From the IMG/VR virus record IMGVR_UViG_3300028534_000001, positions 132,338-196,337 of that record: a stretch of DNA of 64,000 nucleotides. The stretch is one strand, 5' to 3'. Position numbers and translations under genes: made by a program. Numbering within the stretch: the stretch's first letter is position 1; the number at the start of each line of letters is the position of its first letter. Origin of the DNA: a virus. Its lineage: Duplodnaviria; Heunggongvirae; Uroviricota; Caudoviricetes. Positions 1 to 64,000 of the stretch are shown here, piece after piece. Below the pieces are notes generated by a model. It ran no database searches, was not told where the DNA came from, and was given only the letters and a program-made list of their open reading frames with translations.

Positions 1-510
1 AAATTACTTAATAAAATTGATATAAATATTGAAGAAAAAAATAAAAATTCTTCAATAAAAAAATCTAAAAATGAATTTTTAGAAATGCTTATTGAAAAAT
101 TTGGTGATAAAGCTAAATCTTATTATGATAATTATATGACTAAATTAAAATCAATTATTAAATCTTTAAATAATCCTCCTATGGCTTATAAAAAATCTAC
201 TTTATTCTATTATAGAATAATAGAAGACAATAAAATTTTTTATGGTTTAGAAATAATTGATGGTATTGACGATAAATTAAATTCAAATTTAAATTTAACT
301 ATATTAGATATAAAATGGGGTGATTATTTTGATTTATTTTATATTTCACAATCTATTTTAAGAGAATTCAAACATAAAAGAACTGCTGAAATATTTAAAG
401 GTTATTTATTTCTTGAAGGATTTTCAGAAGATGTTTTAAATGGTAATCTCCCTGAATATCCTTTGCAAAAAATAGAATATATGGATAAAATTAAAATAGG
501 TGAAATTTAA
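1..510 (+). CDS. hypothetical protein, 5' end outside window
   Basis: The frame is open from nt 1 with no stop until TAA at 508-510. Composition is protein-like. It is the only plausible + strand gene and converges on 507..1253. Confidence 0.35.
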   Translation, partial: KLLNKIDINIEEKNKNSSIKKSKNEFLEMLIEKFGDKAKSYYDNYMTKLKSIIKSLNNPPMAYKKSTLFYYRIIEDNKIFYGLEIIDGIDDKLNSNLNLTILDIKWGDYFDLFYISQSILREFKHKRTAEIFKGYLFLEGFSEDVLNGNLPEYPLQKIEYMDKIKIGEI

Positions 511-1253
511 ATTTTATATTTCTTTTTAATTTTAATCCATTCTAAATATTTTTTATGAATTTTTTTCAAATATTTAATATTTTTTGTACCACCATTATAT
601 CTACTTATAGCTATATGATAAGGGTCTTTATAACCTTTTAATTTATAAGTATTATATAAATAAATAAAATAAATTGTCATTATTTTAGTATTAAATGTAT
701 AATCTGTTAAAAGATATTGAGCTAATTGAATATCTTTTTCATATTGATTTTTATAAGGTTTTATTTTATTTTTATAATAATTAAGTTCTTTTTTAGACCA
801 TTTAATAACTTTAATATCTCTTTTAGATTTATTTTTCTTATGTGAATACCTATAATAAACATCTTGAAAATAATTTATTTTTTCAAAATATATAGCATAT
901 TTTTTATATAAAAATGGATTTTTATTATTTATTAAATTTTTAATTTTATTATCAAAAAATTGTGGATATTTTTTTATTACAATGATAGCTGTCTCTAATT
1001 TGACTTGACCTACACCTAAACTTTTTAAAAGAAAAGGTTTTTCACTACCACTATTAAAATAATTATCACCTATTATAAATTTACCAGCACTACTTTCACC
1101 TAAAATAATAGAACAAATAGTATCAGGGAATGTTCTATTATCAATAGATTTATATTTTGATGCTATATTATATGATGTTTTTAATAAATTTATTTGACCT
1201 TGACTTAAAGCAAATAAATTTACAAATAATAATAAAAATAAAATTTTCTTCAT
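507..1253 (-). CDS. secreted lytic transglycosylase-like protein (SLT domain)
   Basis: It carries the signal peptide MKKILFLLLFVNLFALSQG. The ILGESSAGKF, GVGQV and ISRYNGG motifs fit the SLT catalytic region (E-S...AYN.G). Confidence 0.45.
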   Translation of the reverse strand: MKKILFLLLFVNLFALSQGQINLLKTSYNIASKYKSIDNRTFPDTICSIILGESSAGKFIIGDNYFNSGSEKPFLLKSLGVGQVKLETAIIVIKKYPQFFDNKIKNLINNKNPFLYKKYAIYFEKINYFQDVYYRYSHKKNKSKRDIKVIKWSKKELNYYKNKIKPYKNQYEKDIQLAQYLLTDYTFNTKIMTIYFIYLYNTYKLKGYKDPYHIAISRYNGGTKNIKYLKKIHKKYLEWIKIKKKYKI

Positions 1254-1261
1254 TTTAATCC

Positions 1262-1519
1262 TTATTTTTCAAAAAGTCTTTTTAAATCTCTTTCTGGATT
1301 ATAAGATTGCCATACTACATAATTTTGACCTCTAAATTTTTTACCACCTAATTTTTCTTTTAAAAAATTGATAGCGTTTAAAGGATTTTCATATATATTT
1401 TCAATTCCTCTTATTTCATTACCATAACTAAAATGAATTTTATATCTAGGATTACCATAAATATCATTATCAATTCTTCTATATTCAATTGTAATTCCAT
1501 TTTGTGTATAAGTTTTCAT
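1262..1519 (-). CDS. hypothetical protein
   Basis: An 85 aa ORF lies directly downstream of the consensus promoter at 1547..1575. Confidence 0.45.
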   Translation of the reverse strand: MKTYTQNGITIEYRRIDNDIYGNPRYKIHFSYGNEIRGIENIYENPLNAINFLKEKLGGKKFRGQNYVVWQSYNPERDLKRLFEK

Positions 1520-1546
1520 GTTTTCTCCTTTTGTTTTTATATTATA

Positions 1547-1575
1547 ATTATATCAAAAAATAGAATAAAAGTCAA
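1547..1575 (-). promoter_or_regulatory. sigma70-type early promoter TTGACT-N17-TATAAT
   Basis: On the + strand attata lies at 1547-1552 and agtcaa at 1570-1575. The reverse complement gives TTGACT, a 17 nt spacer and TATAAT. Confidence 0.7.
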
Positions 1576-1581
1576 GAAAAA

Positions 1582-2283
1582 TTAAATTTCTATTTTTGAA
1601 ATATAATTATAAAGACATATATAAGGTCCATACATTTTATCTATATGAAAATGTCCAAAAAACCAAGTATTAAATTCTATATTATCTAATATATTATCTA
1701 AGAATTTAGATACAGGGTCAGACAATTTGACAAATCCAACATTTTCAGGTAAATAATTTTCTATTAAAAATTTAGGGCAAGTATGTGATACTACATAATC
1801 AAAATTTGGATTTGATTCTATAATATTTAAAATTGTATTTTCTTCTTCTTTTGATAATAATTCTTGTTTCCACCAAGAAATATTTTCTTTTCTATGATGT
1901 TTATCAATAGATTCAGCTCCTCTTATACATAAAAATCTTTTATTATTTATAAACATTTCTGGATATTTGATAAAATGGAATCTAAAACCATCAATTTCTT
2001 TGTACCAAAATTCGCCTTTTATATTATCATTCATTTTAATAATAGGTAAATCCATAATTAAATTATAATTTTCGTGATTACCTGGGATAATAAATAATTT
2101 TATATTTTTATCTTTTAATTTATCAATCCATTTATAATAACAATTAACATCTCCTTGATTTCCTGACCACATACATCCAAAATCACCTAATTGAATTATA
2201 ATTGAATTTTCTTCAAAATCCATATTTTGGACTTTACCTATATCAATTTCTCCATGTGTATCACCAATAAAATAAATATTCAT
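1582..2283 (-). CDS. calcineurin-like metallophosphoesterase
   Basis: The GDTHGE, GDFG, GNHE and GHFH motifs are present. Confidence 0.65.
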   Translation of the reverse strand: MNIYFIGDTHGEIDIGKVQNMDFEENSIIIQLGDFGCMWSGNQGDVNCYYKWIDKLKDKNIKLFIIPGNHENYNLIMDLPIIKMNDNIKGEFWYKEIDGFRFHFIKYPEMFINNKRFLCIRGAESIDKHHRKENISWWKQELLSKEEENTILNIIESNPNFDYVVSHTCPKFLIENYLPENVGFVKLSDPVSKFLDNILDNIEFNTWFFGHFHIDKMYGPYICLYNYISKIEI

Positions 2284-2292
2284 ATAAAACCT

Positions 2293-2487
2293 TTATAATA
2301 CATTAAAATAAATACTTTCTGTCCCATAAGTATCATATAATGCTTTTTCTAATTTTATTTTATCAACATTTTTAACATAAACAATTATTTCTATTTCTTC
2401 GTCTTCATATATAATATAATCAACTTTTACATCTTCTGCACCATATCCTAAAGCAAAATTTTCAACTTTTAGTAATAATTCTTTCAT
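2293..2487 (-). CDS. hypothetical protein
   Basis: A 64 aa ORF with an AAGGAG RBS (rc of tctcctt at 2493) sits behind promoter 2515..2543. Confidence 0.4.
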   Translation of the reverse strand: MKELLLKVENFALGYGAEDVKVDYIIYEDEEIEIIVYVKNVDKIKLEKALYDTYGTESIYFNVL

Positions 2488-2514
2488 ATTTTCTCCTTGA
2501 TTTTATATATTATA

Positions 2515-2543
2515 ATTATAATAAATTTTTTTAAAAAAGTCAA
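2515..2543 (-). promoter_or_regulatory. sigma70-type early promoter
   Basis: The attata element is at 2515-2520 and agtcaa at 2538-2543, with a 17 nt spacer. Confidence 0.7.
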
Positions 2544-2550
2544 GGAAAAA

Positions 2551-2763
2551 TTAAAATATTTTTGATAAAATTATTAAAAATAATGATGAAATATTGAATA
2601 ATAATAATTCATTTGTACAAAATGTATTTGTATATTTATTATATAAATAACTAGATATTTTTGAATTATCTAAACCTAATCTTTTAGATTCTTTAACTGC
2701 TTTTTTAAAATCTACATTTTTATAATATCTACTTTTTTTATCTTTAATGTTTGGTAAATTCAT
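2551..2763 (-). CDS. hypothetical small protein
   Basis: The start was moved to the internal ATG at 2763, which is preceded by an AGGAG RBS. The C-terminus is hydrophobic. Confidence 0.3.
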   Translation of the reverse strand: MNLPNIKDKKSRYYKNVDFKKAVKESKRLGLDNSKISSYLYNKYTNTFCTNELLLFNISSLFLIILSKIF

Positions 2764-2788
2764 GTTTTCTCCTTTTAATTTTTCATGT

Positions 2789-2977
2789 TTAAGCTGCATA
2801 ATCATAAGGGATTTTTTTCATTTTTTGACGATTATAAGCTTTTTTCTTATTTTTAATTTTTCTTTCACATAAATTGATTTCACCTTTAATATGCATTTCA
2901 ATATTTTTATCTCTTCTTTTTATATTTTTAATTTCTTCTTGCAATTGTTTAAAAGATTTAATATTTTTTCTTTTCAT
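2789..2977 (-). CDS. hypothetical basic protein
   Basis: A 62 aa Lys/Arg-rich ORF with an AAGGA RBS follows promoter 3008..3036. Confidence 0.35.
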   Translation of the reverse strand: MKRKNIKSFKQLQEEIKNIKRRDKNIEMHIKGEINLCERKIKNKKKAYNRQKMKKIPYDYAA

Positions 2978-3007
2978 TTTATATCCTTTTTTATTATTTA
3001 TATTAAA

Positions 3008-3036
3008 ATTATATCAAAAAATAAATTAAAAGTCAA
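3008..3036 (-). promoter_or_regulatory. sigma70-type early promoter
   Basis: The attata element is at 3008-3013 and agtcaa at 3031-3036, with a 17 nt spacer. Confidence 0.7.
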
Positions 3037-3043
3037 GAAAATA

Positions 3044-3487
3044 TTATAAATATTTTCCTGAATTTTGATAATTTTCAATTTCTTCTGGACATTTATCATA
3101 AGCTTTTTTAATTGTTTTATAAATATTTTTAATTATTTTTTGAATATCAGAATTTAAATCTTTAAAATTACCTTCTGTTTCTATTTTAGTTTGATAAATT
3201 TTAAATTTTTTTAATCCTTCAATTTGTAAAGAATATCTAACACCATTTTTGTCATCACAATAAAATTCTAAAAATTCTGGGTTTGAAACATCTGCTAAAA
3301 TTGCGTTCATATTTCCAATAGGTAATTCAAATTCATATTTTTCATTGTATAATTTATCTAAAACAGAATAAAAATTCTTAACACATTTTGTTTCTAATTC
3401 TTTTTTGTCTTTATTTGCTTGATCAGCTGCTTTTGCAGTTTTGTCATATTCATTTTCTTTTAATTCTTTTAAAATTTCTTTTAACAT
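3044..3487 (-). CDS. MLKEIL-family hypothetical protein
   Basis: The codons lie on the minus strand: the rc of 3479-3487 reads ATGTTAAAA and the TAA stop is the rc of 3044-3046. The ORF track lists this ORF as + strand. The N-terminus MLKEILKEL is shared with at least 10 other ORFs. Confidence 0.5.
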   Translation of the reverse strand: MLKEILKELKENEYDKTAKAADQANKDKKELETKCVKNFYSVLDKLYNEKYEFELPIGNMNAILADVSNPEFLEFYCDDKNGVRYSLQIEGLKKFKIYQTKIETEGNFKDLNSDIQKIIKNIYKTIKKAYDKCPEEIENYQNSGKYL

Positions 3488-3738
3488 AATTTTAATTCCT
3501 TTTTTAATGTATTTAATAAATAATTAAATTTATTTTCATTTAGACTTATAGAATCTTCTATATCCATACATTCTTTATCAAAAACATAATATGAACCATT
3601 ATCTTTATAAACTATAAAAGGTAATGTAATATTACCTTTTTCTACATCATAATTTACTGTAGTATAATCAACAAAATAATCTTCTATTTCTTTAATTTCT
3701 TCTTTATTTCTTACAATTTTAATAATTTCTAAATTCAT
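3481..3738 (-). CDS. hypothetical protein
   Basis: An 85 aa ORF with an AGGAG RBS follows promoter 3766..3794. Confidence 0.45.
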   Translation of the reverse strand: MNLEIIKIVRNKEEIKEIEDYFVDYTTVNYDVEKGNITLPFIVYKDNGSYYVFDKECMDIEDSISLNENKFNYLLNTLKKELKLC

Positions 3739-3765
3739 TTTTTCTCCTTGATTTTTTATATTATA

Positions 3766-3794
3766 ATTATACTACATTTTTATTAAAAAGTCAA
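3766..3794 (-). promoter_or_regulatory. sigma70-type early promoter
   Basis: The attata element is at 3766-3771 and agtcaa at 3789-3794, with a 17 nt spacer. Confidence 0.7.
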
Positions 3795-3804
3795 GAAAAA
3801 TTTA

Positions 3805-5439
3805 TTATTTTATTTCTATAATAGCATCTTTAACATATAATGGTAAAAATGAACTATTTTTAAATTTTTCAAAATTTTTATCAAAAATATAAAAAATAGC
3901 TTTATCATTTTTATGTCTAACAGCTCTACCATAACTTTGGATTATTTTATTAGCTGCATCTTGTTGATACCATTTAGGATATAATTGTGTTTTAATTTTA
4001 ACATAAGTATCTCCTAAACTAGCATAAGGAATTTTAGTTAAAATTTGCCATCTTGCAAAATCATCTTTAAAATCATGACCCTCATATAAAGTAGGTCCTA
4101 TTAAGATTTTTTTACCTTTGTATTTATTTATAGTTTCACTATCTTTTGCTACTACAATTTTATTACTATATTTAGAATTATTTTTAATTTCCCAAGCTAT
4201 ATTATAACTTGAAGTATGTATAATACCATTTTCATTTGAATGTTTTTCTATAATCTTATCAACTATTTTTGATATTTGTTTTATTGCATTATCAAAATTA
4301 TTATAATTAAAATCAATAACAGGTTTATATACTATTTTTCTATTTTTAATAGGGAAAGGACTATTACATTCATAACTACTATAATTTTTAATACCATTTT
4401 CTTTTGCATATACTTCAATATCACCTATTGTTGCTGATAAATGAATAAAAAAACTTCCTTTATTAAAAATATAATTAGCTATTTGATTAGCAAAAATAGG
4501 TTTTATACTAATAATTTTATATGGTTCATTAAAAGCATCTTCATTTATTTTTGTTAAATTTAATATAAATTCCCCTGAAGAATTATGAAAAATTTCTACT
4601 TTATTTATTAAATTTTCAACATAATTATATAATTTATTAAAAAATGAATTTTCATCTTTTAATTCTTCTAATTCTTCAAATCTATCTTTTAATACATTTA
4701 ATAAATTTTTACTCATATTTGCTAATTCTTTTGATGATAAAACAATTTTATTTATTTTACTAATAAAATCTTCTAATGAAATTATTATAGTTTCAAAATT
4801 TAAATATGCATTATCTAAACTTTTTTCTTTAAAAAAATTTATTTCTTTTTCATCTATTGTTAATGTCCCAAAATTAACTAATTCATCACTTAAAGTATGA
4901 CATTCATCAATAATTACTATATCAGAATTAGCTTTCTTATAACTAACATAAAAACTCATATTTGTTATTCTATCTTCTTCAGTATTTTCCCAAAAAGTTC
5001 TTTGTTTTAAATATGGACAATTTTCTCTATTACATTTTTTTGATTTTACTAATTTTAAACATTCATCTGTAGTATATGAAGTCCCAAATGAACAAATATA
5101 ATTTGTTTTTCCTTTAATGTCAACTAATTCAGGAAATTCATTAGTATATTGATCTTGTAAAGCTTTTGTTTTTGTTAAAATAACACTTCTTTTTAAATGA
5201 GAATTTATTTCTTTTAAAATTTTAGGTATAATTATTGCTATATAACTTTTACCTACACCTGTTGGTAATTGTCCTATAAAATGATCTTTATTATTTATAT
5301 AAGCTTCTATTATTTTATAAATAGTTTCTAATTGTTCTTTTCTTGGAGTTTTACCAAAAGGGAAATATTTTTTAATTAAATTATCAATTGATTCTTTATT
5401 TATTATATTATTCATATTATTACTCCTAAAATTTTTCAT
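3805..5439 (-). CDS. SF2 DinG/XPD-like ATP-dependent helicase with Fe-S domain
   Basis: Walker A is QLPTGVGKS and motif II is IIDECH. Four Cys (ICSFG, ECLKL, KKCNR, ENCPY) lie between motifs Ia and II as in the XPD Fe-S insertion. QSYGRAVRH fits motif VI. Confidence 0.6.
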   Translation of the reverse strand: MKNFRSNNMNNIINKESIDNLIKKYFPFGKTPRKEQLETIYKIIEAYINNKDHFIGQLPTGVGKSYIAIIIPKILKEINSHLKRSVILTKTKALQDQYTNEFPELVDIKGKTNYICSFGTSYTTDECLKLVKSKKCNRENCPYLKQRTFWENTEEDRITNMSFYVSYKKANSDIVIIDECHTLSDELVNFGTLTIDEKEINFFKEKSLDNAYLNFETIIISLEDFISKINKIVLSSKELANMSKNLLNVLKDRFEELEELKDENSFFNKLYNYVENLINKVEIFHNSSGEFILNLTKINEDAFNEPYKIISIKPIFANQIANYIFNKGSFFIHLSATIGDIEVYAKENGIKNYSSYECNSPFPIKNRKIVYKPVIDFNYNNFDNAIKQISKIVDKIIEKHSNENGIIHTSSYNIAWEIKNNSKYSNKIVVAKDSETINKYKGKKILIGPTLYEGHDFKDDFARWQILTKIPYASLGDTYVKIKTQLYPKWYQQDAANKIIQSYGRAVRHKNDKAIFYIFDKNFEKFKNSSFLPLYVKDAIIEIK

Positions 5440-5444
5440 GGTTT

Positions 5445-5464
5445 TAATGGGTAAAAACCCATTA
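5445..5464 (-). other. GC-containing hairpin (8 bp stem taatgggt/acccatta, loop aaaa)
   Basis: A perfect inverted repeat lies between the HU stop and the helicase RBS. No U-tract follows it on the minus-strand RNA. Confidence 0.4.
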
Positions 5465-5467
5465 AAA

Positions 5468-5773
5468 TTATTTATTGATAGATTCTTTTAATGATTTACT
5501 AGGTTCTAATTTAGCTCTTTTTCCAGCTGGTACATCATATGGAATTTCTTCTCCATCTCTTTTAATAACACCTTTTCTTGGTGCTTTATCAACAATTTTA
5601 ACTTTACCAATACCAGGGATTACAACTTCACCATCTTTTACTAAAGAATCTGTAATTGCTCCAAATAGAGTTTCTGTAATTTCTTTTGCATCTTTGTTTG
5701 TTACTTTTACAGTTTCTCCAAATTTACCTACTAAAATTTCTTTTACTTTTACTACTAATTCTGATTTATTCAT
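5468..5773 (-). CDS. HU/IHF-like histone-like DNA-binding protein
   Basis: The 101 aa protein begins MNKSELV. GIGKVKIVDKAPRKG followed by P.G fits the HU arm and fold pattern. Confidence 0.7.
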   Translation of the reverse strand: MNKSELVVKVKEILVGKFGETVKVTNKDAKEITETLFGAITDSLVKDGEVVIPGIGKVKIVDKAPRKGVIKRDGEEIPYDVPAGKRAKLEPSKSLKESINK

Positions 5774-5862
5774 TAAATCTCCTTTTTTATTTTATTTAAT
5801 TTTTTTAAGATTTATTTTCAAACTATTTCATCAATCTTATATATGTATATTTATTTAAAATT

Positions 5863-7959
5863 TTAATAAAGATTAGTTAAAAGAAAATTAACTAATTCAT
5901 TTAAATCTTTAATGATATTAGGTTTATTTTCTTCAATTTCTTTTTTAAATTTTTCTAATTCTTCTTCATTTAATCCTTCAGGAATTTTTGTTTCTTCATA
6001 AATTAAATTTTCATCTAATATTTCATTTAATGATAATTTATTTGTATGCAATAAAATAGCATCTTCATTCATATCATAAGATACAATTTCATATGCTTTA
6101 ATATTACAAGGATATAATAATCCTAATTTAATATCAACTAAACCTACAAATAATTCATTATTTTCATCAAATGAATTTGAATATCCTACTTTTAATTTTT
6201 CAGGTTTAAAATATTCAGTAGAATTTTTTGAAACATTTTTTGTAATAGGTTCTATATTACTCATAATTCCTATATAAAAATTTTTAGGTGTTCCTGAATA
6301 TTTATTTACTTTTAATCCTATAAATCTAATGTTACTTGGATTATTTATATCAATAAATTCAGCTGCTCCATTAGGTGCATCTGTAACATCACCACTAAAT
6401 ACAACAGAACCATCATCAGTTTTATAATTTCCATTCCATCCAATTTTTTTAATTTTATTGTCTTCAAGTTTTAAAATAGCACTTAAATCTAAATCTACTC
6501 TACTTTCAGAGTTTTCCCAATAGATTCCACATCTTAAAGTTTTAGTTACATCAAATTTTATTGAACTTCCTAACTCATAATAAAATGTACTGTTTTCATT
6601 TATTCTTAGAGATACTGGATATTTAATATCATTTTCTAAAATATAATCTAAAAGATTTAAATCAATTTTAGTATTTTTTTCTTCAAATAAATTTACTAAA
6701 TTTCTTTTTATTACTTCTGATAAATTACTATCTAATTTTAATAGTCTTCTAGCCTCAGGTTCTGTTAAAACATCTTCAATATTTTCTTTTGTAAAAGATG
6801 CGTGTGGTAAAACATATGTTTCAGTTAAATCTCTCCCTGTTTTAATTAAATTGTGTTTTGTTAATACTTTTCTAATATAATTTAAAACTTGAACTTGATT
6901 TTTAATAGACATTTTTTCAAAATTTTCAATAATTTTATTGTCATCATAAACTCTAAAATATTCAATAAATTTATCTCTCATTACATCTAAATGAGATTTT
7001 AAATGGTTTGTACTTTTATTTAAAACTTTACTATATTTAGTTTTAATTTTTTGAATTTTTTTATTTTCTCTTAAAAATGGTTTAATTTTATCATATAAAT
7101 CACTTTTATTATATTCAATCACAGCAAGTAATTTTTTAACCATTCTTCTTTTTTGTTTTAAAAGTTCTAAAAATGAATTATCAGCATCACTTTCTACAAT
7201 ACCATCAATAATATTTCTTGCTTTTGATTTAATTGATTCATCAATATGATTACTTACCATATATTTTAATTGTTTAGTATATAACATATTAGGACTTAAA
7301 CCTAAAATATGTTTAACAAATCTAATTGCTAAATCTGGATTAGTTGTCTTAAATCCATTTTCTAAAAGTTTAATTTGATTTTCTTTAAATACCATTTTTT
7401 CTAATTTTACAGGGATTTTTTCTTCTAAAATTATTTTAATATCTAAAATTGATAAAGGTCTAGCATAATTTTCATAAAATTTTGCTAATTCTTCTTTAAC
7501 ATCATCAATATATTTAAAATTTACATTGATAATATTATCTTTAAATTCAACTTCTTCTAACATTTCTTTAATTTTAGAATATTTAGATTTATCTTCTTCA
7601 GACATTTCATTAGGAAAATATGTATCAATATCTACACCGAAAAATTCTGCACCATATGTTGACATATAATGTAAAAGTGTTTTTAATCTTGCTAATTCTT
7701 CATTTTCTATAACTTCATCAAAAGAAAATAAAGTATTTTCCCAATTATTATCTAAACCTCTAATATTAGCAATTACTTTAATTACTTTTTTAATAGATTT
7801 AGGAGTTCCTTTAACATTTTCAAAACCACCTTCAACAACAACACCTAATTTTGCTAATCTATGTGCAGCTAAAACTTTTTCTTTCTCTGTAAGAGTATCT
7901 TTTTCAAAAGGTACTACATTTAAATTTAAAATACTAACTCTTACTAAATCTTTTTTCAT
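5863..7959 (-). CDS. large multidomain protein with C-terminal TerD-like domain
   Basis: The 698 aa protein has GIYWENSESRVDLDLSAIL...DGSVVFSGDVTDAPNGAAEFIDI at residues about 480-560. This matches the TerD core (GLGWD...DLDASA...DGSV.HSGDN.TGEG). The N-terminal roughly 450 aa are unassigned. Confidence 0.5.
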   Translation of the reverse strand: MKKDLVRVSILNLNVVPFEKDTLTEKEKVLAAHRLAKLGVVVEGGFENVKGTPKSIKKVIKVIANIRGLDNNWENTLFSFDEVIENEELARLKTLLHYMSTYGAEFFGVDIDTYFPNEMSEEDKSKYSKIKEMLEEVEFKDNIINVNFKYIDDVKEELAKFYENYARPLSILDIKIILEEKIPVKLEKMVFKENQIKLLENGFKTTNPDLAIRFVKHILGLSPNMLYTKQLKYMVSNHIDESIKSKARNIIDGIVESDADNSFLELLKQKRRMVKKLLAVIEYNKSDLYDKIKPFLRENKKIQKIKTKYSKVLNKSTNHLKSHLDVMRDKFIEYFRVYDDNKIIENFEKMSIKNQVQVLNYIRKVLTKHNLIKTGRDLTETYVLPHASFTKENIEDVLTEPEARRLLKLDSNLSEVIKRNLVNLFEEKNTKIDLNLLDYILENDIKYPVSLRINENSTFYYELGSSIKFDVTKTLRCGIYWENSESRVDLDLSAILKLEDNKIKKIGWNGNYKTDDGSVVFSGDVTDAPNGAAEFIDINNPSNIRFIGLKVNKYSGTPKNFYIGIMSNIEPITKNVSKNSTEYFKPEKLKVGYSNSFDENNELFVGLVDIKLGLLYPCNIKAYEIVSYDMNEDAILLHTNKLSLNEILDENLIYEETKIPEGLNEEELEKFKKEIEENKPNIIKDLNELVNFLLTNLY

Positions 7960-8054
7960 TTTTATTCTCCTTAAATTTTTAAATTTACATGTATTAAAAT
8001 GAATAAGTATAATAAATTTAATTTTAAGTAACTTATTCTATTTTTAACTTTATA

Positions 8055-8083
8055 ATTATATCATAATTTGGATAAAAAGTCAA
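8055..8083 (-). promoter_or_regulatory. sigma70-type early promoter
   Basis: The attata element is at 8055-8060 and agtcaa at 8078-8083, with a 17 nt spacer. It probably drives 5863..7959, the HU gene and the helicase gene. Confidence 0.65.
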
Positions 8084-8101
8084 CTTTTTTAATAAAAATT
8101 T

Positions 8102-8467
8102 TTAATAATTTTTTAAAGCTTCAATAAATGTTAAAGATTCATTTTTTAAATTTTCAAAATTTGAAAATTTTGGTGGTGTAGTATTTTCTAAAATTTCTAA
8201 AAAAGATATTATATCATCTATTAAAGAATAATATAAAATTTCATTTTTAGGTATTATTTCTATTTTATTATTTAAAATAATACTATGATCTGATATTTCT
8301 AAATATAATTTTTGATTTTTTGAAATAATGATATTATATTTATCTAATATATTACCTTCTTCATCTAATATTGTATAATTATCATAAGCTATTATATTTA
8401 GAATTTTAATATCATCTATATTTAAATTATTTCCAATATTATCAACTAATTGATCTAATAAATCCAT
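8102..8467 (-). CDS. hypothetical acidic protein
   Basis: 121 aa ORF. Confidence 0.4.
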   Translation of the reverse strand: MDLLDQLVDNIGNNLNIDDIKILNIIAYDNYTILDEEGNILDKYNIIISKNQKLYLEISDHSIILNNKIEIIPKNEILYYSLIDDIISFLEILENTTPPKFSNFENLKNESLTFIEALKNY

Positions 8468-8476
8468 TTTAACTCC

Positions 8477-8680
8477 TTATAACCATATTAAAAAACAAAT
8501 AACAAATGTTAAAAATGCACTTATTTTAGCTAATGCTAAATTTATAATTTTTAATCTATCTTCCATATTTAAATTCATAATTATATGATTTATATCAGCT
8601 CCTTTTTCAATTTCGTCTTCAAATCCAAAAGGGATGCTTAAAACAATAACTAAAATTAAGATACTCGTTAATAAATACAT
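8477..8680 (-). CDS. small membrane protein
   Basis: The 67 aa ORF has two hydrophobic segments. Confidence 0.3.
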   Translation of the reverse strand: MYLLTSILILVIVLSIPFGFEDEIEKGADINHIIMNLNMEDRLKIINLALAKISAFLTFVICFLIWL

Positions 8681-8707
8681 GATTTTTCCTTTTATATAAA
8701 GGAGAAA

Positions 8708-9289
8708 TTATTCTCCTTTTTTTGCTTTTTTATTTTTTGAATATTTATTTACTATTTCTTCATAATTATCATCAGTACTTTTAACAAAAGTTCCATCTGG
8801 TGTTAAAAAACCTGTTCTATCTTTGATAACATTATAAGCAGCTTCTACACATTCATTAAATTCTAAACCATTTTCTAATGATAAATTTGATAAATATGGT
8901 AATGATTCATTTAAAAATTCTACTGCTTTTTCCATTTGATTTTTAGCAATAGCATCAGCTACTTCTCCTAAAATAACATCTAAATGAGTTAAATTTAATA
9001 AAATAGTTTTAACATTTTTATCTTCATTTAATTTAGATAAATTTAATTTTACATTATTATCTTTTTTAATAATTTCTGTTACCATAACTATAGTTACAAA
9101 TGTATCACCAATAGCATCTTTGAATTCTTCTTTATCATCTTCTAAAAATGCTTTTGAAATTTCTGATTTTTCAGAAATTGTTTTTAAAAATTGAATATTT
9201 GCTTTGGCATTTTGAATAATACCATTTTTTTCACCCCATTCTTTAATTTTATCATATAATTCTTGGATTTTTTTTGTATTTTTTGACAT
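8708..9289 (-). CDS. MazG-like NTP pyrophosphohydrolase (all-alpha)
   Basis: EKSEISKAF (E..E) and AIGDTFVTIVMV (E-L-G-D-V-L-like) are spaced as in the MazG metal-binding helices. GEVADAIAK is also present. Confidence 0.4.
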   Translation of the reverse strand: MSKNTKKIQELYDKIKEWGEKNGIIQNAKANIQFLKTISEKSEISKAFLEDDKEEFKDAIGDTFVTIVMVTEIIKKDNNVKLNLSKLNEDKNVKTILLNLTHLDVILGEVADAIAKNQMEKAVEFLNESLPYLSNLSLENGLEFNECVEAAYNVIKDRTGFLTPDGTFVKSTDDNYEEIVNKYSKNKKAKKGE

Positions 9290-9290
9290 A

Positions 9291-9656
9291 TTATTCTCCT
9301 TCTTTAAATTTATCTTTCATAATTGCTGGTTTAATGATATTTTCCCATAACATTTTATGATTTTCTTTTAATTTTTCTATATTTTCTAATAATTTTTTAA
9401 AATCTTCATCAGATAATGAATTAAATCTATTATCAGATGGAATTTCTTTTAATAATTTATCTAAAATTTCTTTAATACAATCACTATTTTCGCATTTAGA
9501 AAATAAAAATAAAATTCCTTCATCTAAAATAGTTGTATAATCATCATCAACTTCTTTCCAAATAGTCCCTAAATCTGGTAAAGATAAACTTTCAATTTCA
9601 TTTTGATTTTTGTCTTCTTTTTCATTTTTAATTTCATTTAATAATTCTTTTAACAT
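9291..9656 (-). CDS. MLKEIL-family hypothetical protein
   Basis: N-terminus is MLKELLNEIKNE. 121 aa. Confidence 0.45.
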   Translation of the reverse strand: MLKELLNEIKNEKEDKNQNEIESLSLPDLGTIWKEVDDDYTTILDEGILFLFSKCENSDCIKEILDKLLKEIPSDNRFNSLSDEDFKKLLENIEKLKENHKMLWENIIKPAIMKDKFKEGE

Positions 9657-10063
9657 TAAATTTCCTTTAAAATTTGACTAGCAACTTTCATATCAAATGT
9701 TCCATCATTTAATTTTTTCAATTGACCCATAATTTTTCCAAAATCTTTAGGTAAAGTAAATTCATTAGAAGATAAAATATTTTGAATAATTATTTTCATT
9801 TCGTCTTTTGATTTAATTTTAGGTAAAAAATTTAAACTTAAAATAAAATCTAATTCATCTTTAACATCCATTCCATTTTGCATAGAATCTTCTAATTGTT
9901 TAACATATTTTTTTGTACCTTCAACAATCATTTCATCTTCTGATTTCTTTTTTTCTTTTGCTAGTTTTTGAATAGTATCAATTAACATCATTAAAGCATA
10001 AGCTTTATTAGGTGCTTCTTTTTTATATTTAAACATTAGTTTTTTCAATTCAATCATTTTCAT
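9656..10063 (-). CDS. hypothetical protein
   Basis: 135 aa ORF. Confidence 0.4.
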   Translation of the reverse strand: MKMIELKKLMFKYKKEAPNKAYALMMLIDTIQKLAKEKKKSEDEMIVEGTKKYVKQLEDSMQNGMDVKDELDFILSLNFLPKIKSKDEMKIIIQNILSSNEFTLPKDFGKIMGQLKKLNDGTFDMKVASQILKEI

Positions 10064-10355
10064 TTGTATCTCCTCTTATAATTGCTTTAATATCTCTTAA
10101 TTCTAAAAGAAAAAATTCACCTTCTTCAAATTTAATAGCAGTTGATATTGGCATTCTTCCATAATAAACAGAATCTCCTACAGAAATTTTATCATTTAAA
10201 TCTTTAAAAACTGCTACAACTTTACCTGTTTCAGGTTCTTTAGATGTTTGTAAAACTATTCCACTTGATGTTGTTTCTTCTTTATTTATTTCTATTAAAA
10301 TTCTCCCACCAATAGGTTCAAAATTTTTAATTGTCATTTTGTTTCTCCTTGACAT
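10050..10355 (-). CDS. GroES-like co-chaperonin (Hsp10)
   Basis: The FEPIGGRILIE, SGIVL, GKVVAV, VGDSV and DIKAII motifs align to the GroES IRPLHDRVIVK, GGIVL, GEVLAV, VGDIV and DILAIV motifs. Confidence 0.6.
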   Translation of the reverse strand: MSRRNKMTIKNFEPIGGRILIEINKEETTSSGIVLQTSKEPETGKVVAVFKDLNDKISVGDSVYYGRMPISTAIKFEEGEFFLLELRDIKAIIRGDTNEND

Positions 10356-10723
10356 TTTTCTTTATGTTTTTGATAACTAGAAAATCTTTTATATTCTTTT
10401 TTACAATTTTCACATATAAATGTTAAATCAATTTGTTTATTATATTTTTTTAAAAGATTTAATAATTTTTGTTTTTCTTGATTATTTAATAAAGAATTTA
10501 AAGGAATTAAATCAAATATTTTCGAATTTATAAATTCTTCAAATTCTTGATTTTCTTTATCAGAAAATCCATCAGTATAATATTTATCTATCATATATAT
10601 CAAATATTTTTTTAAATTATAAGCTGCTTGGGCTTCAAATAATACTCTTTTTTGTTCTTCTTTTAAATATTTTTTAAATTTTTTTAATTTTTTTCTTTTA
10701 ATATTCCTTTCAAATTTACCCAT
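10334..10723 (-). CDS. hypothetical protein with C-terminal C2HC-like zinc finger
   Basis: CENCKKEYKRFSSYQKHKEKC lies at the C-terminus. Confidence 0.4.
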   Translation of the reverse strand: MGKFERNIKRKKLKKFKKYLKEEQKRVLFEAQAAYNLKKYLIYMIDKYYTDGFSDKENQEFEEFINSKIFDLIPLNSLLNNQEKQKLLNLLKKYNKQIDLTFICENCKKEYKRFSSYQKHKEKCQGETK

Positions 10724-10732
10724 TTTTAATCC

Positions 10733-11299
10733 TTAAATTTTATATTGTTCTACAATTATACCACATTCTTTTAAAAAATCCAAACTTTTAGTATCTCTAT
10801 ATTTTTCTTTATAAACAACTCTTTTAATTCCTGCTTGAATAATCATTTTAGCGCATTCAAAACAAGGTGAAAGTGTAACATATAAAGTAGCTCCATTTGT
10901 ACTTATTCCATTTTTTGTACAAAATAAAATAGCATTTGCTTCAGCATGAACTACTTCTGGAATTGTTTTATTATTACATTCACATTTATCTTCTCTAATT
11001 TCTTTTTTACCTGTACCACCACATTCATAACATAAAATTTCATTTTTATCAGGTATACTAAATCCATAAACATCACTTAAAGGTATTTTTAAATTTTCTT
11101 TATCTAAAATACCTTTACCATTACATAATTTACAAGTTTCTAATTTTTTTATAGTATAACCTGAAGGTAATCCATTATAACCTATACTTATGATTCTTCC
11201 ATCTTTTACTAAAACAGCTGCTACTTTTTTTCTTGTACATTTACTTTGATTTTTCCAAACATCAGCTGTTTCCATCATAACTTTATCATATTTTTTCAT
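10733..11299 (-). CDS. cd: dCMP deaminase with inserted DnaJ-type zinc-finger module
   Basis: GYNGLPSG, HAEANAI and SPCFECA are the CDA zinc motifs. A roughly 45 aa insert between YNG and HAE carries CKLCNGKG and CYECGGTG. Confidence 0.8.
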   Translation of the reverse strand: MKKYDKVMMETADVWKNQSKCTRKKVAAVLVKDGRIISIGYNGLPSGYTIKKLETCKLCNGKGILDKENLKIPLSDVYGFSIPDKNEILCYECGGTGKKEIREDKCECNNKTIPEVVHAEANAILFCTKNGISTNGATLYVTLSPCFECAKMIIQAGIKRVVYKEKYRDTKSLDFLKECGIIVEQYKI

Positions 11300-11368
11300 A
11301 TATACTCCTAATTTTAAAAATATTTTATAATATAATTATAATATAAAAAATTAAAAAATATAACTTAT

Positions 11369-12196
11369 TTACCATTGAATTTTTTTAAATCTCATATCTT
11401 GAAAAGTATTTTGTTTAATATTAACATTTATAGTATTTTTAGAAGGTTTATTAGAATCTTCTCCTGTACTTATTCCTCCCCAATATTTACTACTTTCACC
11501 TACATTTAAATCAGTTTTTCCATAAATTTCTCTTATATCTAAAGGTGTATCATTTTTATCAATATCACAATAATGATAATCATAAAGAGTTATACTATGT
11601 TTTCCATTTTTAAAAGAAGCATAAATATAATTAGGATATATAGAATATTTCATTTTATTACCTTTTATTGAAGGTATATTATTATAAGATGTTTTATTAC
11701 CTATAAAATCAATAGCATTATAATTTATTTTATAAATTCTTCCTTCTTTTAAACTATTGGGAACATCAAAAGTAAAAGTATAAGGTCTTATACAAAAATG
11801 ATCTTTACTATATTCAGTTTTTATTTTTCCATCAGCTAATTTAAATGTTATTTTATATCTAGCATCTCTACTAATTTTATCAAATTTAGGAAATAAAAAA
11901 ATACCTATTCTTTTAACATTTCCAATTTTTTCATCTTTATTATTTACAATTGAAATATCATAAATTTTTATTATAGGACAAAATATTTGAATATTTTCAA
12001 AAGCACTTTTACCTTTTATTTTTGTTCCTATAATAGATAATATTTCATTTTTACATGAAACATCAACAACATTAACACATCTATGCATAATAGGATTAGT
12101 TTCTGGATGTTTGACATATGGGTGTTTTATGTTTGTATAATTTTCACTATATAAAAAACTAATCAAAATAACAATAAACATTAAAATTTTTTTCAT
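11369..12196 (-). CDS. secreted/membrane-anchored hypothetical protein
   Basis: The N-terminus has a hydrophobic signal/anchor MKKILMFIVILISFLYS. It overlaps the Sir2 gene by 4 nt (ATGA). Confidence 0.45.
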   Translation of the reverse strand: MKKILMFIVILISFLYSENYTNIKHPYVKHPETNPIMHRCVNVVDVSCKNEILSIIGTKIKGKSAFENIQIFCPIIKIYDISIVNNKDEKIGNVKRIGIFLFPKFDKISRDARYKITFKLADGKIKTEYSKDHFCIRPYTFTFDVPNSLKEGRIYKINYNAIDFIGNKTSYNNIPSIKGNKMKYSIYPNYIYASFKNGKHSITLYDYHYCDIDKNDTPLDIREIYGKTDLNVGESSKYWGGISTGEDSNKPSKNTINVNIKQNTFQDMRFKKIQW

Positions 12197-12903
12197 AATA
12201 TCCCCTTATTTTTTAATAATATTTCTAATTCTTTAGGGTTGCTACAATAATTATTATAACCTTTTCTATTATTTTTATCAACTAAAAAGGTCTCACAATT
12301 TGCAAATTTTGCTATTCCATCAATATCTATAACTATAGAACTACTACCTATTACAATTAACTTACTATTAGGGTTTTGTAAATATTCAAAAGCTCTTCTC
12401 ATATATGTATATAACCAAGCATATCCATTAAAAAATACAATATCAGGTTTTACTCCTTTTATACTATTACAATTTGGACATCTATCTTTTTCACAATCCC
12501 AATTTTTATATTTTATTTCAAATTTATTACCACAAGCTGTACATTCCATTTTAGTAATTTTACCATGTACATACATTGTAGGTATTTTTAATCTATCAAA
12601 AAAATCAGATATATTAGTTGTGATATTTATTAAAGTATCTTTATATTTATCATTTAATTTTTTTATAATATAATGATATTCATTACATTTAGAAGATTTT
12701 ATTTGATTTCTTAAAATATTATAAAATTCATGCATAACACAAAAATTTTTCTTCCAAGTTTTATCATTACAAACTATATCTTTGTTATATTTTTCCCAAA
12801 TAGAATCTTTTCCTCTAAATGTAGATAAACCAGACAAAATATCTAATCCTGCACCACTAAAAATTATAATTTTTTCACTACCATCATATCTAGGAATAAA
12901 CAT
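12193..12903 (-). CDS. Sir2-family NAD-dependent deacylase / ADP-ribosyltransferase
   Basis: GAGLDILSGLSTFRG is the Sir2 GAGIS..GIP.FR motif. The catalytic HG is present (YVHGKI). A zinc ribbon is formed by CTACG and CPNCNS. VIGSSSIV is also present. Confidence 0.7.
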   Translation of the reverse strand: MFIPRYDGSEKIIIFSGAGLDILSGLSTFRGKDSIWEKYNKDIVCNDKTWKKNFCVMHEFYNILRNQIKSSKCNEYHYIIKKLNDKYKDTLINITTNISDFFDRLKIPTMYVHGKITKMECTACGNKFEIKYKNWDCEKDRCPNCNSIKGVKPDIVFFNGYAWLYTYMRRAFEYLQNPNSKLIVIGSSSIVIDIDGIAKFANCETFLVDKNNRKGYNNYCSNPKELEILLKNKGIL

Positions 12904-12915
12904 ATGTACTCCTTT

Positions 12916-13221
12916 TTATATTACATCTTTTGATATACTAAAAATATTATGAAGTTCTAATATAAAAAATTTTATATTTTCACAAAAATTTTCAGGGAAA
13001 TTTTTATAAAAAGATATAGATTCTAATCTATGGATATTATTATCTTCGTTTAAAACTACATCAACAAGTTTTTTTTGATTTTCATTTAATTGTTCATAAT
13101 AATTTAAAATTTTGTCTACTAAATTATTTTTTTCTATGTATAAATACATATCTTTACAATCCATATCATAAACTTTTATAAGTTCGTTTAATAGTTCTTT
13201 CATAACGAACTCCTTTAACAT
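12916..13221 (-). CDS. MLKE-family hypothetical protein
   Basis: N-terminus is MLKEFVMKELLNEL. Confidence 0.4.
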   Translation of the reverse strand: MLKEFVMKELLNELIKVYDMDCKDMYLYIEKNNLVDKILNYYEQLNENQKKLVDVVLNEDNNIHRLESISFYKNFPENFCENIKFFILELHNIFSISKDVI

Positions 13222-13751
13222 TTTATATCAATATTATTTAAAATTTTTTTAATATCCTTTAAAGTTTCTGGTTTTTCGAATGTTTCTTCATTATTTTGAT
13301 TTTTAATTGTATTTTCTTTTTGTATTTGTTTAAAATCATTTTGAATATTTTTAGGTTTTATTTTTGTTAATACATCATATTCATATTTTAAATCATTATA
13401 TTTAGTTAATAATTTTTTATTTTTATCTTTCAAATTATCTAATTCTTCTAATAATAATAATTCAACTTTTTGTAAATTATTAAATTTTTTTTCTATTTTT
13501 CCTAATTTACTTTTTAGATTTTTTATTTCAACATATGATTTTTTTAATTTTTGTAAATAATGCTGTTCATAATCAAATTTATCATTTTCACAATTATTAA
13601 GAGTTACTCCAATAAATTCATAAAATCCTACAACATTTTCAAGGTATTCAACTTTGTGTAAAAGATTATCTCTTTCTCTTAAAATTTCTTTAAACATTTC
13701 AATAGAAATTTTATCTTCTTTATTGAATAAATTTTTTAGCCATTTAAACAT
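13215..13751 (-). CDS. coiled-coil hypothetical protein
   Basis: 178 aa with heptad-rich sequence. Confidence 0.4.
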   Translation of the reverse strand: MFKWLKNLFNKEDKISIEMFKEILRERDNLLHKVEYLENVVGFYEFIGVTLNNCENDKFDYEQHYLQKLKKSYVEIKNLKSKLGKIEKKFNNLQKVELLLLEELDNLKDKNKKLLTKYNDLKYEYDVLTKIKPKNIQNDFKQIQKENTIKNQNNEETFEKPETLKDIKKILNNIDIKC

Positions 13752-13753
13752 TT

Positions 13754-14032
13754 TTACTCCTTGTTAGCTTTTTCAAACATATCACAAGTTTTGACTTTGA
13801 TATCATTTAAATAAATAACATCCCATTCTTTTTTTAAAGATTCTAAATATTCATCTAATTCATCTATTACTATAAAATCAGTATCTAAATATTCAAAAGC
13901 TAGCGAAGGTAGCTCTTCGCAATTATATTTAAAATAATCTACATCAAAAGTATATTCACCTTTTGATTTTATTATTACTAAACCTATTTCATTTTTATTA
14001 AAATAATGATTATTTTTGCTTTTTATTTTCAT
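13754..14032 (-). CDS. hypothetical protein
   Basis: The start was moved to the ATG at 14032, because the track start at 14086 overlaps the -35 of promoter 14058..14086. Confidence 0.4.
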   Translation of the reverse strand: MKIKSKNNHYFNKNEIGLVIIKSKGEYTFDVDYFKYNCEELPSLAFEYLDTDFIVIDELDEYLESLKKEWDVIYLNDIKVKTCDMFEKANKE

Positions 14033-14057
14033 GATTTTACCTTTTTCTTTTTTTGTT

Positions 14058-14086
14058 ATTATACAATAAATCAAAAGAAAAGTCAA
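14058..14086 (-). promoter_or_regulatory. sigma70-type early promoter
   Basis: The attata element is at 14058-14063 and agtcaa at 14081-14086, with a 17 nt spacer. Confidence 0.7.
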
Positions 14087-14452
14087 CTAATCTTTTGATT
14101 TTAAACAGAAAAATCCTTCTAATGCTGAATCTGTTTCTAATGTAATAAAATATAATCCTTTTTTATTAGGTGTTTCACTTACATAAATTAAAATATTACC
14201 AGCTTCATAAATTTTAAATTTAGTATTATTAAAAGTTGTCCCACCTGATCTATAAAAAGTTGCGTGTGCTTTTCTATTAGTATTGATATTTTTAAGAGCA
14301 ATTTTTAATGTGTCTTCTTTTTCAATAGCATATAACATATCTTTATTATAACTAAATGCTTTACCATCAACTTGTTTTTTAACTGAAATACATTTATATT
14401 CTGACGCAAATAGACCTACAACAAACATTAACATTAACATAACTTTTTTCAT
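14087..14452 (-). CDS. secreted hypothetical protein
   Basis: Signal peptide MKKVMLMLMFVVGLFASEYKC is present. Confidence 0.45.
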   Translation of the reverse strand: MKKVMLMLMFVVGLFASEYKCISVKKQVDGKAFSYNKDMLYAIEKEDTLKIALKNINTNRKAHATFYRSGGTTFNNTKFKIYEAGNILIYVSETPNKKGLYFITLETDSALEGFFCLKSKD

Positions 14453-15550
14453 TTAAATCTCCTTTTTATTTATTATAATTTTAATTTCATCAAATTCATA
14501 CCCAAGAGGCATTTCTAAATTTTTCATCATATTATATAATACATTTTCAGGAATAAATTTTCCTTCAGTTTCAAATCTGTATTTATTTCTAAAAAATAAT
14601 TCTTTAATTGGTGTTAATAAAGTAATAGCAATAGGTGAATGATTTTTTAGATTTGTTAACCATTTTCTTCTACTTTTCCAAGTCATATTAGTCATATCTA
14701 TAATAAAATCTTCATTTGAATTTTTTAATTCAGTAAATTTTTTAGAAACTCTTCTATCAATTTCTTTATGATCATCTTCAGTTAACATATTCCAACCATC
14801 ACTATATGTAGGATAACCTTTGCCTTTGCATTTATTACAAATTGAATGATCTAAATTATCACCTACATATCCTTCAATATAACCTTTGCCATTACAAAAA
14901 TTACAAATAAATTTTTCTTTGATATAATTCATCAAAATATTATCTCTACTTAAAACTTTTAAATTAGGTAAATTTTCCTTAATATAAGTTGATTTTCCAC
15001 TTAAAGGTGTTCCGATCATAATATAACATTTATTTTTTTTAACACCTCTTTTTATGTCTTTAAAATCAACAATGCATTCTTTTGCTTTTCTATTATTTTC
15101 ATTATCGAAAAAAATATTACCAGCTTTATCAAATAATGAAAAATTATATATTTTAAGATATTTATCAATATTTTTAGCAAAATAATGTTTTATTTGTTTT
15201 TCACTTTTTTGCCATAACATCCCGTGATAATTGATTGTATATAAAACATCTAAAATTTTATCTTTACCTAAAATTCTTTCAATATCATCAATATATTCTA
15301 ATGCTTCAAAAGTCGAAATACCTTCGTGACCTCTGTAATAATCTTTTCCATCTTTGTGAGTTTTAGCATTTGGTTTTCCCAAATCATGTAACAAACCAAC
15401 AATTTTATTAAAATCATCATTTGCTTTGCTAAATACAAGACAAGTATGAGTCCAAGTATCACCTTCTAAATGGTATTTTTCACTATGTAAAATAACATTT
15501 CTCAATTTTTCAAAATGATCTTTTTTTATTTTTTTAAATAATGTTTCCAT
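14453..15550 (-). CDS. HD-phosphohydrolase + T4 Pnk-type polynucleotide 5'-kinase fusion with DnaJ-type zinc-finger insert
   Basis: The N-terminal HD domain is marked by H..H and GLLHDLGKP. The C-terminal IMIGTPLSGKSTYI, SRDNI and DMTNMTWKSRRKW align to T4 Pnk IGCPGSGKSTWA, NRDDY and DTNLNPERRLAW. The insert carries CNFCNGKG and CNKCKGKG. Confidence 0.6.
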   Translation of the reverse strand: METLFKKIKKDHFEKLRNVILHSEKYHLEGDTWTHTCLVFSKANDDFNKIVGLLHDLGKPNAKTHKDGKDYYRGHEGISTFEALEYIDDIERILGKDKILDVLYTINYHGMLWQKSEKQIKHYFAKNIDKYLKIYNFSLFDKAGNIFFDNENNRKAKECIVDFKDIKRGVKKNKCYIMIGTPLSGKSTYIKENLPNLKVLSRDNILMNYIKEKFICNFCNGKGYIEGYVGDNLDHSICNKCKGKGYPTYSDGWNMLTEDDHKEIDRRVSKKFTELKNSNEDFIIDMTNMTWKSRRKWLTNLKNHSPIAITLLTPIKELFFRNKYRFETEGKFIPENVLYNMMKNLEMPLGYEFDEIKIIINKKEI

Positions 15551-15553
15551 ATT

Positions 15554-15715
15554 TTACTCTTTATTTTTAGATTTTTTTGATTTTAAATTTTTTCTAAGAT
15601 TTTCTAATGGATTAGTTTCTGATTTACCAAAAATATAATCCATAACACTTTGTCTATTTTCTTTTGAACTTCTAATCCATTCTGTGATAATTTTTGCTTC
15701 TCCTGTTTGAATCAT
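15554..15715 (-). CDS. small hypothetical protein (53 aa), absent from ORF track
   Basis: An ATG at 15715 with an AAGGAG RBS lies immediately downstream of promoter 15745..15773. The stop TAA is the rc of 15554-15556. Confidence 0.3.
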   Translation of the reverse strand: MIQTGEAKIITEWIRSSKENRQSVMDYIFGKSETNPLENLRKNLKSKKSKNKE

Positions 15716-15744
15716 TTTTTCTCCTTTTTTATTTTCTTAATATA

Positions 15745-15773
15745 ATTATACCAAAATTTTATAAAAAAGTCAA
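15745..15773 (-). promoter_or_regulatory. sigma70-type early promoter
   Basis: The attata element is at 15745-15750 and agtcaa at 15768-15773, with a 17 nt spacer. Confidence 0.7.
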
Positions 15774-15779
15774 GAAAAT

Positions 15780-16265
15780 TTAAGAAATTTTTTCTAATAT
15801 TTTGATAACTTGATTTTTTAAATGTTCTAAATCTTTTGTATTATCTATAATATAATCAAACAATTCATCTGATAAATCTTGTTCTGTTATATGATTATCT
15901 TCATTTTTATTAAATCTTTTTACTTTTATTAGTATAGCATTCTGTTTTTTAAGAAATTCAATTTCATTCATAAATCTAACATCTGTAACTATTATTTTAT
16001 TTTTTAAATTTTGATCTACATAATTTATAAATTGATTCTCATCATATTTTCTCATTAACATACCTATATTTCTGAATATATGTCTCCAATAAGGTATTCT
16101 TTTTAGTGTATCATATGTATGTTCATCTATTTGAAATATTTTAAAAATTTCTTTTTTAATTGGGTCTGCAAAAGCAATTTTATTAAATTCATTATCTATT
16201 TCTTTTATAATTTGATATACTGTATCTTTTCCACTTCCTTTTAAACCATGTAAACCTATAATCAT
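15780..16265 (-). CDS. deoxynucleoside monophosphate kinase (T4 gp1-like)
   Basis: MIIGLHGLKGSGKDT matches T4 gp1 MKLIFLSGVKRSGKDT. DPIKKEI matches GPIKDAL and DNHITE matches DTHITE. Confidence 0.7.
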   Translation of the reverse strand: MIIGLHGLKGSGKDTVYQIIKEIDNEFNKIAFADPIKKEIFKIFQIDEHTYDTLKRIPYWRHIFRNIGMLMRKYDENQFINYVDQNLKNKIIVTDVRFMNEIEFLKKQNAILIKVKRFNKNEDNHITEQDLSDELFDYIIDNTKDLEHLKNQVIKILEKIS

Positions 16266-16303
16266 AAAAATCTCCTCAATTTTTAATTAAAAGAAAAAAT
16301 CTT

Positions 16304-17434
16304 TTAATTATCTAAATTTTTGATAAATTCTCTTGCTTTAGTAAGTTTAGAATTATCTTTTATTATTTTTTCTTTTAATAATTTATCTAAATCATTTTCA
16401 TTCTTTGCTTTCATTATAACTCCAAAATATGGGTATTTATTATATTTCATTGCAAATTCTTTTCTTTCCATATTTAGTTTTTCTTTAAAAAGATTTAAAC
16501 ATTTATTATATGTATGATTATAAAAATGTGAAACTTTGTTTGTTAATTCAGATATAATTTTATGTTTTTCACCTTTTAAATTTGATAAAATATCATCAAT
16601 TGTTTCATTTATAATATGTTCTATAAGTTTATTTTCAACTAATTCATTAGGTGATAATAATTTATGTAATGTAAAATACCACATTGTTTTAAATTTTCTA
16701 AAAGATGTTTTGAGTGGGTGATTATAATTTCTTACTACCCATCCTTCAATTCCTTCTTTTGTTTCTAGTAATTTTCTTAATTCTGATAATGTATAATTAT
16801 ATTTTTTTGCTAATTTTAAATTAAATTCTTTTGAAAAATGTTTTAAATCTTCATAATGTAAATATTCACCTGTAAATTTATTTCTTATTTGAATTAGTCT
16901 AAGTTCAAATTCTTCTTCATAATTAACAACAATTAAATTTTTCCACCCAACTAATTCAAAAAATGGAATAAATCCAATAAGTTTACAAGCTTTAATAAAA
17001 TTTAAATAATTTTCATTATTTTTAATAAATTTATTTGCTAAATCAGCTTGTTCTGAATAAAAAGAACCTTTAGTTCTAAGTAAAAAATTACCTTTTGAAG
17101 AAAATGTAGGAACAATTAAACTTCCATCTAATTTTTCCATAATTTCTAATTTATCATTATCATTCCAAGGTTTTTCTAATTCTTTATCAATAGTTAAAGG
17201 ATTTTCATTATCATTAAAAAATTTATGAAGACCTAACCATCTTTCTCCTGTATCCAAATTAAAACATAATCCTCTCATTTCTAATCTTTTAAAATCTTCA
17301 CTAAAATCGGTAAAACTTGCTAATCTATAATTAAAAATTCTAAATTTTTCTCCATCAAATTCCTCATCTTTATAATAAAAAGATTCATTATTTTCAACTA
17401 CTTTCATTGCTTCTTCTAAAGTTATTAAATTCAT
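16304..17434 (-). CDS. rnlA: RNA ligase 1 (T4 RnlA-like)
   Basis: At 376 aa it is close to T4 RnlA (374 aa). N-terminal FYYKDEEFDGEKFRIFNYRLASFTDF matches FFYSDDVS.GRTYRIFSYNYASYSDW. Motif I is EKLDGSL. Confidence 0.75.
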   Translation of the reverse strand: MNLITLEEAMKVVENNESFYYKDEEFDGEKFRIFNYRLASFTDFSEDFKRLEMRGLCFNLDTGERWLGLHKFFNDNENPLTIDKELEKPWNDNDKLEIMEKLDGSLIVPTFSSKGNFLLRTKGSFYSEQADLANKFIKNNENYLNFIKACKLIGFIPFFELVGWKNLIVVNYEEEFELRLIQIRNKFTGEYLHYEDLKHFSKEFNLKLAKKYNYTLSELRKLLETKEGIEGWVVRNYNHPLKTSFRKFKTMWYFTLHKLLSPNELVENKLIEHIINETIDDILSNLKGEKHKIISELTNKVSHFYNHTYNKCLNLFKEKLNMERKEFAMKYNKYPYFGVIMKAKNENDLDKLLKEKIIKDNSKLTKAREFIKNLDN

Positions 17435-17470
17435 TTTTATTCCTTATAATTATCATGGATATTTTATATA

Positions 17471-17499
17471 ATTATACTAAATTTTCAAATAAAAGTCAA
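17471..17499 (-). promoter_or_regulatory. sigma70-type early promoter
   Basis: The attata element is at 17471-17476 and agtcaa at 17494-17499, with a 17 nt spacer. Confidence 0.7.
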
Positions 17500-17507
17500 G
17501 AGAAATA

Positions 17508-18524
17508 TTAAATTTCTCTTTTTAAAATATCCCTTACTATTTCTTGAGCTGAAGGTCTTGCTAAATTTTGAATAATTTTTTTCTCGCCTTTATCTAATTC
17601 ATTAAATTTAGGATTATCTTTAATAAAATCTTCTAAAGCATCTTTGAAAAATAATCCTACAATTTTACCAAATTGTTTCCAATCTTTTTCAACTTCACCT
17701 TTTGAAAATAAATTATGAAGTCTATTAACTTCAAAGTATTTTGTAATTTCTTCTGCCCATTTTCTTTGTTCATCTGTAATTACAATTTGTTTTTTATTTT
17801 TAATTTTTTTAATTTTACCTTTTTCTTTAAATTTATCATTTTTATTTTTAAGAATAACTCTATCACCATTAGGCAATGTTTTATTAACTACTGGTTTAAT
17901 TACAACACCTTCACAAATATTTCCTTCTATAGGATTTAATCCATACAATTCAGGGATTTTTGTAGGAAATTCATTTGAAAATTGTAAACATTCTTCAAAT
18001 GTTCCTCTAAATAATTCTGGAACTACTTTAAATTCACAATTAAAAGCTAAATTTTTAACTTTATCCCATTCTAAAAATTCAGCATTTTCATCCTCATCAA
18101 CAGTCATAATATCAAAAACCATAAAATCAGTAAATGGAATATAATGAACTTCTTTTTGAATTTTTGTAAACCCTGGTTTAGTTTCACCATTAAAAATACC
18201 ACCAAAATGTTCTCCAAAAATTTGAACTTGTTTAATTTTTGGATTTTGTGAAATTAAAAAAGATGCAACTTTTTTAGCTGATTCTCTGTAATTTTCAAGC
18301 ATAATATCTGCATCATAAAATTTTTCTAATTCATTATCATTTAAAACAGATGTTCTTTTAGCAACTTTAACATTTTCTCCATCTGAAATGAAGCTAAAAT
18401 TTGTCCCGTGAATTTTTTCAGTAACTACCCATTCACAACAATCTATAATTCCACTTGTGATAATTCTTTTAATTTCTTTTTCTCTGTAAGAATTTTCAAT
18501 TGATGAATATTTTTTAAATTTCAT
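17508..18524 (-). CDS. rnlB: RNA ligase 2 (T4 Rnl2-like)
   Basis: MKFKKYSSIENSYREKEI...CEWVVTEKIHGTNFS is nearly identical to the T4 Rnl2 N-terminus and motif I EKIHGTN. At 338 aa it is close to T4 Rnl2 (334 aa). Confidence 0.8.
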   Translation of the reverse strand: MKFKKYSSIENSYREKEIKRIITSGIIDCCEWVVTEKIHGTNFSFISDGENVKVAKRTSVLNDNELEKFYDADIMLENYRESAKKVASFLISQNPKIKQVQIFGEHFGGIFNGETKPGFTKIQKEVHYIPFTDFMVFDIMTVDEDENAEFLEWDKVKNLAFNCEFKVVPELFRGTFEECLQFSNEFPTKIPELYGLNPIEGNICEGVVIKPVVNKTLPNGDRVILKNKNDKFKEKGKIKKIKNKKQIVITDEQRKWAEEITKYFEVNRLHNLFSKGEVEKDWKQFGKIVGLFFKDALEDFIKDNPKFNELDKGEKKIIQNLARPSAQEIVRDILKREI

Positions 18525-18557
18525 ATTTTCTCCTTTTGATTTATTTTTTATAATATA

Positions 18558-18586
18558 ATTATATCATATTTTAATAGAAAAGTCAA
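18558..18586 (-). promoter_or_regulatory. sigma70-type early promoter
   Basis: The attata element is at 18558-18563 and agtcaa at 18581-18586, with a 17 nt spacer. Confidence 0.7.
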
Positions 18587-18975
18587 GAATTTTCTTTTAA
18601 TTTTAATAATTTTTCTTTAATTTCTTTCCATATTTTATTTTTTTGTTGGTTAAATTCTAAGACATCATCACTAGGAGCACTAAAATAAAATCCTATTCCT
18701 TCGTCAAATTTATAAATTACATTTGGATTTAATAATTTTTTTAATTCATCAATTTCTACATCATTAGAAAAAGAAATATAAGGCACCCATCTTTCATCAA
18801 CTTTACCATTTTTACATAAAAGATGACCTTCACAACTCCAAGTAGTTGTATATCCTAATTCATTAAACAAAGGTATAATTTCTTGAATCATTTCATCTAT
18901 TAAAACTTTTTTTCCATTTATAATGACTGGTACTTGCATTTTTACTTCCTTATTTAATTTTTTGATAATATTCAA
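18583..18975 (-). CDS. hypothetical protein
   Basis: 130 aa ORF. Confidence 0.4.
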   Translation of the reverse strand: MNIIKKLNKEVKMQVPVIINGKKVLIDEMIQEIIPLFNELGYTTTWSCEGHLLCKNGKVDERWVPYISFSNDVEIDELKKLLNPNVIYKFDEGIGFYFSAPSDDVLEFNQQKNKIWKEIKEKLLKLKENS

Positions 18976-19402
18976 TTATTTTTTTAGAAAATTCTTCTAA
19001 AATATTTTCTAAATTTATATCAATTTTATCATTTACATTAGAATTTAATTTTGTTAAAATGTTTAATTTTTCTTTAAAATCATCTTTTAAATCTTCAATA
19101 TTTTCATCTATTGAAACACCATTTAATAATTTTTTTTCTAAATCTAAAATTTTATTAAATTCTAATTTTAATTCTTCTATATTAAAAGGGATTTTTACAA
19201 CTCTTTTTTTCACTTCTTCATTTAATTTGAATTTTATAAATTCTTTTAAATTAGTTTCAATATATTTTTCTGTCGTATATGTATGATTAAAAGGAATTTC
19301 AACATCAAACGGAATTTTACTTGATGACTCTAACAAAACTTTTATTTCCAAAATATCTTCTAATGTCTTTAAATCTTTTTTTACTGATGTAAATAATTTC
19401 AC
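18950..19402 (-). CDS. hypothetical protein
   Basis: 150 aa ORF. Confidence 0.4.
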   Translation of the reverse strand: MKLFTSVKKDLKTLEDILEIKVLLESSSKIPFDVEIPFNHTYTTEKYIETNLKEFIKFKLNEEVKKRVVKIPFNIEELKLEFNKILDLEKKLLNGVSIDENIEDLKDDFKEKLNILTKLNSNVNDKIDINLENILEEFSKKIIEYYQKIK

Positions 19403-19411
19403 TTTTTCTCC

Positions 19412-19633
19412 TTACTTAAAAATAAATAAATCTAATGGATAAAATATAAATGCTCCTATTATTGAAACAATTACTAAATGTATATATTCTTGATATTTAC
19501 CTTTACAACAATCATATTTTACTAAGATATATAAAGGTAACATCATAATAAAAGCACTTAAAATCCATCTGAATAAATAAATTAAAAAAATTTTAGTTAA
19601 ATATATACTAACAACACTCACATAATTCTCCAT
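19412..19633 (-). CDS. small membrane protein
   Basis: 73 aa with two hydrophobic helices. Confidence 0.3.
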   Translation of the reverse strand: MENYVSVVSIYLTKIFLIYLFRWILSAFIMMLPLYILVKYDCCKGKYQEYIHLVIVSIIGAFIFYPLDLFIFK

Positions 19634-20057
19634 TTTCTAATATTTCATAATTATTAAATTTATTTATAGCATAATTAAATGTTGGAATATTAGAATATAA
19701 ATTTTTAATTTTTGCTAAACAAGTTTTTTTATTTATTACAATATTTTTATCAAATTCAAAATTATCTATTATTACTTTTTTTACTATACAATTTTTATTA
19801 GTATAATAAGATATATTATAAATTAAAACATATAACATTTTTACAAATTCTTCATAATTTATATTAGATAAAATATATTTTTCGGATAAATTTTTATCAT
19901 TAGTTATAAATATATTATCAATAGAATTCAAAAAACATTCAATGTTTTTTTCACAGGATATATCAGAAATATCTATTTTTATATTTATATCTTTTACATC
20001 TAAATTGTTTGAAGCAAAACAAATTTTTATTTGTTTATTCAATTTTATCCTCCTCAA
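19608..20057 (-). CDS. hypothetical Cys-containing protein
   Basis: 149 aa ORF. Confidence 0.35.
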   Translation of the reverse strand: MRRIKLNKQIKICFASNNLDVKDINIKIDISDISCEKNIECFLNSIDNIFITNDKNLSEKYILSNINYEEFVKMLYVLIYNISYYTNKNCIVKKVIIDNFEFDKNIVINKKTCLAKIKNLYSNIPTFNYAINKFNNYEILENGELCECC

Positions 20058-20361
20058 ATAAATATTCTTCTTTAATTCCTTTAGAGTCTAAAATAAATTT
20101 TATTGTATTGTGAATTCTTTTTCCATTATCGTCTTTGAATTCAGTTAATAAAGAATTAAAACTAATTGGTTTAATTAAAATATTAACATTTTCAGATAAT
20201 TTATTTAATAAATCATAATAAAATTTTATTTCTTTTGTATTATTTACTTTTATATATAAAGAAGATGTATTTGGAAAAAAACAATTACCTAAAATATCCA
20301 TAATAAATTTTATAGTTTTGTCTTTTTCTATACTTAAATGTAATTTTTCTACATTTATCAT
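20035..20361 (-). CDS. hypothetical protein
   Basis: 108 aa ORF. Confidence 0.4.
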   Translation of the reverse strand: MINVEKLHLSIEKDKTIKFIMDILGNCFFPNTSSLYIKVNNTKEIKFYYDLLNKLSENVNILIKPISFNSLLTEFKDDNGKRIHNTIKFILDSKGIKEEYLFEEDKIE

Positions 20362-20406
20362 TTTAAAAATCCTTTTTATTTTATTATATCATATATATTA
20401 AAATTA

Positions 20407-21039
20407 TCAAACTTTTTTAGGGGCTACTTTTCTAAATTCACTCATAAGATTATTAAAAATTGGTTTATATTTTTTATTTATACAATCCCATTCAAAATTA
20501 CAATTTTTATAATCTTTTAAAATTTCATCTAAAGATATATAATAAGGAAATTCATATGCTCTTTTATCATTTTTAGCAATAAATGTTGCCCAATATATTA
20601 GTCTTAAACTATGAAAAAGACTCTTAGCAGAAATTAAAATTTCATTATGTAAATTTAATTTTTTCTTTGCTTTTACATATGAATTATTAACTTTTTTAGA
20701 TATAAATTTTCTTAATTTTATTTTATCAATATCATTTATTAGTAAATTAAAATTATATTTTTTAATAGGATTTTTATTGAAAAACATTGCTAAAAACATG
20801 TCATTACATTCATTTATTAAATCTATTAAATTTTCTTCAGATATAATATGTATATCAATTTTTTTACTTTCATAAATATCATAATAAATATCTTTATAAT
20901 TAGTAATTATTAAAAAATCATAATCAGAATTTTCATTGTTTGAACCATATAATCTAGAACCATATTCATAAATTCCTAAAATATTTTCTTTTGATATATT
21001 ATAATTTTCTTTTAAAATTTTATATATTAAATTTTCCAT
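20407..21039 (-). CDS. pol-beta superfamily nucleotidyltransferase
   Basis: GSRLYGSNNENSDYDFLII is the GS...D.D nucleotidyltransferase motif. It is paralogous to 25218..26225. Confidence 0.5.
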   Translation of the reverse strand: MENLIYKILKENYNISKENILGIYEYGSRLYGSNNENSDYDFLIITNYKDIYYDIYESKKIDIHIISEENLIDLINECNDMFLAMFFNKNPIKKYNFNLLINDIDKIKLRKFISKKVNNSYVKAKKKLNLHNEILISAKSLFHSLRLIYWATFIAKNDKRAYEFPYYISLDEILKDYKNCNFEWDCINKKYKPIFNNLMSEFRKVAPKKV

Positions 21040-21041
21040 AT

Positions 21042-21560
21042 TTACTCCTTTTTGTGTTTAATCAATTCTTCAACAAAACTATACATATTTTTTGGAATTT
21101 CATATAAATCCTCAGCAAATAAATAATATTTATTATCAATTTCACAAATATACTCAGGTTCTTCCATATAAGAATTTTTAGTATTTTTTATTTTAATTTT
21201 ATATGATTTTACTTTATTTCCTCTTAATTTATTAAGTTTTTCTGACAAAGAATTAAAATAAATTTTTACTTTTTCTTTTAAATCTTCAAAAAAATATCCT
21301 TTTATTTTTAATAAATCTTTATAATCACCATAAGATTGTTGTCCAAATTCTTTAGGATATATTTCGTATATATTATAAATAAAAATTTCTTCGTAAGGTT
21401 TATCAGAAATTATATTTTTAGCATTTTTTTTAATAAGTTTTAAAGTATCTTCCAAATTATTTGGAAGTACAATTAAATCTTGATACCCTAATTCTTCCCC
21501 ATATAATTGAATTCTATAACCTTTAAATTTTAATTTTACATTTACATTTAATTCTTTCAT
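21042..21560 (-). CDS. hypothetical protein
   Basis: 172 aa ORF. Confidence 0.4.
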   Translation of the reverse strand: MKELNVNVKLKFKGYRIQLYGEELGYQDLIVLPNNLEDTLKLIKKNAKNIISDKPYEEIFIYNIYEIYPKEFGQQSYGDYKDLLKIKGYFFEDLKEKVKIYFNSLSEKLNKLRGNKVKSYKIKIKNTKNSYMEEPEYICEIDNKYYLFAEDLYEIPKNMYSFVEELIKHKKE

Positions 21561-21622
21561 ATTTTTAAACCTTTATTCAATGTATGTACAAAATGAAATA
21601 GAGTAAATAAATTTACTTCCAA

Positions 21623-21910
21623 TTATACTAAAAACCATACCAACATTATTGATGTGTAAAATAAAAAAGTTAAAAACGTTACGCTTTTCCAATTAGATTC
21701 ATTTACTAATAATAAAATAATAATACTAGGTAAAATACCTAAAGAAGGGCTTACTAATATATTTATAGCTATATTTATAAAAATATTTAACAAAGCTATT
21801 ATAATAAATATAAAATCATAATTTTTAAATCTATTTTCAAATTTTTGAAAAGACATCAATCTTTTCAAAATATTATCTAATTTTTCTTTTTTAGATATTC
21901 TTTTAATCAT
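21623..21910 (-). CDS. small membrane protein
   Basis: 95 aa with hydrophobic segments. Confidence 0.35.
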   Translation of the reverse strand: MIKRISKKEKLDNILKRLMSFQKFENRFKNYDFIFIIIALLNIFINIAINILVSPSLGILPSIIILLLVNESNWKSVTFLTFLFYTSIMLVWFLV

Positions 21911-21919
21911 ATTTACCCT

Positions 21920-22876
21920 TTAATATTTTTCATATTTTAACCTTGGTTTAATATTACCATTTAATAAAGGTGTATTTTCTACTGTTTTAATATAAGATGT
22001 AATTTCTTTATTTAATTCTTCTTTTTTAATTTCTAATTGATTTACTAAACTATCTAATTCTTTTTTGAAATTTAATCTACTATCAGTTAAAGTTTTTACT
22101 GTTTTTGCTTCAATTAAATTATCTTGACTAAGTTCAATAGCATCTTTAATAGCTTCTTTTGTATTTTTATCATTTAGTATTATGAATTCATTTAAAACTT
22201 CTTTAACTACATCATAATTTTGTTTAATATTTTTCATTTTATTATTTTGTGATGCAATTACAAATTGCATTTTTAACATAGATTGAATTTGTGGAGACAT
22301 TTCTTCTGCTTTTTGTTTCATACTAGCAAAAGATTGAATTTGTAATCTACATTCCTCTAAATTATTTGTATTGATGACATTTAAACTTTTTAAACTTCTA
22401 ATCATATTATCAATTTCAATTTTTTCAAGTTCATTTCTAGGTTTTAATTTTTTTAATTCTTTAATTTGATTTTCAATATCTTTTTTTGCTTGTTCATTTA
22501 CTACATAAATTTCTTTATAATATTGAAATTTTTCTTCAGTATCTTTAATTATTTCATCTTGAATTCTTTTTAAATCATCAGAAATATCTTTTAATGAACT
22601 TCTATTTATTTCAAAATCATCTATTTTTTCTTTTACAAAAGGGACATATGACAAAACTTTACCAAAAAATGTTTGTTTTCTAGATGTATCTAATAATTGT
22701 CTTGCTTGCATCAATTTAGATACTAATTCTTGGAAATTTTCATTTAATTCATCAACATTAGTATTAGATAAAATATCATCTGTTACATTTTCAATATTTT
22801 CTTGGATTCTTTTATATTCATATTTTATTTCTGTTAAAGTGTCTTCATAATACCCTTCAAAAATTTCTTTATTCAT
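21920..22876 (-). CDS. coiled-coil hypothetical protein
   Basis: 318 aa ORF. Confidence 0.45.
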   Translation of the reverse strand: MNKEIFEGYYEDTLTEIKYEYKRIQENIENVTDDILSNTNVDELNENFQELVSKLMQARQLLDTSRKQTFFGKVLSYVPFVKEKIDDFEINRSSLKDISDDLKRIQDEIIKDTEEKFQYYKEIYVVNEQAKKDIENQIKELKKLKPRNELEKIEIDNMIRSLKSLNVINTNNLEECRLQIQSFASMKQKAEEMSPQIQSMLKMQFVIASQNNKMKNIKQNYDVVKEVLNEFIILNDKNTKEAIKDAIELSQDNLIEAKTVKTLTDSRLNFKKELDSLVNQLEIKKEELNKEITSYIKTVENTPLLNGNIKPRLKYEKY

Positions 22877-22887
22877 TTTAACTCCTT

Positions 22888-23877
22888 TTAATATTGGTAA
22901 ACATAAGTTAAATTAGGAATATTGCCTAATAAATTTTGTAATTCATATAACATTTCTTTGTTATCAATTTTATATACAATTTTTAAATCATCTTTTGTGT
23001 CATTATTTTTTAAATACAATCCTATAATATAAGATGTTAAAAATTTATTTCTATTAAAATATTTATCTTTTTGAATATCAAGTAAAGAATTTATATTTTT
23101 TATTTCAATATTTAAATATTTTTTTACTTTTTTTGGTAATAAAGATGGACTATCTAAATAATTGTTTAAAATCATATATAATAATCCAAATTCTTGTTGA
23201 ATATTTTTATCATCTAAAATTTTAGTTTGAATTCTAAATGAATTATTTATTGTAATTTCTTCACTTAAAAAACTTTTTTTTGATTTTTCACAATATGTCA
23301 TTCCAATATATTTTGGAAATACACCTAAAAACATCAATTCTTCTTTAAAAATATTATAATCAGATTTTAAATTATTTATTGTTGTTTTTACCATTTTTTC
23401 AATTTCTTTTTCATTATTTTCTTTGATTTTTTTTGCTTTTTCAATAAATTCTAAACTTTCTAAATATCTTTTAATAAAATTTAAAAGTTTATCATTTACT
23501 TTTATGTTTACTTTATTATTTTTAAAATTATTATAACTTTCATCAAATAAAATTTTTTTATTTTTAGGTTTTAATAATATATGATATCCTTTTTCTTTAA
23601 GTATATCTTGAAGTATAAACACATTATAATCTTTACTAAATATATCATTAAAAAAAGATTCTGGTATCATATATGGAGTATTTTTTGATAAATTTACAAA
23701 TATTGAATTAGAATTATATATTTTTGTTTCTTCAATAATATATCCATCTAAAAATTCTTCATAATTTTTTAAAATATTTTCTATTTTTTCTAATTCTTTA
23801 ATAGTTTCAAAAATAGATAATTTTTCTACTTTATGTTCTTTTATATTTTTTAATTTTAAAAATCCAAATAAATTCAT
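22888..23877 (-). CDS. hypothetical protein
   Basis: 329 aa ORF. Confidence 0.45.
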   Translation of the reverse strand: MNLFGFLKLKNIKEHKVEKLSIFETIKELEKIENILKNYEEFLDGYIIEETKIYNSNSIFVNLSKNTPYMIPESFFNDIFSKDYNVFILQDILKEKGYHILLKPKNKKILFDESYNNFKNNKVNIKVNDKLLNFIKRYLESLEFIEKAKKIKENNEKEIEKMVKTTINNLKSDYNIFKEELMFLGVFPKYIGMTYCEKSKKSFLSEEITINNSFRIQTKILDDKNIQQEFGLLYMILNNYLDSPSLLPKKVKKYLNIEIKNINSLLDIQKDKYFNRNKFLTSYIIGLYLKNNDTKDDLKIVYKIDNKEMLYELQNLLGNIPNLTYVYQY

Positions 23878-23886
23878 ATTTTCTCC

Positions 23887-24264
23887 TTATAATTGATTAA
23901 CAATATAATTCCCTGCTTCAATAATTGCTTCTATCTCTGTATTACCAAAAAATTCCTTATTTAATAATGATATATAACATATAGATTTATTTTTATTACA
24001 AAATGAACTATTTAGAATATAACCTTGGTAATCATAAGCCCATTTTTTTATTTCAAAAACAAATTCAAAAACATTTAATTCTTTATAAAAATTTTGTTTA
24101 GTGTTATAATAATCATTTTGCAAATGTTTATTAAATTCTGTTTTATGTAATTCATTAGGAGTGCAATAAATTTTACAAATTATTTTATTACCTTCAATAG
24201 TAATATATTCAATAAATTTTTCATCAATTCCTATAATTTTACTAAATAATTTTTTACTAATCAT
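23887..24264 (-). CDS. hypothetical protein
   Basis: The start was moved to the ATG at 24264 with an AAGGAG RBS, because the track start overlaps the promoter -10. Confidence 0.4.
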   Translation of the reverse strand: MISKKLFSKIIGIDEKFIEYITIEGNKIICKIYCTPNELHKTEFNKHLQNDYYNTKQNFYKELNVFEFVFEIKKWAYDYQGYILNSSFCNKNKSICYISLLNKEFFGNTEIEAIIEAGNYIVNQL

Positions 24265-24291
24265 GATTTCTCCTTGACTTTTTATAATATA

Positions 24292-24320
24292 ATTATACAA
24301 TAAAAAAAGAAAAAAGTCAA
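24292..24320 (-). promoter_or_regulatory. sigma70-type early promoter
   Basis: The attata element is at 24292-24297 and agtcaa at 24315-24320, with a 17 nt spacer. Confidence 0.7.
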
Positions 24321-24526
24321 GGTTTTTTAATATAAATTTGATTTTTATATTTAATACCTTTATTTATACATTTTCCTGTTTGTTTACTATATTCAAAACA
24401 TATCTCTTCTACATCAGGTTTTGTAAAAGCTTTATATATACCATAAAATAGAAAAAATATCATTACTAATAATATTAAATTTCCTATAATTTTTTCTTCT
24501 AAAGTTGGTTTAGGGAAATAACCCAT
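24317..24526 (-). CDS. small membrane protein
   Basis: 69 aa with one transmembrane helix. Confidence 0.35.
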   Translation of the reverse strand: MGYFPKPTLEEKIIGNLILLVMIFFLFYGIYKAFTKPDVEEICFEYSKQTGKCINKGIKYKNQIYIKKP

Positions 24527-24553
24527 AATTTATCCTTTTAATTTAAAAATTTT

Positions 24554-25141
24554 TTAATTTTTTAAAAAATTATAAAGTTTTAACATTGGAGGATTATATA
24601 AATTATTTTTATCATAAGTATCTAATTGAATTAAATCTTTTTTAATATCTTTAAGTGTTAAAGGATGTAATGATATATATCTAACATCTCTTTGCCAAGA
24701 CATAGAACTTCTTTCGAAACCTTTAAAAGAAAATATAAATACTAATTCATCTCTTTTAATATCCATAAATGATGTTCTTCCATCAGGAACTAATCTATCT
24801 GTAATAATAAAAACATATTTAAAAGATATAACTTTTTTAATTGTTTTTTTATTTTTAGAATAAATATCATTAAAAAAATCTTCAAAATCATTTTTTAAAA
24901 AAGATATAAATTCTTTATCATTATCAAAAAATATTCTTATTTCTTTTTTTGTAAAAAGTTTAAATGCATGATTTTTTAAACCTTTTCTTATTTTTTTAGC
25001 ATAACTTTTTAAGTTGAAATTTTTCTTTTCAATTTCATCTAATACTAAATCAAAAACTACTCTATCAAATTCATTATCAAGTAATTTATAAATTAACTTA
25101 TGCGATATTGAATGTTTTAATTCTTTTAAACTTATTTTCAT
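24554..25141 (-). CDS. hypothetical protein
   Basis: 195 aa ORF. Confidence 0.4.
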   Translation of the reverse strand: MKISLKELKHSISHKLIYKLLDNEFDRVVFDLVLDEIEKKNFNLKSYAKKIRKGLKNHAFKLFTKKEIRIFFDNDKEFISFLKNDFEDFFNDIYSKNKKTIKKVISFKYVFIITDRLVPDGRTSFMDIKRDELVFIFSFKGFERSSMSWQRDVRYISLHPLTLKDIKKDLIQLDTYDKNNLYNPPMLKLYNFLKN

Positions 25142-25192
25142 GTGAAATCCTTATATTTTTACAAAATTTTTTCATATTTTTTATATATAATA

Positions 25193-25221
25193 ATTATAAC
25201 AAAAAAGAAAGGAAAAGTCAA
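25193..25221 (-). promoter_or_regulatory. sigma70-type early promoter
   Basis: The attata element is at 25193-25198 and agtcaa at 25216-25221, with a 17 nt spacer. Confidence 0.7.
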
Positions 25222-26225
25222 GAACAAAATTCTTTTTTAAGCAATTTCATAAACATTTTTTCTAATTCATTCCAATTTGCTTTTTTAGGTAAATTTTCTT
25301 TTGCTACATCTTGAAGTTTTTCAAAATTTGCGAACTCAATTTCCATTTTTTCTTCTAATTCTTCAAGTGTAAATTCTAAATTTCTAATTTTTTTAAGTTC
25401 TTCAGCATTTTCTAATGGGAATTTTAACTGTTTTTTAACAATTAAATCTCTACCTTCTTCTAATAATCTAAATAAATGAAGAAAAAATTTAGCATCGTAT
25501 CCAAATTCTTTCCATTGTTCTGCTCTATGACTTGCACTAGTAATCTTTTCTTTCATCATTTTGTTTGCTTTTTTAATAAATAAATTTCTTGGAAATGTTA
25601 AATTACTTACAACAATTCCATCTTTTTTGAATAAATGTTTAAAAGGTGCAAATTCATTATAATGTTGAATTTCTCCAACTGTCATAATTCCATCGTGATT
25701 TTCAATAAATTTTTCAATTGTTTTTTGTAATGAAATTAAGTCTTTATAATTTACTGCTTTGTTTTTACCTTTTTTCATTTGACTTTTAGCATAACCCATA
25801 AATGAATGAAATACTCTTTGATTGATAAATAATTCACTATTATTTTGAAATTCTTCAAATTCTGGTGTATTGAATACAACTGCTTCAGGATTTGTATTGG
25901 CAAAAAGTAATTCTACAATGTTCGGATTTACATCTCCAGCTAATTTTAAAAATTTTTTTAATTCATAAACTTTACAATCTAATGCATCTTTTGTATTTTT
26001 ACCACTTTCATCTTTTACAACTTCTGATAAATCAACTTCTTCAACATTTTTAAAACCTAAGTGAAATTCAGGATTAGCTAAGAATACACCTAAAAAATCT
26101 ATGTCTGATTCAGGTGTATTTGTTCCATATAATTGACTACCACTTTTTGTCAAAAATAATAATCTCCCAAAAGGTTTAATTCTTTCTTTTACCATTTCTA
26201 AAATTTCTTGATTTGTTTTTAACAT
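25218..26225 (-). CDS. pol-beta superfamily nucleotidyltransferase
   Basis: LTKSGSQLYGTNTPESDIDFLGVF is the GS...D.D nucleotidyltransferase motif. 335 aa. Confidence 0.5.
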   Translation of the reverse strand: MLKTNQEILEMVKERIKPFGRLLFLTKSGSQLYGTNTPESDIDFLGVFLANPEFHLGFKNVEEVDLSEVVKDESGKNTKDALDCKVYELKKFLKLAGDVNPNIVELLFANTNPEAVVFNTPEFEEFQNNSELFINQRVFHSFMGYAKSQMKKGKNKAVNYKDLISLQKTIEKFIENHDGIMTVGEIQHYNEFAPFKHLFKKDGIVVSNLTFPRNLFIKKANKMMKEKITSASHRAEQWKEFGYDAKFFLHLFRLLEEGRDLIVKKQLKFPLENAEELKKIRNLEFTLEELEEKMEIEFANFEKLQDVAKENLPKKANWNELEKMFMKLLKKEFCS

Positions 26226-26255
26226 TTTTTCTCCTTGATTTTTATATATAATATA

Positions 26256-26283
26256 ATTATATCAAAAATAATAAAAAAGTCAA
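26256..26283 (-). promoter_or_regulatory. sigma70-type early promoter (16 nt spacer)
   Basis: The attata element is at 26256-26261 and agtcaa at 26278-26283. Confidence 0.55.
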
Positions 26284-26432
26284 CTATTTCAATTATTTTT
26301 TTATTTATATCTTCATGAAACTTACTAATGTTTTTGAAACCAAATCTATATGTTGAAAATAAAGTGTAATTATTGCAAATGCTTTTTTATTATCTATTTC
26401 AAAAATTTTAAATCCATATTTTATTTTTAAAA

Positions 26433-26744
26433 TTATTCTTCAATTTTTTCATATTCAATAATTTTAACAATTTTTTCAATAGGTTTGACTTTTACAATTT
26501 TTGTATTTTTCTCAAAAAACGATAAATCATTATCACAATCATAAAACCCATAAACCATAAAATATTCTTCATCTATTTTAATTATTAAATTTTCTCTATC
26601 TTTATTATAATCTGCTGAAATTGTATGATTTTTATATTCAAAATTTTTATATAAAAAATAACCAAAGTCAATCCATCCATTTTTATATATAGTTTCATTA
26701 TAATAAATTTCAGCTAATAATTCTCTTGCTTCTTTAGTATTCAT
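26433..26744 (-). CDS. hypothetical protein
   Basis: 103 aa ORF with a GGAG RBS. Confidence 0.4.
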   Translation of the reverse strand: MNTKEARELLAEIYYNETIYKNGWIDFGYFLYKNFEYKNHTISADYNKDRENLIIKIDEEYFMVYGFYDCDNDLSFFEKNTKIVKVKPIEKIVKIIEYEKIEE

Positions 26745-26957
26745 TTTAACTCCTATAATATATATATAATTTTAATAAGAAATTTTTTCAATTTCATAAA
26801 TATCTAATCCAAATGTTTCACTAAATGCTACTTTTATTTCATCTTCAATATCTTTTTTAGAAATAAAAGTCATTGTCATTGATGGCATTACTCCATTATA
26901 AGCATCAAAATAACATTCATATCCTTCAACATAAGATATTAAAACTCCTTAAACCAT

Positions 26958-27047
26958 CATAAGTTCTTTAAATTTTTTTCTAATTGATATAAATTATAAT
27001 TATCTTCCATTCCTTCGATATTTTCACTCCATACTCTATATTTCATG
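26958..27047 (-). CDS. small hypothetical protein (29 aa)
   Basis: MKYRVWSENIEGMEDNYNLYQLEKNLKNL lies directly downstream of promoter 27080..27108. It is below the ORF-track size cutoff. Confidence 0.25.
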
Positions 27048-27079
27048 ATTTTTCCTTTTTCTTTATTTTTTACATTATA

Positions 27080-27108
27080 ATTATATTAAAAATAAAAGGA
27101 AAAGTCAA
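27080..27108 (-). promoter_or_regulatory. sigma70-type early promoter
   Basis: The attata element is at 27080-27085 and agtcaa at 27103-27108, with a 17 nt spacer. Confidence 0.7.
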
Positions 27109-27416
27109 GAAATATCTTTAAATTTATCCCAATTTTTTAACTTTTCAATTAAAAATAAAATTTCATCGACATTTCTAATTTCAGGTAATATTTTATATAA
27201 TATTTTAATTACATCATATTTAGAAATACCAAATATATCTTCAATTATTTTATTTTTTAACAAAGATTCAATTTCACCTTTTGCTAAATTTTCATAATCA
27301 ATAGAAGAAATATTAAAATTAGGTGGTAGATTTACTTCAACATAATCTGTTTCTAATTTGCATTTAATAGATTTATAACCCATAATACTAGTGTCTTTTG
27401 TAACTAAATTTAACAT
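27105..27416 (-). CDS. hypothetical protein
   Basis: 103 aa ORF. Confidence 0.4.
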   Translation of the reverse strand: MLNLVTKDTSIMGYKSIKCKLETDYVEVNLPPNFNISSIDYENLAKGEIESLLKNKIIEDIFGISKYDVIKILYKILPEIRNVDEILFLIEKLKNWDKFKDIS

Positions 27417-27535
27417 ATTTTCTCCTTATTTTTTTTTAATTTATAATAAATTAAGGAATTTAATCCCTATTTATAATAAAAGAATTATTTTTATAAGTAA
27501 TATAATTCTTATTATTAAATCTATTTTTTATAATA

Positions 27536-27757
27536 TTATTCTAAATTTGTAATTACGACTCCAAAATTACCTTTATCTGTGGTAACAACTTCACCTTCTC
27601 CAATTTTTACATTGTTAGCAAAAATCTCTACTTTTTCATTAACCTCTTTATCAAATTTAATTAAATCTTCAACTTTCAATGATTCAATTTCACTAAGTTT
27701 CATTTTAGTATCACATAATTTAACAAAAACATCAACTTTTACATCTTTTAAATTCAT
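27536..27757 (-). CDS. fliN: FliN/SpoA-domain flagellar motor switch-like protein
   Basis: The 73 aa protein DVKVDVFVKL..T.MKLSEIESLKVEDLIKFDK...VEIFANNVKIGEGEVVTTD..FGVVITNL fits the FliN C-terminal SpoA pattern. It overlaps the fliM-like gene by 4 nt. Confidence 0.55.
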   Translation of the reverse strand: MNLKDVKVDVFVKLCDTKMKLSEIESLKVEDLIKFDKEVNEKVEIFANNVKIGEGEVVTTDKGNFGVVITNLE

Positions 27758-28572
27758 TGTATCTCCTTTATATTATCATTTATTTTAATAGCAAAATCAT
27801 TTAATAATAAAGTATCTCCAACTTTAAAATTATCAATTTCTTTTACATTATATTTTTTAGTTTTACCTATTTCGATATCTAAATTAAAATCAAAATTTTT
27901 TTCTTTTTTATTGTTTTCTTTGAAAAAATCTTTAAATTCTTCATAAGGTAAACAAATATTTACCATACCTGAACTACTACCTACTATTATTTCAAATACA
28001 GCCATTATTGACGTTGAATGTTTTTTAGGTCTATAATAAGGTTGACTAAAATGAAAATCTATTATTTCTATATCATCACCAATTCTTTCAAAATCCTCTG
28101 AATATATAAAGGTATTTACTAATTTTCTCATTATTTCATTAGAAACTATTTTTTCAACATTATTGAATTGAATTTCACAAGATTCCATAAATGATTGTAT
28201 TAAAGATGGATTTATTTCAACAAAAAATGTTCTACCATCAAGTTTTAACTCATAAAAGAATGTTGGATGTGGTAAACACATAAGAAATTCATCAAATGTC
28301 AAAACATCTACACTATGCAATTGCATTTCAACTTCTTTTTTAACTAGACTTCTCAATTCAGGTAAAACATTATAAACAAATCTATCTAAAAGCCTTCTTA
28401 TATTTCTTAAATTTTGTTTAGAAACAATATTAGGCCTTTTAAAATCATAATATGTATATTTGTTTTGTTGATTTGAAACTTGTTCATCTTTAAATCTATT
28501 AGGTTGTATATCATCTTCTTCAACCATTTCTAAAAAAGCTTCAATTTCTTCTTGTGACATAATATCAGCCAT
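27754..28572 (-). CDS. fliM: FliM-like flagellar motor switch protein (lacks C-terminal FliN-like domain)
   Basis: MADIMSQEEIEAFL matches the FliM/FliY N-terminal LSQ-E/D-EIDALL. YDFKRPN..S...LRNIRRLLDRF matches FliM YDPNTQRRV..ERLQALEIINERF. GMVNICLPY matches GEFNICLPF and FKVGDTLLL matches LNPGDVLPI. Confidence 0.6.
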   Translation of the reverse strand: MADIMSQEEIEAFLEMVEEDDIQPNRFKDEQVSNQQNKYTYYDFKRPNIVSKQNLRNIRRLLDRFVYNVLPELRSLVKKEVEMQLHSVDVLTFDEFLMCLPHPTFFYELKLDGRTFFVEINPSLIQSFMESCEIQFNNVEKIVSNEIMRKLVNTFIYSEDFERIGDDIEIIDFHFSQPYYRPKKHSTSIMAVFEIIVGSSSGMVNICLPYEEFKDFFKENNKKEKNFDFNLDIEIGKTKKYNVKEIDNFKVGDTLLLNDFAIKINDNIKEIQ

Positions 28573-28594
28573 TCTTTCTCCTTTTTGTAAAATT

Positions 28595-29068
28595 TTAAGC
28601 TAATTCTTTAGCTACTTTTAACATTTCATTCCAAATAGGAATTGTATTGTTATCAAAAATAACATTTAATACAACATTACCAGCCATTCCACATTGAAAA
28701 TCAAATTGTTTTCTAGCTTCTTGAAATCCAACATTTACAGCTGATTCATAAGCTAATTGAATTTCATTATTATTAAAATCTGCTTCATTATTTGAATCAA
28801 TTAAATCAATTAAAGGTTCTAATATACAATAATTTTTTAAATCAAATAAAAAGTCTTGTTTACTTTTTGTATTATTTGGACAAAATAAATCATAAGGAGA
28901 TTTTTTTCCACCTGAAATAATTTTTTTAAGTAAACTTTCTGATGTAATTTCACCTTTGATCGAATACCAAAATTGTTGTTCATTCCCAAAAGCATCTTTA
29001 AACTTATTTGACTCAATAATTTTTGTATATTTTTTAACTTTTAATTCTTCAATTATTTCTTTTAACAT
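28595..29068 (-). CDS. MLKEIL-family hypothetical protein
   Basis: The preferred start is the ATG at 29068 (MLKEIIEEL) with an AAAGGTG RBS. The track start is a GTG 3 codons upstream. Confidence 0.4.
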   Translation of the reverse strand: MLKEIIEELKVKKYTKIIESNKFKDAFGNEQQFWYSIKGEITSESLLKKIISGGKKSPYDLFCPNNTKSKQDFLFDLKNYCILEPLIDLIDSNNEADFNNNEIQLAYESAVNVGFQEARKQFDFQCGMAGNVVLNVIFDNNTIPIWNEMLKVAKELA

Positions 29069-29087
29069 TACAAACACCTTTTTATTT

Positions 29088-29507
29088 TTATTTAATATGT
29101 TTTGCCCATTTTATTTTTGGTTTTAATAATTTTAATATTTCATTATATATTTTAGATTGGTTTTTTGAAATTTCATTCAAATTATCTATATTTAACCATT
29201 TAGCTTCATAAATTTCTCTTTTTTGAAATTTAAAATTATATTCATTATTTGTAAAATTATATAAAAATATACCTATGTTTTTTGAAGGATTAGTTTGAAA
29301 AAAATAATTTTCTAATTCATTTTCATTTAATTTAATACCAGTTTCTTCTTGAAATTCTCTTAAAGCACATTCTTTAAAAGTTTCCCCATTTTCAATTTTA
29401 CCTTTAAAAAAATTCCATTTACTATATTTGTTACATTTATTCATTAAAATTTCTATTTTACCATTTTTTATTCTATAAGGACAAATACCATAAGAATGTG
29501 CTTTCAT
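29088..29507 (-). CDS. Nudix hydrolase
   Basis: The Nudix box FFKGKIENGETFKECALREFQEETGI matches MutT FPGGKIEMGETPEQAVVRELQEEVGI. Confidence 0.7.
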   Translation of the reverse strand: MKAHSYGICPYRIKNGKIEILMNKCNKYSKWNFFKGKIENGETFKECALREFQEETGIKLNENELENYFFQTNPSKNIGIFLYNFTNNEYNFKFQKREIYEAKWLNIDNLNEISKNQSKIYNEILKLLKPKIKWAKHIK

Positions 29508-29509
29508 TT

Positions 29510-30001
29510 TTACTCCTTTAATGGGTTTTTACAATAAATATTTGTAGAAACAAAATCATATTTCAAAAATAATTTTTTATATGGATGTATTTCTTTTATA
29601 TAATAATAATTTTTACAAATAGGCAAATTAACTTTTTTTCTTATTTTTAATATATTATTATCTTGATAAATAAATATAAAATGATCATTTTCTATTGACG
29701 GGTATATTTTTTGTACATTTTCAATTATACTTTTTTCAAAATGAATCATTTTAATACTAATATAAATGTTTGTTAAAAACATTAAAAATAAAATTATTGA
29801 AAATATTTCCATACTAATAAATGAAACTACAATAATAAAAAAACCTAAAACAATCATTTCTAAATTTCCAAAAAATATAAATAACATTCCTATTATATAT
29901 AAATTATAAGAATATTTATCTTTTTTATAAAAATTTTTAAAATTATTAAAATACATTTTTAATTTATTCATTTGAATTTCCATATTTTTTCTCAATTTCA
30001 A
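29510..30001 (-). CDS. membrane protein
   Basis: 163 aa with two or three transmembrane helices and a C-terminal soluble domain. Confidence 0.4.
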   Translation of the reverse strand: MKLRKNMEIQMNKLKMYFNNFKNFYKKDKYSYNLYIIGMLFIFFGNLEMIVLGFFIIVVSFISMEIFSIILFLMFLTNIYISIKMIHFEKSIIENVQKIYPSIENDHFIFIYQDNNILKIRKKVNLPICKNYYYIKEIHPYKKLFLKYDFVSTNIYCKNPLKE

Positions 30002-30554
30002 TAATATTCAAAATTCTATCAATTTGTTCAAATAAATCTTCTTTATTTTCATTATATATAACAAATTTAGAATTTTTAATTTTTGAATAATCATCTAATT
30101 GTTTTTTAACAATATTTTCTGCTTCTAAATATGTAACTTTATCCCTAGTAACAATTCTTTCAATTCTAGTAATATCATCTGCATAAACACAAATTACATT
30201 ATCTTTAAACATTTCATATAATTTACCTTTTTTCTCAAAATATAAAGGATGTTCTATAAAATAAAGTTCTCCACTTTCTTCTAATTTTTTAACTACTCTT
30301 AAAATTCTATTTATAATAGTGGAGTGTAAAATTTTTTCTAAAATTTTTAATTTTTTATCATCTTCAAAAACAATTTTTCTTATTTCTTTTCTATTAGATG
30401 TTCCAAAAATTTGTTTTATTTCATTTTCTTTTTCTTCAAATACTTCTTTAGAAATATTATCCATATAAATTACTTTATAACCTTTTGTATTCAAAATATC
30501 AGCTACTGTAGATTTTCCACTACCTATACTTCCTGTGATAATATATCCATTCAT
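29964..30554 (-). CDS. dephospho-CoA kinase-like P-loop kinase
   Basis: YIITGSIGSGKSTVADIL..GYKVIYMD matches CoaE ALTGGIGSGKSTVA..G..VIDAD. C-terminal ITRIERIVTRDKVT.EAENIVKKQ matches the CoaE QL.R...RD..T.E....I..Q motif. Confidence 0.55.
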   Translation of the reverse strand: MNGYIITGSIGSGKSTVADILNTKGYKVIYMDNISKEVFEEKENEIKQIFGTSNRKEIRKIVFEDDKKLKILEKILHSTIINRILRVVKKLEESGELYFIEHPLYFEKKGKLYEMFKDNVICVYADDITRIERIVTRDKVTYLEAENIVKKQLDDYSKIKNSKFVIYNENKEDLFEQIDRILNIIEIEKKYGNSNE

Positions 30555-30565
30555 AATTTTATTCC

Positions 30566-30751
30566 TTATTTTAAAATTACAATAATTGCTCCAATAATAC
30601 CTAATAATTGCTGTAATGATAAAGGTCCAATTACAATAGGTCCTGTAAAAAATATTATAATAAATCCTATAAAATATCCTACACTAAACCCAATTATGAT
30701 TGAAATAATAAAAATAAAAAATACTAAAATTCCCAATTTTAACAATTGCAT
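30566..30751 (-). CDS. small hydrophobic membrane protein
   Basis: 61 aa, almost entirely hydrophobic. Confidence 0.3.
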   Translation of the reverse strand: MQLLKLGILVFFIFIISIIIGFSVGYFIGFIIIFFTGPIVIGPLSLQQLLGIIGAIIVILK

Positions 30752-30762
30752 AAAATCTCCTT

Positions 30763-31191
30763 TTAAAATTTAATTCTATTTATACTATTTTTACATTTAA
30801 TAATATTATATTTACTACCATCTGAATTATAACCACCTATTAAAATCAATGATACACCAGTTGATGAAGAATTTTCAATTTTGATTTTTTTAGGTTCAAG
30901 ATATAATATTTCAATATTTCCATTTTGATGTGCTTTAAAAATTATTTTATTTATCAAACCATTATAACATATTTCTCCTTTAGCAATAATAGTATTACCA
31001 TCTAAATAATTTTCTTGTTTTCTAAAAATAGAAATTTTATTTTTATTAGCAAATTCATTTAATAATTTATTTTCTTGTTTTAAAACTTGAGGGTTTTTAT
31101 TTGATTCATTTATTTTTACTACAATATAAAAAAATGCTAAAAGTGCAAACAAAATAAATAATACTGTAAATTCTTCTTTAAATTTTTTCAT
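30763..31191 (-). CDS. single-pass membrane protein (FliL-like architecture, speculative)
   Basis: An N-terminal transmembrane helix FTVLFILFALLAFFYIVV is followed by a roughly 110 aa extracytoplasmic domain. Confidence 0.4.
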   Translation of the reverse strand: MKKFKEEFTVLFILFALLAFFYIVVKINESNKNPQVLKQENKLLNEFANKNKISIFRKQENYLDGNTIIAKGEICYNGLINKIIFKAHQNGNIEILYLEPKKIKIENSSSTGVSLILIGGYNSDGSKYNIIKCKNSINRIKF

Positions 31192-31241
31192 AAATTATTC
31201 CTTATTTTAAAAATCAATTGATTTTTAATAATTTTTTATTT

Positions 31242-31457
31242 TTATCTTATAATAAATGTTATTTCATTATTTTCTCTTATGATTTTATCTATTAAATATA
31301 AATTTTCAACTCTAAAAAATTCTTCAAATTTTTCATTTAAATTTTCATTTTCATAACTTGAAACTATAAATTCTACTTGGTTTTCACTTTGAATAGGAAT
31401 AATATCTAAAATAATGCCTTCTTTTATAATTTCTTTTTGGAATTCTCTAATATTCAT
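31242..31457 (-). CDS. hypothetical protein
   Basis: A 71 aa ORF follows promoter 31491..31519. Confidence 0.4.
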   Translation of the reverse strand: MNIREFQKEIIKEGIILDIIPIQSENQVEFIVSSYENENLNEKFEEFFRVENLYLIDKIIRENNEITFIIR

Positions 31458-31490
31458 GTTTTTTCCTTTTTCTTTATTTTTTATATTATA

Positions 31491-31519
31491 ATTATACTAA
31501 ATTTTTAAAGAAAAGTCAA
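31491..31519 (-). promoter_or_regulatory. sigma70-type early promoter
   Basis: The attata element is at 31491-31496 and agtcaa at 31514-31519, with a 17 nt spacer. Confidence 0.7.
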
Positions 31520-31540
31520 GAGAAATTTAAAAAATTTCTC

Positions 31541-32434
31541 TTATTTCTTTTGATTTAATAAAAAATTTGTATTTTTCATCATATCATAAGGCATATATAC
31601 TACATTAGAATTACCTTTTAAATTTTCCATCATCTTTTCTTGAATTTCCATTTCTCTCCATTTAATTAAATTTGGAGTTATTGATTTGCTTAAAAGTAAA
31701 TTTGCATCGTGTTGTCTTTGAACTTCTGCCATTTTTACAGCATATTCAGCTTTTGCAATTTTAATCTTAGCGGCAGCTCTTGTTTGTGCAATTGCTGCAT
31801 CTGCTTCAGCTTTTTTAATTTCAAGTTCTCTCTTTTTAGCATTTTCAATTGCATCATTATAAATTTTAGGATAAACAAATTTACCTATTGAAAAGTCAAC
31901 TAATTGTAAAGGTGTATTTTTAAATTCTTTTTGAATTCTATTGAAAACTTGACCTGAAATTCTAGTATAATTTAATCTTGCTTCATCAATTGTATATTCA
32001 CTTAAAACTTCTCTAATAATTCTAGATACTTTAGATTGACCATAAATTGCATAAACTGAATTTAAAGTAATAATACTATCTTTATTTGGTTTAACATCAT
32101 TGAATAATTGATTTAAAGATTTTTTATCTTTTTTAGGTTGAACTACAATTCTAACATATTGAACTTGTAAATTCATATTATCTTTCATTCTGATAGTAAC
32201 ATTATCAACAAATTGTTTTTTAGCTGTTTCTAATAAAATAAGTTTATTATAACAATTAAAATCAAATAAACTACAAACGTGAATTGCACCAGGTTGATAT
32301 ACTTCTGGGGCATATCCATTTGATGTTAAGATTTTACCATCATATCCTACTGGAATTCTTTCTTTTTTTTGAGAACATCCACTAAAACTAAAAATAGCAA
32401 TAATTGTTGCTATAAGTATTAAAATTTTTTTCAT
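31541..32434 (-). CDS. SPFH/band-7 (prohibitin/HflKC-like) lipoprotein
   Basis: The lipobox is IFSFSGC. An Ala/Glu-rich helical segment KKAEADAAIAQTRAAAKIKIAKAEYAVKMAEVQRQ follows a beta-rich core, as is typical of SPFH proteins. Confidence 0.5.
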   Translation of the reverse strand: MKKILILIATIIAIFSFSGCSQKKERIPVGYDGKILTSNGYAPEVYQPGAIHVCSLFDFNCYNKLILLETAKKQFVDNVTIRMKDNMNLQVQYVRIVVQPKKDKKSLNQLFNDVKPNKDSIITLNSVYAIYGQSKVSRIIREVLSEYTIDEARLNYTRISGQVFNRIQKEFKNTPLQLVDFSIGKFVYPKIYNDAIENAKKRELEIKKAEADAAIAQTRAAAKIKIAKAEYAVKMAEVQRQHDANLLLSKSITPNLIKWREMEIQEKMMENLKGNSNVVYMPYDMMKNTNFLLNQKK

Positions 32435-32438
32435 TATT

Positions 32439-32708
32439 TTACTCCCTAATAATTTTTTCTATATTATAATTTTTTTCAAAATAATTTTTATTTATAAACC
32501 ATAAATCTAATTTATTTTTTGAATTTAATTCTTCAATGTCTCCTGATATATATCCTACTATATCATCATTTTCAAATTTTAATAAAAAATTTTTATCAAA
32601 TTCTGATATAGAAATAGGAAAATTAACTGACATATCTTTTAATTCTTGTTTAGTAACTTCTAAAACTTTTGTTTTTAAAGGTTTTTTGCTACAAATTATT
32701 TTTCTCAT
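32439..32708 (-). CDS. hypothetical protein
   Basis: 89 aa ORF. Confidence 0.35.
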   Translation of the reverse strand: MRKIICSKKPLKTKVLEVTKQELKDMSVNFPISISEFDKNFLLKFENDDIVGYISGDIEELNSKNKLDLWFINKNYFEKNYNIEKIIRE

Positions 32709-32934
32709 TTAATTTTCCTTTAATTTTTTCTACTTTTTCAGTAGGAATACATTTATATGATAAAAGAATTTTACCATCTTTTATAATTTCAATATTATCA
32801 AATTCATTTAAATTTAATGTTTTTGTTTCTAATCCTACAATAGTTATAGAATTTTTATTTTTTTCTAAAATAATATTATTAACTTCTATTAAAGTAGTAA
32901 TATTATCTTTATAATGTTCAATTATTAAAACCAT
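32689..32934 (-). CDS. hypothetical protein
   Basis: 81 aa ORF. Confidence 0.35.
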   Translation of the reverse strand: MVLIIEHYKDNITTLIEVNNIILEKNKNSITIVGLETKTLNLNEFDNIEIIKDGKILLSYKCIPTEKVEKIKGKLNEKNNL

Positions 32935-32958
32935 AGTTAACTCTTTAAATAAAAAATG

Positions 32959-33372
32959 TTAAGATTTTAAAATTCTTAGCATAAATACTTTAGTATCGTT
33001 ATCAATAGATTCATCTTCTAAAATTGAAATTTCTAAATTTTTTAAATCTTCTTCATTCAATGAATTTTTTAGTAAATTAACAAATTTATGAATAATTTCA
33101 TATAAAATTTCATTTTCAATTTGAAGATCATTTGCATATTCTTCACATTTGTCAATTTCTTCATAACATTCATTACAATTTTCATTTTCAACATTTTCAT
33201 TAAAATCATCATCTTCTTTTTTTAAATTTAAAAATTCTTTTAAATCTTCTGGCATATTTTTTTGAATTTCTTGAGCAATTTCTTCTGGTGTTTTGCCAAA
33301 AATTTGTTTAGAAACATCCTTTAATAATTCTTTATTACCACTTAAAATTTCTTCAATATTTATTTTTTCCAT
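32959..33372 (-). CDS. acidic hypothetical protein
   Basis: 137 aa, rich in Glu and Asp. Confidence 0.4.
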   Translation of the reverse strand: MEKINIEEILSGNKELLKDVSKQIFGKTPEEIAQEIQKNMPEDLKEFLNLKKEDDDFNENVENENCNECYEEIDKCEEYANDLQIENEILYEIIHKFVNLLKNSLNEEDLKNLEISILEDESIDNDTKVFMLRILKS

Positions 33373-33740
33373 TATTTTTCCTTTTTGTTTATATTTTCGT
33401 GTATTTGATTTGCTTGTTGTTCAATATAATTAGTTGTCGAAATATCTTTAACTTTAATTATATTTGGTAAAACTTTTTCTTTAATTTCACTTTTTTGAAT
33501 CATTGCTTTTGAATGTTCTTCAATTCTTTTTTGATCTAATTTTTCATTTTTAGCAAAATTAAAATTTAAAGTAGAAATAACATAAATAATTATCCCTAAA
33601 AGACTTAAATAAGCTATTTTAATATTTTTATTAAATTTATCATCTTTTGAAAACCTTGTTTTAATAATTTTATATGCTGAAAAAATTAACACTAATTCAA
33701 CTATTAGTTTCAAAAGAAAAAAATAACTAAATACCATCAA
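33372..33740 (-). CDS. membrane protein
   Basis: 122 aa with two transmembrane helices. Confidence 0.4.
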   Translation of the reverse strand: MMVFSYFFLLKLIVELVLIFSAYKIIKTRFSKDDKFNKNIKIAYLSLLGIIIYVISTLNFNFAKNEKLDQKRIEEHSKAMIQKSEIKEKVLPNIIKVKDISTTNYIEQQANQIHENINKKEK

Positions 33741-33749
33741 ACCTCCTTT

Positions 33750-34394
33750 TTAGATTAAAATTTCATTTGTCAATTTAACAATTATTTTAATATCTTCTTT
33801 TGCAATTTTTCCAATAACTTTTTTATACTTTTTAAAATATTTAGCAACACCATACTTTTTGTTCAATTTAACAGTTGTAAAAATTTCTATAGTTACACTA
33901 TTAGAATAACCATAAATATTATATGTAAAAGGTAAACAACCCATATTCTTAACACCAAAATCTTTTAAAACATCATTCATAAATAAAATCCTATCGAAAT
34001 GTTTTTTAGTTTTAGGTTTTTTAGCCATTATTTTTTTAACATATCCTGAATGATAAGGAGTTGCTTTCATTAAAAATTCAATTAAACCTTTATTTATATC
34101 CCTTTTACCTGATAATATCAAATTATTACTATCTCTATCTTTGATTAAAATTCTATTTTTTCTTACAACAATTTTATAAAAATTTTTTAAATCTTCTGTG
34201 GTAATAAATCCATTAAACCCTAATTGTGAATATTTTTTAAATGGGTTTGTTACATCATAATATTTAGGATTATCACATTTTCTAAAAAATATTTCATTTG
34301 AAGTATTTTCATCATTTTCAATTTTATCTCTTGAAATTAAAATAATATCATTTTTAAATAAATCTATTAAAATTTCTTTAATTGATTTTCTCAT
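33750..34394 (-). CDS. hypothetical protein
   Basis: 214 aa ORF. Confidence 0.4.
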   Translation of the reverse strand: MRKSIKEILIDLFKNDIILISRDKIENDENTSNEIFFRKCDNPKYYDVTNPFKKYSQLGFNGFITTEDLKNFYKIVVRKNRILIKDRDSNNLILSGKRDINKGLIEFLMKATPYHSGYVKKIMAKKPKTKKHFDRILFMNDVLKDFGVKNMGCLPFTYNIYGYSNSVTIEIFTTVKLNKKYGVAKYFKKYKKVIGKIAKEDIKIIVKLTNEILI

Positions 34395-34440
34395 TTATTT
34401 TTTTCTCCTTCATATTAAAATTATATCATATTTTATAAAA

Positions 34441-35100
34441 TTAAGAAACTTTTTCTAAAAGTTTTAATTCTATTTCAGTTATATAAAAATCTCTAACTAA
34501 AATATCTTTAATGTATTTTTTAGAACTTCTTTCTTTACATAATTTATAATAATTCCCAATATATTCAATTAAACAACTATCTAATCTTGAACCAAATACT
34601 TGATGAACTCTTACATCTCCTATGTTTCTAACATAATCTAAAATTTTAATAACTAAATCTTCATCAATTTTAATTAAATCTTTTGTAAGTTCTTTTTTGA
34701 TTTTTTCTTTTTCTAATTTATTGATTTCTATATTTAATTTATTGATTTTTAAATCAATAGCATATAAATGTTTAACCATTTCTTTATAATTATTTTTTTC
34801 TATAAATTCAATAAGTTTAGAAGTTATATAATTCATTTCATAAAGTGCTTGTTGTTCATCATTCCAACCACCTGAACTAGTTTTAAACTCAAAACCTTTG
34901 TTTGTTAAATATAAAGTTATAACACGTGACCACGCAGATTTTGGTTTGATTTCGATATATAAAGAATTATTATATCCTAAACTTATATTTACATCTTCTA
35001 TAATATCATCTTTTAACATATCTTCAATTTTTCTTGTTAAGTCTTTTAATTCTTCTTTTAAAAATCTTCTTTCTTCTCTTAGTGCTTCAATATTTCTCAT
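34441..35100 (-). CDS. hypothetical protein
   Basis: A 219 aa ORF follows promoter 35142..35170. Confidence 0.4.
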   Translation of the reverse strand: MRNIEALREERRFLKEELKDLTRKIEDMLKDDIIEDVNISLGYNNSLYIEIKPKSAWSRVITLYLTNKGFEFKTSSGGWNDEQQALYEMNYITSKLIEFIEKNNYKEMVKHLYAIDLKINKLNIEINKLEKEKIKKELTKDLIKIDEDLVIKILDYVRNIGDVRVHQVFGSRLDSCLIEYIGNYYKLCKERSSKKYIKDILVRDFYITEIELKLLEKVS

Positions 35101-35141
35101 GTTTTCTCCTTGTTTTGTTCTTTATTTCTTTTTACATTATA

Positions 35142-35170
35142 ATTATACTAAATTTTTAAAGAAAAGTCAA
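35142..35170 (-). promoter_or_regulatory. sigma70-type early promoter
   Basis: The attata element is at 35142-35147 and agtcaa at 35165-35170, with a 17 nt spacer. Confidence 0.7.
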
Positions 35171-35185
35171 CACTTTATATAACAT

Positions 35186-35362
35186 TTATACTAGATTTTG
35201 AAATTTCGAATGTATATTTATCGTTTATAGTAACTTTATATGAAATTGTAAACACAGATGCTCTTGACCTTATAGAAATGTATTCATTAGCTTCTTGTTC
35301 TTCAATTTTAATTGCTTCGATACCAAAAGTTGGTTTTTATTGTATTTTTTCATGATTGCTTC
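35186..35362 (-). pseudogene. frameshifted small ORF between two promoters
   Basis: An ATG at about 35360 is read as MKKYNKNQLLVSKQLKLKNKKLMNTFL*. From just after NQ, another frame encodes about 50 more residues (FGIEAIKIEEQEANEYISIRS...SSINVI) to a stop near 35190. Confidence 0.2.
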
Positions 35363-35385
35363 CTTTTTATTCTTTCTATATTATA

Positions 35386-35414
35386 ATTATACACAAAAAG
35401 AAAAGAAAAGTTAA
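35386..35414 (-). promoter_or_regulatory. sigma70-type early promoter, TTAACT -35 variant
   Basis: The attata element is at 35386-35391 and agttaa at 35409-35414, with a 17 nt spacer. Confidence 0.55.
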
Positions 35415-35426
35415 GAGATTTAGACT

Positions 35427-36020
35427 TTATCCTCTAACAAATTCTAAATATTTAAAATAACTTAAATTATTCATATAAATTGATAATTCATAACCATTAT
35501 ATTCACCTACAATTTCAGTGAAACCTTCATTTTTGAAATCTTCAAAACTACTAATAATTTTAATGACTTCACCTTTTTTAATTGTCATAGTCTCTTTAGA
35601 ATTTTTTAATCTAAATTCTTTTTGTTTTTTAACAATTGCTTTAACAGGTCCTTTTTCAAGTAATTTTATAAGGTTTATTAAAGGTTTTATATTTTTAACA
35701 TTATAAGGTTCATCATTTACAATATCTTCTGTTGCCCATAAGAAATCAAAATTACTATTATATAACTCTTCATATCCATATATCCCATCAAAATTCTTGC
35801 CCCATAATGTCTTCAATACAAATTCATCGTTATCAAAATCTACTTTTTCTAATGCTACAATAGCAATTGTTTCACTACTATCTTTCTTATTTATAAAGAA
35901 AATATAACCAGGTTTCAATTCAGCAAAATTTAATAATTTATATTTTATAAAATTCCACTTATTTTTTATTTTATCTAATAATCCTTCATTTTGGATTTCT
36001 TTTAAAATTTCTTTAAGCAT
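35427..36020 (-). CDS. MLKEIL-family hypothetical protein
   Basis: N-terminus is MLKEILKEIQNEG. 197 aa. Confidence 0.45.
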   Translation of the reverse strand: MLKEILKEIQNEGLLDKIKNKWNFIKYKLLNFAELKPGYIFFINKKDSSETIAIVALEKVDFDNDEFVLKTLWGKNFDGIYGYEELYNSNFDFLWATEDIVNDEPYNVKNIKPLINLIKLLEKGPVKAIVKKQKEFRLKNSKETMTIKKGEVIKIISSFEDFKNEGFTEIVGEYNGYELSIYMNNLSYFKYLEFVRG

Positions 36021-36052
36021 ACAGTGTCCTTTTTATACTTATTTAAATAATG

Positions 36053-37420
36053 TTATTTTCTTTTTCTTTTAAATTCGTGAACATCATTAAACATAATTTG
36101 AACAATTTTATCACTTTGTTCAATTTGAATTATATGTTTTTCATCTTTAGATAATTCTAAAAATGTTTTCCCATCACACCAAATATGAAAAGGTTTTCTT
36201 GATTTTATTTTAATTGTTAAATTTTGAGGTTCTAAAACATAATGGATTTTTCTATTAGTTTTATCTCCTGTTATAACCCAATTATTTGAAGTTAAAGGTA
36301 AAATAACACCACCATTATTTTTATTTATACCAGTACTACCTTGAGCAGTTGATACAATTATACCACTACCTTTGAAATCTTCAATTTGTTCATCTTTATC
36401 ATCAACACTAAAATCAATCCAAGACGACATATCACCACCTATACATATTTCATTAAAAGCTAAATGCCAATTATTTTCATATTTTACTTTTAATAAATGT
36501 AGTGAAATAATTTCAGGATTTGATATATTTTCTTCTTTATTCATAAGAAAATTTAAAGTACCTTTTCCAACACCATAAAAAGGTTTGTTTTTAAAAGAAA
36601 ATTCTCTTATAGCAAGAAGCATTGTTCCATCACCACCATATACTTTAATAAAATTTGTATATTCTACTATTTTATAATATTTATCAAATGTTTTTAATTC
36701 CCAAATAATTTCACCCCAAAATTTCCATTCATTTAATAATTTGAATGTTTTTTCAAAAAGGTATTTTTTACCTAATTCTTTATTTTTTCTAATTTCTCTT
36801 GCGTGAATAACATTTCCATTATTAGTAAATTCTTCAATATTTTTAATGTGATATCCTTCTAATCCAAAAATAGTAGGATAATTACCGTGATATTTTTTAT
36901 TTTTATATTCAAAATCAATCTTATCGACATCTTTTAAATGTGAATATAAAATAATATTTTTTTTAGATGATATGTCTAAAATTTGTTTTTCTATATTTTC
37001 AAACCATTTATCCCAAGATTCATAGTCATTAGCTCCTATTATAATAGCATTTGGGTATATTTTTTCAATAATTTCTTTTCTTTGTTCAAAAGATAAAGGA
37101 TTTTTATCATCAAGTATTTTATTTATACTACCTATTACAATTATAGGTATTAAACCATCTTCAATAATTTTATTAACAATACTAGCATGTCCTTTGTGGA
37201 AAGGTTGAAATCTTCCTAGAAATAATCCATATTTTTGGTTATAATTTTCATCACATATAAAACTTTCAATAAAAAATTGACCTCCCATAGGAGTATCAGA
37301 ACCTACTTTAAATCCACATTTAGAACATTTATAAATAGTTACTCCATTTCCTTTATATTCTTCTTCAATTATTTCTCTATAATTTTTTGAATATATTCCA
37401 CATTTAGGACATTTATACAT
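36053..37420 (-). CDS. bifunctional NMN adenylyltransferase (NadM-type) / NAD kinase fusion with N-terminal zinc ribbon
   Basis: The N-terminus is CPKCG...CSKCG. GLFLGRFQPFHKGHASIV...IIVIGS matches the archaeal NadM motif GRFQPFH.GH...IG.GS. The C-terminal domain carries the NAD kinase motifs GGDGTMLLA, GVGKGTLNFL, NEICIGG and GIIVSTAQGSTGINKNNGGVILP. Confidence 0.7.
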   Translation of the reverse strand: MYKCPKCGIYSKNYREIIEEEYKGNGVTIYKCSKCGFKVGSDTPMGGQFFIESFICDENYNQKYGLFLGRFQPFHKGHASIVNKIIEDGLIPIIVIGSINKILDDKNPLSFEQRKEIIEKIYPNAIIIGANDYESWDKWFENIEKQILDISSKKNIILYSHLKDVDKIDFEYKNKKYHGNYPTIFGLEGYHIKNIEEFTNNGNVIHAREIRKNKELGKKYLFEKTFKLLNEWKFWGEIIWELKTFDKYYKIVEYTNFIKVYGGDGTMLLAIREFSFKNKPFYGVGKGTLNFLMNKEENISNPEIISLHLLKVKYENNWHLAFNEICIGGDMSSWIDFSVDDKDEQIEDFKGSGIIVSTAQGSTGINKNNGGVILPLTSNNWVITGDKTNRKIHYVLEPQNLTIKIKSRKPFHIWCDGKTFLELSKDEKHIIQIEQSDKIVQIMFNDVHEFKRKRK

Positions 37421-37431
37421 TTTTTCTCCTT

Positions 37432-38322
37432 TTAAAATATTCCTAATTTCTCTGAATATTCATTTATAATATCACTATTTATTATATTTTTTCTTATATA
37501 TTTTTTCAAAGCTTTTTTAAAACCTTCATCATAAACTTTACCTTTTATAATATTAACATATATTATTTTTAAATATGAAATAATATCTATTTTAGGATAT
37601 TTTATGTTAATAGCTGTATAAAAATAATCATCAATTATTTCAAAATTAACACCAACATATTCATAATAATCTTCTTTTAAAGAATAAGACATAATAATTT
37701 CTTTTTGAATAGTATTATTTGATAAATTTTTAATAAAATCAACTTCAATAATATCACTAATTGAAAAATATCCATCTAATACTTCAATATCTTTATCTTC
37801 TAAATTGAGATCTAAATTAAAAGTTTTAATTTCATTATTTGTCATAATAGAAATTGTATTTTCTTCATAATTAACTTCAACTATTGTTCCATTTTTATTA
37901 TTTATTTTAATGTTTAAATCACAACTATTTTTAACAATATATTCATATAATTCTTTAAAATTTTTAACTAATATATTACTATAATCCATTTTGTCTCCTT
38001 CTTTTACATTTTTAACATTTTCTAAAGGCGTATCATTAAATTTATAATCAAGTAATTTAATGTTTCTATCAAATTCATCTATTACAAAAAATACATCATA
38101 TAATATATTTTCATATTTAAAAGATATATAAAATTCATTTAAATTATATTTTTGAATTTTTTCAAATCTTAAAATTTTATAATTTTTATCTAAATTTGGT
38201 TTTAATTCACATATAATTTTATCATAATTTTTTGTATATATATTAAAAATTTTAGAAATATGATCTTTAATTAAAGATTCATATTCCCCTGTTTTAAATG
38301 AATTTATTTTATCATAAAACAT
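37432..38322 (-). CDS. hypothetical protein
   Basis: 296 aa ORF. Confidence 0.4.
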   Translation of the reverse strand: MFYDKINSFKTGEYESLIKDHISKIFNIYTKNYDKIICELKPNLDKNYKILRFEKIQKYNLNEFYISFKYENILYDVFFVIDEFDRNIKLLDYKFNDTPLENVKNVKEGDKMDYSNILVKNFKELYEYIVKNSCDLNIKINNKNGTIVEVNYEENTISIMTNNEIKTFNLDLNLEDKDIEVLDGYFSISDIIEVDFIKNLSNNTIQKEIIMSYSLKEDYYEYVGVNFEIIDDYFYTAINIKYPKIDIISYLKIIYVNIIKGKVYDEGFKKALKKYIRKNIINSDIINEYSEKLGIF

Positions 38323-39428
38323 TATAAAAGTTCTCCTGAAATTATTATTTCATTTGGTGTATTTTTTTCTTTAACATATGGTTCATTTACTTGTAAAATT
38401 TTATTCCAGTCAATACTTTTTGATTTATTCCATACATTTTGTAAATAACTATAAAGCATATCTGGATTAGTTGCTAATTCATCATTTTCTAAAACAATTA
38501 ACATTTGATAAATTAGTTCTTTTAATAATTCAAAACTTTTAACATCTTTAGGTGTATAATCTATATCAAGTTTTCTCATTAAATCTCTTGTATCTTTTGC
38601 TCCTAAAAATTCTTGTAAATTTTTATCATTTAATAATTCAAAAACTTCTTTATATAATTTTAAAGACTCATTAACAATAATATTATTTAGTCCTGCAAAA
38701 ACTTTATTTGTATTAACTGCTAAATCTTCACTTGCTATAATTAAATTATCAATATTTACATCTTCTACTTTTTTAGTTTTTAAATTTTTAGCTAATATAA
38801 TTGAATTAAAATCACTCATACTTATTCTAAAATTTAATGCTTCATTGATAAAACCAACAATTGAAGGAACCATTTTATTTTTTATTTCTTTTACTACTTG
38901 GTGTCTTTTAGGAAGTAAACTTAAATTAAAATCTAAAACAGCTGCAACATTTTCATCAAAATTTCTAAATTTTGCTACTAATTTATAAATTTCAATAATT
39001 CTATTATTTGCAGGTTCTTCTAATTCTTTCATTCTTTGTTCTACTAATAAAAGAATTTCTTGTCCAATTTTATCTATATTCATTCCACTTAACATAGCCA
39101 TTTCAATAAAATTTACAATTCTTTCTACATCAATTTCTGTTTTACCAGTTACTTCAAGTTTAATACTTGATAAATCTTTTGGCATTTTTGGTATTTCAAC
39201 TTTTACTTCTTTTCTATTAAGTTTTTTTACTGCTTCTACTAATTTTGCTACTTTTACTTTTTTATATCCAAAAATGTCTGCAATATCTTCATTTTTAAGA
39301 TATCTTAAATCAGAAATTTCTTCTACTTCTTCTACATCTAATAAATTTACTATTTTTTCAATTTTACTATCTTCTTCTTTAATTCCTGCTAATTCTAATA
39401 ATTCTTTAACACTTTCTTCTGTGATCAT
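38322..39428 (-). CDS. hypothetical protein
   Basis: A 368 aa ORF follows promoter 39452..39480. Confidence 0.45.
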   Translation of the reverse strand: MITEESVKELLELAGIKEEDSKIEKIVNLLDVEEVEEISDLRYLKNEDIADIFGYKKVKVAKLVEAVKKLNRKEVKVEIPKMPKDLSSIKLEVTGKTEIDVERIVNFIEMAMLSGMNIDKIGQEILLLVEQRMKELEEPANNRIIEIYKLVAKFRNFDENVAAVLDFNLSLLPKRHQVVKEIKNKMVPSIVGFINEALNFRISMSDFNSIILAKNLKTKKVEDVNIDNLIIASEDLAVNTNKVFAGLNNIIVNESLKLYKEVFELLNDKNLQEFLGAKDTRDLMRKLDIDYTPKDVKSFELLKELIYQMLIVLENDELATNPDMLYSYLQNVWNKSKSIDWNKILQVNEPYVKEKNTPNEIIISGELL

Positions 39429-39451
39429 TTTTTCTCCTTTATTTTTTTATA

Positions 39452-39480
39452 ATTATACCAAAAATTTTATTAAAAGTCAA
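39452..39480 (-). promoter_or_regulatory. sigma70-type early promoter
   Basis: The attata element is at 39452-39457 and agtcaa at 39475-39480, with a 17 nt spacer. Confidence 0.7.
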
Positions 39481-39485
39481 GAATT

Positions 39486-40037
39486 TTAACAAAAAATATT
39501 AAATTTTTTAAGCATTTGTTTAGGATATGTAATTAAAACATCTATAAAATACTTATTCAAAGCATAATCAAAAAGCCAATAATTTACATCACTTTTAAAT
39601 AAATTTTGATATATAGATTTAAAAATTATTTCTATTTTTATACTACCAAAAGATACAAACATTTCATAATATGGTGTTCCGTATTTTATTTGTACATTAG
39701 TAGTATAATATTCTAAATTTTTATTTTTTATAATTATACTATTTATAATTTTATTATCAATAACATTTGTTAAAATATAATTTTTTGTAATACTACTAAT
39801 AAACTCTTCATAAGAAATTTTTTCATATTTTATAATTCTTTTATTTAAACTATCATAAATATTAAATTTCTTTATTTCACCTTTTTCATTTTTTATTTGA
39901 ATCATTTCTTCATCATAATTTATACTTTCAATTTTTCCTTTTTTACCATCAATTTCAATATTTAAATTGCCACCATTTTCAAATAAAAAAACTACAAGTT
40001 GTAGAAAATTTTCAATTTTCTTTTCTATTAAAATCAT
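39486..40037 (-). CDS. hypothetical protein
   Basis: 183 aa ORF. Confidence 0.4.
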   Translation of the reverse strand: MILIEKKIENFLQLVVFLFENGGNLNIEIDGKKGKIESINYDEEMIQIKNEKGEIKKFNIYDSLNKRIIKYEKISYEEFISSITKNYILTNVIDNKIINSIIIKNKNLEYYTTNVQIKYGTPYYEMFVSFGSIKIEIIFKSIYQNLFKSDVNYWLFDYALNKYFIDVLITYPKQMLKKFNIFC

Positions 40038-40047
40038 TTTGATTACC

Positions 40048-40590
40048 TTATAAGTTAAATTCTTTAAAGTGGTATGCCAAATAAATGTAAAACATTTTAT
40101 CTAAAACCATTTGAATTGTTTCATCTAAAGTGTTATAAAATTGTATATCATTTTTCATAAATTCTTTTATATATCTTACTTTTTCGGCATTTTTAGGAAT
40201 ACCTACAATTAACTTTTTATAATTTTTTGAATACCAATAACCTAATTCAAATTGTGTACTCATTCCTATCATTTTATTCATTTCTCTTGGTATCCAAAAC
40301 ATAATAAGTTGAGATTTATTCATAGCATCTTTTTCATTTTCAATTTGATTAACTAATTTCTTATCATCTAAAATAATTTGTCTTTTAGGTGTTATTAAAT
40401 TAACATCAAAATTAAATCTTTTATAAATAGGATTTTCTAACATTTTTTCAAAAATTTTATAAGCATTTTCATGCCAATCATTTTCTTTTCCTCTGACAAT
40501 AGGACCTGCTAAAAATATTGAATTTTTATATTCAATATCTTTATCAATCACATTATAAATTTTCATTGATTCTCCTTTCAATAATAACAA
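40048..40590 (-). CDS. nucleoside 2-deoxyribosyltransferase-like protein (PF05014-like)
   Basis: SIFLAGPIVRGKENDW...LITP...QLIMFWIP...STQFELGYW resembles the deoxyribosyltransferase flavodoxin-like core (S.YLAGP...W......E.G.A). Confidence 0.35.
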   Translation of the reverse strand: MLLLKGESMKIYNVIDKDIEYKNSIFLAGPIVRGKENDWHENAYKIFEKMLENPIYKRFNFDVNLITPKRQIILDDKKLVNQIENEKDAMNKSQLIMFWIPREMNKMIGMSTQFELGYWYSKNYKKLIVGIPKNAEKVRYIKEFMKNDIQFYNTLDETIQMVLDKMFYIYLAYHFKEFNL

Positions 40591-40996
40591 TAGGTTTTAA
40601 ATCATTTTTATATTTGAAAAAAATGTTTATATATTTATCACATTCATTTATAATTAAATTTTCTTTAAAGTTTATTTTTTCGACAAATTTCTCATATATA
40701 TAATCTTGTAAGAAAATTAAACTTAAATTTTTATCTAAAAGTTCTTCGTATGTTTTTGTTCTATCTAAAAATCCATTATTAAAAATACCAACATTTCTTA
40801 AAACTAATGAACCACAATTTTGGTGTATAATTTTTCCTAATGTTTTTTTAGCAAAATCTTCTAAAGATTTTTTATAATTTTTTATATTATTTTTATAAAA
40901 TAAAATTTCATATTTTAAATCTTTAAAATATTTGTACATATTTTTATCTAATTCTTCTAAAATTTTTTGTTCTAATGTTTGTAAATTAAAATCCAT
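40553..40996 (-). CDS. hypothetical protein
   Basis: The 147 aa ORF overlaps the downstream gene by 38 nt. Confidence 0.35.
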   Translation of the reverse strand: MDFNLQTLEQKILEELDKNMYKYFKDLKYEILFYKNNIKNYKKSLEDFAKKTLGKIIHQNCGSLVLRNVGIFNNGFLDRTKTYEELLDKNLSLIFLQDYIYEKFVEKINFKENLIINECDKYINIFFKYKNDLKPIVIIERRINENL

Positions 40997-40998
40997 TT

Positions 40999-41898
40999 TT
41001 ACTCCTTATTTTTTATCATAAAATTTATATAATTATATAAAACATTTACATTATCTTTAAAATATACAAATGCTTTATTTTTAGTAATAGAATTATGATA
41101 ATCATTATTCAAACAACTTTTTAAACAACTTTTTACATCATTTATCATATAATCTTTAAATATAATAATAAATGAATCTTCTAAAATTTTATTATGATAT
41201 ATATAAAATTTATCAGCAAATTCAAATGAAGTTATGTATCTTTCAAATTCTCCTTCATATATATTTTTAGGAATTTTTGAATTTTGAACAAATAATTGTT
41301 TTAATTCTTTATCATTATATTCAAATTCAAATTTTCTTATATCTTTATTATTATATAAAACTATCCCAATATACTTAGATATTTTTGATTTTCTTTTAGA
41401 AATTAAATTATTTTTATTATTTATTTTTAAAAATAATTCAAATTTTTCTACTAATTTTTCAAAATTATCTGCATAATTTTTTTCTATAAAATCATAAAAT
41501 AATTTAAAATCATTATTTATGTTTTTATATAAAATTAAAATTTGTGGAACATAATTATCTTCTATATTATAAAATATCATAAAATTATCTCTAGTATCTA
41601 TAGATTTTTTATAAAATAACCAATTTTTTTCATCGTCATTAAATATATTTTCAAATAAATCAAAAGATATATCTATTATTTTATAATGAATGTGACATTT
41701 TAAAACCATTTCTTCTATAATTTTTTTATCAATATTTAATGTTTGTGTTATTTTTTCTATATTATTTTCATCTATTAAAATTATATTATATTCATTATTT
41801 TTCTCTTCTTTTTCTTTTTTTAAATCATTAAAATTACAAAAATAATTACATAATTTTAATTTTAATTTATCCATTATAGTCATTTTATATATAGCCAT
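40999..41898 (-). CDS. hypothetical protein
   Basis: 299 aa ORF. Confidence 0.4.
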   Translation of the reverse strand: MAIYKMTIMDKLKLKLCNYFCNFNDLKKEKEEKNNEYNIILIDENNIEKITQTLNIDKKIIEEMVLKCHIHYKIIDISFDLFENIFNDDEKNWLFYKKSIDTRDNFMIFYNIEDNYVPQILILYKNINNDFKLFYDFIEKNYADNFEKLVEKFELFLKINNKNNLISKRKSKISKYIGIVLYNNKDIRKFEFEYNDKELKQLFVQNSKIPKNIYEGEFERYITSFEFADKFYIYHNKILEDSFIIIFKDYMINDVKSCLKSCLNNDYHNSITKNKAFVYFKDNVNVLYNYINFMIKNKE

Positions 41899-42227
41899 TA
41901 TAAAATTCCTTTTTCTTTTAATTTATTAACAGTATGATTTATTTTTCTTTCAATATTACTTAAATCATTTTCTAATAAATCTAATTTAATATAATTTTTA
42001 TATCTTAAATTTTTATAAGTCTTCAATTCTATATATAAATGAACATTTTTATTAAGTGCTTTTAATTTTTGTCTCATTACATTTAATTCTTCTAGTTTTG
42101 AAATAGTGATATTTTTAATTTCACCTAATTCTTCAATATCTAAATTTTTATTTACGTTTTTTAATTTAGATATTTTTCTATTTAATTCATCAATTTTTGT
42201 TTCAATTTTTCTCTTTAAATTCTCCAT
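41898..42227 (-). CDS. coiled-coil hypothetical protein
   Basis: 109 aa ORF. Confidence 0.4.
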   Translation of the reverse strand: MENLKRKIETKIDELNRKISKLKNVNKNLDIEELGEIKNITISKLEELNVMRQKLKALNKNVHLYIELKTYKNLRYKNYIKLDLLENDLSNIERKINHTVNKLKEKGIL

Positions 42228-42242
42228 GTTTTCTCCTTAATT

Positions 42243-42569
42243 TTAAAAATATAATTCAATTATTTCATATAATTTATTTCTGTTTTCTAAACATATAAAA
42301 TTTTTTGTTAATTTAAATTCTAATAAATTATTTTCTAATTTTTCTTTTAATTTAAAAAATTTATCTCCTTTAATTTCTTTTTTATTTATAATAATACTTT
42401 CAAGTGTAAATTTTTTACATTTAATTTTTTTAGTATATTTGAAATGTGCATCAAAAATTATACCATCAACAAAACCTACTATATAAAAATTTAATTTTTT
42501 TCCATGAGTTTTATCTAAAATACTAAATTTTTCTTTTTCTAAAAATGTTACTTCTTTAGTATAAATCAT
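42243..42569 (-). CDS. hypothetical protein
   Basis: A 108 aa ORF follows promoter 42598..42626. Confidence 0.4.
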   Translation of the reverse strand: MIYTKEVTFLEKEKFSILDKTHGKKLNFYIVGFVDGIIFDAHFKYTKKIKCKKFTLESIIINKKEIKGDKFFKLKEKLENNLLEFKLTKNFICLENRNKLYEIIELYF

Positions 42570-42597
42570 TTTATATCCTTTTTCTTTTTATATTATA

Positions 42598-42626
42598 ATT
42601 ATACAATAAAAAAAGAAAAAAGTCAA
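42598..42626 (-). promoter_or_regulatory. sigma70-type early promoter
   Basis: The attata element is at 42598-42603 and agtcaa at 42621-42626, with a 17 nt spacer. Confidence 0.7.
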
Positions 42627-42638
42627 GAAAAAATAAAA

Positions 42639-43160
42639 TTATTCTTCCATAACTTTCATAAGTTTAATATCAACTAAATCATTAGAATAGTAATAATTTT
42701 TCATTAAATGGTATTCAACTATTGCATCCTCTTTGTTATCAAACACAATAGTTTCAACATCAACTTTTTCAATAAATTCAATGTCCATACCTATATCTCC
42801 ATCGTAATAACTTGATTTGCTTGCTTTTAAAATTTGAATGACCCATTTTTCTTTATATTTAGAAATAATTTCTTTTTTAATTCTTTTAAAGAAGTCTTTA
42901 TAATTTTCTATTTCAAATGAAATATCATAATAGTCAGTTTCAACATTTTTAAAAACATCTTTTAATAATTTTATTAAATATTTTTTATCTTCGTTTAATT
43001 CTTTATTCGTTACATTATAGTGATCAAAACCATATGTTCCAAATTCACACTGCACAATCAATTTATCATCTTTAAACGAATATGATATATATCTTAGACA
43101 AAAATAATTTGATTTGAATTTTTCAAGTTCATATTTTAAGAGTTTTTTTATATCTAACAT
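42639..43160 (-). CDS. hypothetical protein
   Basis: 173 aa ORF. Confidence 0.4.
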   Translation of the reverse strand: MLDIKKLLKYELEKFKSNYFCLRYISYSFKDDKLIVQCEFGTYGFDHYNVTNKELNEDKKYLIKLLKDVFKNVETDYYDISFEIENYKDFFKRIKKEIISKYKEKWVIQILKASKSSYYDGDIGMDIEFIEKVDVETIVFDNKEDAIVEYHLMKNYYYSNDLVDIKLMKVMEE

Positions 43161-43169
43161 CTTTTCTCC

Positions 43170-43442
43170 TTATATACATTCAAAATTATATTTTTTTGTA
43201 TTTAGAACATATTCTGATTTTACATTTTTAATAGATTTAATTATATTATCAATTAAAAAATCAACTTTATCTTCTTGTTTGTTTATTAAATTTTTATTTA
43301 TATGTGTTTTTAAATGATAATTTGTAATACCATTTGAAATATAAAAAACTTCCCAAATTCCATCATTAAAATGTTTTATTTTATATTCATCTTTTAAAAG
43401 TTCATTAACAATTTCTAAAGTTTCATTTATAATTTCTTTCAT
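43170..43442 (-). CDS. hypothetical protein
   Basis: A 90 aa ORF follows promoter 43465..43493. Confidence 0.4.
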   Translation of the reverse strand: MKEIINETLEIVNELLKDEYKIKHFNDGIWEVFYISNGITNYHLKTHINKNLINKQEDKVDFLIDNIIKSIKNVKSEYVLNTKKYNFECI

Positions 43443-43464
43443 GGATTTTCCTTATTTTTTTATT

Positions 43465-43493
43465 ATTATACAATAAAAATAAAGAAAAGTCAA
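43465..43493 (-). promoter_or_regulatory. sigma70-type early promoter
   Basis: The attata element is at 43465-43470 and agtcaa at 43488-43493, with a 17 nt spacer. Confidence 0.7.
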
Positions 43494-43515
43494 GAAAATT
43501 TAAGAGAAAAAAAGA

Positions 43516-44901
43516 TTATTTATCTATATTTTCTCTAATTTTATCAAGTGTTATTTCGTTTTTTATTTCTCCATTCTCAAAAACAACTTTTAGCATATCA
43601 ATATCGTTAGGTTGTTTTTCACTTTCTTTAATACAGATAATTTTATCATTTCTTTTAACAGTAATTACTTTACCTTTTTTAGATTGTTTTTTACTATCTG
43701 TTATAGGATTTTTAAACACTTCAACTCCAACTTTTTTACTATCTATATTTCTTTCAATATAAGAACATTTCATAGCAAAACTAAATGTATCTCTATCAAT
43801 TCCAGTTTGCCCTAATTGTGTTCCACTACCAAAAACAAAATTTTCAGCTGCATATCCTCTTTCTGTAAATATTTTAAGGATGTTATCAATTGTTTCAGGA
43901 TTAACACCATCACCCCATAGCACGCTCGTCCAACTACTTGCTTTCTTTCCATTTATTTCAATATCAAAAACATTGTTTTTTTCCATAATTTCAAACATTT
44001 TAGAAATGACTTCAATTGGGTTTCCACTATCTGGACGAATAACAAATGTTTGATTATTTTTAATAATTGATTTTCTAATATTACTTTCAGGTTTTGTAAC
44101 TTCATTTGTAAAATTATAAATATCATAACTATCTGCCACAAATGATAGGATAGCACCTTCTTTATCATTTTCTCTAACCATTCTTTCAATAAATGCTATT
44201 TCTTTTTCAGTTGAACCTTCAGCGTTAGCAGTAGTTGAACTATGTTCCGACGCAAATACGCTAAAAGCGCTTATTTCAGAACTATAAAAATCTCTTGCGA
44301 ATTTAAGAGAATTAAAATTATCTGTCCCATAAAATACACAATTATGAGCGAAACCACTAATTGCTGCTGATTCTACACTTGTCATACTTCTATCCCCAAA
44401 GTTATGATAAGCAAATCTTGCCCATTCTTCACTTCCATATTTTTTAAGCATTTCAAAAACCTGTTTGCTTTTAGTTGTAATAACTGTAGGATACCATATT
44501 TTCATAAGTATTGTCTCCACCCATCCTACTATCCACGGAACATTTTCATCTGTGCTTTCTACTATTACAAGTGGAACACCAGGTTTAACTTTTACACCTT
44601 CTTCAATTGCTTTAATTTTAATAGGAAGTCTTCCATCAAGTTCTTTAGCAATATACATCCAACCATCATAATTAAAATCTATTCCGTGAAGTTTAGCAAA
44701 TTTTGCTGCTTCTTCTACCATTTCTGTAGTAATTCTTTGACTAAGATACCTTTTTAGGTAATATTGAAGACCACTCATAATAATTGTATCAGGACCTTTT
44801 CTTGCCTCGATATAATCATACATATAACACATATCTTTTGGGTATTGTTTATAATGACCATATTTATAAGAATCACTCATCATTACTATATTTTCAACCA
44901 T
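43516..44901 (-). CDS. nadV: nicotinamide phosphoribosyltransferase (NadV/NAMPT)
   Basis: SDSYKYGHYKQYP matches NAMPT TDSYKVTHYKQYP. ADSYDIYN, VIRPDSGNP, FGSG, KCSY and VFKNP..D..K.SKKG all match NAMPT signature blocks. The length is 461 aa. Confidence 0.85.
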   Translation of the reverse strand: MVENIVMMSDSYKYGHYKQYPKDMCYMYDYIEARKGPDTIIMSGLQYYLKRYLSQRITTEMVEEAAKFAKLHGIDFNYDGWMYIAKELDGRLPIKIKAIEEGVKVKPGVPLVIVESTDENVPWIVGWVETILMKIWYPTVITTKSKQVFEMLKKYGSEEWARFAYHNFGDRSMTSVESAAISGFAHNCVFYGTDNFNSLKFARDFYSSEISAFSVFASEHSSTTANAEGSTEKEIAFIERMVRENDKEGAILSFVADSYDIYNFTNEVTKPESNIRKSIIKNNQTFVIRPDSGNPIEVISKMFEIMEKNNVFDIEINGKKASSWTSVLWGDGVNPETIDNILKIFTERGYAAENFVFGSGTQLGQTGIDRDTFSFAMKCSYIERNIDSKKVGVEVFKNPITDSKKQSKKGKVITVKRNDKIICIKESEKQPNDIDMLKVVFENGEIKNEITLDKIRENIDK

Positions 44902-44944
44902 TTTAAACTCCTTTTTTTAATTATAATATAATTTTTAATAAAAA

Positions 44945-45220
44945 CTAACTTTTTTGAAAATATTTTTTAAAATAATTATAAATTAAACTAATTATAAAAT
45001 TTATTGGTAAAAATAAAGTCAATATTATAAAAAATACAAATGATAAAATTATAACTAAAGAAACTATAGGTGTTCCTATTAAAATCCACAAATAAGTTAT
45101 AATATATTCTTTTATATTTTTAAATTTTAATTCAAATACAATTTTTCCATTTTTTTCTTTTACATAAAACAAAATCAATAATGAAAATGAAATATATAAA
45201 TACAAAATTAAATAAATCAT
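44945..45220 (-). CDS. small membrane protein
   Basis: 91 aa with two or three transmembrane helices. Confidence 0.35.
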   Translation of the reverse strand: MIYLILYLYISFSLLILFYVKEKNGKIVFELKFKNIKEYIITYLWILIGTPIVSLVIILSFVFFIILTLFLPINFIISLIYNYFKKYFQKS

Positions 45221-45484
45221 TTAATTTCCTTTTTCTAAATATTTTAAACAATGAATTTCATAAGGTTTTATACATACATATCCATAATTATCTTCATAAG
45301 GTGAAGTATAACACAAATAAATAACCCATTTTTTATTTTTATATTTTATATAAGAATCCATAGGATTTATTTTTTTATTTGTAAATACATCTAATGTAAA
45401 TTTACTAAATTTATAAATGTCTTTTAAAACTTCTAATTCTTTTAAAAGTTCATCAATACCATTAACTATACATAAGATATCCAT
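45221..45484 (-). CDS. hypothetical protein
   Basis: 87 aa ORF. Confidence 0.4.
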   Translation of the reverse strand: MDILCIVNGIDELLKELEVLKDIYKFSKFTLDVFTNKKINPMDSYIKYKNKKWVIYLCYTSPYEDNYGYVCIKPYEIHCLKYLEKGN

Positions 45485-45525
45485 TTTAAATCCTTTAATA
45501 ATTACAATTACCTATTTTAACTCCT

Positions 45526-45885
45526 TTAATATCTTTCTCTTATTAAATTATATGAAAATGAAACATTATCAATATTAGATAATATTTTAATCATATCTTT
45601 AATATTTGATTTTTCAACTAATAAACCTATATTATCAAAAATAAAATAATTAGGTTTATTTGTCTTATTATTATCATTCACTTTAGACATCATTTCTAAT
45701 AAATCTATAATAGATTTAAACTTATCATTTAAAACATTTGTAGATGAATCTAAACCTTTTTCATATAAATTAAAATCACTTTCTTCACAATTAAAGAAAA
45801 AAACATTATGTGTTCTAATTATATCATTTGCTATACTAATCAACAATTTTGTTTTACATTCATGAGAACGACCACCTATTACCAT
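45526..45885 (-). CDS. hypothetical protein
   Basis: 119 aa ORF. Confidence 0.35.
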   Translation of the reverse strand: MVIGGRSHECKTKLLISIANDIIRTHNVFFFNCEESDFNLYEKGLDSSTNVLNDKFKSIIDLLEMMSKVNDNNKTNKPNYFIFDNIGLLVEKSNIKDMIKILSNIDNVSFSYNLIRERY

Positions 45886-45902
45886 TTTCTATCTCCTTTA
45901 AT

Positions 45903-46049
45903 TTACAATATAAGTATTATCTATAATTATATTAGAATTTTCATTTTTATCTTTTTTAAATCTTTTTTTATCTTCATTCGTTATTTTTAATTCTTTTGGT
46001 AATTTAATACCTGATAATTTTAATAAAAATCTTGCTAACTTTTCCATTT
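45903..46049 (-). CDS. small hypothetical protein (about 49 aa), absent from ORF track
   Basis: MEKLARFLLKLSGIKLPKELKITNEDKKRF... lies immediately downstream of the variant promoter 46072..46100. Confidence 0.25.
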
Positions 46050-46071
46050 ATTCTCCTTTTTTTATAATATA

Positions 46072-46100
46072 ATTATACCAAAAAAGAAAAGAAAAATCAA
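46072..46100 (-). promoter_or_regulatory. sigma70-type early promoter, TTGATT -35 variant
   Basis: The attata element is at 46072-46077 and aatcaa at 46095-46100, with a 17 nt spacer. Confidence 0.5.
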
Positions 46101-46107
46101 CAAAAAA

Positions 46108-46707
46108 TTATTTTTTTAAAACAATTTTATCTTTTAATTTATAATAATTTAAAGGTTTTAAAAGATTTTGAAAAGATACCATATCCATTTCACTTCTATG
46201 AACAAACATATTTTCTACTATATGATCTTTTAAATTTACATCTTCATTCTTAACTAATTTATATAAATTATTCAAATATTCAAATTTTTTTAATAATTTT
46301 AATTTTTTATCTTTTTTAAATCTTTTAGAATTTATAATTGTTTCAATTTCTTTAATATCCATAAAAAGAATTAAAAAATCTTCTAATAATTCAAAAAACA
46401 ATTCAATATCAATAAAATTTTTACTATTGTTTAAAATATAACTATATATAACACCAGATGCATATAAAATAACATCTTCTTTTCTTTTTATTTGAAATAA
46501 TGACATTTCAGCTTCATAAACTAGTTTTGCAATATTTACAAAACCTGGTATTTTTTGTAATAAAATAGGAACATTATTATTTTCAATTTCATAATTTAAT
46601 TCATTATTAGGAATATTTACATTGAGACTTCCACCTAATGATTTATCAATTATTCCTTTAATTCCTTTATCATTTTTTAAATTTAAAATTATTTCATACA
46701 TACTCAT
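46108..46707 (-). CDS. hypothetical protein
   Basis: 199 aa ORF. Confidence 0.4.
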   Translation of the reverse strand: MSMYEIILNLKNDKGIKGIIDKSLGGSLNVNIPNNELNYEIENNNVPILLQKIPGFVNIAKLVYEAEMSLFQIKRKEDVILYASGVIYSYILNNSKNFIDIELFFELLEDFLILFMDIKEIETIINSKRFKKDKKLKLLKKFEYLNNLYKLVKNEDVNLKDHIVENMFVHRSEMDMVSFQNLLKPLNYYKLKDKIVLKK

Positions 46708-46709
46708 AT

Positions 46710-47120
46710 TTACTCCTTACATAAAAATGAATGATATGGACAATTACAATTTATAATTCTACCATAACCATATCTTTCTTTATTGTCTTCTTTTGGGCAT
46801 TCACAACCTGGTAATAAATTCCAATAAGTATAATAATTAGAGTCTTTTTCAAAACACCAAAGCTCTTGTAAATTTTCTTCTAATTTTTCTAATTTTTGAC
46901 CTATATCTTTTGCTATTCTTTTTCTAGTTTCATTCCATCCATTTAATTCTACTGTTTCATATAAATAATTAGCATTATCAAATAATTTTTTTAATTCTTT
47001 ATATTTTTCTTTCATTTTTTTGATGTTATTTTCTGGAACATTATTTTTAGTAAGTAATTTAACATTTAATTGTAATTCATTAACTATTTGCCTTGTTTCT
47101 TCAGAAACTTTACTCATCAT
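46710..47120 (-). CDS. Cys-rich hypothetical protein
   Basis: 136 aa with C-terminal PGCECPKED...NCNCPYHSFLC. Confidence 0.4.
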   Translation of the reverse strand: MMSKVSEETRQIVNELQLNVKLLTKNNVPENNIKKMKEKYKELKKLFDNANYLYETVELNGWNETRKRIAKDIGQKLEKLEENLQELWCFEKDSNYYTYWNLLPGCECPKEDNKERYGYGRIINCNCPYHSFLCKE

Positions 47121-47140
47121 ATTTACTCCTTCGTAAATTT

Positions 47141-47491
47141 TTAATTTACTTTAATACCTTCAATATATTTAGAACCTCTTTTAGAATATTTATAACCTTT
47201 ACCTGCTTCAATATACCATAAAATTTTATCAATATCTTTAATTTCTTTATCAGTATATTCTTTTAAAATATTCATTAAAATACTTTTTCTTTCTTCTCTA
47301 TCAATACTTCTTTCTACAACATGTTTAATTTTACCAAAACCATTCCATTCTTTATAATGATCAATTGTATATAAAGTATATTCTTTTCTACCTATTTTAA
47401 TTCTAATTTCTTCAGTTTTAAAATAACCTGTTTCTCCAACTTTTAAAAATCTTGAATTGATTGTTTTATTTAATGTTTTTATTTTTATCAT
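47141..47491 (-). CDS. hypothetical protein
   Basis: A 116 aa ORF follows promoter 47522..47550. Confidence 0.4.
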   Translation of the reverse strand: MIKIKTLNKTINSRFLKVGETGYFKTEEIRIKIGRKEYTLYTIDHYKEWNGFGKIKHVVERSIDREERKSILMNILKEYTDKEIKDIDKILWYIEAGKGYKYSKRGSKYIEGIKVN

Positions 47492-47521
47492 GATTTTTTC
47501 CTTGACTTTTTTTTATATTAT

Positions 47522-47550
47522 AATTATAACATATTTTTATTAAAAAGTCA
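47522..47550 (-). promoter_or_regulatory. sigma70-type early promoter
   Basis: The attata element is at 47522-47527 and agtcaa at 47545-47550, with a 17 nt spacer. Confidence 0.7.
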
Positions 47551-47567
47551 AGGATTTTTTTAAAAAA

Positions 47568-47813
47568 TTATTTTATTTTTTCAAATTTTATTTCTTTTAC
47601 GAAATCTTCTTTTTCATCTTCTGTAAACATAGCAATATAAAATTTATTTTTAATATTTAAAATATATTTAACAAAACTTTTTGAAGTTGTTAATTGAGCA
47701 TATTCAATTTCATTTAATCTAATTTTCATATCTTCAGCAATTTTTTCAAGTCTTGATTTTAATTGCTCTTTATCTAATTCAAAGTTTCTTGATTCTAAAA
47801 TTTCTTTTAACAT
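47568..47813 (-). CDS. MLKEIL-family small protein
   Basis: N-terminus is MLKEILESRNF. It is the first of four consecutive MLKEIL-family genes. Confidence 0.4.
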   Translation of the reverse strand: MLKEILESRNFELDKEQLKSRLEKIAEDMKIRLNEIEYAQLTTSKSFVKYILNIKNKFYIAMFTEDEKEDFVKEIKFEKIK

Positions 47814-47823
47814 AATTATCCTT

Positions 47824-48036
47824 TTATTTAAATTTATTTACAAATAAAAAATTTTTGATTTCTATATATTTTGAATTTATAATTTTTAATTCATTTTTTA
47901 AATCTATATCATTTTTCATTAAAAAATGTTCTAAAGAATCTACATCTTGAACAGATTGAATTTCTTCATTTTTAATATCAATTATTAAAATATCAATTTT
48001 TTCAGGTTTATTTTTATTTAATATTTCTTTTAACAT
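47824..48036 (-). CDS. MLKEIL-family small protein
   Basis: N-terminus is MLKEILNKNKPE. Confidence 0.4.
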   Translation of the reverse strand: MLKEILNKNKPEKIDILIIDIKNEEIQSVQDVDSLEHFLMKNDIDLKNELKIINSKYIEIKNFLFVNKFK

Positions 48037-48045
48037 AATTACCCT

Positions 48046-48357
48046 TTATTCAAATGTATCTTTTTCGTTATCAAGATACCAACAATTATCTTTAGGATGT
48101 TTAACAAGATAAACAGGGTCTCCACTTGCAATTGAAGTATAACCTCTACAATTTGGTGATATTGTTTTTCTTCCTATACATTTTTGTATAATTAAAGAAA
48201 TACCACCTTTATCATCAATATCTGTAACTTGTCCCATCCTACCAATAAGAACACTTTTAACACATTCACCTTTATCTAAAAGTTCTTTGACTTTTTGAAT
48301 AACTTTTTTTCTTTCTTCAGGTGATTGTTTAATTCCTTCTAAAACAATTTTTAACAT
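48046..48357 (-). CDS. MLKEIL-family small protein
   Basis: N-terminus is MLKIVLEGIKQ. Confidence 0.4.
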   Translation of the reverse strand: MLKIVLEGIKQSPEERKKVIQKVKELLDKGECVKSVLIGRMGQVTDIDDKGGISLIIQKCIGRKTISPNCRGYTSIASGDPVYLVKHPKDNCWYLDNEKDTFE

Positions 48358-48359
48358 TT

Positions 48360-48668
48360 TTAGACCTTTAAATTATAATAATTTTTTATAAAATTTTTTA
48401 ATTCTTTTATATAAGCAAATTTAAAAATTTCTTTATCATCTTTATAAACTTTATTATTTTTTAATATAAGATAATTTAATTTTGTATAATCAACTCCACC
48501 TATTCTATTATCACCTTTAAAATCTCCTTTTAAAAGTTTTTCAAGATAAGTTTCAAGATTACCAAAATTAACTATTTGTGAAGTTTTACCATCACTTATA
48601 ATAAACTCATCATCTTCAATATAAGCAATTACATTATTTGATAAACTTTCTAAAATTTTTTTTAACAT
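48360..48668 (-). CDS. MLKEIL-family small protein
   Basis: N-terminus is MLKKILESLSN. Confidence 0.4.
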   Translation of the reverse strand: MLKKILESLSNNVIAYIEDDEFIISDGKTSQIVNFGNLETYLEKLLKGDFKGDNRIGGVDYTKLNYLILKNNKVYKDDKEIFKFAYIKELKNFIKNYYNLKV

Positions 48669-48761
48669 TATATCTCACCCTCTATAATTTTAATATTTAA
48701 ATGTGGAAAATTTATGTTAAATTCATCAATATCACTTATATATTTTATTTCAAATCCTTTT

Positions 48762-49304
48762 TTATTTATTTAATTGATATGCCCATTTTGTAAAAATAAA
48801 AATTGATTTCCAATCACTATTTTCAATAAGTTCATCTACATTTAACCAAATAATTTTCTCATCTTCATCTGCACCTACAAAGTCAACATTAGTTACATCA
48901 ACAACATAACCTTTTAACATTTGATTAGATTGAGTTGAAACCATTGTTTTACCTATATATGTAATATTTCTATTATCAACTTTATAACCAGCTTCTTCTT
49001 TAACTTCTTCAATGACAATTTTTTCAGGTTCAATATTTTTATCTAAACTTCCACCAAAAGCAGTAGCTAATCTTTTAATTCCTCTTTCATATAAAGGTGG
49101 TTTAATTTCTTGAATAAGACCAATTTTATCTTTGTTATTATCAATTAAAATAAAGGCAACACTATCAATACCTGCTCTTTCTGAATATAAGTAATAACCA
49201 TCTGCTTTTTTAATTTTCATAAAAGGTTCATTATTAAGGGGATTTTTGCTATCACTTTGCCAAATTATTTCAGGTTTTTCACTTTCCATTTTTTCTATAA
49301 TCAT
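48762..49304 (-). CDS. Nudix-like hydrolase (ADP-ribose pyrophosphatase-like)
   Basis: FGGSLDKNIEPEKIVIEEVKEEAGY is a degenerate Nudix box (GG...E.E....EE..EE.G). Confidence 0.45.
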   Translation of the reverse strand: MIIEKMESEKPEIIWQSDSKNPLNNEPFMKIKKADGYYLYSERAGIDSVAFILIDNNKDKIGLIQEIKPPLYERGIKRLATAFGGSLDKNIEPEKIVIEEVKEEAGYKVDNRNITYIGKTMVSTQSNQMLKGYVVDVTNVDFVGADEDEKIIWLNVDELIENSDWKSIFIFTKWAYQLNK

Positions 49305-49319
49305 AATTTTTCTCCTTAA

Positions 49320-49421
49320 AATTTAAATCCATTTATAGCTAAATATCCTATTGCTGCAATACTTTCAATAGCTATCCATAAAAATATAATAGTTGCAATT
49401 GTTTCAAAAAATATCATTTTA
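49320..49421 (-). CDS. small membrane peptide (about 33 aa), absent from ORF track
   Basis: MIFFETIATIIFLWIAIESIAAIGYLAINGFKF lies between two genes. Confidence 0.2.
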
Positions 49422-49427
49422 TTCTCC

Positions 49428-49610
49428 TTATTTATTATAAAAATCTTGACTATTTCCATCTAACATACAAGCATAATTACAATAATTGTCGTCATATTTT
49501 TTATCAACTTCTTCTAAAATTTTTTCTTTTAGAATTTTTTTCATTTCTTTTTTTATTTTTTTCTTTTGTTCTTTTGTTAAAAGTGATTCAAATTTTGATT
49601 TTATCTTCAT
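49428..49610 (-). CDS. hypothetical protein
   Basis: A 60 aa ORF follows promoter 49638..49666. Confidence 0.35.
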   Translation of the reverse strand: MKIKSKFESLLTKEQKKKIKKEMKKILKEKILEEVDKKYDDNYCNYACMLDGNSQDFYNK

Positions 49611-49637
49611 GTTTTCTCCTTGACTTTTTATATTATA

Positions 49638-49666
49638 ATTATAATATATTTTTATTAAAAAGTCAA
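49638..49666 (-). promoter_or_regulatory. sigma70-type early promoter
   Basis: The attata element is at 49638-49643 and agtcaa at 49661-49666, with a 17 nt spacer. Confidence 0.7.
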
Positions 49667-49683
49667 GGATTTTTAAATATTTT

Positions 49684-49926
49684 TTAAAATTTAACTACTA
49701 AATAATCTCCAGCATTAAAAATTTTACCTGTTTTAAGATTTTTAATTTTTAAAATATCTTCTTCGTCAAATCCCATATCTTCATTAAAAAAACTTTCAAA
49801 ATTTTCTACAATAATAATATTTTTATTATCATAAGCTTCAATAAATACCCAACTATCTTTTGTAACATTTATTGTTTGAAAATTTTTTCCTTCTTCAATT
49901 TTTGTTTCAATAATTTCTTTTAACAT
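49684..49926 (-). CDS. MLKEIL-family small protein
   Basis: N-terminus is MLKEIIETKIEEG. Confidence 0.4.
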   Translation of the reverse strand: MLKEIIETKIEEGKNFQTINVTKDSWVFIEAYDNKNIIIVENFESFFNEDMGFDEEDILKIKNLKTGKIFNAGDYLVVKF

Positions 49927-49941
49927 TTTTATATCCTTTTT

Positions 49942-50187
49942 TTAATTATTACATAAATATAATTCAAATTCTTTTTTTAATTTTGTTACAACTAATTTTT
50001 TAAATTTAGATGGAATAGAAAAATAATAAAAACCATTATCATTTTCTGTCCAATTTTCTACATCTTTATCATTTAAACCATTTTTAACTAATTCATCATA
50101 AACTTTATTAGCATTATCTAAATTTTTGAATACTAATGTAATATTATTAGATTCTTCTATTTTAGATTTGATTATTTCTTTTAACAT
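49942..50187 (-). CDS. MLKEIL-family small protein
   Basis: N-terminus is MLKEIIKSKIEES. Confidence 0.4.
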   Translation of the reverse strand: MLKEIIKSKIEESNNITLVFKNLDNANKVYDELVKNGLNDKDVENWTENDNGFYYFSIPSKFKKLVVTKLKKEFELYLCNN

Positions 50188-50216
50188 ATAAAACCTTTAA
50201 AATATTTTTATATTAT

Positions 50217-50699
50217 TTAATTATTTATAATTTCAAAATTTAATTTTTGAACTATATTTCTTATTTTATCTATATCTTTTAATTGTAAATCATTTTTAAA
50301 TTTCAAATTTTCTAATTTATGATAAGGTCCACTAATTTCTATATCTTGAAAAGGTGTTTTAACATAATTTTGTGGGTAATATACAGCATATAATCCTTTA
50401 GATAAAATTCTAAATGGAATTTCAACATAATAATTTTTAACATTTTTAATTGTTTTTGTAACTATAGGAAATTCCCATTTAAAAATTTTAATAGTTTTTA
50501 AAATTTTTTTCTTTATTATAGTAATAGGTATTTCTAAGGCAATAGAATACATATATTCTTTTCTTCCTGAATTAAAAGTTATTTCATATTCTTTATATAA
50601 AAAAGTTTTAAAATTAGTATTATTAAAAACTTCTTTTCTTGAATTTAAAATTTTTGTTTGTTTTGAAATTATAGGAGTATTTGGACATATCATACTCAT
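50217..50699 (-). CDS. hypothetical protein
   Basis: 160 aa ORF. Confidence 0.4.
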   Translation of the reverse strand: MSMICPNTPIISKQTKILNSRKEVFNNTNFKTFLYKEYEITFNSGRKEYMYSIALEIPITIIKKKILKTIKIFKWEFPIVTKTIKNVKNYYVEIPFRILSKGLYAVYYPQNYVKTPFQDIEISGPYHKLENLKFKNDLQLKDIDKIRNIVQKLNFEIINN

Positions 50700-50866
50700 T
50701 TTATATCCATTTTTTTATAAATTTCATTTATAATTTCTTTAATTTTTTTATCATCAGTATAATATAATAAATCATTACCTATTACTTCTTCAATCATTGA
50801 AATTATTTGTCCTAATCTTAAACCTTTTTTATTCATTTTTCTAATTTTTTTACATGTTTTTTTCAT
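50696..50866 (-). CDS. hypothetical basic protein
   Basis: The start was moved to the ATG at 50866 with an AAAGGAG RBS, because the track start overlaps the -35 of promoter 50886..50914. Confidence 0.35.
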   Translation of the reverse strand: MKKTCKKIRKMNKKGLRLGQIISMIEEVIGNDLLYYTDDKKIKEIINEIYKKMDIK

Positions 50867-50885
50867 AATTTTCTCCTTTTTTATA

Positions 50886-50914
50886 ATTATACTAAAAATA
50901 AAGTAAAAAGTCAA
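50886..50914 (-). promoter_or_regulatory. sigma70-type early promoter
   Basis: The attata element is at 50886-50891 and agtcaa at 50909-50914, with a 17 nt spacer. Confidence 0.7.
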
Positions 50915-50915
50915 C

Positions 50916-51449
50916 TTATTTTAAAGTTACTTTTACTTCACAATTATTTTCTTCATTTTTATTTTGGGTTTTTTCTTTATTTTGAAAATTTTCACAAGAT
51001 TCTTTATTTTCTATATTTTCTTTATTTTTAAAATTACAAGATTCTTTATTTTTAGAGTCTTTTTCATTTTGTGAATTTTCATTACAATTTTCTTTTTCAA
51101 CTTTCCAAGTTGTTAAAATTTTTTCTATTTTAATATTACCATCTTTATCACAAACTTCTCTACAAGTTATTTCTTGTTTACAATAATATTCTTTATTATC
51201 TGGTGTACATATTAAAAAACAATCATTTTCAGCTATAAAATTCATAGCATCTAAAAAATTAACATAACCTTCTTTATCTTGAAATTGAAATTCTTTAAAT
51301 TGTATATCTATTGTTTTGTCTTTATTTGTTTTTAAAATTTCTGTTACAGCATTATATTTATTTTCATCACAATTAAAATAAAATTTACCACTTCTAATTT
51401 CATCTACTCCAAAATTTTCAAATGTTTTAAACATATCATAAACTCTCAT
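50916..51449 (-). CDS. hypothetical protein with C-terminal Cys-containing tandem peptide repeats
   Basis: The C-terminus reads KNKESCNFKNKENIENKESCENFQNKEKTQNKNEENNC. The DNA at about 50960-51075 is internally repetitive. Confidence 0.4.
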   Translation of the reverse strand: MRVYDMFKTFENFGVDEIRSGKFYFNCDENKYNAVTEILKTNKDKTIDIQFKEFQFQDKEGYVNFLDAMNFIAENDCFLICTPDNKEYYCKQEITCREVCDKDGNIKIEKILTTWKVEKENCNENSQNEKDSKNKESCNFKNKENIENKESCENFQNKEKTQNKNEENNCEVKVTLK

Positions 51450-51948
51450 CTAAATCCCTTACTATAATTTTTCTCTTTGGATCACCTATCATAAAAGCTT
51501 CACCTTGAATTATATCATTTAAATTTTTAAACAATTTATAAAATAATCTTAATATTTTAATTTCATCTTCTATTTTATAATTATTAGATATTAAATATGA
51601 AATTCTATTTTTAAATTCATAAAAATTTTTTAAAAGACTATTAACATAAAAATATAATCTTTGTTCTTTTATATCTAATTTTAAAAAATTTTTATAATCA
51701 TTTTTATTTAATTCAATCTTATCATTTTTAAAAAATTCTATTTTATCAGGGAGTTTGGAAGTAGAAAAATTATAATCAATTATTTTTCTTTCTAATTTAG
51801 AAAATAAATTATGAAGATAAATAGTTTTTTGTTTAGACAAAATTTTTAATTGTTTTCTTTTTTCTTTGTCTTTTTCGTGAATAAAAGAAAAAGAAAGATT
51901 ATATAAATTAACCATTTCTTTTTCAATTAAATCAAATAATTTTTCCAT
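51436..51948 (-). CDS. hypothetical protein
   Basis: 170 aa ORF. Confidence 0.4.
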   Translation of the reverse strand: MEKLFDLIEKEMVNLYNLSFSFIHEKDKEKRKQLKILSKQKTIYLHNLFSKLERKIIDYNFSTSKLPDKIEFFKNDKIELNKNDYKNFLKLDIKEQRLYFYVNSLLKNFYEFKNRISYLISNNYKIEDEIKILRLFYKLFKNLNDIIQGEAFMIGDPKRKIIVRDLDESL

Positions 51949-51967
51949 AATGTCTCCTTATAAATTA

Positions 51968-53455
51968 TTAAGCATTTAGATATATGTATGTATCGGGATA
52001 AATCATATCACCAACATCACTTGTAATTTTAAATTGAAAACTTCTTCCTTTTTTGAAAACAACATCATAATTATAAGTTATTCTATCAAAATAAGTCAAA
52101 TTATTAGTAATCATATTATCTATTGGATATTCTTCTTTAATATTAAATGCTGATTGATTTTCATATTGATCATCCCAATTATTATCAATACTATCATCAT
52201 CTGGTGCTAAACTACAATATAATTTATTATTAGAAATTCTATATATTATGGAAGGAGCAGATTCTAATTTATTTCCTGAAATATCAATTTTATAAATAGT
52301 TTTTTCATCTTTTCTATTTATATAATCATAATATTCTTCAGTATTATAAACACCAATATTATATTCAAATTGAGCAAATTTATTACCAATTGTTTTACTA
52401 AAAAATTCTAATAAAGTATATCTATAATCTTCTTTTCTCCAATCACTATTTTCATTTGTCTTTTGAATAGCTTTACTATTATGTCCATCTAAAACTTTTT
52501 TATTATTAACAAAAACTATAAATCTTCCATCACTTGTTAATTGAACTATAATTGAATGATATTGATCTTTTGTAAAAATAACATCTTCAGTTGTAACATC
52601 ATATGCATTTTCATCATCATTAGCTGGATATTTATAATTTTCAGTATAACTATCAAAATATCCAAATCTAATTCTTAATTTATTATCTGTTGTTTGGAAA
52701 ATATCACAAAAATAAGGTATATATTTTTTTTTACCACTATAATAATAACTTGATAATGATCCAGTAGCAAATCTATATAATAAATCGTCTTCTTCTAAAT
52801 TATCTGAAGCAGGTTTAAAAAATATAGAAGTAAATCTATCTTTAGAATAAACCATTTTATTAAAAATATTTTGGTCAAATAAATTTAATTGTACTTTTTC
52901 TACATTTCCATTTTCATCTGCTGCTGTTTTTAATACTAAACCATTTTCATCATTTTCAAAAGGACTATCTGCTTCTTGAACATATGTTCCTTTTGTTACT
53001 AATTGTTCTGTTGGTATTTTATATAAAATATCATCAAAATTTATATTAGCATAATTTTTTTGTCCATCTTTTAACATAGGTTTTGCAAAAGAATAAACAA
53101 CTAAAGGTTCAACTTCATCTTCTTTTTCAAAAGAAGAATATTCTCTAAATAAACCTTTTATTTCTGTTACTTCACCTGCAGTTATAAATTTTCCATTTGG
53201 GTTTTCATTATTAACAATGTAAAATTGTTTATCTTTTTCAATTCTACTTTGTTCTAAAAGTTGTTTAGTTAAATATATTTCATCTTTTGTTATGTTTGGA
53301 TAACCTGGAATTTCAATAATAGGTAATCTTTGTAAACCCATATTAAAATTTCTAACTTGGTAGCTAGACCAATCTGGTTGATCATCATATTGGTGTTTAA
53401 TTTCACTTTCCCAAATACTACCATCTTTTATTGAATATATTTTATCATAAGCCAT
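51968..53455 (-). CDS. hypothetical protein (possible virion/late protein)
   Basis: The 495 aa ORF has no early-promoter consensus upstream. It is the first of three large consecutive genes. Confidence 0.4.
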   Translation of the reverse strand: MAYDKIYSIKDGSIWESEIKHQYDDQPDWSSYQVRNFNMGLQRLPIIEIPGYPNITKDEIYLTKQLLEQSRIEKDKQFYIVNNENPNGKFITAGEVTEIKGLFREYSSFEKEDEVEPLVVYSFAKPMLKDGQKNYANINFDDILYKIPTEQLVTKGTYVQEADSPFENDENGLVLKTAADENGNVEKVQLNLFDQNIFNKMVYSKDRFTSIFFKPASDNLEEDDLLYRFATGSLSSYYYSGKKKYIPYFCDIFQTTDNKLRIRFGYFDSYTENYKYPANDDENAYDVTTEDVIFTKDQYHSIIVQLTSDGRFIVFVNNKKVLDGHNSKAIQKTNENSDWRKEDYRYTLLEFFSKTIGNKFAQFEYNIGVYNTEEYYDYINRKDEKTIYKIDISGNKLESAPSIIYRISNNKLYCSLAPDDDSIDNNWDDQYENQSAFNIKEEYPIDNMITNNLTYFDRITYNYDVVFKKGRSFQFKITSDVGDMIYPDTYIYLNA

Positions 53456-53568
53456 TTCCTGTCCTTTTATTTTTATTTATTCAAACAATACATTAACAAT
53501 ATAAAAAATCTTTAATAATATTATTAAATTCAATTTTAAACACAATTTTATTATAATTTGATTTTAAA

Positions 53569-54855
53569 TCATTCTATTACTTTGTCTTGATAATATTGAG
53601 CTTGTCCAAAAATATTTTTCTTAATATAATAATTATCAAATTCTGTTCTAATTATAATTCTATCAGGACTTGATTTTAAATTAGAAATTTGTTTTGACAT
53701 ATATTTAATATTATTTTCAAAACTATCTTTTGATGTATAAAAATTATTAAATTCAGTTTCAATTATAATTTTATCTTTAAAAGAATTTTTTGTAATTAAA
53801 TTTTTAATTCTAAATGATATATTATTTTCAAAGGCATCTTTTAATATATAAAAATCATTGAATTCTGTTCTAATTACAACTTTATCTTTACTATCAACAA
53901 TATCAATGGATTTATTCATAAATGTAATATTATTTATATAATCTGTTTTTAATAAATAATAATCGTCAAATTCTGTTCTAATTACAACTTTATCTTTACT
54001 ATCAACAATATCAATAGATTTATTCATAAATGTAATATTATTTACAAATTCTGTTTTTAATAAATAATAATCATCAAATTCTGTTCTAATTATTGTTCTA
54101 TCTTTTGAATTAACTATTATATCATCTTTTCTTAAATATTTTATATTTTTTATAAAAGAATCACTATATTTAAAAATATTATCAAATTCTGTTCTAATTA
54201 TTATATTATCTCTAATATTAGATAAATAAATATTTTTATCTATAAATCCAATGTCGTAAATAAAACCTTCTGATATTTTAAATTTAGATAAATCAGGTAA
54301 AACAAAATTATATTCTGGTTGACTTTCTGATGTTTCTTTAGGAATTTCAATAGAAAAATTTGTACCTACCAAAGGTATAGGAAATGTTATTTTATAATCA
54401 TCAAAATTATCTCCATTATAATTTCCGTAATATTTTATTACGACTTCTGCTTCAAAAGGTTCTTTGAAAGAATTTCTCCAATTTCCTTTTAAAGGGAATT
54501 TTATTAAAATTTCTTCTTCTTTATTGTTATATGCAAATGCAATAAATGTTGGTTCCCCATTTGGGGCATCTTTCCATAATTTTGACCAATCTTCTTCATA
54601 TAAATTTTGGAAATCATTTAAATTATTACCATTTTCTAATATTTTTTCTACATCTTCTTCAGGTAATCTATCAAGTCTTGAATCTTTGATACCTTCATAT
54701 ACTAATTTCCATTCTTTATCATCAAAGTCATAATAATACCATTTTAATAAATCTGTAGTTACTAATACTTTAGCGTTGATTGATACCTTACTTCTTAATT
54801 GAAAAATTTTATCAAATGGATACAAATCCACCAATCTTTTTGGTGTAAAAATCAT
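53569..54855 (-). CDS. repeat-containing protein (about 36 aa IIRTEFD..Y..K..F.NNI.FM.K repeats)
   Basis: At least six tandem peptide repeats are present. Two adjacent DNA copies at 53861..54076 are nearly identical. Confidence 0.45.
   Translation of the reverse strand: MIFTPKRLVDLYPFDKIFQLRSKVSINAKVLVTTDLLKWYYYDFDDKEWKLVYEGIKDSRLDRLPEEDVEKILENGNNLNDFQNLYEEDWSKLWKDAPNGEPTFIAFAYNNKEEEILIKFPLKGNWRNSFKEPFEAEVVIKYYGNYNGDNFDDYKITFPIPLVGTNFSIEIPKETSESQPEYNFVLPDLSKFKISEGFIYDIGFIDKNIYLSNIRDNIIIRTEFDNIFKYSDSFIKNIKYLRKDDIIVNSKDRTIIRTEFDDYYLLKTEFVNNITFMNKSIDIVDSKDKVVIRTEFDDYYLLKTDYINNITFMNKSIDIVDSKDKVVIRTEFNDFYILKDAFENNISFRIKNLITKNSFKDKIIIETEFNNFYTSKDSFENNIKYMSKQISNLKSSPDRIIIRTEFDNYYIKKNIFGQAQYYQDKVIE
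53861..54076. repeat. intragenic tandem direct repeat, 2 x about 108 bp, near-identical
   Basis: aattctgttctaattacaactttatctttactatcaacaatatcaat[g/a]gatttattcataaatgtaatattattta... occurs twice back to back. More diverged copies extend across about 53600-54250. Confidence 0.6.
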
Positions 54856-54893
54856 ATCATATCCTTTTATCTAATAAAGGAAAAAATCCCTTA

Positions 54894-56330
54894 TTAGAAT
54901 TGTTTATCCATATTTTCTACAGTAACTCTAATTTTAGAAGCACTTGTTAGATCAATATGAATAGTATTAGCATCAATAACACTTATTGTAGCACTGTCAT
55001 TGTAATATTTTTTCTCATCATCATCATAAACCCATAACATAACATCTATAAATTCACTTCCAAGATTGTGTTTAATATCAAAACTTGTAGCTTCATCACT
55101 TGATTCATATGTATATCTAATTGAATTTATTTCAGTTCTAATTGTAGTGTTATTTGTATCACATTTATCACTTACAGATTTAATAGCTGCGTCTAATTTA
55201 TTATCAGCATCTGCTAAACTTGAAGCTCCAGAAATGTAATTAGCATTACTATTTACTACATAATTTCCATCAGAATCTAAACCAGCTCCTGCTTCTACTC
55301 TATCAACTTCTTTTTGAAGAGCATCTGCATCACCACCAGTTGCAACTTTAACTAAAATATAATTACCATTAGAATCTTTTTCACCTGTTGGGATTTTTAC
55401 AGTATCATCATTTTCATCCCAAATTAGTAATGGCATAATACCTTCTTTACCTCTATTTACTTCCATACCTGCATTTTCTGTAGGGTCTGCATCATTAGGT
55501 ACATCAGAATTTAAAGTAAAGATATTATCTGATATTAACATTTGTTTAGTATTTACTTGTGTTACTTCACCTTTAATAGTTAAATCACCATTAACATATA
55601 GATTTTTTTGGAATGTAACATTACTTGCAACTGTTTGATCATCTGTAGTAACTTTATCTAAAAATCTACCATTAGCATCAGCTTCAAAATCATCAATTTG
55701 TTTTTGAAGAGCAGCATCAGCATCTTTTCTATCTGAAACTTCTTGTACTAAACTTTTATCTAATAATTGTGTTGCTTCATTTATTGATTTAGCATCTTTA
55801 ATATATGCTCCATTATCATAAGGAACATAATTTCCATCTTTATCTAATCCAGCTCCAGATTGAGTATTATCTAATTCATCTTGAACTTTAGAAATATCAT
55901 CTTCTGCTTTAGCTAAATTGTCGTCAATAACTTTTCTATCAGCATCAATACCATCTACTAAAGATTTTAATGTATCTTCTAAATTTCCTGAAGGAATACT
56001 AAATTTATCATTAGCTCCATCGTGACCCATAAATCCAACTAAATGAGAACCTTCACCTGGTTTTACAGAAGCTAATTTTTCAATAAATCCATAAAATTCT
56101 TCTGCTGTATTAAATTTAAAAATTTTAGGAGTTTCTGTAGTATTTCCATCACTATCTTTTGTTTCTTCTACAAAAACACCTTTAAAACATTTATCATTTG
56201 AATTATACCAAATTCTACCTGGTACTAATTCTGTAGGGTCTTTTTCTAAATTTTCAAAAACTGCATTTCTAAAATCAGCATTAGGTGCTAATTCAATACA
56301 GTGAAATTTTTGAACTCTACTCATAATCAT
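54894..56330 (-). CDS. tail-fiber-like protein (speculative)
   Basis: The 478 aa protein has an internal duplicated motif, SGAGLDKDGNYVPYDNGAYI and EAGAGLDSDGNYVVNSNANYI. There is no early promoter upstream. Confidence 0.35.
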   Translation of the reverse strand: MIMSRVQKFHCIELAPNADFRNAVFENLEKDPTELVPGRIWYNSNDKCFKGVFVEETKDSDGNTTETPKIFKFNTAEEFYGFIEKLASVKPGEGSHLVGFMGHDGANDKFSIPSGNLEDTLKSLVDGIDADRKVIDDNLAKAEDDISKVQDELDNTQSGAGLDKDGNYVPYDNGAYIKDAKSINEATQLLDKSLVQEVSDRKDADAALQKQIDDFEADANGRFLDKVTTDDQTVASNVTFQKNLYVNGDLTIKGEVTQVNTKQMLISDNIFTLNSDVPNDADPTENAGMEVNRGKEGIMPLLIWDENDDTVKIPTGEKDSNGNYILVKVATGGDADALQKEVDRVEAGAGLDSDGNYVVNSNANYISGASSLADADNKLDAAIKSVSDKCDTNNTTIRTEINSIRYTYESSDEATSFDIKHNLGSEFIDVMLWVYDDDEKKYYNDSATISVIDANTIHIDLTSASKIRVTVENMDKQF

Positions 56331-56433
56331 ATCCTTTAAATATATTTTAGTATATTTTTAATATACTTTCATATATATTTAATAAAAGCTATGATTATTG
56401 CAAGTTATTGACATAAAAATTACAAAAATAAAA

Positions 56434-56712
56434 TTATAATTTTTCAATATATCTTTTATAATTAAAATTTTCTTTATATGAAAAAGATAATAATTTTAAA
56501 TTTTTTATTTTATAATTTTTAAAAAATCTTTTTACTATAATATAACAAAATTTAAATTCATCTCTAGGTGCTTGTTCATCTATAATAATTTTTATAATTT
56601 TTCCACTTATAATTTTATTTTTTATTGGGTGAGGAAAATAAACTTTATCTTTTAATTTAAAACCCATAAATTCATCAATATTTTTATAATTTGGACTCCA
56701 TTCATAAATCAT
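56434..56712 (-). CDS. hypothetical protein
   Basis: 92 aa ORF. Confidence 0.35.
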   Translation of the reverse strand: MIYEWSPNYKNIDEFMGFKLKDKVYFPHPIKNKIISGKIIKIIIDEQAPRDEFKFCYIIVKRFFKNYKIKNLKLLSFSYKENFNYKRYIEKL

Positions 56713-56723
56713 AAAATTATCCT

Positions 56724-57113
56724 TTATAAAGAAATTATCATTTCATCTTTATTAGTATGATAATCTACTACAATTTTATTATAAATTTTACTAAGTTCTT
56801 TATTAACAATTTCTAAAATTTCAGATTCATAAAGGCTTATATCATTAAATACAATTTTTAATTTATTTTTATCTTTATCATATTCAAATTCTTCAATATC
56901 ATATTTTTCATCTAATTTTTCAAAAATTTCATCAATTGTTTCTTCATAAATTGAATTATCAATTAAATTATTTTCATTGTAAATATCTTCGATAAGTTGT
57001 TTTAAATTTCTAGATAATAAACTATAACCTGCTTCCTTTTTACCTTTTCTAATTAAATTAAATGCTTCTTTTATTGTAAAATCAATTTTTTTTAATGCTT
57101 CATGTTTATTCAT
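56724..57113 (-). CDS. hypothetical protein
   Basis: 129 aa ORF. Confidence 0.4.
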   Translation of the reverse strand: MNKHEALKKIDFTIKEAFNLIRKGKKEAGYSLLSRNLKQLIEDIYNENNLIDNSIYEETIDEIFEKLDEKYDIEEFEYDKDKNKLKIVFNDISLYESEILEIVNKELSKIYNKIVVDYHTNKDEMIISL

Positions 57114-57139
57114 TCTTTTTCCTTTGTTTTTATATTATA

Positions 57140-57166
57140 ATTATGCCAAAAAAGAAAAAAATTCAA
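57140..57166 (-). promoter_or_regulatory. weak variant of early promoter (TTGAAT / CATAAT, about 15 nt spacer)
   Basis: The context tatattataattatgccaaaaaagaaaaaaattcaataa resembles the other promoters, but both hexamers are degenerate. Confidence 0.3.
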
Positions 57167-57384
57167 TAATTTAGAATTTTTTTCCATTCTTTTATATCAC
57201 ATTCCATACCTGCTCTATTTTGTTCAATTGCTTCTTCAATTTCTTTTTTTATTAAATTTTTTAAATTATTATCTATATTATCCCAATTTTTTAAAATGTC
57301 TTCTACAACAGAACTAACAATATATGTTTGTCTTCCTAAAGCATATCTAAAAGCTGCTAATATTGTATCATTACTAATATTCAT
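57163..57384 (-). CDS. hypothetical protein
   Basis: 73 aa ORF. Confidence 0.35.
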   Translation of the reverse strand: MNISNDTILAAFRYALGRQTYIVSSVVEDILKNWDNIDNNLKNLIKKEIEEAIEQNRAGMECDIKEWKKILNY

Positions 57385-57386
57385 TT

Positions 57387-57803
57387 TTAATCCTTATATC
57401 CTTTAATTTCTCTAAGAACTTCTAGTTCAACTTTAAATTCTGGATGCATAGGATAATCAAAAATATTTTTATCAGAAAAATCCATTAACATAATACCATA
57501 CATTTCTGAAAATAAATGTTCAGCATTTGCAAATCTTTTAAAAATATTATTAAATTCAAAAACATTAGCTTCATACAAATAGAAACCAGTTTTAGGATTT
57601 AATCTGTCGTCTTTAATTTGTTTAAGTCTATCTTTATTTAGATTAAAATTTATTTCTTCTAATGTTTCTCTAAGTATAGCATCAATTGGATTTTCATTAA
57701 CATCTAATTCAATTTTACCACCAGGTAATCCTATAATGTTATCGTGTCTATAAATTGTTACTAATCTTTTATTATATACAATTGCTACAAATACATTTTC
57801 CAT
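57387..57803 (-). CDS. Nudix hydrolase (MutT-like box)
   Basis: LPGGKIELDVNENPIDAILRETLEE matches MutT FPGGKIEMGETPEQAVVRELQEE. Confidence 0.55.
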   Translation of the reverse strand: MENVFVAIVYNKRLVTIYRHDNIIGLPGGKIELDVNENPIDAILRETLEEINFNLNKDRLKQIKDDRLNPKTGFYLYEANVFEFNNIFKRFANAEHLFSEMYGIMLMDFSDKNIFDYPMHPEFKVELEVLREIKGYKD

Positions 57804-57814
57804 ATTAGTTCCTT

Positions 57815-58141
57815 TTAAACTTTACAAGTTTCAACTAACATTTCAGTTAAATCAGTCCCACCATTATAATAAGAGCAAACAAATAAAACTTTATTACTTG
57901 TTTTAATTGTGATAGGTTCTAATTCTTCAGTTCTTTCTTTATGTAAAATTTTGAATAATTTATTATTTTTAAAAAAATATCCAGATTCATCATAATTTAT
58001 ACATTCAATAATATTATTATAAAAATCACAATTTAATTTTAATTCTTTTGATAAATTTTTTAAATATTCTTCAACATTTTCATTTTCTTCAAATGTTCTT
58101 ACTAATTCCATTTCTACAATTCCAGTTTCTGTATAACTCAT
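57815..58141 (-). CDS. hypothetical protein
   Basis: 108 aa ORF. Confidence 0.4.
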   Translation of the reverse strand: MSYTETGIVEMELVRTFEENENVEEYLKNLSKELKLNCDFYNNIIECINYDESGYFFKNNKLFKILHKERTEELEPITIKTSNKVLFVCSYYNGGTDLTEMLVETCKV

Positions 58142-58272
58142 TCTTTCTCCTTAAAAAAATTTACAATTACATCTGTATCAGGTGATATTATGTGTTCTCT
58201 TTCATTTTTTAATAAAAATTTTATCAATCTTTCTTTTTGATACTCAAATTCCTCTTCAAATAATCAATAATT

Positions 58273-58527
58273 TCATTTAAAATATGATTTTTTTTCTAAT
58301 ATAGAATTTTCACAAGTATTAAGTCTTAATATTCTAAGTTCAATAAAATCAAAAATTTTAGTTTCAATTATATTTTTTATAATTTCTTTTGTTAAAAATA
58401 CATCTAAAGGATTATCATTAACACCTTTAATAAACATATTATGAAATATAATATTAAATTTTATTTTTGATAAATCTTCGTGAATATATTTATAAGTTGT
58501 TTTATCATTTGGCGTATATATTTTCAT
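58273..58527 (-). CDS. hypothetical protein
   Basis: 84 aa ORF. Confidence 0.35.
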   Translation of the reverse strand: MKIYTPNDKTTYKYIHEDLSKIKFNIIFHNMFIKGVNDNPLDVFLTKEIIKNIIETKIFDFIELRILRLNTCENSILEKKSYFK

Positions 58528-58877
58528 TTTAAATCTTCTTTTATATAATTTTTAAAAATTTTATAAATTATATTTATAATAAATCTACATATTTTTTTAG
58601 TATAATGATCTTCAAAATATTTTGATTCATTGAATATTAGAATAATACTAAATAAAATATTTATAACAGGTATCAAACTAACAACAAATAAAAATACAAT
58701 AATATCAAAATTTAATGCAAATCTATTTTTTATAATTTCATCTACATCATATTTTTCTGATAATTTTTCTTTAAATTTAATTTCATTTTTTGTTTCTTCT
58801 TTTATTAAATTTAACTTATAATGAAAGAATATTTCTAAAGAAATTAAAATTGAAATTATATAAAAAGTCCAAAACAT
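58524..58877 (-). CDS. membrane protein
   Basis: The start was moved to the ATG at 58877 (MFWTFYI) with an AAAGGAG RBS, because the track start overlaps the promoter -35. Two transmembrane helices are present. Confidence 0.35.
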   Translation of the reverse strand: MFWTFYIISILISLEIFFHYKLNLIKEETKNEIKFKEKLSEKYDVDEIIKNRFALNFDIIVFLFVVSLIPVINILFSIILIFNESKYFEDHYTKKICRFIINIIYKIFKNYIKEDLK

Positions 58878-58920
58878 TTTTTCTCCTTTTAGATGTTTTT
58901 TATTTTGTTTTCTTAATATA

Positions 58921-58949
58921 ATTATATCAAAAAATATTAAAAAAGTCAA
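58921..58949 (-). promoter_or_regulatory. sigma70-type early promoter
   Basis: The attata element is at 58921-58926 and agtcaa at 58944-58949, with a 17 nt spacer. Confidence 0.7.
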
Positions 58950-58958
58950 GAAATTTTA

Positions 58959-59780
58959 TTAAATTTTTAATAATTTTTCAAATTCTGTTCTAACTCTTTC
59001 AGGATTAGCTTTTTTCATCATATAATCAAAATTTCTTCTAGCTGCTTCTAAAGTTCCTTTAATAGGTTTAAATCCTTTTTTAATAAATTTATATACTCTA
59101 ATAACTCTTAATGCATCTTCGTTTATTCTATCTTCAGGTTTTCCTATAAATGAAAATTCTTTATTTAAACAATGTCTAATACCTCTTTTAGAAGAGTCAA
59201 TAATAATATTTGTTTTTAAATCAAAATATAAAGCATTGATAGTAAAATCTCTTCTTTGCCAATCATCTTCTAAATTACCAAAATTGACTTCATCTGCTCC
59301 CAATCCTTTTGATTTATTATAAACATCTTTTCTAAATGTTGCTATTTCAAATGATTCTTTTGCTTTAATCATAATAACACCAAAATGTTCTCCAACTAAA
59401 TCTAATTTAATATCTTCATCTTTTAAAATATCAACAATTTCATTAGGTTTTAAATTTGTAACTAGATCAATATCTTTTGGTTTTAAACCTGCTAAAATAT
59501 CCCTAACAAACCCTCCTACAATATAAACATTACCTTTTTCTAAAAGTTTTTCAATCCATTTATTTTCTTTTTTAAATTGATTAGAATTATCTTTTAAATT
59601 TAAATATCTTTCAAATAATAAATCAAATTCTTTTAAATTTGTTTCTTCTAAAATTTTTAGTGGATTTTTATCTAATTTTTTTAAAAATTCTTTTTCAAAA
59701 ATCTTAGAATTATCATTAGTAAATTCAATACCATTTTTAAAAGCTAATTCTCTAAATTTTTCTAAAATATAATTTTTCAT
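58959..59780 (-). CDS. compact tRNA nucleotidyltransferase (CCA-adding / polyA polymerase head domain)
   Basis: YIVGGFVRDILAGLKPKDIDLVT matches GGAVRD.LLG....D.D. FEIATFRKDVY matches EVTTFR.E. QRRDFTINAL matches RRDFT.NA. The protein is only 273 aa, with an extra N-terminal segment of about 80 aa. Confidence 0.7.
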   Translation of the reverse strand: MKNYILEKFRELAFKNGIEFTNDNSKIFEKEFLKKLDKNPLKILEETNLKEFDLLFERYLNLKDNSNQFKKENKWIEKLLEKGNVYIVGGFVRDILAGLKPKDIDLVTNLKPNEIVDILKDEDIKLDLVGEHFGVIMIKAKESFEIATFRKDVYNKSKGLGADEVNFGNLEDDWQRRDFTINALYFDLKTNIIIDSSKRGIRHCLNKEFSFIGKPEDRINEDALRVIRVYKFIKKGFKPIKGTLEAARRNFDYMMKKANPERVRTEFEKLLKI

Positions 59781-59782
59781 TT

Positions 59783-60073
59783 TTACTCCTCAATATTTAT
59801 AATATCATCAATTTCAAATTTTCTATCAAATTCTTTCTCTAAATCTTCTTTTACTTTATTAACATCTACATTTAAATCATAAATTTTAGTTGTATATCTT
59901 TCAAGATCCATTCTATATAAATAATGTCTTTCTCCTTCTTTAAACCAAGGAAATTCTATTTCTAATGTAATAGTTTTTTTACCTTTTGATTTAACAATAG
60001 CTTTATAAAAACTTATTGTTTCTTCATATACTTTTACTACAATTACTTTATCATTTTTTCTTAAATCTTTCAT
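59783..60073 (-). CDS. hypothetical protein
   Basis: A 96 aa ORF follows promoter 60087..60115. Confidence 0.4.
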   Translation of the reverse strand: MKDLRKNDKVIVVKVYEETISFYKAIVKSKGKKTITLEIEFPWFKEGERHYLYRMDLERYTTKIYDLNVDVNKVKEDLEKEFDRKFEIDDIINIEE

Positions 60074-60086
60074 GATATCTCCTTAA

Positions 60087-60115
60087 CTTTTATATTATTA
60101 TATCATATTTTTAAT
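60087..60115 (-). promoter_or_regulatory. sigma70-type early promoter
   Basis: The attata element is at 60087-60092 and agtcaa at 60110-60115, with a 17 nt spacer. Confidence 0.7.
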
Positions 60116-60156
60116 AAAAAGTCAAGAAAATTTAAAAAAGATTTAAGGATATTTTA

Positions 60157-60195
60157 AAATTAAAAGTTGTATAATTATAATAGAAAAAAGAAAGA
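60157..60195 (+). repeat. promoter-like element lacking -35, inverted relative to the copies at 62129..62290
   Basis: The + strand reads aaaagttgTATAATtataatagaaaaaagaaagaat, which is about 85% identical to the reverse complement of the 62129..62290 repeat unit. Confidence 0.45.
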
Positions 60196-60248
60196 ATTTT
60201 TATTTTTTAAAATTTTAATTTAAGAATTTTAAATAATAATGAAATAAA

Positions 60249-61913
60249 TTAAGAAATATAATTTAAAAATTTCTTATTTATTTTATCAATTGATATATCA
60301 TAATCAAAATTTTCTAGAGTGTTTTTAATTGATTTTATATCATTTGATTTCACAAATAATGCATCGTGAATTCTTACACTTACAAGATTTAAAAGTGATG
60401 ATAATTCTTTCATCACTCTTTCCTCTCTTTTAGTATATTCCACAAATACAATATTGTCTTCATTAACACTCTTATCTTTTAATTCCTTATTATAAAACTT
60501 CAATTTATTTTCTACATAAAAATTTTTAAATTTAACATAAGTATCCTCTATAGCTTTCCCATAATTTTTTATAAATTCAATTGTTTCATTGTCTAATCTA
60601 TTAGTAAAATAATAAGGAACAAATTCTGCTGGCATTCCATTCATAATACTAATCCAATAAGTTTTTAATGTCTTCCTAGATTTTTTAAACATTTTTCTTT
60701 TGTTTTCATTTTGAATTTGAATTTTAGAAGCAATGTCTTGAGAAATTTCATCTAATTTATTATAAGCATTTTCAAGCACATTACTTCTAAAGAACTTTTT
60801 TTCATTATCCTTTAATAATTGAAAATTAGAAAATTTTAAATCAATTTCATATGTGAATCCCATAAAAGAAAGAACAATCGTTCTTAGTTCTTTATGTAAT
60901 TGAGTAAATAAATTATATTCTCTACCTTGGTTTTGATACTCAGTACTTAGAATACAGTTATCCTCTATTCCTTTTATAACTTTTTCAACTTGCATAATAT
61001 GACTGTTTAATTTATTTATCTTACCTTTAATAGCATCTTTTTGAAAATCTTCTAAATCTTTAGTTAAAGCAATTTCATATTTTCTAATTTTATTTTCTAA
61101 AGTTTTTTTATAACCATTTAAAACATCTTCTAATTTTAAATTTTTAGAATTTTTAATTACTTCACTAAATTCTTCTTTAGAAATTTCATCTTTTTTAAAC
61201 ATATTTTTAGCTACTTTTGTTAAATCTTCTCCTGATAAATAAGGTTTTTCAATTTCATATTTTCTTAAATAACAACTATTTATATTTTGAGTAAAATCTT
61301 TTTTATCTAAATCAATAACTTTATAATTTCTTTTTAATAATAAAGACATTCTAATAGAAGTAGCATTATAATTATATTCTTGATTTTTATATAAAAATTC
61401 TCTAGCATCTTCATATTTTTTATTAGCTATTAAATTAAAATATTCTATAGATTTATTATAATTCATAAATGTAAATTTTATAAAAGGTAATAAATTATAT
61501 GCATTAGCAATTCTTTCTTCTTCATCTTTAGTAGGATATCCTTTTATTTTAGATAAATAAAATTCTAAAATTCTAGCAACTTTGTTAGTTGAAAATTGTT
61601 TTTGGTTCTCTAAAATAGTCCCTAAAAACATACCATTGTAAATATAGTGCTCTTCTGCAAAGTAAATTTTTAAAGCTAACATAATAAGTTTTTTGTGTGA
61701 TTTTTTAATAAGAGAGTTGAATTTATTTTCTTCAATATGATGTTCTAATTCTTTGTTTATTATAGGAACAGGAACAATTAAATTAGAAAATACTTCGTCA
61801 GTAGAATTAAATTCACCCCAAAGTTTAACGTCATTTAAAGCTTTAGCGTGAATATTGTTTTTTCTTTTCCAATTTTTTCTAGCAATTTTTTTATATAATT
61901 TATTTTTATCCAT
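60249..61913 (-). CDS. hypothetical protein (554 aa), flanked by inverted promoter-like repeats
   Basis: It is a long ORF. RIHDALFV lies near the C-terminus. No family was recognised. Confidence 0.45.
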   Translation of the reverse strand: MDKNKLYKKIARKNWKRKNNIHAKALNDVKLWGEFNSTDEVFSNLIVPVPIINKELEHHIEENKFNSLIKKSHKKLIMLALKIYFAEEHYIYNGMFLGTILENQKQFSTNKVARILEFYLSKIKGYPTKDEEERIANAYNLLPFIKFTFMNYNKSIEYFNLIANKKYEDAREFLYKNQEYNYNATSIRMSLLLKRNYKVIDLDKKDFTQNINSCYLRKYEIEKPYLSGEDLTKVAKNMFKKDEISKEEFSEVIKNSKNLKLEDVLNGYKKTLENKIRKYEIALTKDLEDFQKDAIKGKINKLNSHIMQVEKVIKGIEDNCILSTEYQNQGREYNLFTQLHKELRTIVLSFMGFTYEIDLKFSNFQLLKDNEKKFFRSNVLENAYNKLDEISQDIASKIQIQNENKRKMFKKSRKTLKTYWISIMNGMPAEFVPYYFTNRLDNETIEFIKNYGKAIEDTYVKFKNFYVENKLKFYNKELKDKSVNEDNIVFVEYTKREERVMKELSSLLNLVSVRIHDALFVKSNDIKSIKNTLENFDYDISIDKINKKFLNYIS

Positions 61914-62128
61914 AATAAATATTCCTTTCTAAATTTTGTATAATCCATAATAAATATTCCTACAATAAAGTATAATTTTAGAAAGAAATATTTATTATGG
62001 ATATGATGAATAATTTATATTATTTAATTTTTTTATATTAAAATTATACAATATTTTATAAAAATAACAAACTTTTTTGTAAAAATTTTTATTAAATTTT
62101 TTCATATTTTAAAAATCCTTTATAAGAA

Positions 62129-62290
62129 ATATTCTTTTCTTTTTTCTATATATAATTATACAATTTTAAAATTGAATTAGAAATAATATATTCTTTTCTT
62201 CTTTCTATATATAATTATACAATTTTAAAATTGAATTAGAAATAATATATTCTTTTCTTCTTTCTATATATAATTATACAATTTTAAATT
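62129..62290 (-). repeat. tandem direct repeat, about 2.7 x 58 bp, each unit with a -10-like TATAAT but no TTGACT
   Basis: The unit atattcttttcttctttctatatataattatacaattttaaaattgaattagaaataat occurs at about 62129, 62187 and 62246. The third copy is truncated and overlaps the stop of 62274..63080. Confidence 0.6.
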
Positions 62291-63080
62291 CTTCTTCATT
62301 GATATACTTATCAAATAATTCTGGTTTATAATCTTCAAGTAATTCACTCCAAGTTCTAATTCTACTTCTTTCTACTGAACCATTATTTGTTTCTTTCATA
62401 TAAAGTTCTTTTTTACAAAATGTCCCATACTTAAACCATTTAGGACTATCTCCAAAACTTTTACCTGTTTTTTCATAAGCTAAAGTAATTTGTTCATTTG
62501 CTGTTTTACCTAGGAGTTCTTTATGACTGCAATATGCTTGTGCAAACCCTGTTTTAGCATTTCTAAAAACATCGTGATTTCTCCATTTGAAATTTTCAAA
62601 AACTTCTTCAAATGTTTCAACACCATAAACTCTAGCGTCAAAAAATGCTTCAAATCTTTTACTTACAATTGTATCAAGATATTTTAAATCATTTTCATTA
62701 TTTTTATAATATTCAATTTCATATTCCCAAAAAGCATTAAATTCTTTTGTAGCAAATGCTGATAATAGACTTGCCATCTTTTGAGTTCTACCAGCAAAAG
62801 GGTGTGTCTGTTTAGCATTACATTTAAGAAAATAAAGTGTAATTTCATCAGAACCTGTATATCCTAAATTAGCATTGAATTTATTTGCTAATGCTACCAT
62901 TGTATTAACCATAACTTTACCCAAAATTTCATCATAAGGTTTTTTCAAACCTTTTGTAAATTTACTAAATTTATGTCCATCAAGTCTAACAATTAAGTGA
63001 TAATCATTTGGAATTTGAGTTTCAAATTTTTTTTCTTGTTTTTTAAAAATATTATTTTTTGTGATAATTTTTTCTTTCAA
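62274..63080 (-). CDS. Thg1-like protein (tRNA-His guanylyltransferase / tRNA 5'-end repair family)
   Basis: YHLIVRLDGHKFSKFTKG..KPYDE matches Thg1 VVVRLDGRNFHRF....KPND. LGYTGSDEITLYF matches AYGQSDEYSFVF, which holds the catalytic acidic residues. Confidence 0.7.
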   Translation of the reverse strand: MKEKIITKNNIFKKQEKKFETQIPNDYHLIVRLDGHKFSKFTKGLKKPYDEILGKVMVNTMVALANKFNANLGYTGSDEITLYFLKCNAKQTHPFAGRTQKMASLLSAFATKEFNAFWEYEIEYYKNNENDLKYLDTIVSKRFEAFFDARVYGVETFEEVFENFKWRNHDVFRNAKTGFAQAYCSHKELLGKTANEQITLAYEKTGKSFGDSPKWFKYGTFCKKELYMKETNNGSVERSRIRTWSELLEDYKPELFDKYINEEEFKIV

Positions 63081-63167
63081 TTTTTCTCCTTAATGTTTAA
63101 AACTAATATTATATATTTTAAAAAATGTTTAATAAATTTTTGTCTTTTATTAAATATATTTATTAAA

Positions 63168-63368
63168 TTAAATGTTTCTTAAATCTTTTGTTAAATTATC
63201 AGTAAATAACATTTGATAAATATTTAAACTTAATAAAAATTCCATTAAATATACTAAAAATGAATTATTTTCATTTATTATAATACCTATGCAAAATAAA
63301 AATATAAAAATTGCTGGAATAAAATAACCTAAAAATTTAAATGTGAAGTATAAAATTTTATCTTTCAT
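63168..63368 (-). CDS. small membrane protein
   Basis: A 66 aa ORF follows promoter 63403..63431. Confidence 0.35.
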   Translation of the reverse strand: MKDKILYFTFKFLGYFIPAIFIFLFCIGIIINENNSFLVYLMEFLLSLNIYQMLFTDNLTKDLRNI

Positions 63369-63402
63369 GATTGTTCCTTTTCTTTTTTCTTTTTACATTA
63401 TA

Positions 63403-63431
63403 ATTATACTAAAAATAAAAAGAAAAGTCAA
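63403..63431 (-). promoter_or_regulatory. sigma70-type early promoter
   Basis: The attata element is at 63403-63408 and agtcaa at 63426-63431, with a 17 nt spacer. Confidence 0.7.
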
Positions 63432-63446
63432 GAGTTTATAAATTAT

Positions 63447-64000
63447 TTTATATAATTTTTAACTCTTTTAAAATATAAATTTCTTTCAAGTTTCTTCCAA
63501 TTTTCAAAGTCATATTTTTTAAGAATGCTATGTAAAGCGCTAGAGTCTCTTTCTTTAGCTCTATCGTAAATAGGGTTTTTGTTTAATTTGTATCTATAAT
63601 AAATAAACCCATCTTCATATTTTGCTTCTAATGAAATAAAACTATATTCAAAAGGTTCATCGAATAAACAATATGGATTTATTTCATTTCCATATTCATC
63701 AAAAGCATCAAATGTAAAATTTCTATCATTATATGTTTCTCTAGTGATTATAAATTTATCATATATAATACCTTCATCTTTATCATAATACTTAACTAGC
63801 TCAATATCACCTACGTTATATTTTTTATAAGAAAATCTAAATAGAAAATAAGTAAAACTATCGTCAATTTCTTTTTGAGATAATTTTTTCCCTTTTATTT
63901 TTCTACTTATTTTACCTTTTGTTTTAACAAATTCAAATACCCAAGCATCGTAATTTTTTTGGTAATTTCCAAAGACTCTTACTTTTTTACCTTTTTCATC
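63447..64000 (-). CDS. hypothetical protein, 5' end outside window
   Basis: A minus-strand frame is open from the window end down to a stop near 63447, with Lys/Tyr-rich protein-like composition. Confidence 0.3.

Follow-up and report, generated by a model that had tools for sequence, protein, structure and literature searches.

Leader genes of the window

The window (the whole 64,000-nucleotide stretch of virus DNA that was analysed) carries a set of genes whose products begin with MLKEIL or a variant of it, here called the leader (Table 1). The original prediction listed eleven such genes, and all eleven exist as described, on the minus strand and with the starts claimed for them. The strict form MLKEI[LI] opens 7 of the 109 window genes (ATGs at 50187, 49926, 48036, 47813, 36020, 29068 and 3487), and the looser form ML[KR][EKI][ILFV][LIV] opens 11 of the 109. 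Given the N-terminal composition, position by position, of the other window genes, 0.0023 strict starts would be expected (Poisson P = 7e-23), and LKEI[LI] does not occur internally in the 19,122 residues of window proteins. At the DNA level, an 18-mer of the start allowing up to three mismatches has 15 matches in the window, compared to 7.1 ± 2.8 in shuffled sequence. Chance and composition are thus ruled out as the source of the MLKEIL starts, which are far more frequent than expected, and the pattern is confirmed as genuine.

Table 1. Leader genes and neighbouring features of the window.
Coordinates	Strand	Feature	Remarks
49942..50187	-	Leader gene, 81 aa, MLKEIIKSKIEE...	First of tandem pair 2
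49684..49926	-	Leader gene, 80 aa, MLKEIIETKIEE...	Second of pair 2, last before promoter-hairpin 49683-49611
49611..49683	-	Consensus promoter TTGACT-N17-TATAAT, closes array 2	PeSL-like; -35 box pairs with RBS region, -17.5 kcal/mol, z = -6.6
48762..49304	-	Conserved Nudix-like gene, 180 aa	Between both leader arrays
48669..48761	-	Intergenic region before run 1, without consensus promoter	Shares homology with L102 as far as +22 of next gene
48360..48668	-	Leader gene A, 102 aa, MLKKILES...	First of tandem run 1
48046..48357	-	Leader gene B, 103 aa, decayed leader MLKIVLEG	Run 1
47824..48036	-	Leader gene C, 70 aa, MLKEILNKNKPE...	Run 1
47568..47813	-	Leader gene D, 81 aa, MLKEILESRNFE...	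Last of run 1; promoter-hairpin 47567-47492 directly after
47492..47567	-	Near-identical promoter-hairpin, closes array 1	-17.3 kcal/mol, z = -7.5
35427..36020	-	Leader gene, 197 aa, MLKEILKEIQNE...	Leu2 codon CTT
28595..29068	-	Leader gene, 157 aa, MLKEIIEELKVK...	
12916..13221	-	Leader-like gene, 101 aa, MLKEFVMKELLNEL...	Weaker match, codons AAG GAG TTC GTT
9291..9656	-	Leader gene, 121 aa, MLKELLNEIKNE...	
3044..3487	-	Leader gene, 147 aa, MLKEILKELKEN...	Last gene before promoter 3043-2978

Other properties claimed for these genes were borne out as well. The proteins diverge after the start, as no pair gives a blastp E value below 0.1 once the first eight residues are trimmed. Each gene has an AAGGA, AGGG or GGTG ribosome-binding site (RBS) 6-9 nt upstream, and none has a promoter of its own; 0 of the 19 TTGAC-N15-19-TAWAAT matches in the window intergenic regions lie directly before a leader gene. 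PHROG and Pfam scans of the window leader proteins, including the product of 49942..50187, gave nothing above threshold, and tRNA and Rfam scans of the window found nothing. One uncertain candidate leader, MFKEIL at 13697, starts from a Met inside the open reading frame 13215-13751.

Leader proteins in related phages

Relatives of the window were fetched with the Nudix-like gene as the anchor. The window and the related metagenomic contigs together encode 46 non-redundant leader proteins of 70-501 aa, which fall into 32 groups unrelated in sequence. The carriers are a lineage of ~200-kb T4-like phages in hydrothermal-vent metagenomes, in which leader genes make up 10-30% of the genes in some regions. 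Most leader proteins are small and acidic (median pI 5.3) with no function assigned, and some are enzymes. The presence, absence and order of the leader genes vary among the window and its relatives L102, L105 and L107.

Among sequenced phages, no close DNA relative was found; the window helicase is ~32% identical to helicases of the Ackermannviridae type. A helicase-based search of IMG/VR found no relatives, and an exact 40-mer was absent. The exact 18-mer occurs in 84 IMG/VR contigs among the matches listed, with one match in each, and nearly all of these contigs are unrelated. Two more distant loci reached through the Nudix anchor were set aside, one (L110) as an unrelated phage that does not have the motif and the other (L108) as a bacterial contig of 18% GC. 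Structural genes were not found by extension beyond the window ends, and no mention of the string 'MLKEIL' was found in the literature searched.

A search of 5.8 billion proteins with the product of 35427..36020 returned only the query itself, and a 70-aa vent protein (in L174) matches its first ~67 residues with 37% identity. For the product of gene B, no remote homologue that is leader-less was found; an exhaustive profile search gave one true distant homologue, which bears the leader. A homologue of 43% body identity from another vent metagenome keeps the leader.

The leader precedes the folded or catalytic part of the protein. In the PD-(D/E)XK exonuclease among the carriers, the PDDEXK_1 domain begins at residue 17, and in the NMNAT-like cytidylyltransferase the CTP_transf_like domain begins at residue 23, both after the leader. 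Similarly, the AF2 model of B scores a pLDDT of 38 for residues 1-10, with a helix beginning at residue 13; the model as a whole (pLDDT 58.7) was too poor for a fold search. With a nuclease and a nucleotidyltransferase among the members and no blastp similarity between groups, the leader proteins are not paralogues along their full length.

Selection on the leader peptide

The pattern of variation shows that selection preserves the leader as a peptide and not as a DNA or RNA sequence. No second codon position varies, while changes occur at first and third positions, which gives the leader a three-base periodicity. Leu2 is encoded by CTN in 9 of the 46 leader genes, compared to ~15% genome-wide, and the codons of Ile5 (ATT 13, ATA 4, ATC 1) fit the 61/36/3% background. 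The substitutions are conservative (I-to-L, L-to-I/V and K-to-R), each at a cost of 1-3 nucleotide changes. The conserved unit is longer than the six residues first noted, because a Glu at position 7 or 8 belongs to the leader: this Glu, which completes an [ILV]-x-E motif, is present in 30 of the 32 groups, compared to 15 of 98 other genes with Glu at position 7 or 8. The consensus is M-L-K-E-(I/L/V)-(L/I/V)-(x)-E and begins an acidic amphipathic segment. The proteome is rich in K, E, I and L, and [ILV]-x-E is a low-information motif.

The leader is also better conserved than the protein body, as it is 90% identical (36/40 positions) in eight pairs with bodies less than 70% identical (29-66%). 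It can nevertheless be lost. In some orthologues with 95% identical bodies the leader has decayed (MLKIVL in the window, MIKETL in P0091), and thus it is dispensable for at least some carriers. The MLKIVL start of the gene with its ATG at 48357 (B) is such a decayed copy; orthologues of B begin with MLKEILEG, MLKEILEL or MIKETLKL, and its distant vent homologue with MLKELIEN.

Outside the coding sequence, the leader genes share only the RBS. Compared to 125 other genes that have no promoter, no position upstream of the ATG holds more than 0.3 bit. A candidate for a longer upstream DNA element (TAAATAAATATAAAAAGGA) was only marginally enriched (9 occurrences vs 3.9 ± 2.0) and was rejected. The folding energy of the start region (-25 to +30) is the same in leader genes and other genes (p = 0.69). 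An mRNA structure, or a GAAA-loop hairpin within the 18-mer, was also rejected, as the 18-mer folds at only -0.5 kcal/mol.

Cassette exchange at the leader

Between relatives, leader genes have come and gone, been replaced and changed order, and the junctions lie in the RBS and leader codons. Every homology block between the window and L102 ends within this stretch; a block either runs on to +18 to +22 of the following gene or begins exactly at an ATG. The body of gene A is swapped in L102 for an unrelated 204-aa body (X), with the intergenic region and the first 22 nt the same. The L102 homology block of gene C runs exactly from ATG to stop codon and occupies another place in the L102 array, such that the order B-C-D in the window becomes B-D-...-C in L102. 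The resolution of these junctions is ~30 nt, at which the leader is not separable from the RBS spacer.

The proposal that the shared start is a recombination handle thus holds in part. As a consequence of the leader it stands, since cassettes at the leader are replaced, reordered or absent in relatives. As the cause of the leader it is improbable: conservation is at the amino-acid level and synonymous sites resemble codon usage, which a pure DNA handle does not account for.

A proposed capsid-targeting reading of the leader

The reading preferred here, with a probability of roughly 0.4, is that the leader is an N-terminal address or processing tag of the T4 capsid-targeting type, and that its codons double as the junction for cassette exchange. 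The vent phage lineage would have placed one modular N-terminal peptide on many unrelated proteins, to be read by a single common partner, most likely the core of the assembling prohead. The leader would load its cargo proteins into a T4-type head and would then be clipped after Glu by a gp21-type prohead protease, as is the capsid-targeting sequence (CTS) carried by T4's internal proteins and by Alt. The ~20-30 nt of near-identical RBS and leader codons before every cassette would be the sole homology available for recombination, which would make the shuffling of cassettes a side effect or an added advantage.

Several observations are consistent with this reading. One relative's contig of 105,639 bp, on which leader genes also lie (L136 = L242), encodes a Gp23 homolog (Pfam E = 2e-20; 73.8 bits, cut-off 24.4) and, at L242 13982-16048, a Peptidase_S77 of the gp21 family (E = 1e-9; 38.3 bits, cut-off 27); the gp23/gp21 assignment for the lineage rests on this contig, while another relative (L026) reaches the terminase only. 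Within the N-terminal region of the capsid protein, F-K-E|A and L-F-E|A sites are conserved. The internal proteins of T4 are diverse with only the CTS conserved, and their processing is set by CTS residues 8 and 10, with the protease cutting after Glu (PMC3012670, PMC9026906, PMC5694885). The T4 record places the genes of IPII and IPIII in tandem on the early strand beside nudE; the two proteins are unrelated, and both begin with MKTYQEFIAE. The processing site of IPIII, set by residues 8 and 10, reads I-A-E.

Other observations count against it. Direct comparison of the leader to the N-termini of T4 IPI, IPII and IPIII (MKTYQEFIAE, MKTFKEF...) revealed no similarity beyond the Met and a Glu-terminated hydrophobic pattern, and the leader is absent from all 24 genes that surround the L242 head module. 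Several leader genes lie in operons behind consensus sigma70-type promoters (L116 and L123 directly behind one), which suggests early expression. The benefit of packaging is not obvious for housekeeping-type carriers such as the exonuclease and the NMNAT-like enzyme. The loss of the leader in some orthologues and the low information of the motif also weigh against the reading, as do the shortness of the leader, the large number of its carriers and their acidity. An extended form, in which the leader is a plug-and-play tag for both capsid loading and ejection, with several dozen cargos packed and injected through a T4-type head and its codons serving as the recombination joint by which phages could go on exchanging them, is doubtful; its cargo would include candidate anti-defence proteins, the exonuclease and the NAD-salvage nucleotidyltransferase.

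Alternative explanations

A peptide tag with a different reader, such as a degron or timing signal for the regulated proteolysis of accessory proteins, or a docking helix for another host or phage partner or compartment, is unlikely but the best placed of the alternatives. It is equally consistent with peptide-level conservation at a position outside the domain, and the cytoplasmic-type enzymes and acidic proteins among the carriers, the early-type promoters and the loss of the leader from proteins that are themselves kept all favour it. Against it, no candidate receptor was identified, and a conserved Glu preceded by Ile or Leu in a lineage with a gp21-type protease fits processing better.

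A pure recombination linker, in which 18-21 nt are kept for cassette exchange and the peptide has no function, is improbable. The block ends in L102 (+18 to +22 or the ATG), the replacement of body A by X and the reordering are what such a linker would produce, and the tandem layout places a copy of the leader on both sides of each body. However, the DNA is not homogenised, as synonymous and first-position variation matches codon usage; conservative amino-acid swaps have been made at the cost of several nucleotide changes; and the constraint follows the periodicity of codons. Second-order selection for evolvability is also weak, and junctions resolved to ~30 nt cannot part the leader from the RBS spacer.

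Similarly improbable is an expression module, in which the first 6-8 codons form a standard translation start (through unstructured mRNA, favourable early elongation or the nascent peptide) or the operator of a RegA-like translational repressor that would regulate a set of genes together. The operators of T4 RegA overlap start codons, and all carriers have a good RBS at standard spacing, mostly with no promoter of their own. Against it, all starts are unstructured at 20% GC, those of leader genes no more so than others, and no upstream signal is specific to the family. The variation tracks codon positions, unlike that of an RNA-binding site, and the commonest second residue in the other genes is Lys, not Leu. 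The suggestion that the shared start enhances translation is thus unsupported by folding or by upstream sequence.

Least probable, and already largely refuted, is a single fast-evolving paralogous family that retained only its N-terminal helix: tandem arrays are typical of duplication and true paralogues or distant homologues do exist (L111_1562/L111_3349, 54% identity; L026_2174/L107_9496, 29%), but the 32 groups span 70-501 aa with no blastp similarity and carry unrelated known folds after the leader (PD-(D/E)XK nuclease, Rossmann-type nucleotidyltransferase and phrog_1250).

Implications

Should the leader prove to be an address tag, only one clear precedent would exist for a short linear signal that directs arbitrary proteins to a destination set by the phage, and this system would be by far the larger. 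Sequence alone would then point to accessory proteins of uncultivated jumbo phages that are probably injected or co-regulated, and the proteins so marked would be good anti-defence candidates. The leader would also provide a portable 8-residue tag for protein packaging, like the earlier use of the T4 CTS. Whatever its function, the system is a clean natural case of gene-sized cassette exchange in which the joints lie in coding sequence, not in intergenic linkers.

Comparison with known systems

Polymorphic effector and toxin systems have a conserved N-terminal trafficking region and a variable C-terminal cargo. They share with the leader genes the constant N-terminal address, the variable payload and the cassette-like exchange, but their constant part is an entire N-terminal domain from a cellular secretion system, whereas the phage leader is an 8-residue peptide to which no secretion machinery is linked.

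The PeSLs of T4-type phages (Arbiol et al. 2010, PMC2839356; Comeau et al. 2014, PMC4122927), to which the original prediction likened the leader, are also short repeats at gene boundaries in hyperplastic regions where gene-sized modules are swapped between related phages. PeSLs are intergenic elements composed of a promoter, a stem-loop and an RBS (PMC2839356). The leader, by contrast, is coding and has neither the sigma70-like promoter nor the stem-loop; it is the first 6-8 codons that are shared, with no promoter before them, no upstream conservation and an 18-mer that folds with -0.5 kcal/mol, and the comparison is thus a misfit. The PeSL-like elements of this genome are separate promoter-hairpins (e.g., 49683-49611 and 47567-47492), in which the -35 box pairs with the RBS region.

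In the giant phage SPN3US, gp53 and gp54 are diverged paralogues of ejection proteins with identical N-termini (MANFVKSKLARESVE) and Glu-ending protease motifs, which were read as CTS-like (PMC5694885). As with the leader, an N-terminal stretch is conserved and the rest of the protein has diverged. The SPN3US pair, however, consists of two paralogues of a phiKZ-like phage that have long propeptides, whereas the leader stands on dozens of non-homologous proteins and has 7-8 residues.

The CTS of T4 (IPI/IPII/IPIII and Alt) differs from the leader in sequence (MKTYQEFIAE vs MLKEILxE), in length (10-19 vs 7-8 residues) and in the number of its cargos (a handful vs at least 32 unrelated groups). 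The DNA identity of ipII and ipIII reaches 17 nt upstream of the ATG, whereas the vent leader genes share the RBS only. The putative vent cargo, known from metagenomic contigs, is mostly acidic and includes enzymes, while CTS-like proteins of T-even phages are described as basic (PMC9026906). Against these differences, both signals are short, N-terminal and placed on otherwise unrelated accessory proteins of fast turnover, in gene sets that vary between relatives. Both are found in tandem early-strand genes among non-structural ones, with ipIII-ipII by nudE in T4 and the arrays flanking the Nudix-like gene here, and both include a hydrophobic-x-Glu motif, which in the leader is a candidate protease site. 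T4 and the vent lineage (from the L136 = L242 contig) also both have genes for a gp23-type capsid protein and a gp21-type protease. By this analogy, the leader most resembles the capsid-targeting tag of the T4 internal proteins, at a much larger scale.

Frequency and spread of the leader

The MLKEIL leader, an N-terminus shared by otherwise unrelated proteins, is real, and is explained neither by composition nor by paralogy, nor by an element in RNA or DNA. All eleven MLKEIL-type reading frames of the original prediction are confirmed in the window; as had been claimed, each is preceded by an RBS, none lies directly behind the consensus TTGACT-N17-TATAAT plus AAGGAG, and the proteins lack mutual similarity beyond residue 8. 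MLKEI[LI] starts 7 of the 109 window genes, ML[KR][EKI][ILFV][LIV] starts 11 of the 109, and LKEI[LI] occurs at no internal position among 19,122 window residues. Composition is excluded as the cause, with 7 starts observed versus 0.0023 expected if N-termini had the position-specific composition of the remaining window genes (P ~7e-23).

Relatives were fetched via (i) NAMPT, (ii) the Nudix gene between the two window arrays, (iii) leader protein B and (iv) a degenerate 21-mer, and all relatives fetched by these routes have leader genes (e.g., 7/36 in L102, 4/22 in L107, six inside 14 kb in L117 and a tandem of three in L123). Window and relatives yield 46 non-redundant leader proteins of 70 to 501 aa, which fall into 32 groups without blastp similarity. 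A peptide-level leader at the N-terminus of many unrelated proteins can be regarded, with good confidence, as established. In the best-supported concrete model of its inferred function (probability about 0.4), the leader would be an address and processing tag like the capsid-targeting sequence (CTS) of T4 internal proteins.

Constraint on the leader

Second positions of the leader codons are invariant and first and third positions variable, the invariance of leader positions 2-6 being partly forced by the search pattern itself. Synonymous variation and Glu at position 7 or 8 are independent of that pattern: Leu2 is encoded by CTN in 9 of the 46 leader genes, and the shares of ATT, ATA and ATC at Ile5 match those in the genome. 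Amino acids are replaced conservatively (K/R, E/Q/D, I/L/V/F), often at the cost of two or three nucleotide changes. Because 30/32 leader groups have Glu at position 7 or 8 (vs 15/98 other genes), the real consensus is read as M-L-K-E-phi-phi-(x)-E, i.e., one or two [ILV]-x-E units.

Across eight homologous pairs with bodies <70% (29-66%) identical, the leader is 90% identical (36/40 positions), and MLKELIEN begins a B homologue from a different vent data set whose body is 43% identical. B itself reads MLKIVLEG in the window and MLKEILEG in its L102 orthologue, the bodies being 95% identical; the orthologue in P0091 reads MIKETLKL, and within one family of proteins L123 has MLKEILEN where L087 and L102 have MSYKDTILSDEL. 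The leader is dispensable in some carriers. Conservation at the peptide level is also compatible with a tag of another function, a doubtful reading that ranks second, behind the CTS-like model.

Cassette exchange

Gene order is Nudix-A-B-C-D-promoter in the window and Nudix-X-B-D-acetyltransferase-Y-C in L102; in L105 the acetyltransferase directly follows Nudix, and L107 and L087 hold different leader genes inside the same flanking-gene pair. The comparison of relatives proposed with the original prediction thus finds cassettes absent, replaced and reordered in these four. In blastn of the window against L102, (i) the Nudix block takes in the intergenic region and stops at +22 of the following gene, past which A (102 aa, window) and X (204 aa, L102) are unrelated, (ii) the B block begins at -19 relative to the B ATG and reaches +18 of the gene behind it, which is C in the window and D in L102, and (iii) the C block runs from the ATG exactly to the stop codon. 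All joints lie inside the ~30 nt of RBS spacer and leader codons, to which similarity between adjacent cassettes is confined. This pattern is that expected from recombination between leader copies, at a resolution that also allows joints in the 9-12-nt spacer, and the leader region is probably a joint for cassette exchange. The proposed recombination handle stands as far as these joints go; a pure recombination linker, ranked third, is unlikely, as synonymous variation follows codon usage and the constraint is on the peptide.

A GNAT acetyltransferase-like gene lies within or adjoining the leader array in three relatives and is missing from the window's array; its connection to Met-Leu N-termini is pure speculation. 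The gene before leader gene 9656 has the C-terminus ...QILKEI*, encoded by a near-copy of leader DNA (ATTTTAAAGGAAATTTAA) that doubles as the RBS of that leader gene and may be a recombination scar or coincidence.

Promoter regions

For a leader acting as an expression module, a reading that ranks fourth and is improbable, the RBS is the one signal found: upstream of the ATG nothing else is family-specific. Start-region folding energy equals that of other genes, and the suggested translation-initiation enhancer is not borne out; an RNA or DNA element is excluded as the explanation of the shared start.

A near-consensus sigma70 promoter (TTGACTTTT-N17-TATAAT, then AAGGAG) occurs in 19 of the 40 window intergenic regions of >=45 nt, and these regions cross-match as a dispersed 60-130-nt repeat that is also present in relatives. 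In ~8 of the 19 window promoter regions examined, the -35 box and the RBS region are complementary. Promoter-spanning hairpins reach -17.5 kcal/mol (z down to -7.5), the two strongest being near-identical and directly after arrays 1 and 2; such a hairpin would conceal the RBS in read-through transcripts. PeSLs are intergenic promoter/stem-loop elements (PMC2839356); the window's promoter regions resemble the PeSLs of T4-type phages, whereas the leader is not a PeSL, contrary to the likeness once drawn. Four unusually long window intergenic regions have no called gene, tRNA or Rfam match.

Carrier proteins

Pfam and PHROG scans found no recognised family for most leader proteins. Three were assigned: L117_798, a PD-(D/E)XK exonuclease (Pfam domain from residue 17), L163_975, a cytidylyltransferase/NMNAT-like enzyme (domain from residue 23), and L117_9668, a member of phrog_1250. 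A single family behind the leader, ranked last and highly improbable, is excluded by the 32 dissimilar groups and the different known families, in keeping with the predicted non-paralogy, although some leader proteins are true paralogues. Median pI is 5.3 for leader proteins vs 6.75 for other small proteins (p = 0.005). The AF2 model of B, itself poor, has no structure within residues 1-10.

The window's NAMPT, CTP_transf_like/NAD-kinase-C fusion and conserved Nudix hydrolase together resemble a set for NAD+ salvage or reconstitution; in one relative (L163) an additional NMNAT-like gene bears the MLKEIL leader.

Lineage and gene content

The window (19.9% G+C) has ~109 genes, nearly all on the minus strand, whose products include a DinG-like helicase, NAMPT, an NMNAT-like protein, RNA ligase 1 and a kinase-like protein. 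Its sequence is also present on 207- and 222-kb metagenomic contigs. No close DNA-level relative was found among sequenced phages; the helicase matches its counterparts in Ackermannviridae and similar myoviruses at ~32% identity. The sources of the relatives are one JGI study (Ga02568xx), ENA assemblies and one contig whose label is hydrothermal vent metagenome. Among the products of a 105,639-bp relative contig are a major capsid protein of the gp23 family (Pfam Gp23, E = 2e-20) and, encoded next to terminase, a 689-aa protein whose prohead protease domain is of the gp21 family (Peptidase_S77, 38.3 bits; cut-off 27). Judged from these two genes, the lineage is a T4-type jumbo phage group. The gp23-like capsid protein of L242 has conserved L-F-E|A and F-K-E|A (residues 25-28 and 59-62), candidate maturation cleavage sites in its N-terminal 60 residues, which suggests a hydrophobic-x-Glu specificity of the lineage's protease.

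The window also encodes flagellar switch homologues, which are unusual for a phage; the FliM-like N-terminus resembles the CheY-binding LSQxEIDxLL peptide. In L242, a large homing-endonuclease-like gene lies just upstream of terminase. Actin-like, type IV pilin-like and GGDEF-domain proteins are encoded in relatives or in the flank of the genome to which the window belongs. L108 (JGI Ga0256836_1000036, 90.8 kb, 18% G+C), a bacterial-looking contig from the same study as relatives, has genes on both strands, including CsgG, M48 peptidase, YqeY and a homologue of the phage Nudix gene (47% identity); it is possibly the phage's host or the origin of its Nudix gene.

Location of features in the window and on relative contigs or loci (L handles)
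Feature	Location	Strand	Assignment
FliM-like protein, 272 aa, start MADIMSQEEIEAFL	window 27754-28572	minus	Pfam FliM / FliMN_C (contig annotation)
FliN-like protein, 73 aa, after FliM-like gene	window 27536-27757	minus	Pfam FliM / FliMN_C (contig annotation)
Promoter-bearing intergenic regions, examples	window 60248-60074, 49683-49611, 47567-47492, 42638-42570, 15779-15716, 3804-3739, 2550-2488		
Long intergenic regions (326-472 nt)	window 35101-35426, 26745-27104, 61914-62273, 18940-19411		
Near-copy of leader DNA	window 9656-9673		
NAMPT	window 43516-44901		
CTP_transf_like/NAD-kinase-C fusion	window 36053-37420		
Nudix hydrolase	window 48762-49304	minus	
GNAT acetyltransferase-like gene	L102 11812-12480; L105 10540-11211; L112 1464-2135		weak Pfam match
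Capsid protein, gp23-like	L242 16198-17601		
HNH/homing-endonuclease-like gene, 540 aa	L242 7628-9247		phrog_3339
Terminase	L242 10112-12010		weak intein-splicing match
Actin-like protein	L114 3117-4067		ALP/ParM-type
Type IV pilin-like protein	L117 13928-14341		prepilin N-terminus
GGDEF-domain protein	L102 4827-5279		

Comparison with T4 internal proteins

The T-even internal proteins are a diverse defence-countering set of which the CTS is the sole conserved part, a 10-19-residue propeptide that binds the prohead core and is taken off by gp21, with processing set by residues 8 and 10 and a cut after Glu (PMC3012670; PMC9026906; PMC5694885). The T4 record places ipIII and ipII, a tandem pair on the early strand, next to nudE, e and denV; their products are unrelated, yet both begin MKTYQEFIAE, and ipI begins MKTFKEF. 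Against a CTS-like role stand the large number of carriers, their acidity, the enzymes among the cargo, promoters of early type, the decayed leaders of some orthologues and 22 kb around the head module without leader genes; T4 ip genes likewise lie outside the T4 head module. While the leader, known here from sequence alone, and the T4 CTS have no common sequence, they have in common their architecture, genomic habit and Glu-terminated hydrophobic motif, and gp21- and gp23-type genes are found in the leader lineage as in T4.

Follow-up and report, generated by a model that had tools for sequence, protein, structure and literature searches.

The window, by which we mean the whole 64-kb stretch of DNA analysed here, forms part of a phage-like contig of 207–222 kb, a jumbo-phage genome of 20% G+C that carries a gene for a Thg1-like protein (TLP) and, dispersed around it, genes for enzymes of RNA repair (Table 1). 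No DNA-level match to positions 40000–64000 of the window was found among 50,697 phage records, and annotation could thus not be borrowed from a close relative. The TLP gene begins with TTG (63078–63080), behind a strong ribosome-binding site, and the start is well supported because the orthologs of the near-identical phage contig L163, and of L003 and L004, have ATG at the equivalent N-terminal position. Its frame is intact, and selection on it is purifying: comparison with orthologs that are 82% and 65% identical gives dN/dS of 0.26 and 0.20, respectively.

Table 1. Features of the window discussed in the text
Feature	Positions	Strand	Details	Basis
HD-motif N-terminal region with C-terminal P-loop polynucleotide-kinase-like domain, putative end-healing enzyme	14453..15550	minus		
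Rnl1-like RNA ligase	16304..17434	minus		Pfam RNA_lig_T4_1, E=2e-20
Rnl2-like RNA ligase	17508..18524	minus		Pfam RNA_ligase, E=2e-26; T4_Rnl2_C, E=5e-13
RlaP-family (RNA ligase-associated Pol-beta) nucleotidyltransferase, short paralog	20407..21039	minus		
RlaP-family nucleotidyltransferase, long paralog	25218..26225	minus		Pfam RlaP, E=2e-22
Truncated class II CCA-adding/poly(A) polymerase-like nucleotidyltransferase	58959..59780	minus	273 aa; 2.5 kb downstream of TLP gene	
59-bp tandem repeat	62129..62305	none	2.7–3 copies, 98–99% identical	
Thg1-like protein (TLP) gene	62274..63080	minus	268 aa, TTG start	ORF and profile matches
Shine-Dalgarno-like AAGGAG	63086..63091	minus	5-nt spacer to TLP TTG start	Read from sequence
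Candidate sigma-70-like promoter, TTGACT-17-TATAAT	63403..63431	minus	Upstream of 66-aa ORF and TLP gene	

The candidate promoter agrees with the sigma-70-like consensus at 11 of 12 positions; scanning around the TLP gene returned 45 such sites against 44.2 in shuffled sequence, no excess, and it is for this reason a candidate only. Promoter and terminator scans near the gene are uninformative at 20% G+C. At the other end, the TLP stop codon is overlapped by the last copy of the 59-bp repeat, an array that separates the gene from an ORF of 554 aa. The minus strand of the repeat has TTTAAAATTGTATAATTATATATAG, an extended –10-like element (three matches, 0.06 expected), and in the near-identical phage L163 the array comprises just 2.1 copies of 86% identity. 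An Rfam scan of the whole 64-kb window gave no match.

The 554-aa ORF, which lies between the TLP and CCA-like genes, was considered as a partner of the TLP and rejected: in its relatives it adjoins genes for UvsW, gp32, a 5'–3' exonuclease or DNA ligase, not for a TLP. By eye, it has motifs resembling A, B and C of family-A polymerases, conserved in its relatives, of which there are just five among 1.84 billion representatives. It has no match in Pfam, PHROG or NCBIfam, and none in the PDB by sequence or profile; hhalign comparison with T7 RNA polymerase and T7 DNA polymerase gave probabilities of ~0.1%, and a single-sequence AF2 model was unusable (pLDDT 36). The idea that it is a divergent family-A polymerase is unsupported.

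An earlier, sequence-only reading had recognized the core of the Thg1/TLP family in the ORF at 62274–63080, and the core is there: VRLDGHKF is residues 31–38, KPYD is 47–50 and GYTGSDE is 73–79. Pfam PF04446 matches with 91.3 bits, well above its gathering cut-off of 29.2 (E=6.2e-26; profile positions 5–127 of 130), and PHROG 4717, ‘tRNA-His guanylyltransferase’, matches with E=5.9e-48 (positions 9–243 of 250). The best relative by sequence among solved structures is the TLP of Bacillus thuringiensis (BtTLP; PDB 4kgk, E=2.8e-19). Residues were equated by alignment to this protein, and read with the roles assigned in PMC3701042. The three catalytic carboxylates are all present (D34=BtD30/hD29; D78=BtD75/hD76; E79=BtE76/hE77), as are the residues of the activation step (K47=BtK43/ScK44; S77=BtS74, ScThg1 S75/76) and those of nucleotidyl transfer (R32=BtR28, ScThg1 R27; K101=ScK96; R150=BtR131/ScR133). 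E16 aligns with BtE12.

These residues are also the ones that the family keeps. Across 161 homologs—TLPs from 80 viral and 80 genome loci—R32, D34, P48, S77, D78, E79, D148, R167, D170 and N174 are invariant; E16 is invariant wherever its column is not a gap; K101 and R150 are present in all but one; and position 47 is K or R. The AF2 model is confident (pLDDT 92.3, pTM 0.89), and its top 32 Foldseek matches in the PDB are Thg1/TLP chains without exception: BtTLP, Thg1 of C. albicans, human and yeast, and the TLP of M. acetivorans, its complexes with tRNA included. The fold is thus that of the family, a palm domain like the one in canonical polymerases. All 32 have probability 1.00 and target-normalized TM of 0.64–0.79, and the next matches are worse than E=7e-3. 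Judged from sequence and fold, the ORF almost certainly encodes a Thg1-like protein, predicted to be catalytically competent. The earlier reading had named two results that would count against it, a missing PF04446 match and missing carboxylates, and it survives on both since the match is significant and D34, D78 and E79 are in place.

The HINNLYN motif is characteristic of eukaryotic-type Thg1. It is absent from the phage protein, which has VFRN-AKTGF in its place in alignments to 5xox and 3wbz, and there is no equivalent of ScThg1 N161, the position being occupied by G178 in the phage TLP and by M158 in BtTLP. Eukaryotic Thg1 (yeast, Candida, human; PDB 5XOX, 3WBZ, 3OTB, 7CV1) has the same fold, two-metal active site and 3'–5' chemistry, but its similarity is weaker (E=3e-8 and 9e-7 for the fungal structures). 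BtTLP (PDB 4KGK/4KGM; PMC3701042) is the best relative by fold as well (Foldseek E=1e-15). It has in common with the phage TLP the three carboxylates, the activation-site Lys and Ser, and the transfer-site Arg, Lys and Arg, and likewise lacks both HINNLYN and an Asn at the N161 position. On these sequence features, the phage protein belongs with the bacterial TLPs and not with Thg1 of the eukaryotic type, and with HINNLYN absent the database name ‘tRNA-His guanylyltransferase’ is not to be taken literally. The missing motif and N161 equivalent lead us to expect templated repair, rather than non-templated addition of G-1 opposite A73. By analogy with the biochemistry of BtTLP and MaTLP (PMC3701042, PMC4820378), we infer that 5'-truncated tRNAs would be repaired under the direction of Watson–Crick pairing.

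The phage protein differs from BtTLP in being phage-encoded, in its identity of just ~25–30%, in a segment between K101 and D148 that is ~15 residues longer and is modeled as an extended long helix (99–128) plus a second helix (132–140), and in having Ser instead of His at residue 39. Neither of the last two sets it apart. Segments of the ‘long’ class are found in ~40% of the viral TLPs and in ~25% of those from genomes, and at the position of Ser39 the family divides about equally between Ser and His, the latter being the residue in BtTLP and Thg1.

Such proteins had been described in the earlier reading as rarely reported in phages, and this does not hold. By tblastn, 160 phage records of GenBank contain a relative, most of these being annotated as tRNA-His guanylyltransferase; at least 592 viral contigs of IMG/VR carry a Thg1-family gene; PHROGs holds a dedicated family, PHROG 4717; and the gene was noted in phages Bc431v3 (2013) and XacN1 (2018). 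Members of PHROG 4717 include Bacillus phage Bc431v3 gp143, Xanthomonas phage XacN1 ORF126/585, and proteins of Cronobacter phage GAP32 and of Erwinia and Yersinia jumbo phages. Like the present phage, these have large or jumbo genomes that also encode CCA-adding enzymes, RNA ligases and PNK, but the TLP is no more than 38% identical to that of any deposited phage. Only in four metagenomic clusters (P0002–P0005) does identity reach 69–82%; all others are at 48% or less. In Iyer et al. 2021 (PMC7824862), the RNA-repair set of jumbo phages consists of Thg1, RlaP, RNA ligases and the CCA-adding enzyme, and Thg1 is given the very role that is proposed here, RNA repair. Our literature search found no paper in which a phage TLP was assayed. 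The protein is a divergent but ordinary member of the phage Thg1/TLP branch, and its interpretation is already in the literature.

The tRNA-repair theme that the earlier reading saw around the TLP is borne out at the scale of the window, which encodes in the same 64 kb an Rnl1-like and an Rnl2-like ligase, an HD/kinase-like protein, two RlaP proteins and a CCA-adding-like enzyme. The putative end-healing enzyme matches Pfam AAA_33 (E=2e-8), PHROG 505 ‘polynucleotide kinase’ (E=1e-9) and, over its full length, PHROG 6931; its PDB match to Pnkp1 is weak, and its H..HD..H motif was seen by eye only. The short RlaP paralog exceeds the Pfam cut-offs for RlaP (E=3e-5) and NTP_transf_2 (E=1e-4), with Polbeta (E=9.1e-6) just below its own; in related phages (L001–L004), the ortholog of the long paralog and the TLP gene are 7.5–10 kb apart. 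The CCA-like protein matches Pfam PolyA_pol (E=8e-28), the NCBIfam CCA and PcnB models matching far below their cut-offs, and by eye it has the motifs GGFVRD, DID and EDDWQRRD. CCA-adding enzymes in the PDB align to it over just their first ~200–240 residues, and it thus lacks the body and tail domains. Components of the phage RNA-repair repertoire (Iyer et al. 2021; Burroughs & Aravind 2016)—ligases, end-healing kinase, RlaP and CCA enzyme—therefore co-occur with the TLP in this phage.

They do not, on the other hand, adjoin it. A distance of 36–48 kb separates the TLP gene from those for the ligases, kinase and RlaP proteins, the CCA-like gene alone being near, and the immediate neighbors of the TLP gene are not conserved in its closest relatives (the 82% and 65% orthologs); the window thus gives no sign of operon-level linkage. 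Among 300 ORFs within ~1.9 kb of TLP genes at 79 IMG/VR loci, the recurrent families included 15 Metallophos, five RNA_ligase, three RlaP, five HD and HD_4, two HAD_SAK_2, two 2H phosphoesterases and four AAA_33 and KTI12 kinases. These are modest, raw counts without a background set, the repair families occur at a minority of the 79 loci, and genes of NAD and nucleotide metabolism are mixed among the neighbors. When the window's own proteins were searched by tblastn against 82 TLP loci, RlaP was found at 10, Rnl1 at four, HD/kinase at three and CCA at three.

What might such an enzyme do for the phage? Probably it is a 3'–5' RNA nucleotidyltransferase that forms one arm of a dispersed phage RNA-repair set and restores the 5' ends of tRNAs. 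Its reaction can be pictured from relatives that have been solved and characterized kinetically. In the first step, ATP or GTP would activate the 5'-monophosphate of a 5'-truncated tRNA, with K47 and S77 positioning the activating nucleotide, and D34 and D78 holding two Mg2+ ions. In the second, the 3'-OH of an incoming NTP, selected because it forms a Watson–Crick pair with the acceptor stem's 3' strand, would attack the activated 5' end; R32, K101 and R150 would bind the triphosphate of this NTP, and E16 and E79 would brace the arginines. The cycle would then repeat until the acceptor stem reached full length. The other members of the set would be the HD/kinase end-healing protein, the Rnl1-like and Rnl2-like ligases, the two RlaP proteins and the CCA-adding-like enzyme, and together they would keep host tRNAs usable in the face of damage by host or competitor nucleases during infection, the TLP replacing lost 5' nucleotides.

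The healing-and-sealing pair of phage T4, Pnkp and Rnl1, is a functional analogue of this arrangement, not a homolog: a phage countermeasure that restores damaged host tRNA. The window, too, has genes for ligases of the Rnl1-like and Rnl2-like kinds and for a polynucleotide-kinase-like protein; unlike the T4 enzymes, which mend a break in the anticodon loop, the TLP would, by analogy, rebuild an acceptor stem that has lost 5' nucleotides.

A different use of the same chemistry, and in our view an unlikely one, is maturation of tRNA-His, in which the TLP would add G-1, templated by C73, to the tRNA-His of phage or host. TLPs from bacteria and archaea can add G-1 opposite C73 in vitro, which counts for this idea. 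So do the names given to most phage homologs, tRNA-His guanylyltransferase, and the suggestion of tRNA modification in the papers on Bc431v3 and XacN1. Against it, neither the 64-kb window nor another ~19 kb of flanking sequence (~83 kb of the 207–222 kb) yielded a tRNA gene, a search that leaves ~125–140 kb of genome in which one for tRNA-His could lie; HINNLYN is missing from the phage protein; and of 161 tRNA genes located no more than 10 kb from a TLP gene, at 80 viral loci, just two are for tRNA-His. One of these two (L077) clearly encodes G-1 opposite C73, as in bacteria, and needs no guanylyltransferase since the encoded G-1 is left in place by RNase P. In the other (L071) the status of G-1 is ambiguous.

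Substrates other than tRNA come into question, too. The TLP might remodel RNA 5' ends in general—those of rRNA fragments, phage transcripts, or ligation substrates for the phage Rnl1 and Rnl2—and non-tRNA substrates have been reported for bacterial TLPs, the natural substrates of which are unsettled. The stretch of window and flanks free of tRNA genes would suit such a role, as would the generic end-healing enzymes (Metallophos, HD, 2H, kinases) beside phage TLP genes. Yet the whole protein, including the C-terminal region past the palm domain, aligns with TLPs crystallized with tRNA (5axm, 5axn), a CCA-adding-like gene is close by, and tRNA genes occur within 10 kb at 19 of the 80 viral TLP loci, so that we regard general remodeling as distinctly unlikely.

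Very improbable is a palm-domain enzyme of signalling or anti-defence that makes or sequesters nucleotide messengers, conceivable by analogy with GGDEF, Cas10 and mCpol. The palm fold of Thg1 is common to GGDEF and Cas10 polymerases (PMC2904730), Foldseek returns weak matches to Cas10 and cyclases, and anti-CBASS Acb1 is among the nearest ORFs of phage TLP genes (5 of 150), with Apyc1 also nearby. But full-length, high-scoring similarity is to TLPs only, the Cas10 and cyclase matches being partial and at least eight orders of magnitude weaker, and the TLP residues that handle RNA and NTP are all conserved. That the gene is a decaying or inactive copy without function, as its non-ATG start and the varied neighborhood among relatives might hint, is scarcely credible given its intact frame, strong ribosome-binding site, full complement of catalytic residues, dN/dS and confidently predicted structure.

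Returning to the repair of tRNA 5' ends, whether these are the true substrate, and counter-defence the biological role, is by our inference about an even call. The earlier reading had gone on to suggest that the host, or a competing element, attacks tRNA 5' ends or acceptor stems; going by the class of the enzyme, this is plausible. Among the defence nucleases of bacteria, we are aware of none that takes nucleotides off the 5' end of tRNA. A bolder version is that the TLP and the truncated CCA-like enzyme act as a pair, and rebuild both strands of the acceptor end following the action of some undescribed nuclease, from host or competitor, that trims tRNA termini. We give this little credence; were it true, no phage counter-defence known before would have acted at tRNA 5' ends, and a new class of tRNA-directed immunity would be implied.

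What the gene adds is a divergent phage TLP inside an unusually complete arsenal of RNA repair and NAD salvage, in a jumbo phage of 20% G+C. A phage reliant on its TLP could lead the way to a nuclease by which the 5' ends of tRNAs are damaged, but in this respect the gene is nothing special, and any of hundreds of phage TLPs would do just as well.

The Thg1-like gene of the window is a single ORF of 268 aa. It matches the Pfam Thg1 family PF04446 with E=6.2e-26 (91.3 bits; cut-off 29.2), PHROG 4717 ('tRNA-His guanylyltransferase') with E=5.9e-48 across almost the entire profile, and the Thg1-like protein (TLP) of Bacillus thuringiensis (BtTLP; PDB 4kgk) with E=2.8e-19; no NCBIfam model matched it. 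A sequence-only reading had quoted the core motifs, VRLDGHKF (residues 31–38), KPYD (47–50) and GYTGSDE (73–79), and these are indeed present. The assignment is confirmed and far beyond chance. The start codon is TTG (63078–63080), preceded by AAGGAG (63086–63091) with a 5-nt spacer. The same codon is ATG (8893..8895) in L163, an ENA contig near-identical to the window; its TLP differs from the window's at a few N-terminal residues. Because ATG occupies the equivalent position there and in two remoter relatives (L003 and L004), we regard the start as sound.

Residue roles were taken from the BtTLP structure paper (PMC3701042) by aligning the two proteins residue by residue. By this alignment the catalytic carboxylates are all present: D34 and D78, which bind metal (D30 and D75 in BtTLP; D29 and D76 in human Thg1), and a third, E79. 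K47 and S77 would serve the activation step, R32, K101 and R150 nucleotidyl transfer, and E16 would be the bracing glutamate. In an alignment of 161 sequences, taken from 80 loci in viruses and 80 in genomes, R32, D34, P48, S77, D78, E79, D148, R167, D170 and N174 are invariant; K101 and R150 are kept in 160, E16 is kept wherever a residue occupies that column, and position 47 is Lys or Arg. An AlphaFold2 model built from a 41-sequence alignment (mean pLDDT 92.3, pTM 0.89) gave, as its best 32 Foldseek matches in the PDB, Thg1/TLP chains without exception, including BtTLP, the Candida albicans, yeast and human Thg1 proteins, and the Methanosarcina acetivorans TLP with and without tRNA. That the ORF belongs to the Thg1/TLP enzyme class is, we believe, close to certain.

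Judged by sequence, this is a TLP-type protein, much closer to BtTLP (E=3e-19) than to fungal Thg1 (E=3e-8 and 9e-7). The HINNLYN of yeast Thg1 is replaced by VFRN-AKTGF in the query, and the position of yeast N161 is G178 in the query and M158 in BtTLP. Two apparent oddities proved ordinary. Residue 39 is Ser, whereas BtTLP and Thg1 have His, but the family alignment divides into 82 His and 79 Ser; and the K101–D148 segment, some 15 residues longer than in BtTLP, belongs to a common 'long' class that makes up ~40% of viral TLPs.

Features of the window and of the adjoining phage sequence
Feature	Position	Strand	Remarks
Sir2	12193..12903		NAD+ set
Kinase-like protein	14453..15550		365 aa; P-loop polynucleotide-kinase-like C-terminus; N-terminal H..HD..H motif by eye only
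Rnl1-like ligase	16304..17434		
Rnl2-like ligase	17508..18524		with T4 Rnl2 C-terminal domain
RlaP nucleotidyltransferase	20407..21039		RNA ligase-associated, Pol-beta
RlaP nucleotidyltransferase	25218..26225		
NMNAT-NAD kinase fusion	36053..37420		NAD+ set
NAMPT	43516..44901		NAD+ set
Nudix	48762..49304		NAD+ set
ORF adjoining tail-fibre-like ORF	53569..54855		428 aa
108-bp in-frame tandem repeat	53807..54200	minus	~3 copies, 81–88% identity
Nudix	57387..57803		NAD+ set
CCA-like protein	58959..59780	minus	class II; 273 aa; head and neck domains only
ORF between TLP and CCA-like genes	60249..61913	minus	554 aa
59-bp tandem repeat	62129..62305		2.7–3 copies, 98–99% identity
TLP gene	62274..63080	minus	268 aa
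Second NMNAT-like gene and anti-Pycsar Apyc1-like phosphodiesterase	L163 821..2376		just past window end

The sequence-only reading also saw a tRNA-repair theme around the gene, and since two ligases, a kinase-like protein, two RlaP proteins and a CCA-adding/poly(A)-polymerase-like (CCA-like) protein share the same 64 kb, it was right to do so. Of these, the CCA-like gene alone is a close neighbour of the TLP gene, 2.5 kb from it; the rest are 36–48 kb distant. The CCA-like protein consists of an N-terminal extension of ~80 aa followed by head and neck (motifs GGFVRD, DID and EDDWQRRD), and lacks the tRNA-binding body and tail domains of 400-aa class II enzymes. Across ~83 kb of this phage—the window plus the L163 and L166 flanks—there are these repair genes, TLP included, yet no tRNA gene and no Rfam family. 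In a related phage (L008), Rnl1 (55% identity) and HD/kinase (45%) genes lie within ~7 kb of the TLP gene, and there are 19 tRNA genes.

Similar company is kept elsewhere. Raw counts for 300 ORFs on the same strand, each 120 aa or longer and within ~1.9 kb of TLP genes at 79 IMG/VR loci, were Metallophos 15, NUDIX 7, RNA_ligase 5, Acb1 5, HD and HD_4 5, PRPP synthase 4, RlaP 3, NMNAT-like 3, and two each of HAD_SAK_2, 2H phosphoesterase, AAA_33, KTI12 kinases and NAPRTase. When window proteins were searched by tblastn against 82 TLP loci, RlaP was found at 10, Rnl1 at four, and HD/kinase and CCA at three each; two loci (L067 and L078) have the order TLP, RlaP, CCA within 5 kb. On these raw counts, TLP genes are genuinely, though only partly, associated with genes for RNA end healing and sealing.

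The 554-aa ORF beside the TLP gene belongs to a very rare family, with five relatives in 1.84 billion protein representatives. Its conserved segments (GFxYExDLKxxxFQLL, KxxKxxxxxxxNGG and RxHDA) resemble by eye motifs A, B and C of family-A polymerases, in order and spacing; profile, PDB and hhalign searches gave this idea no support. Because the relatives' copies adjoin genes for UvsW helicase, gp32, 5'-3' exonuclease or DNA ligase, a role in DNA replication is likelier for it than partnership with TLP. The final copy of the 59-bp repeat overlaps the TLP stop codon, and the repeat contains a minus-strand extended -10-like element (TGTATAAT / TTTAAAATTGTATAATTATATATAG). The L163 repeat comprises no more than 2.1 copies, 86% identical, so the triplication is recent.

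G+C content is 18–23% from end to end of the window, and the substantial ORFs are all on the minus strand. No tRNA gene and no Rfam match was found in the 64 kb, and none of 50,697 phage records matched positions 40000–64000 at the DNA level. An identical TLP protein is present on a 222,650-bp JGI contig, the 554-aa protein on a 207,484-bp ENA contig near-identical to the window, and the nearest TLP relatives, among the matches listed, are on IMG/VR viral contigs. A tail-fibre-like protein has partial matches to phage tail fibres. We conclude that the source is an uncultivated jumbo phage. The 108-bp repeat codes for recurring '...IIRTEFD.YY..K...' units, in a protein that matched no family.

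Although its annotation and context are correct, the sequence-only reading was wrong that such genes are rarely reported in phages. Relatives, all at most 38% identical, were found by tblastn in 160 deposited phage genomes—of Bacillus, Prevotella, Caulobacter and Mycobacterium phages, and of Erwinia, Yersinia, Cronobacter and Serratia jumbo phages—and pattern scans confirmed at least 592 in IMG/VR and at least 567 in GTDB genomes. A 2013 paper termed the gene unusual in Bacillus phage Bc431v3, one of 2018 counted it with the tRNA-processing genes of XacN1, and Iyer et al. in 2021 (PMC7824862) described Thg1 as the enzyme restoring 5' nucleotides. Given these numbers and papers, the claim of rarity is unsupported, and our functional reading is the one already published. 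We found no paper on phage TLPs with an enzyme assay.

Most relatives in the 160 genomes are annotated 'tRNA-His guanylyltransferase', a name that should not be taken literally here. Maturation of tRNA-His, by addition of G-1, is the main rival to the reading favored below, but an unlikely task for this TLP. The window and ~19 kb of flanks from the same phage have no tRNA genes; tRNA-His accounts for only two of the 161 tRNA genes that lie up to 10 kb from viral TLP genes (19 of 80 loci have tRNA genes), and is absent from arrays of 19, 23 and 28 tRNAs (L008, L037 and L047). One of the tRNA-His genes (L077) has a genomic G at -1, facing C73, with CCA after it; this is the bacterial arrangement, which makes a guanylyltransferase unnecessary. 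The other gene (L071) is ambiguous. With ~83 kb of this phage covered, a minor part of the genome, these findings lend the role little support. Remodelling of 5' ends other than those of tRNA is likewise unlikely. Beyond the Thg1/TLP chains, Foldseek matched Cas10 and adenylyl cyclase palm domains, weaker by at least eight orders of magnitude, and we think a signalling role very improbable. Selection on the gene is purifying (dN/dS 0.26 and 0.20 against orthologs of 82% and 65% identity), and that it is an inactive copy is scarcely credible.

The reading we favor is that TLP is a templated 3'-5' nucleotidyltransferase that would refill lost 5' nucleotides of tRNA acceptor stems, using ATP or GTP to activate the 5' phosphate and then adding NTPs chosen by pairing with the 3' strand. 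It would be the member of the phage's RNA-repair set that serves 5' ends. Whether tRNA 5' ends are its substrate and counter-defence its role is, in our estimation, evenly balanced. The dense set of NAD+ and anti-signalling genes is consistent with the countering of NAD+-depleting and cyclic-nucleotide defences.
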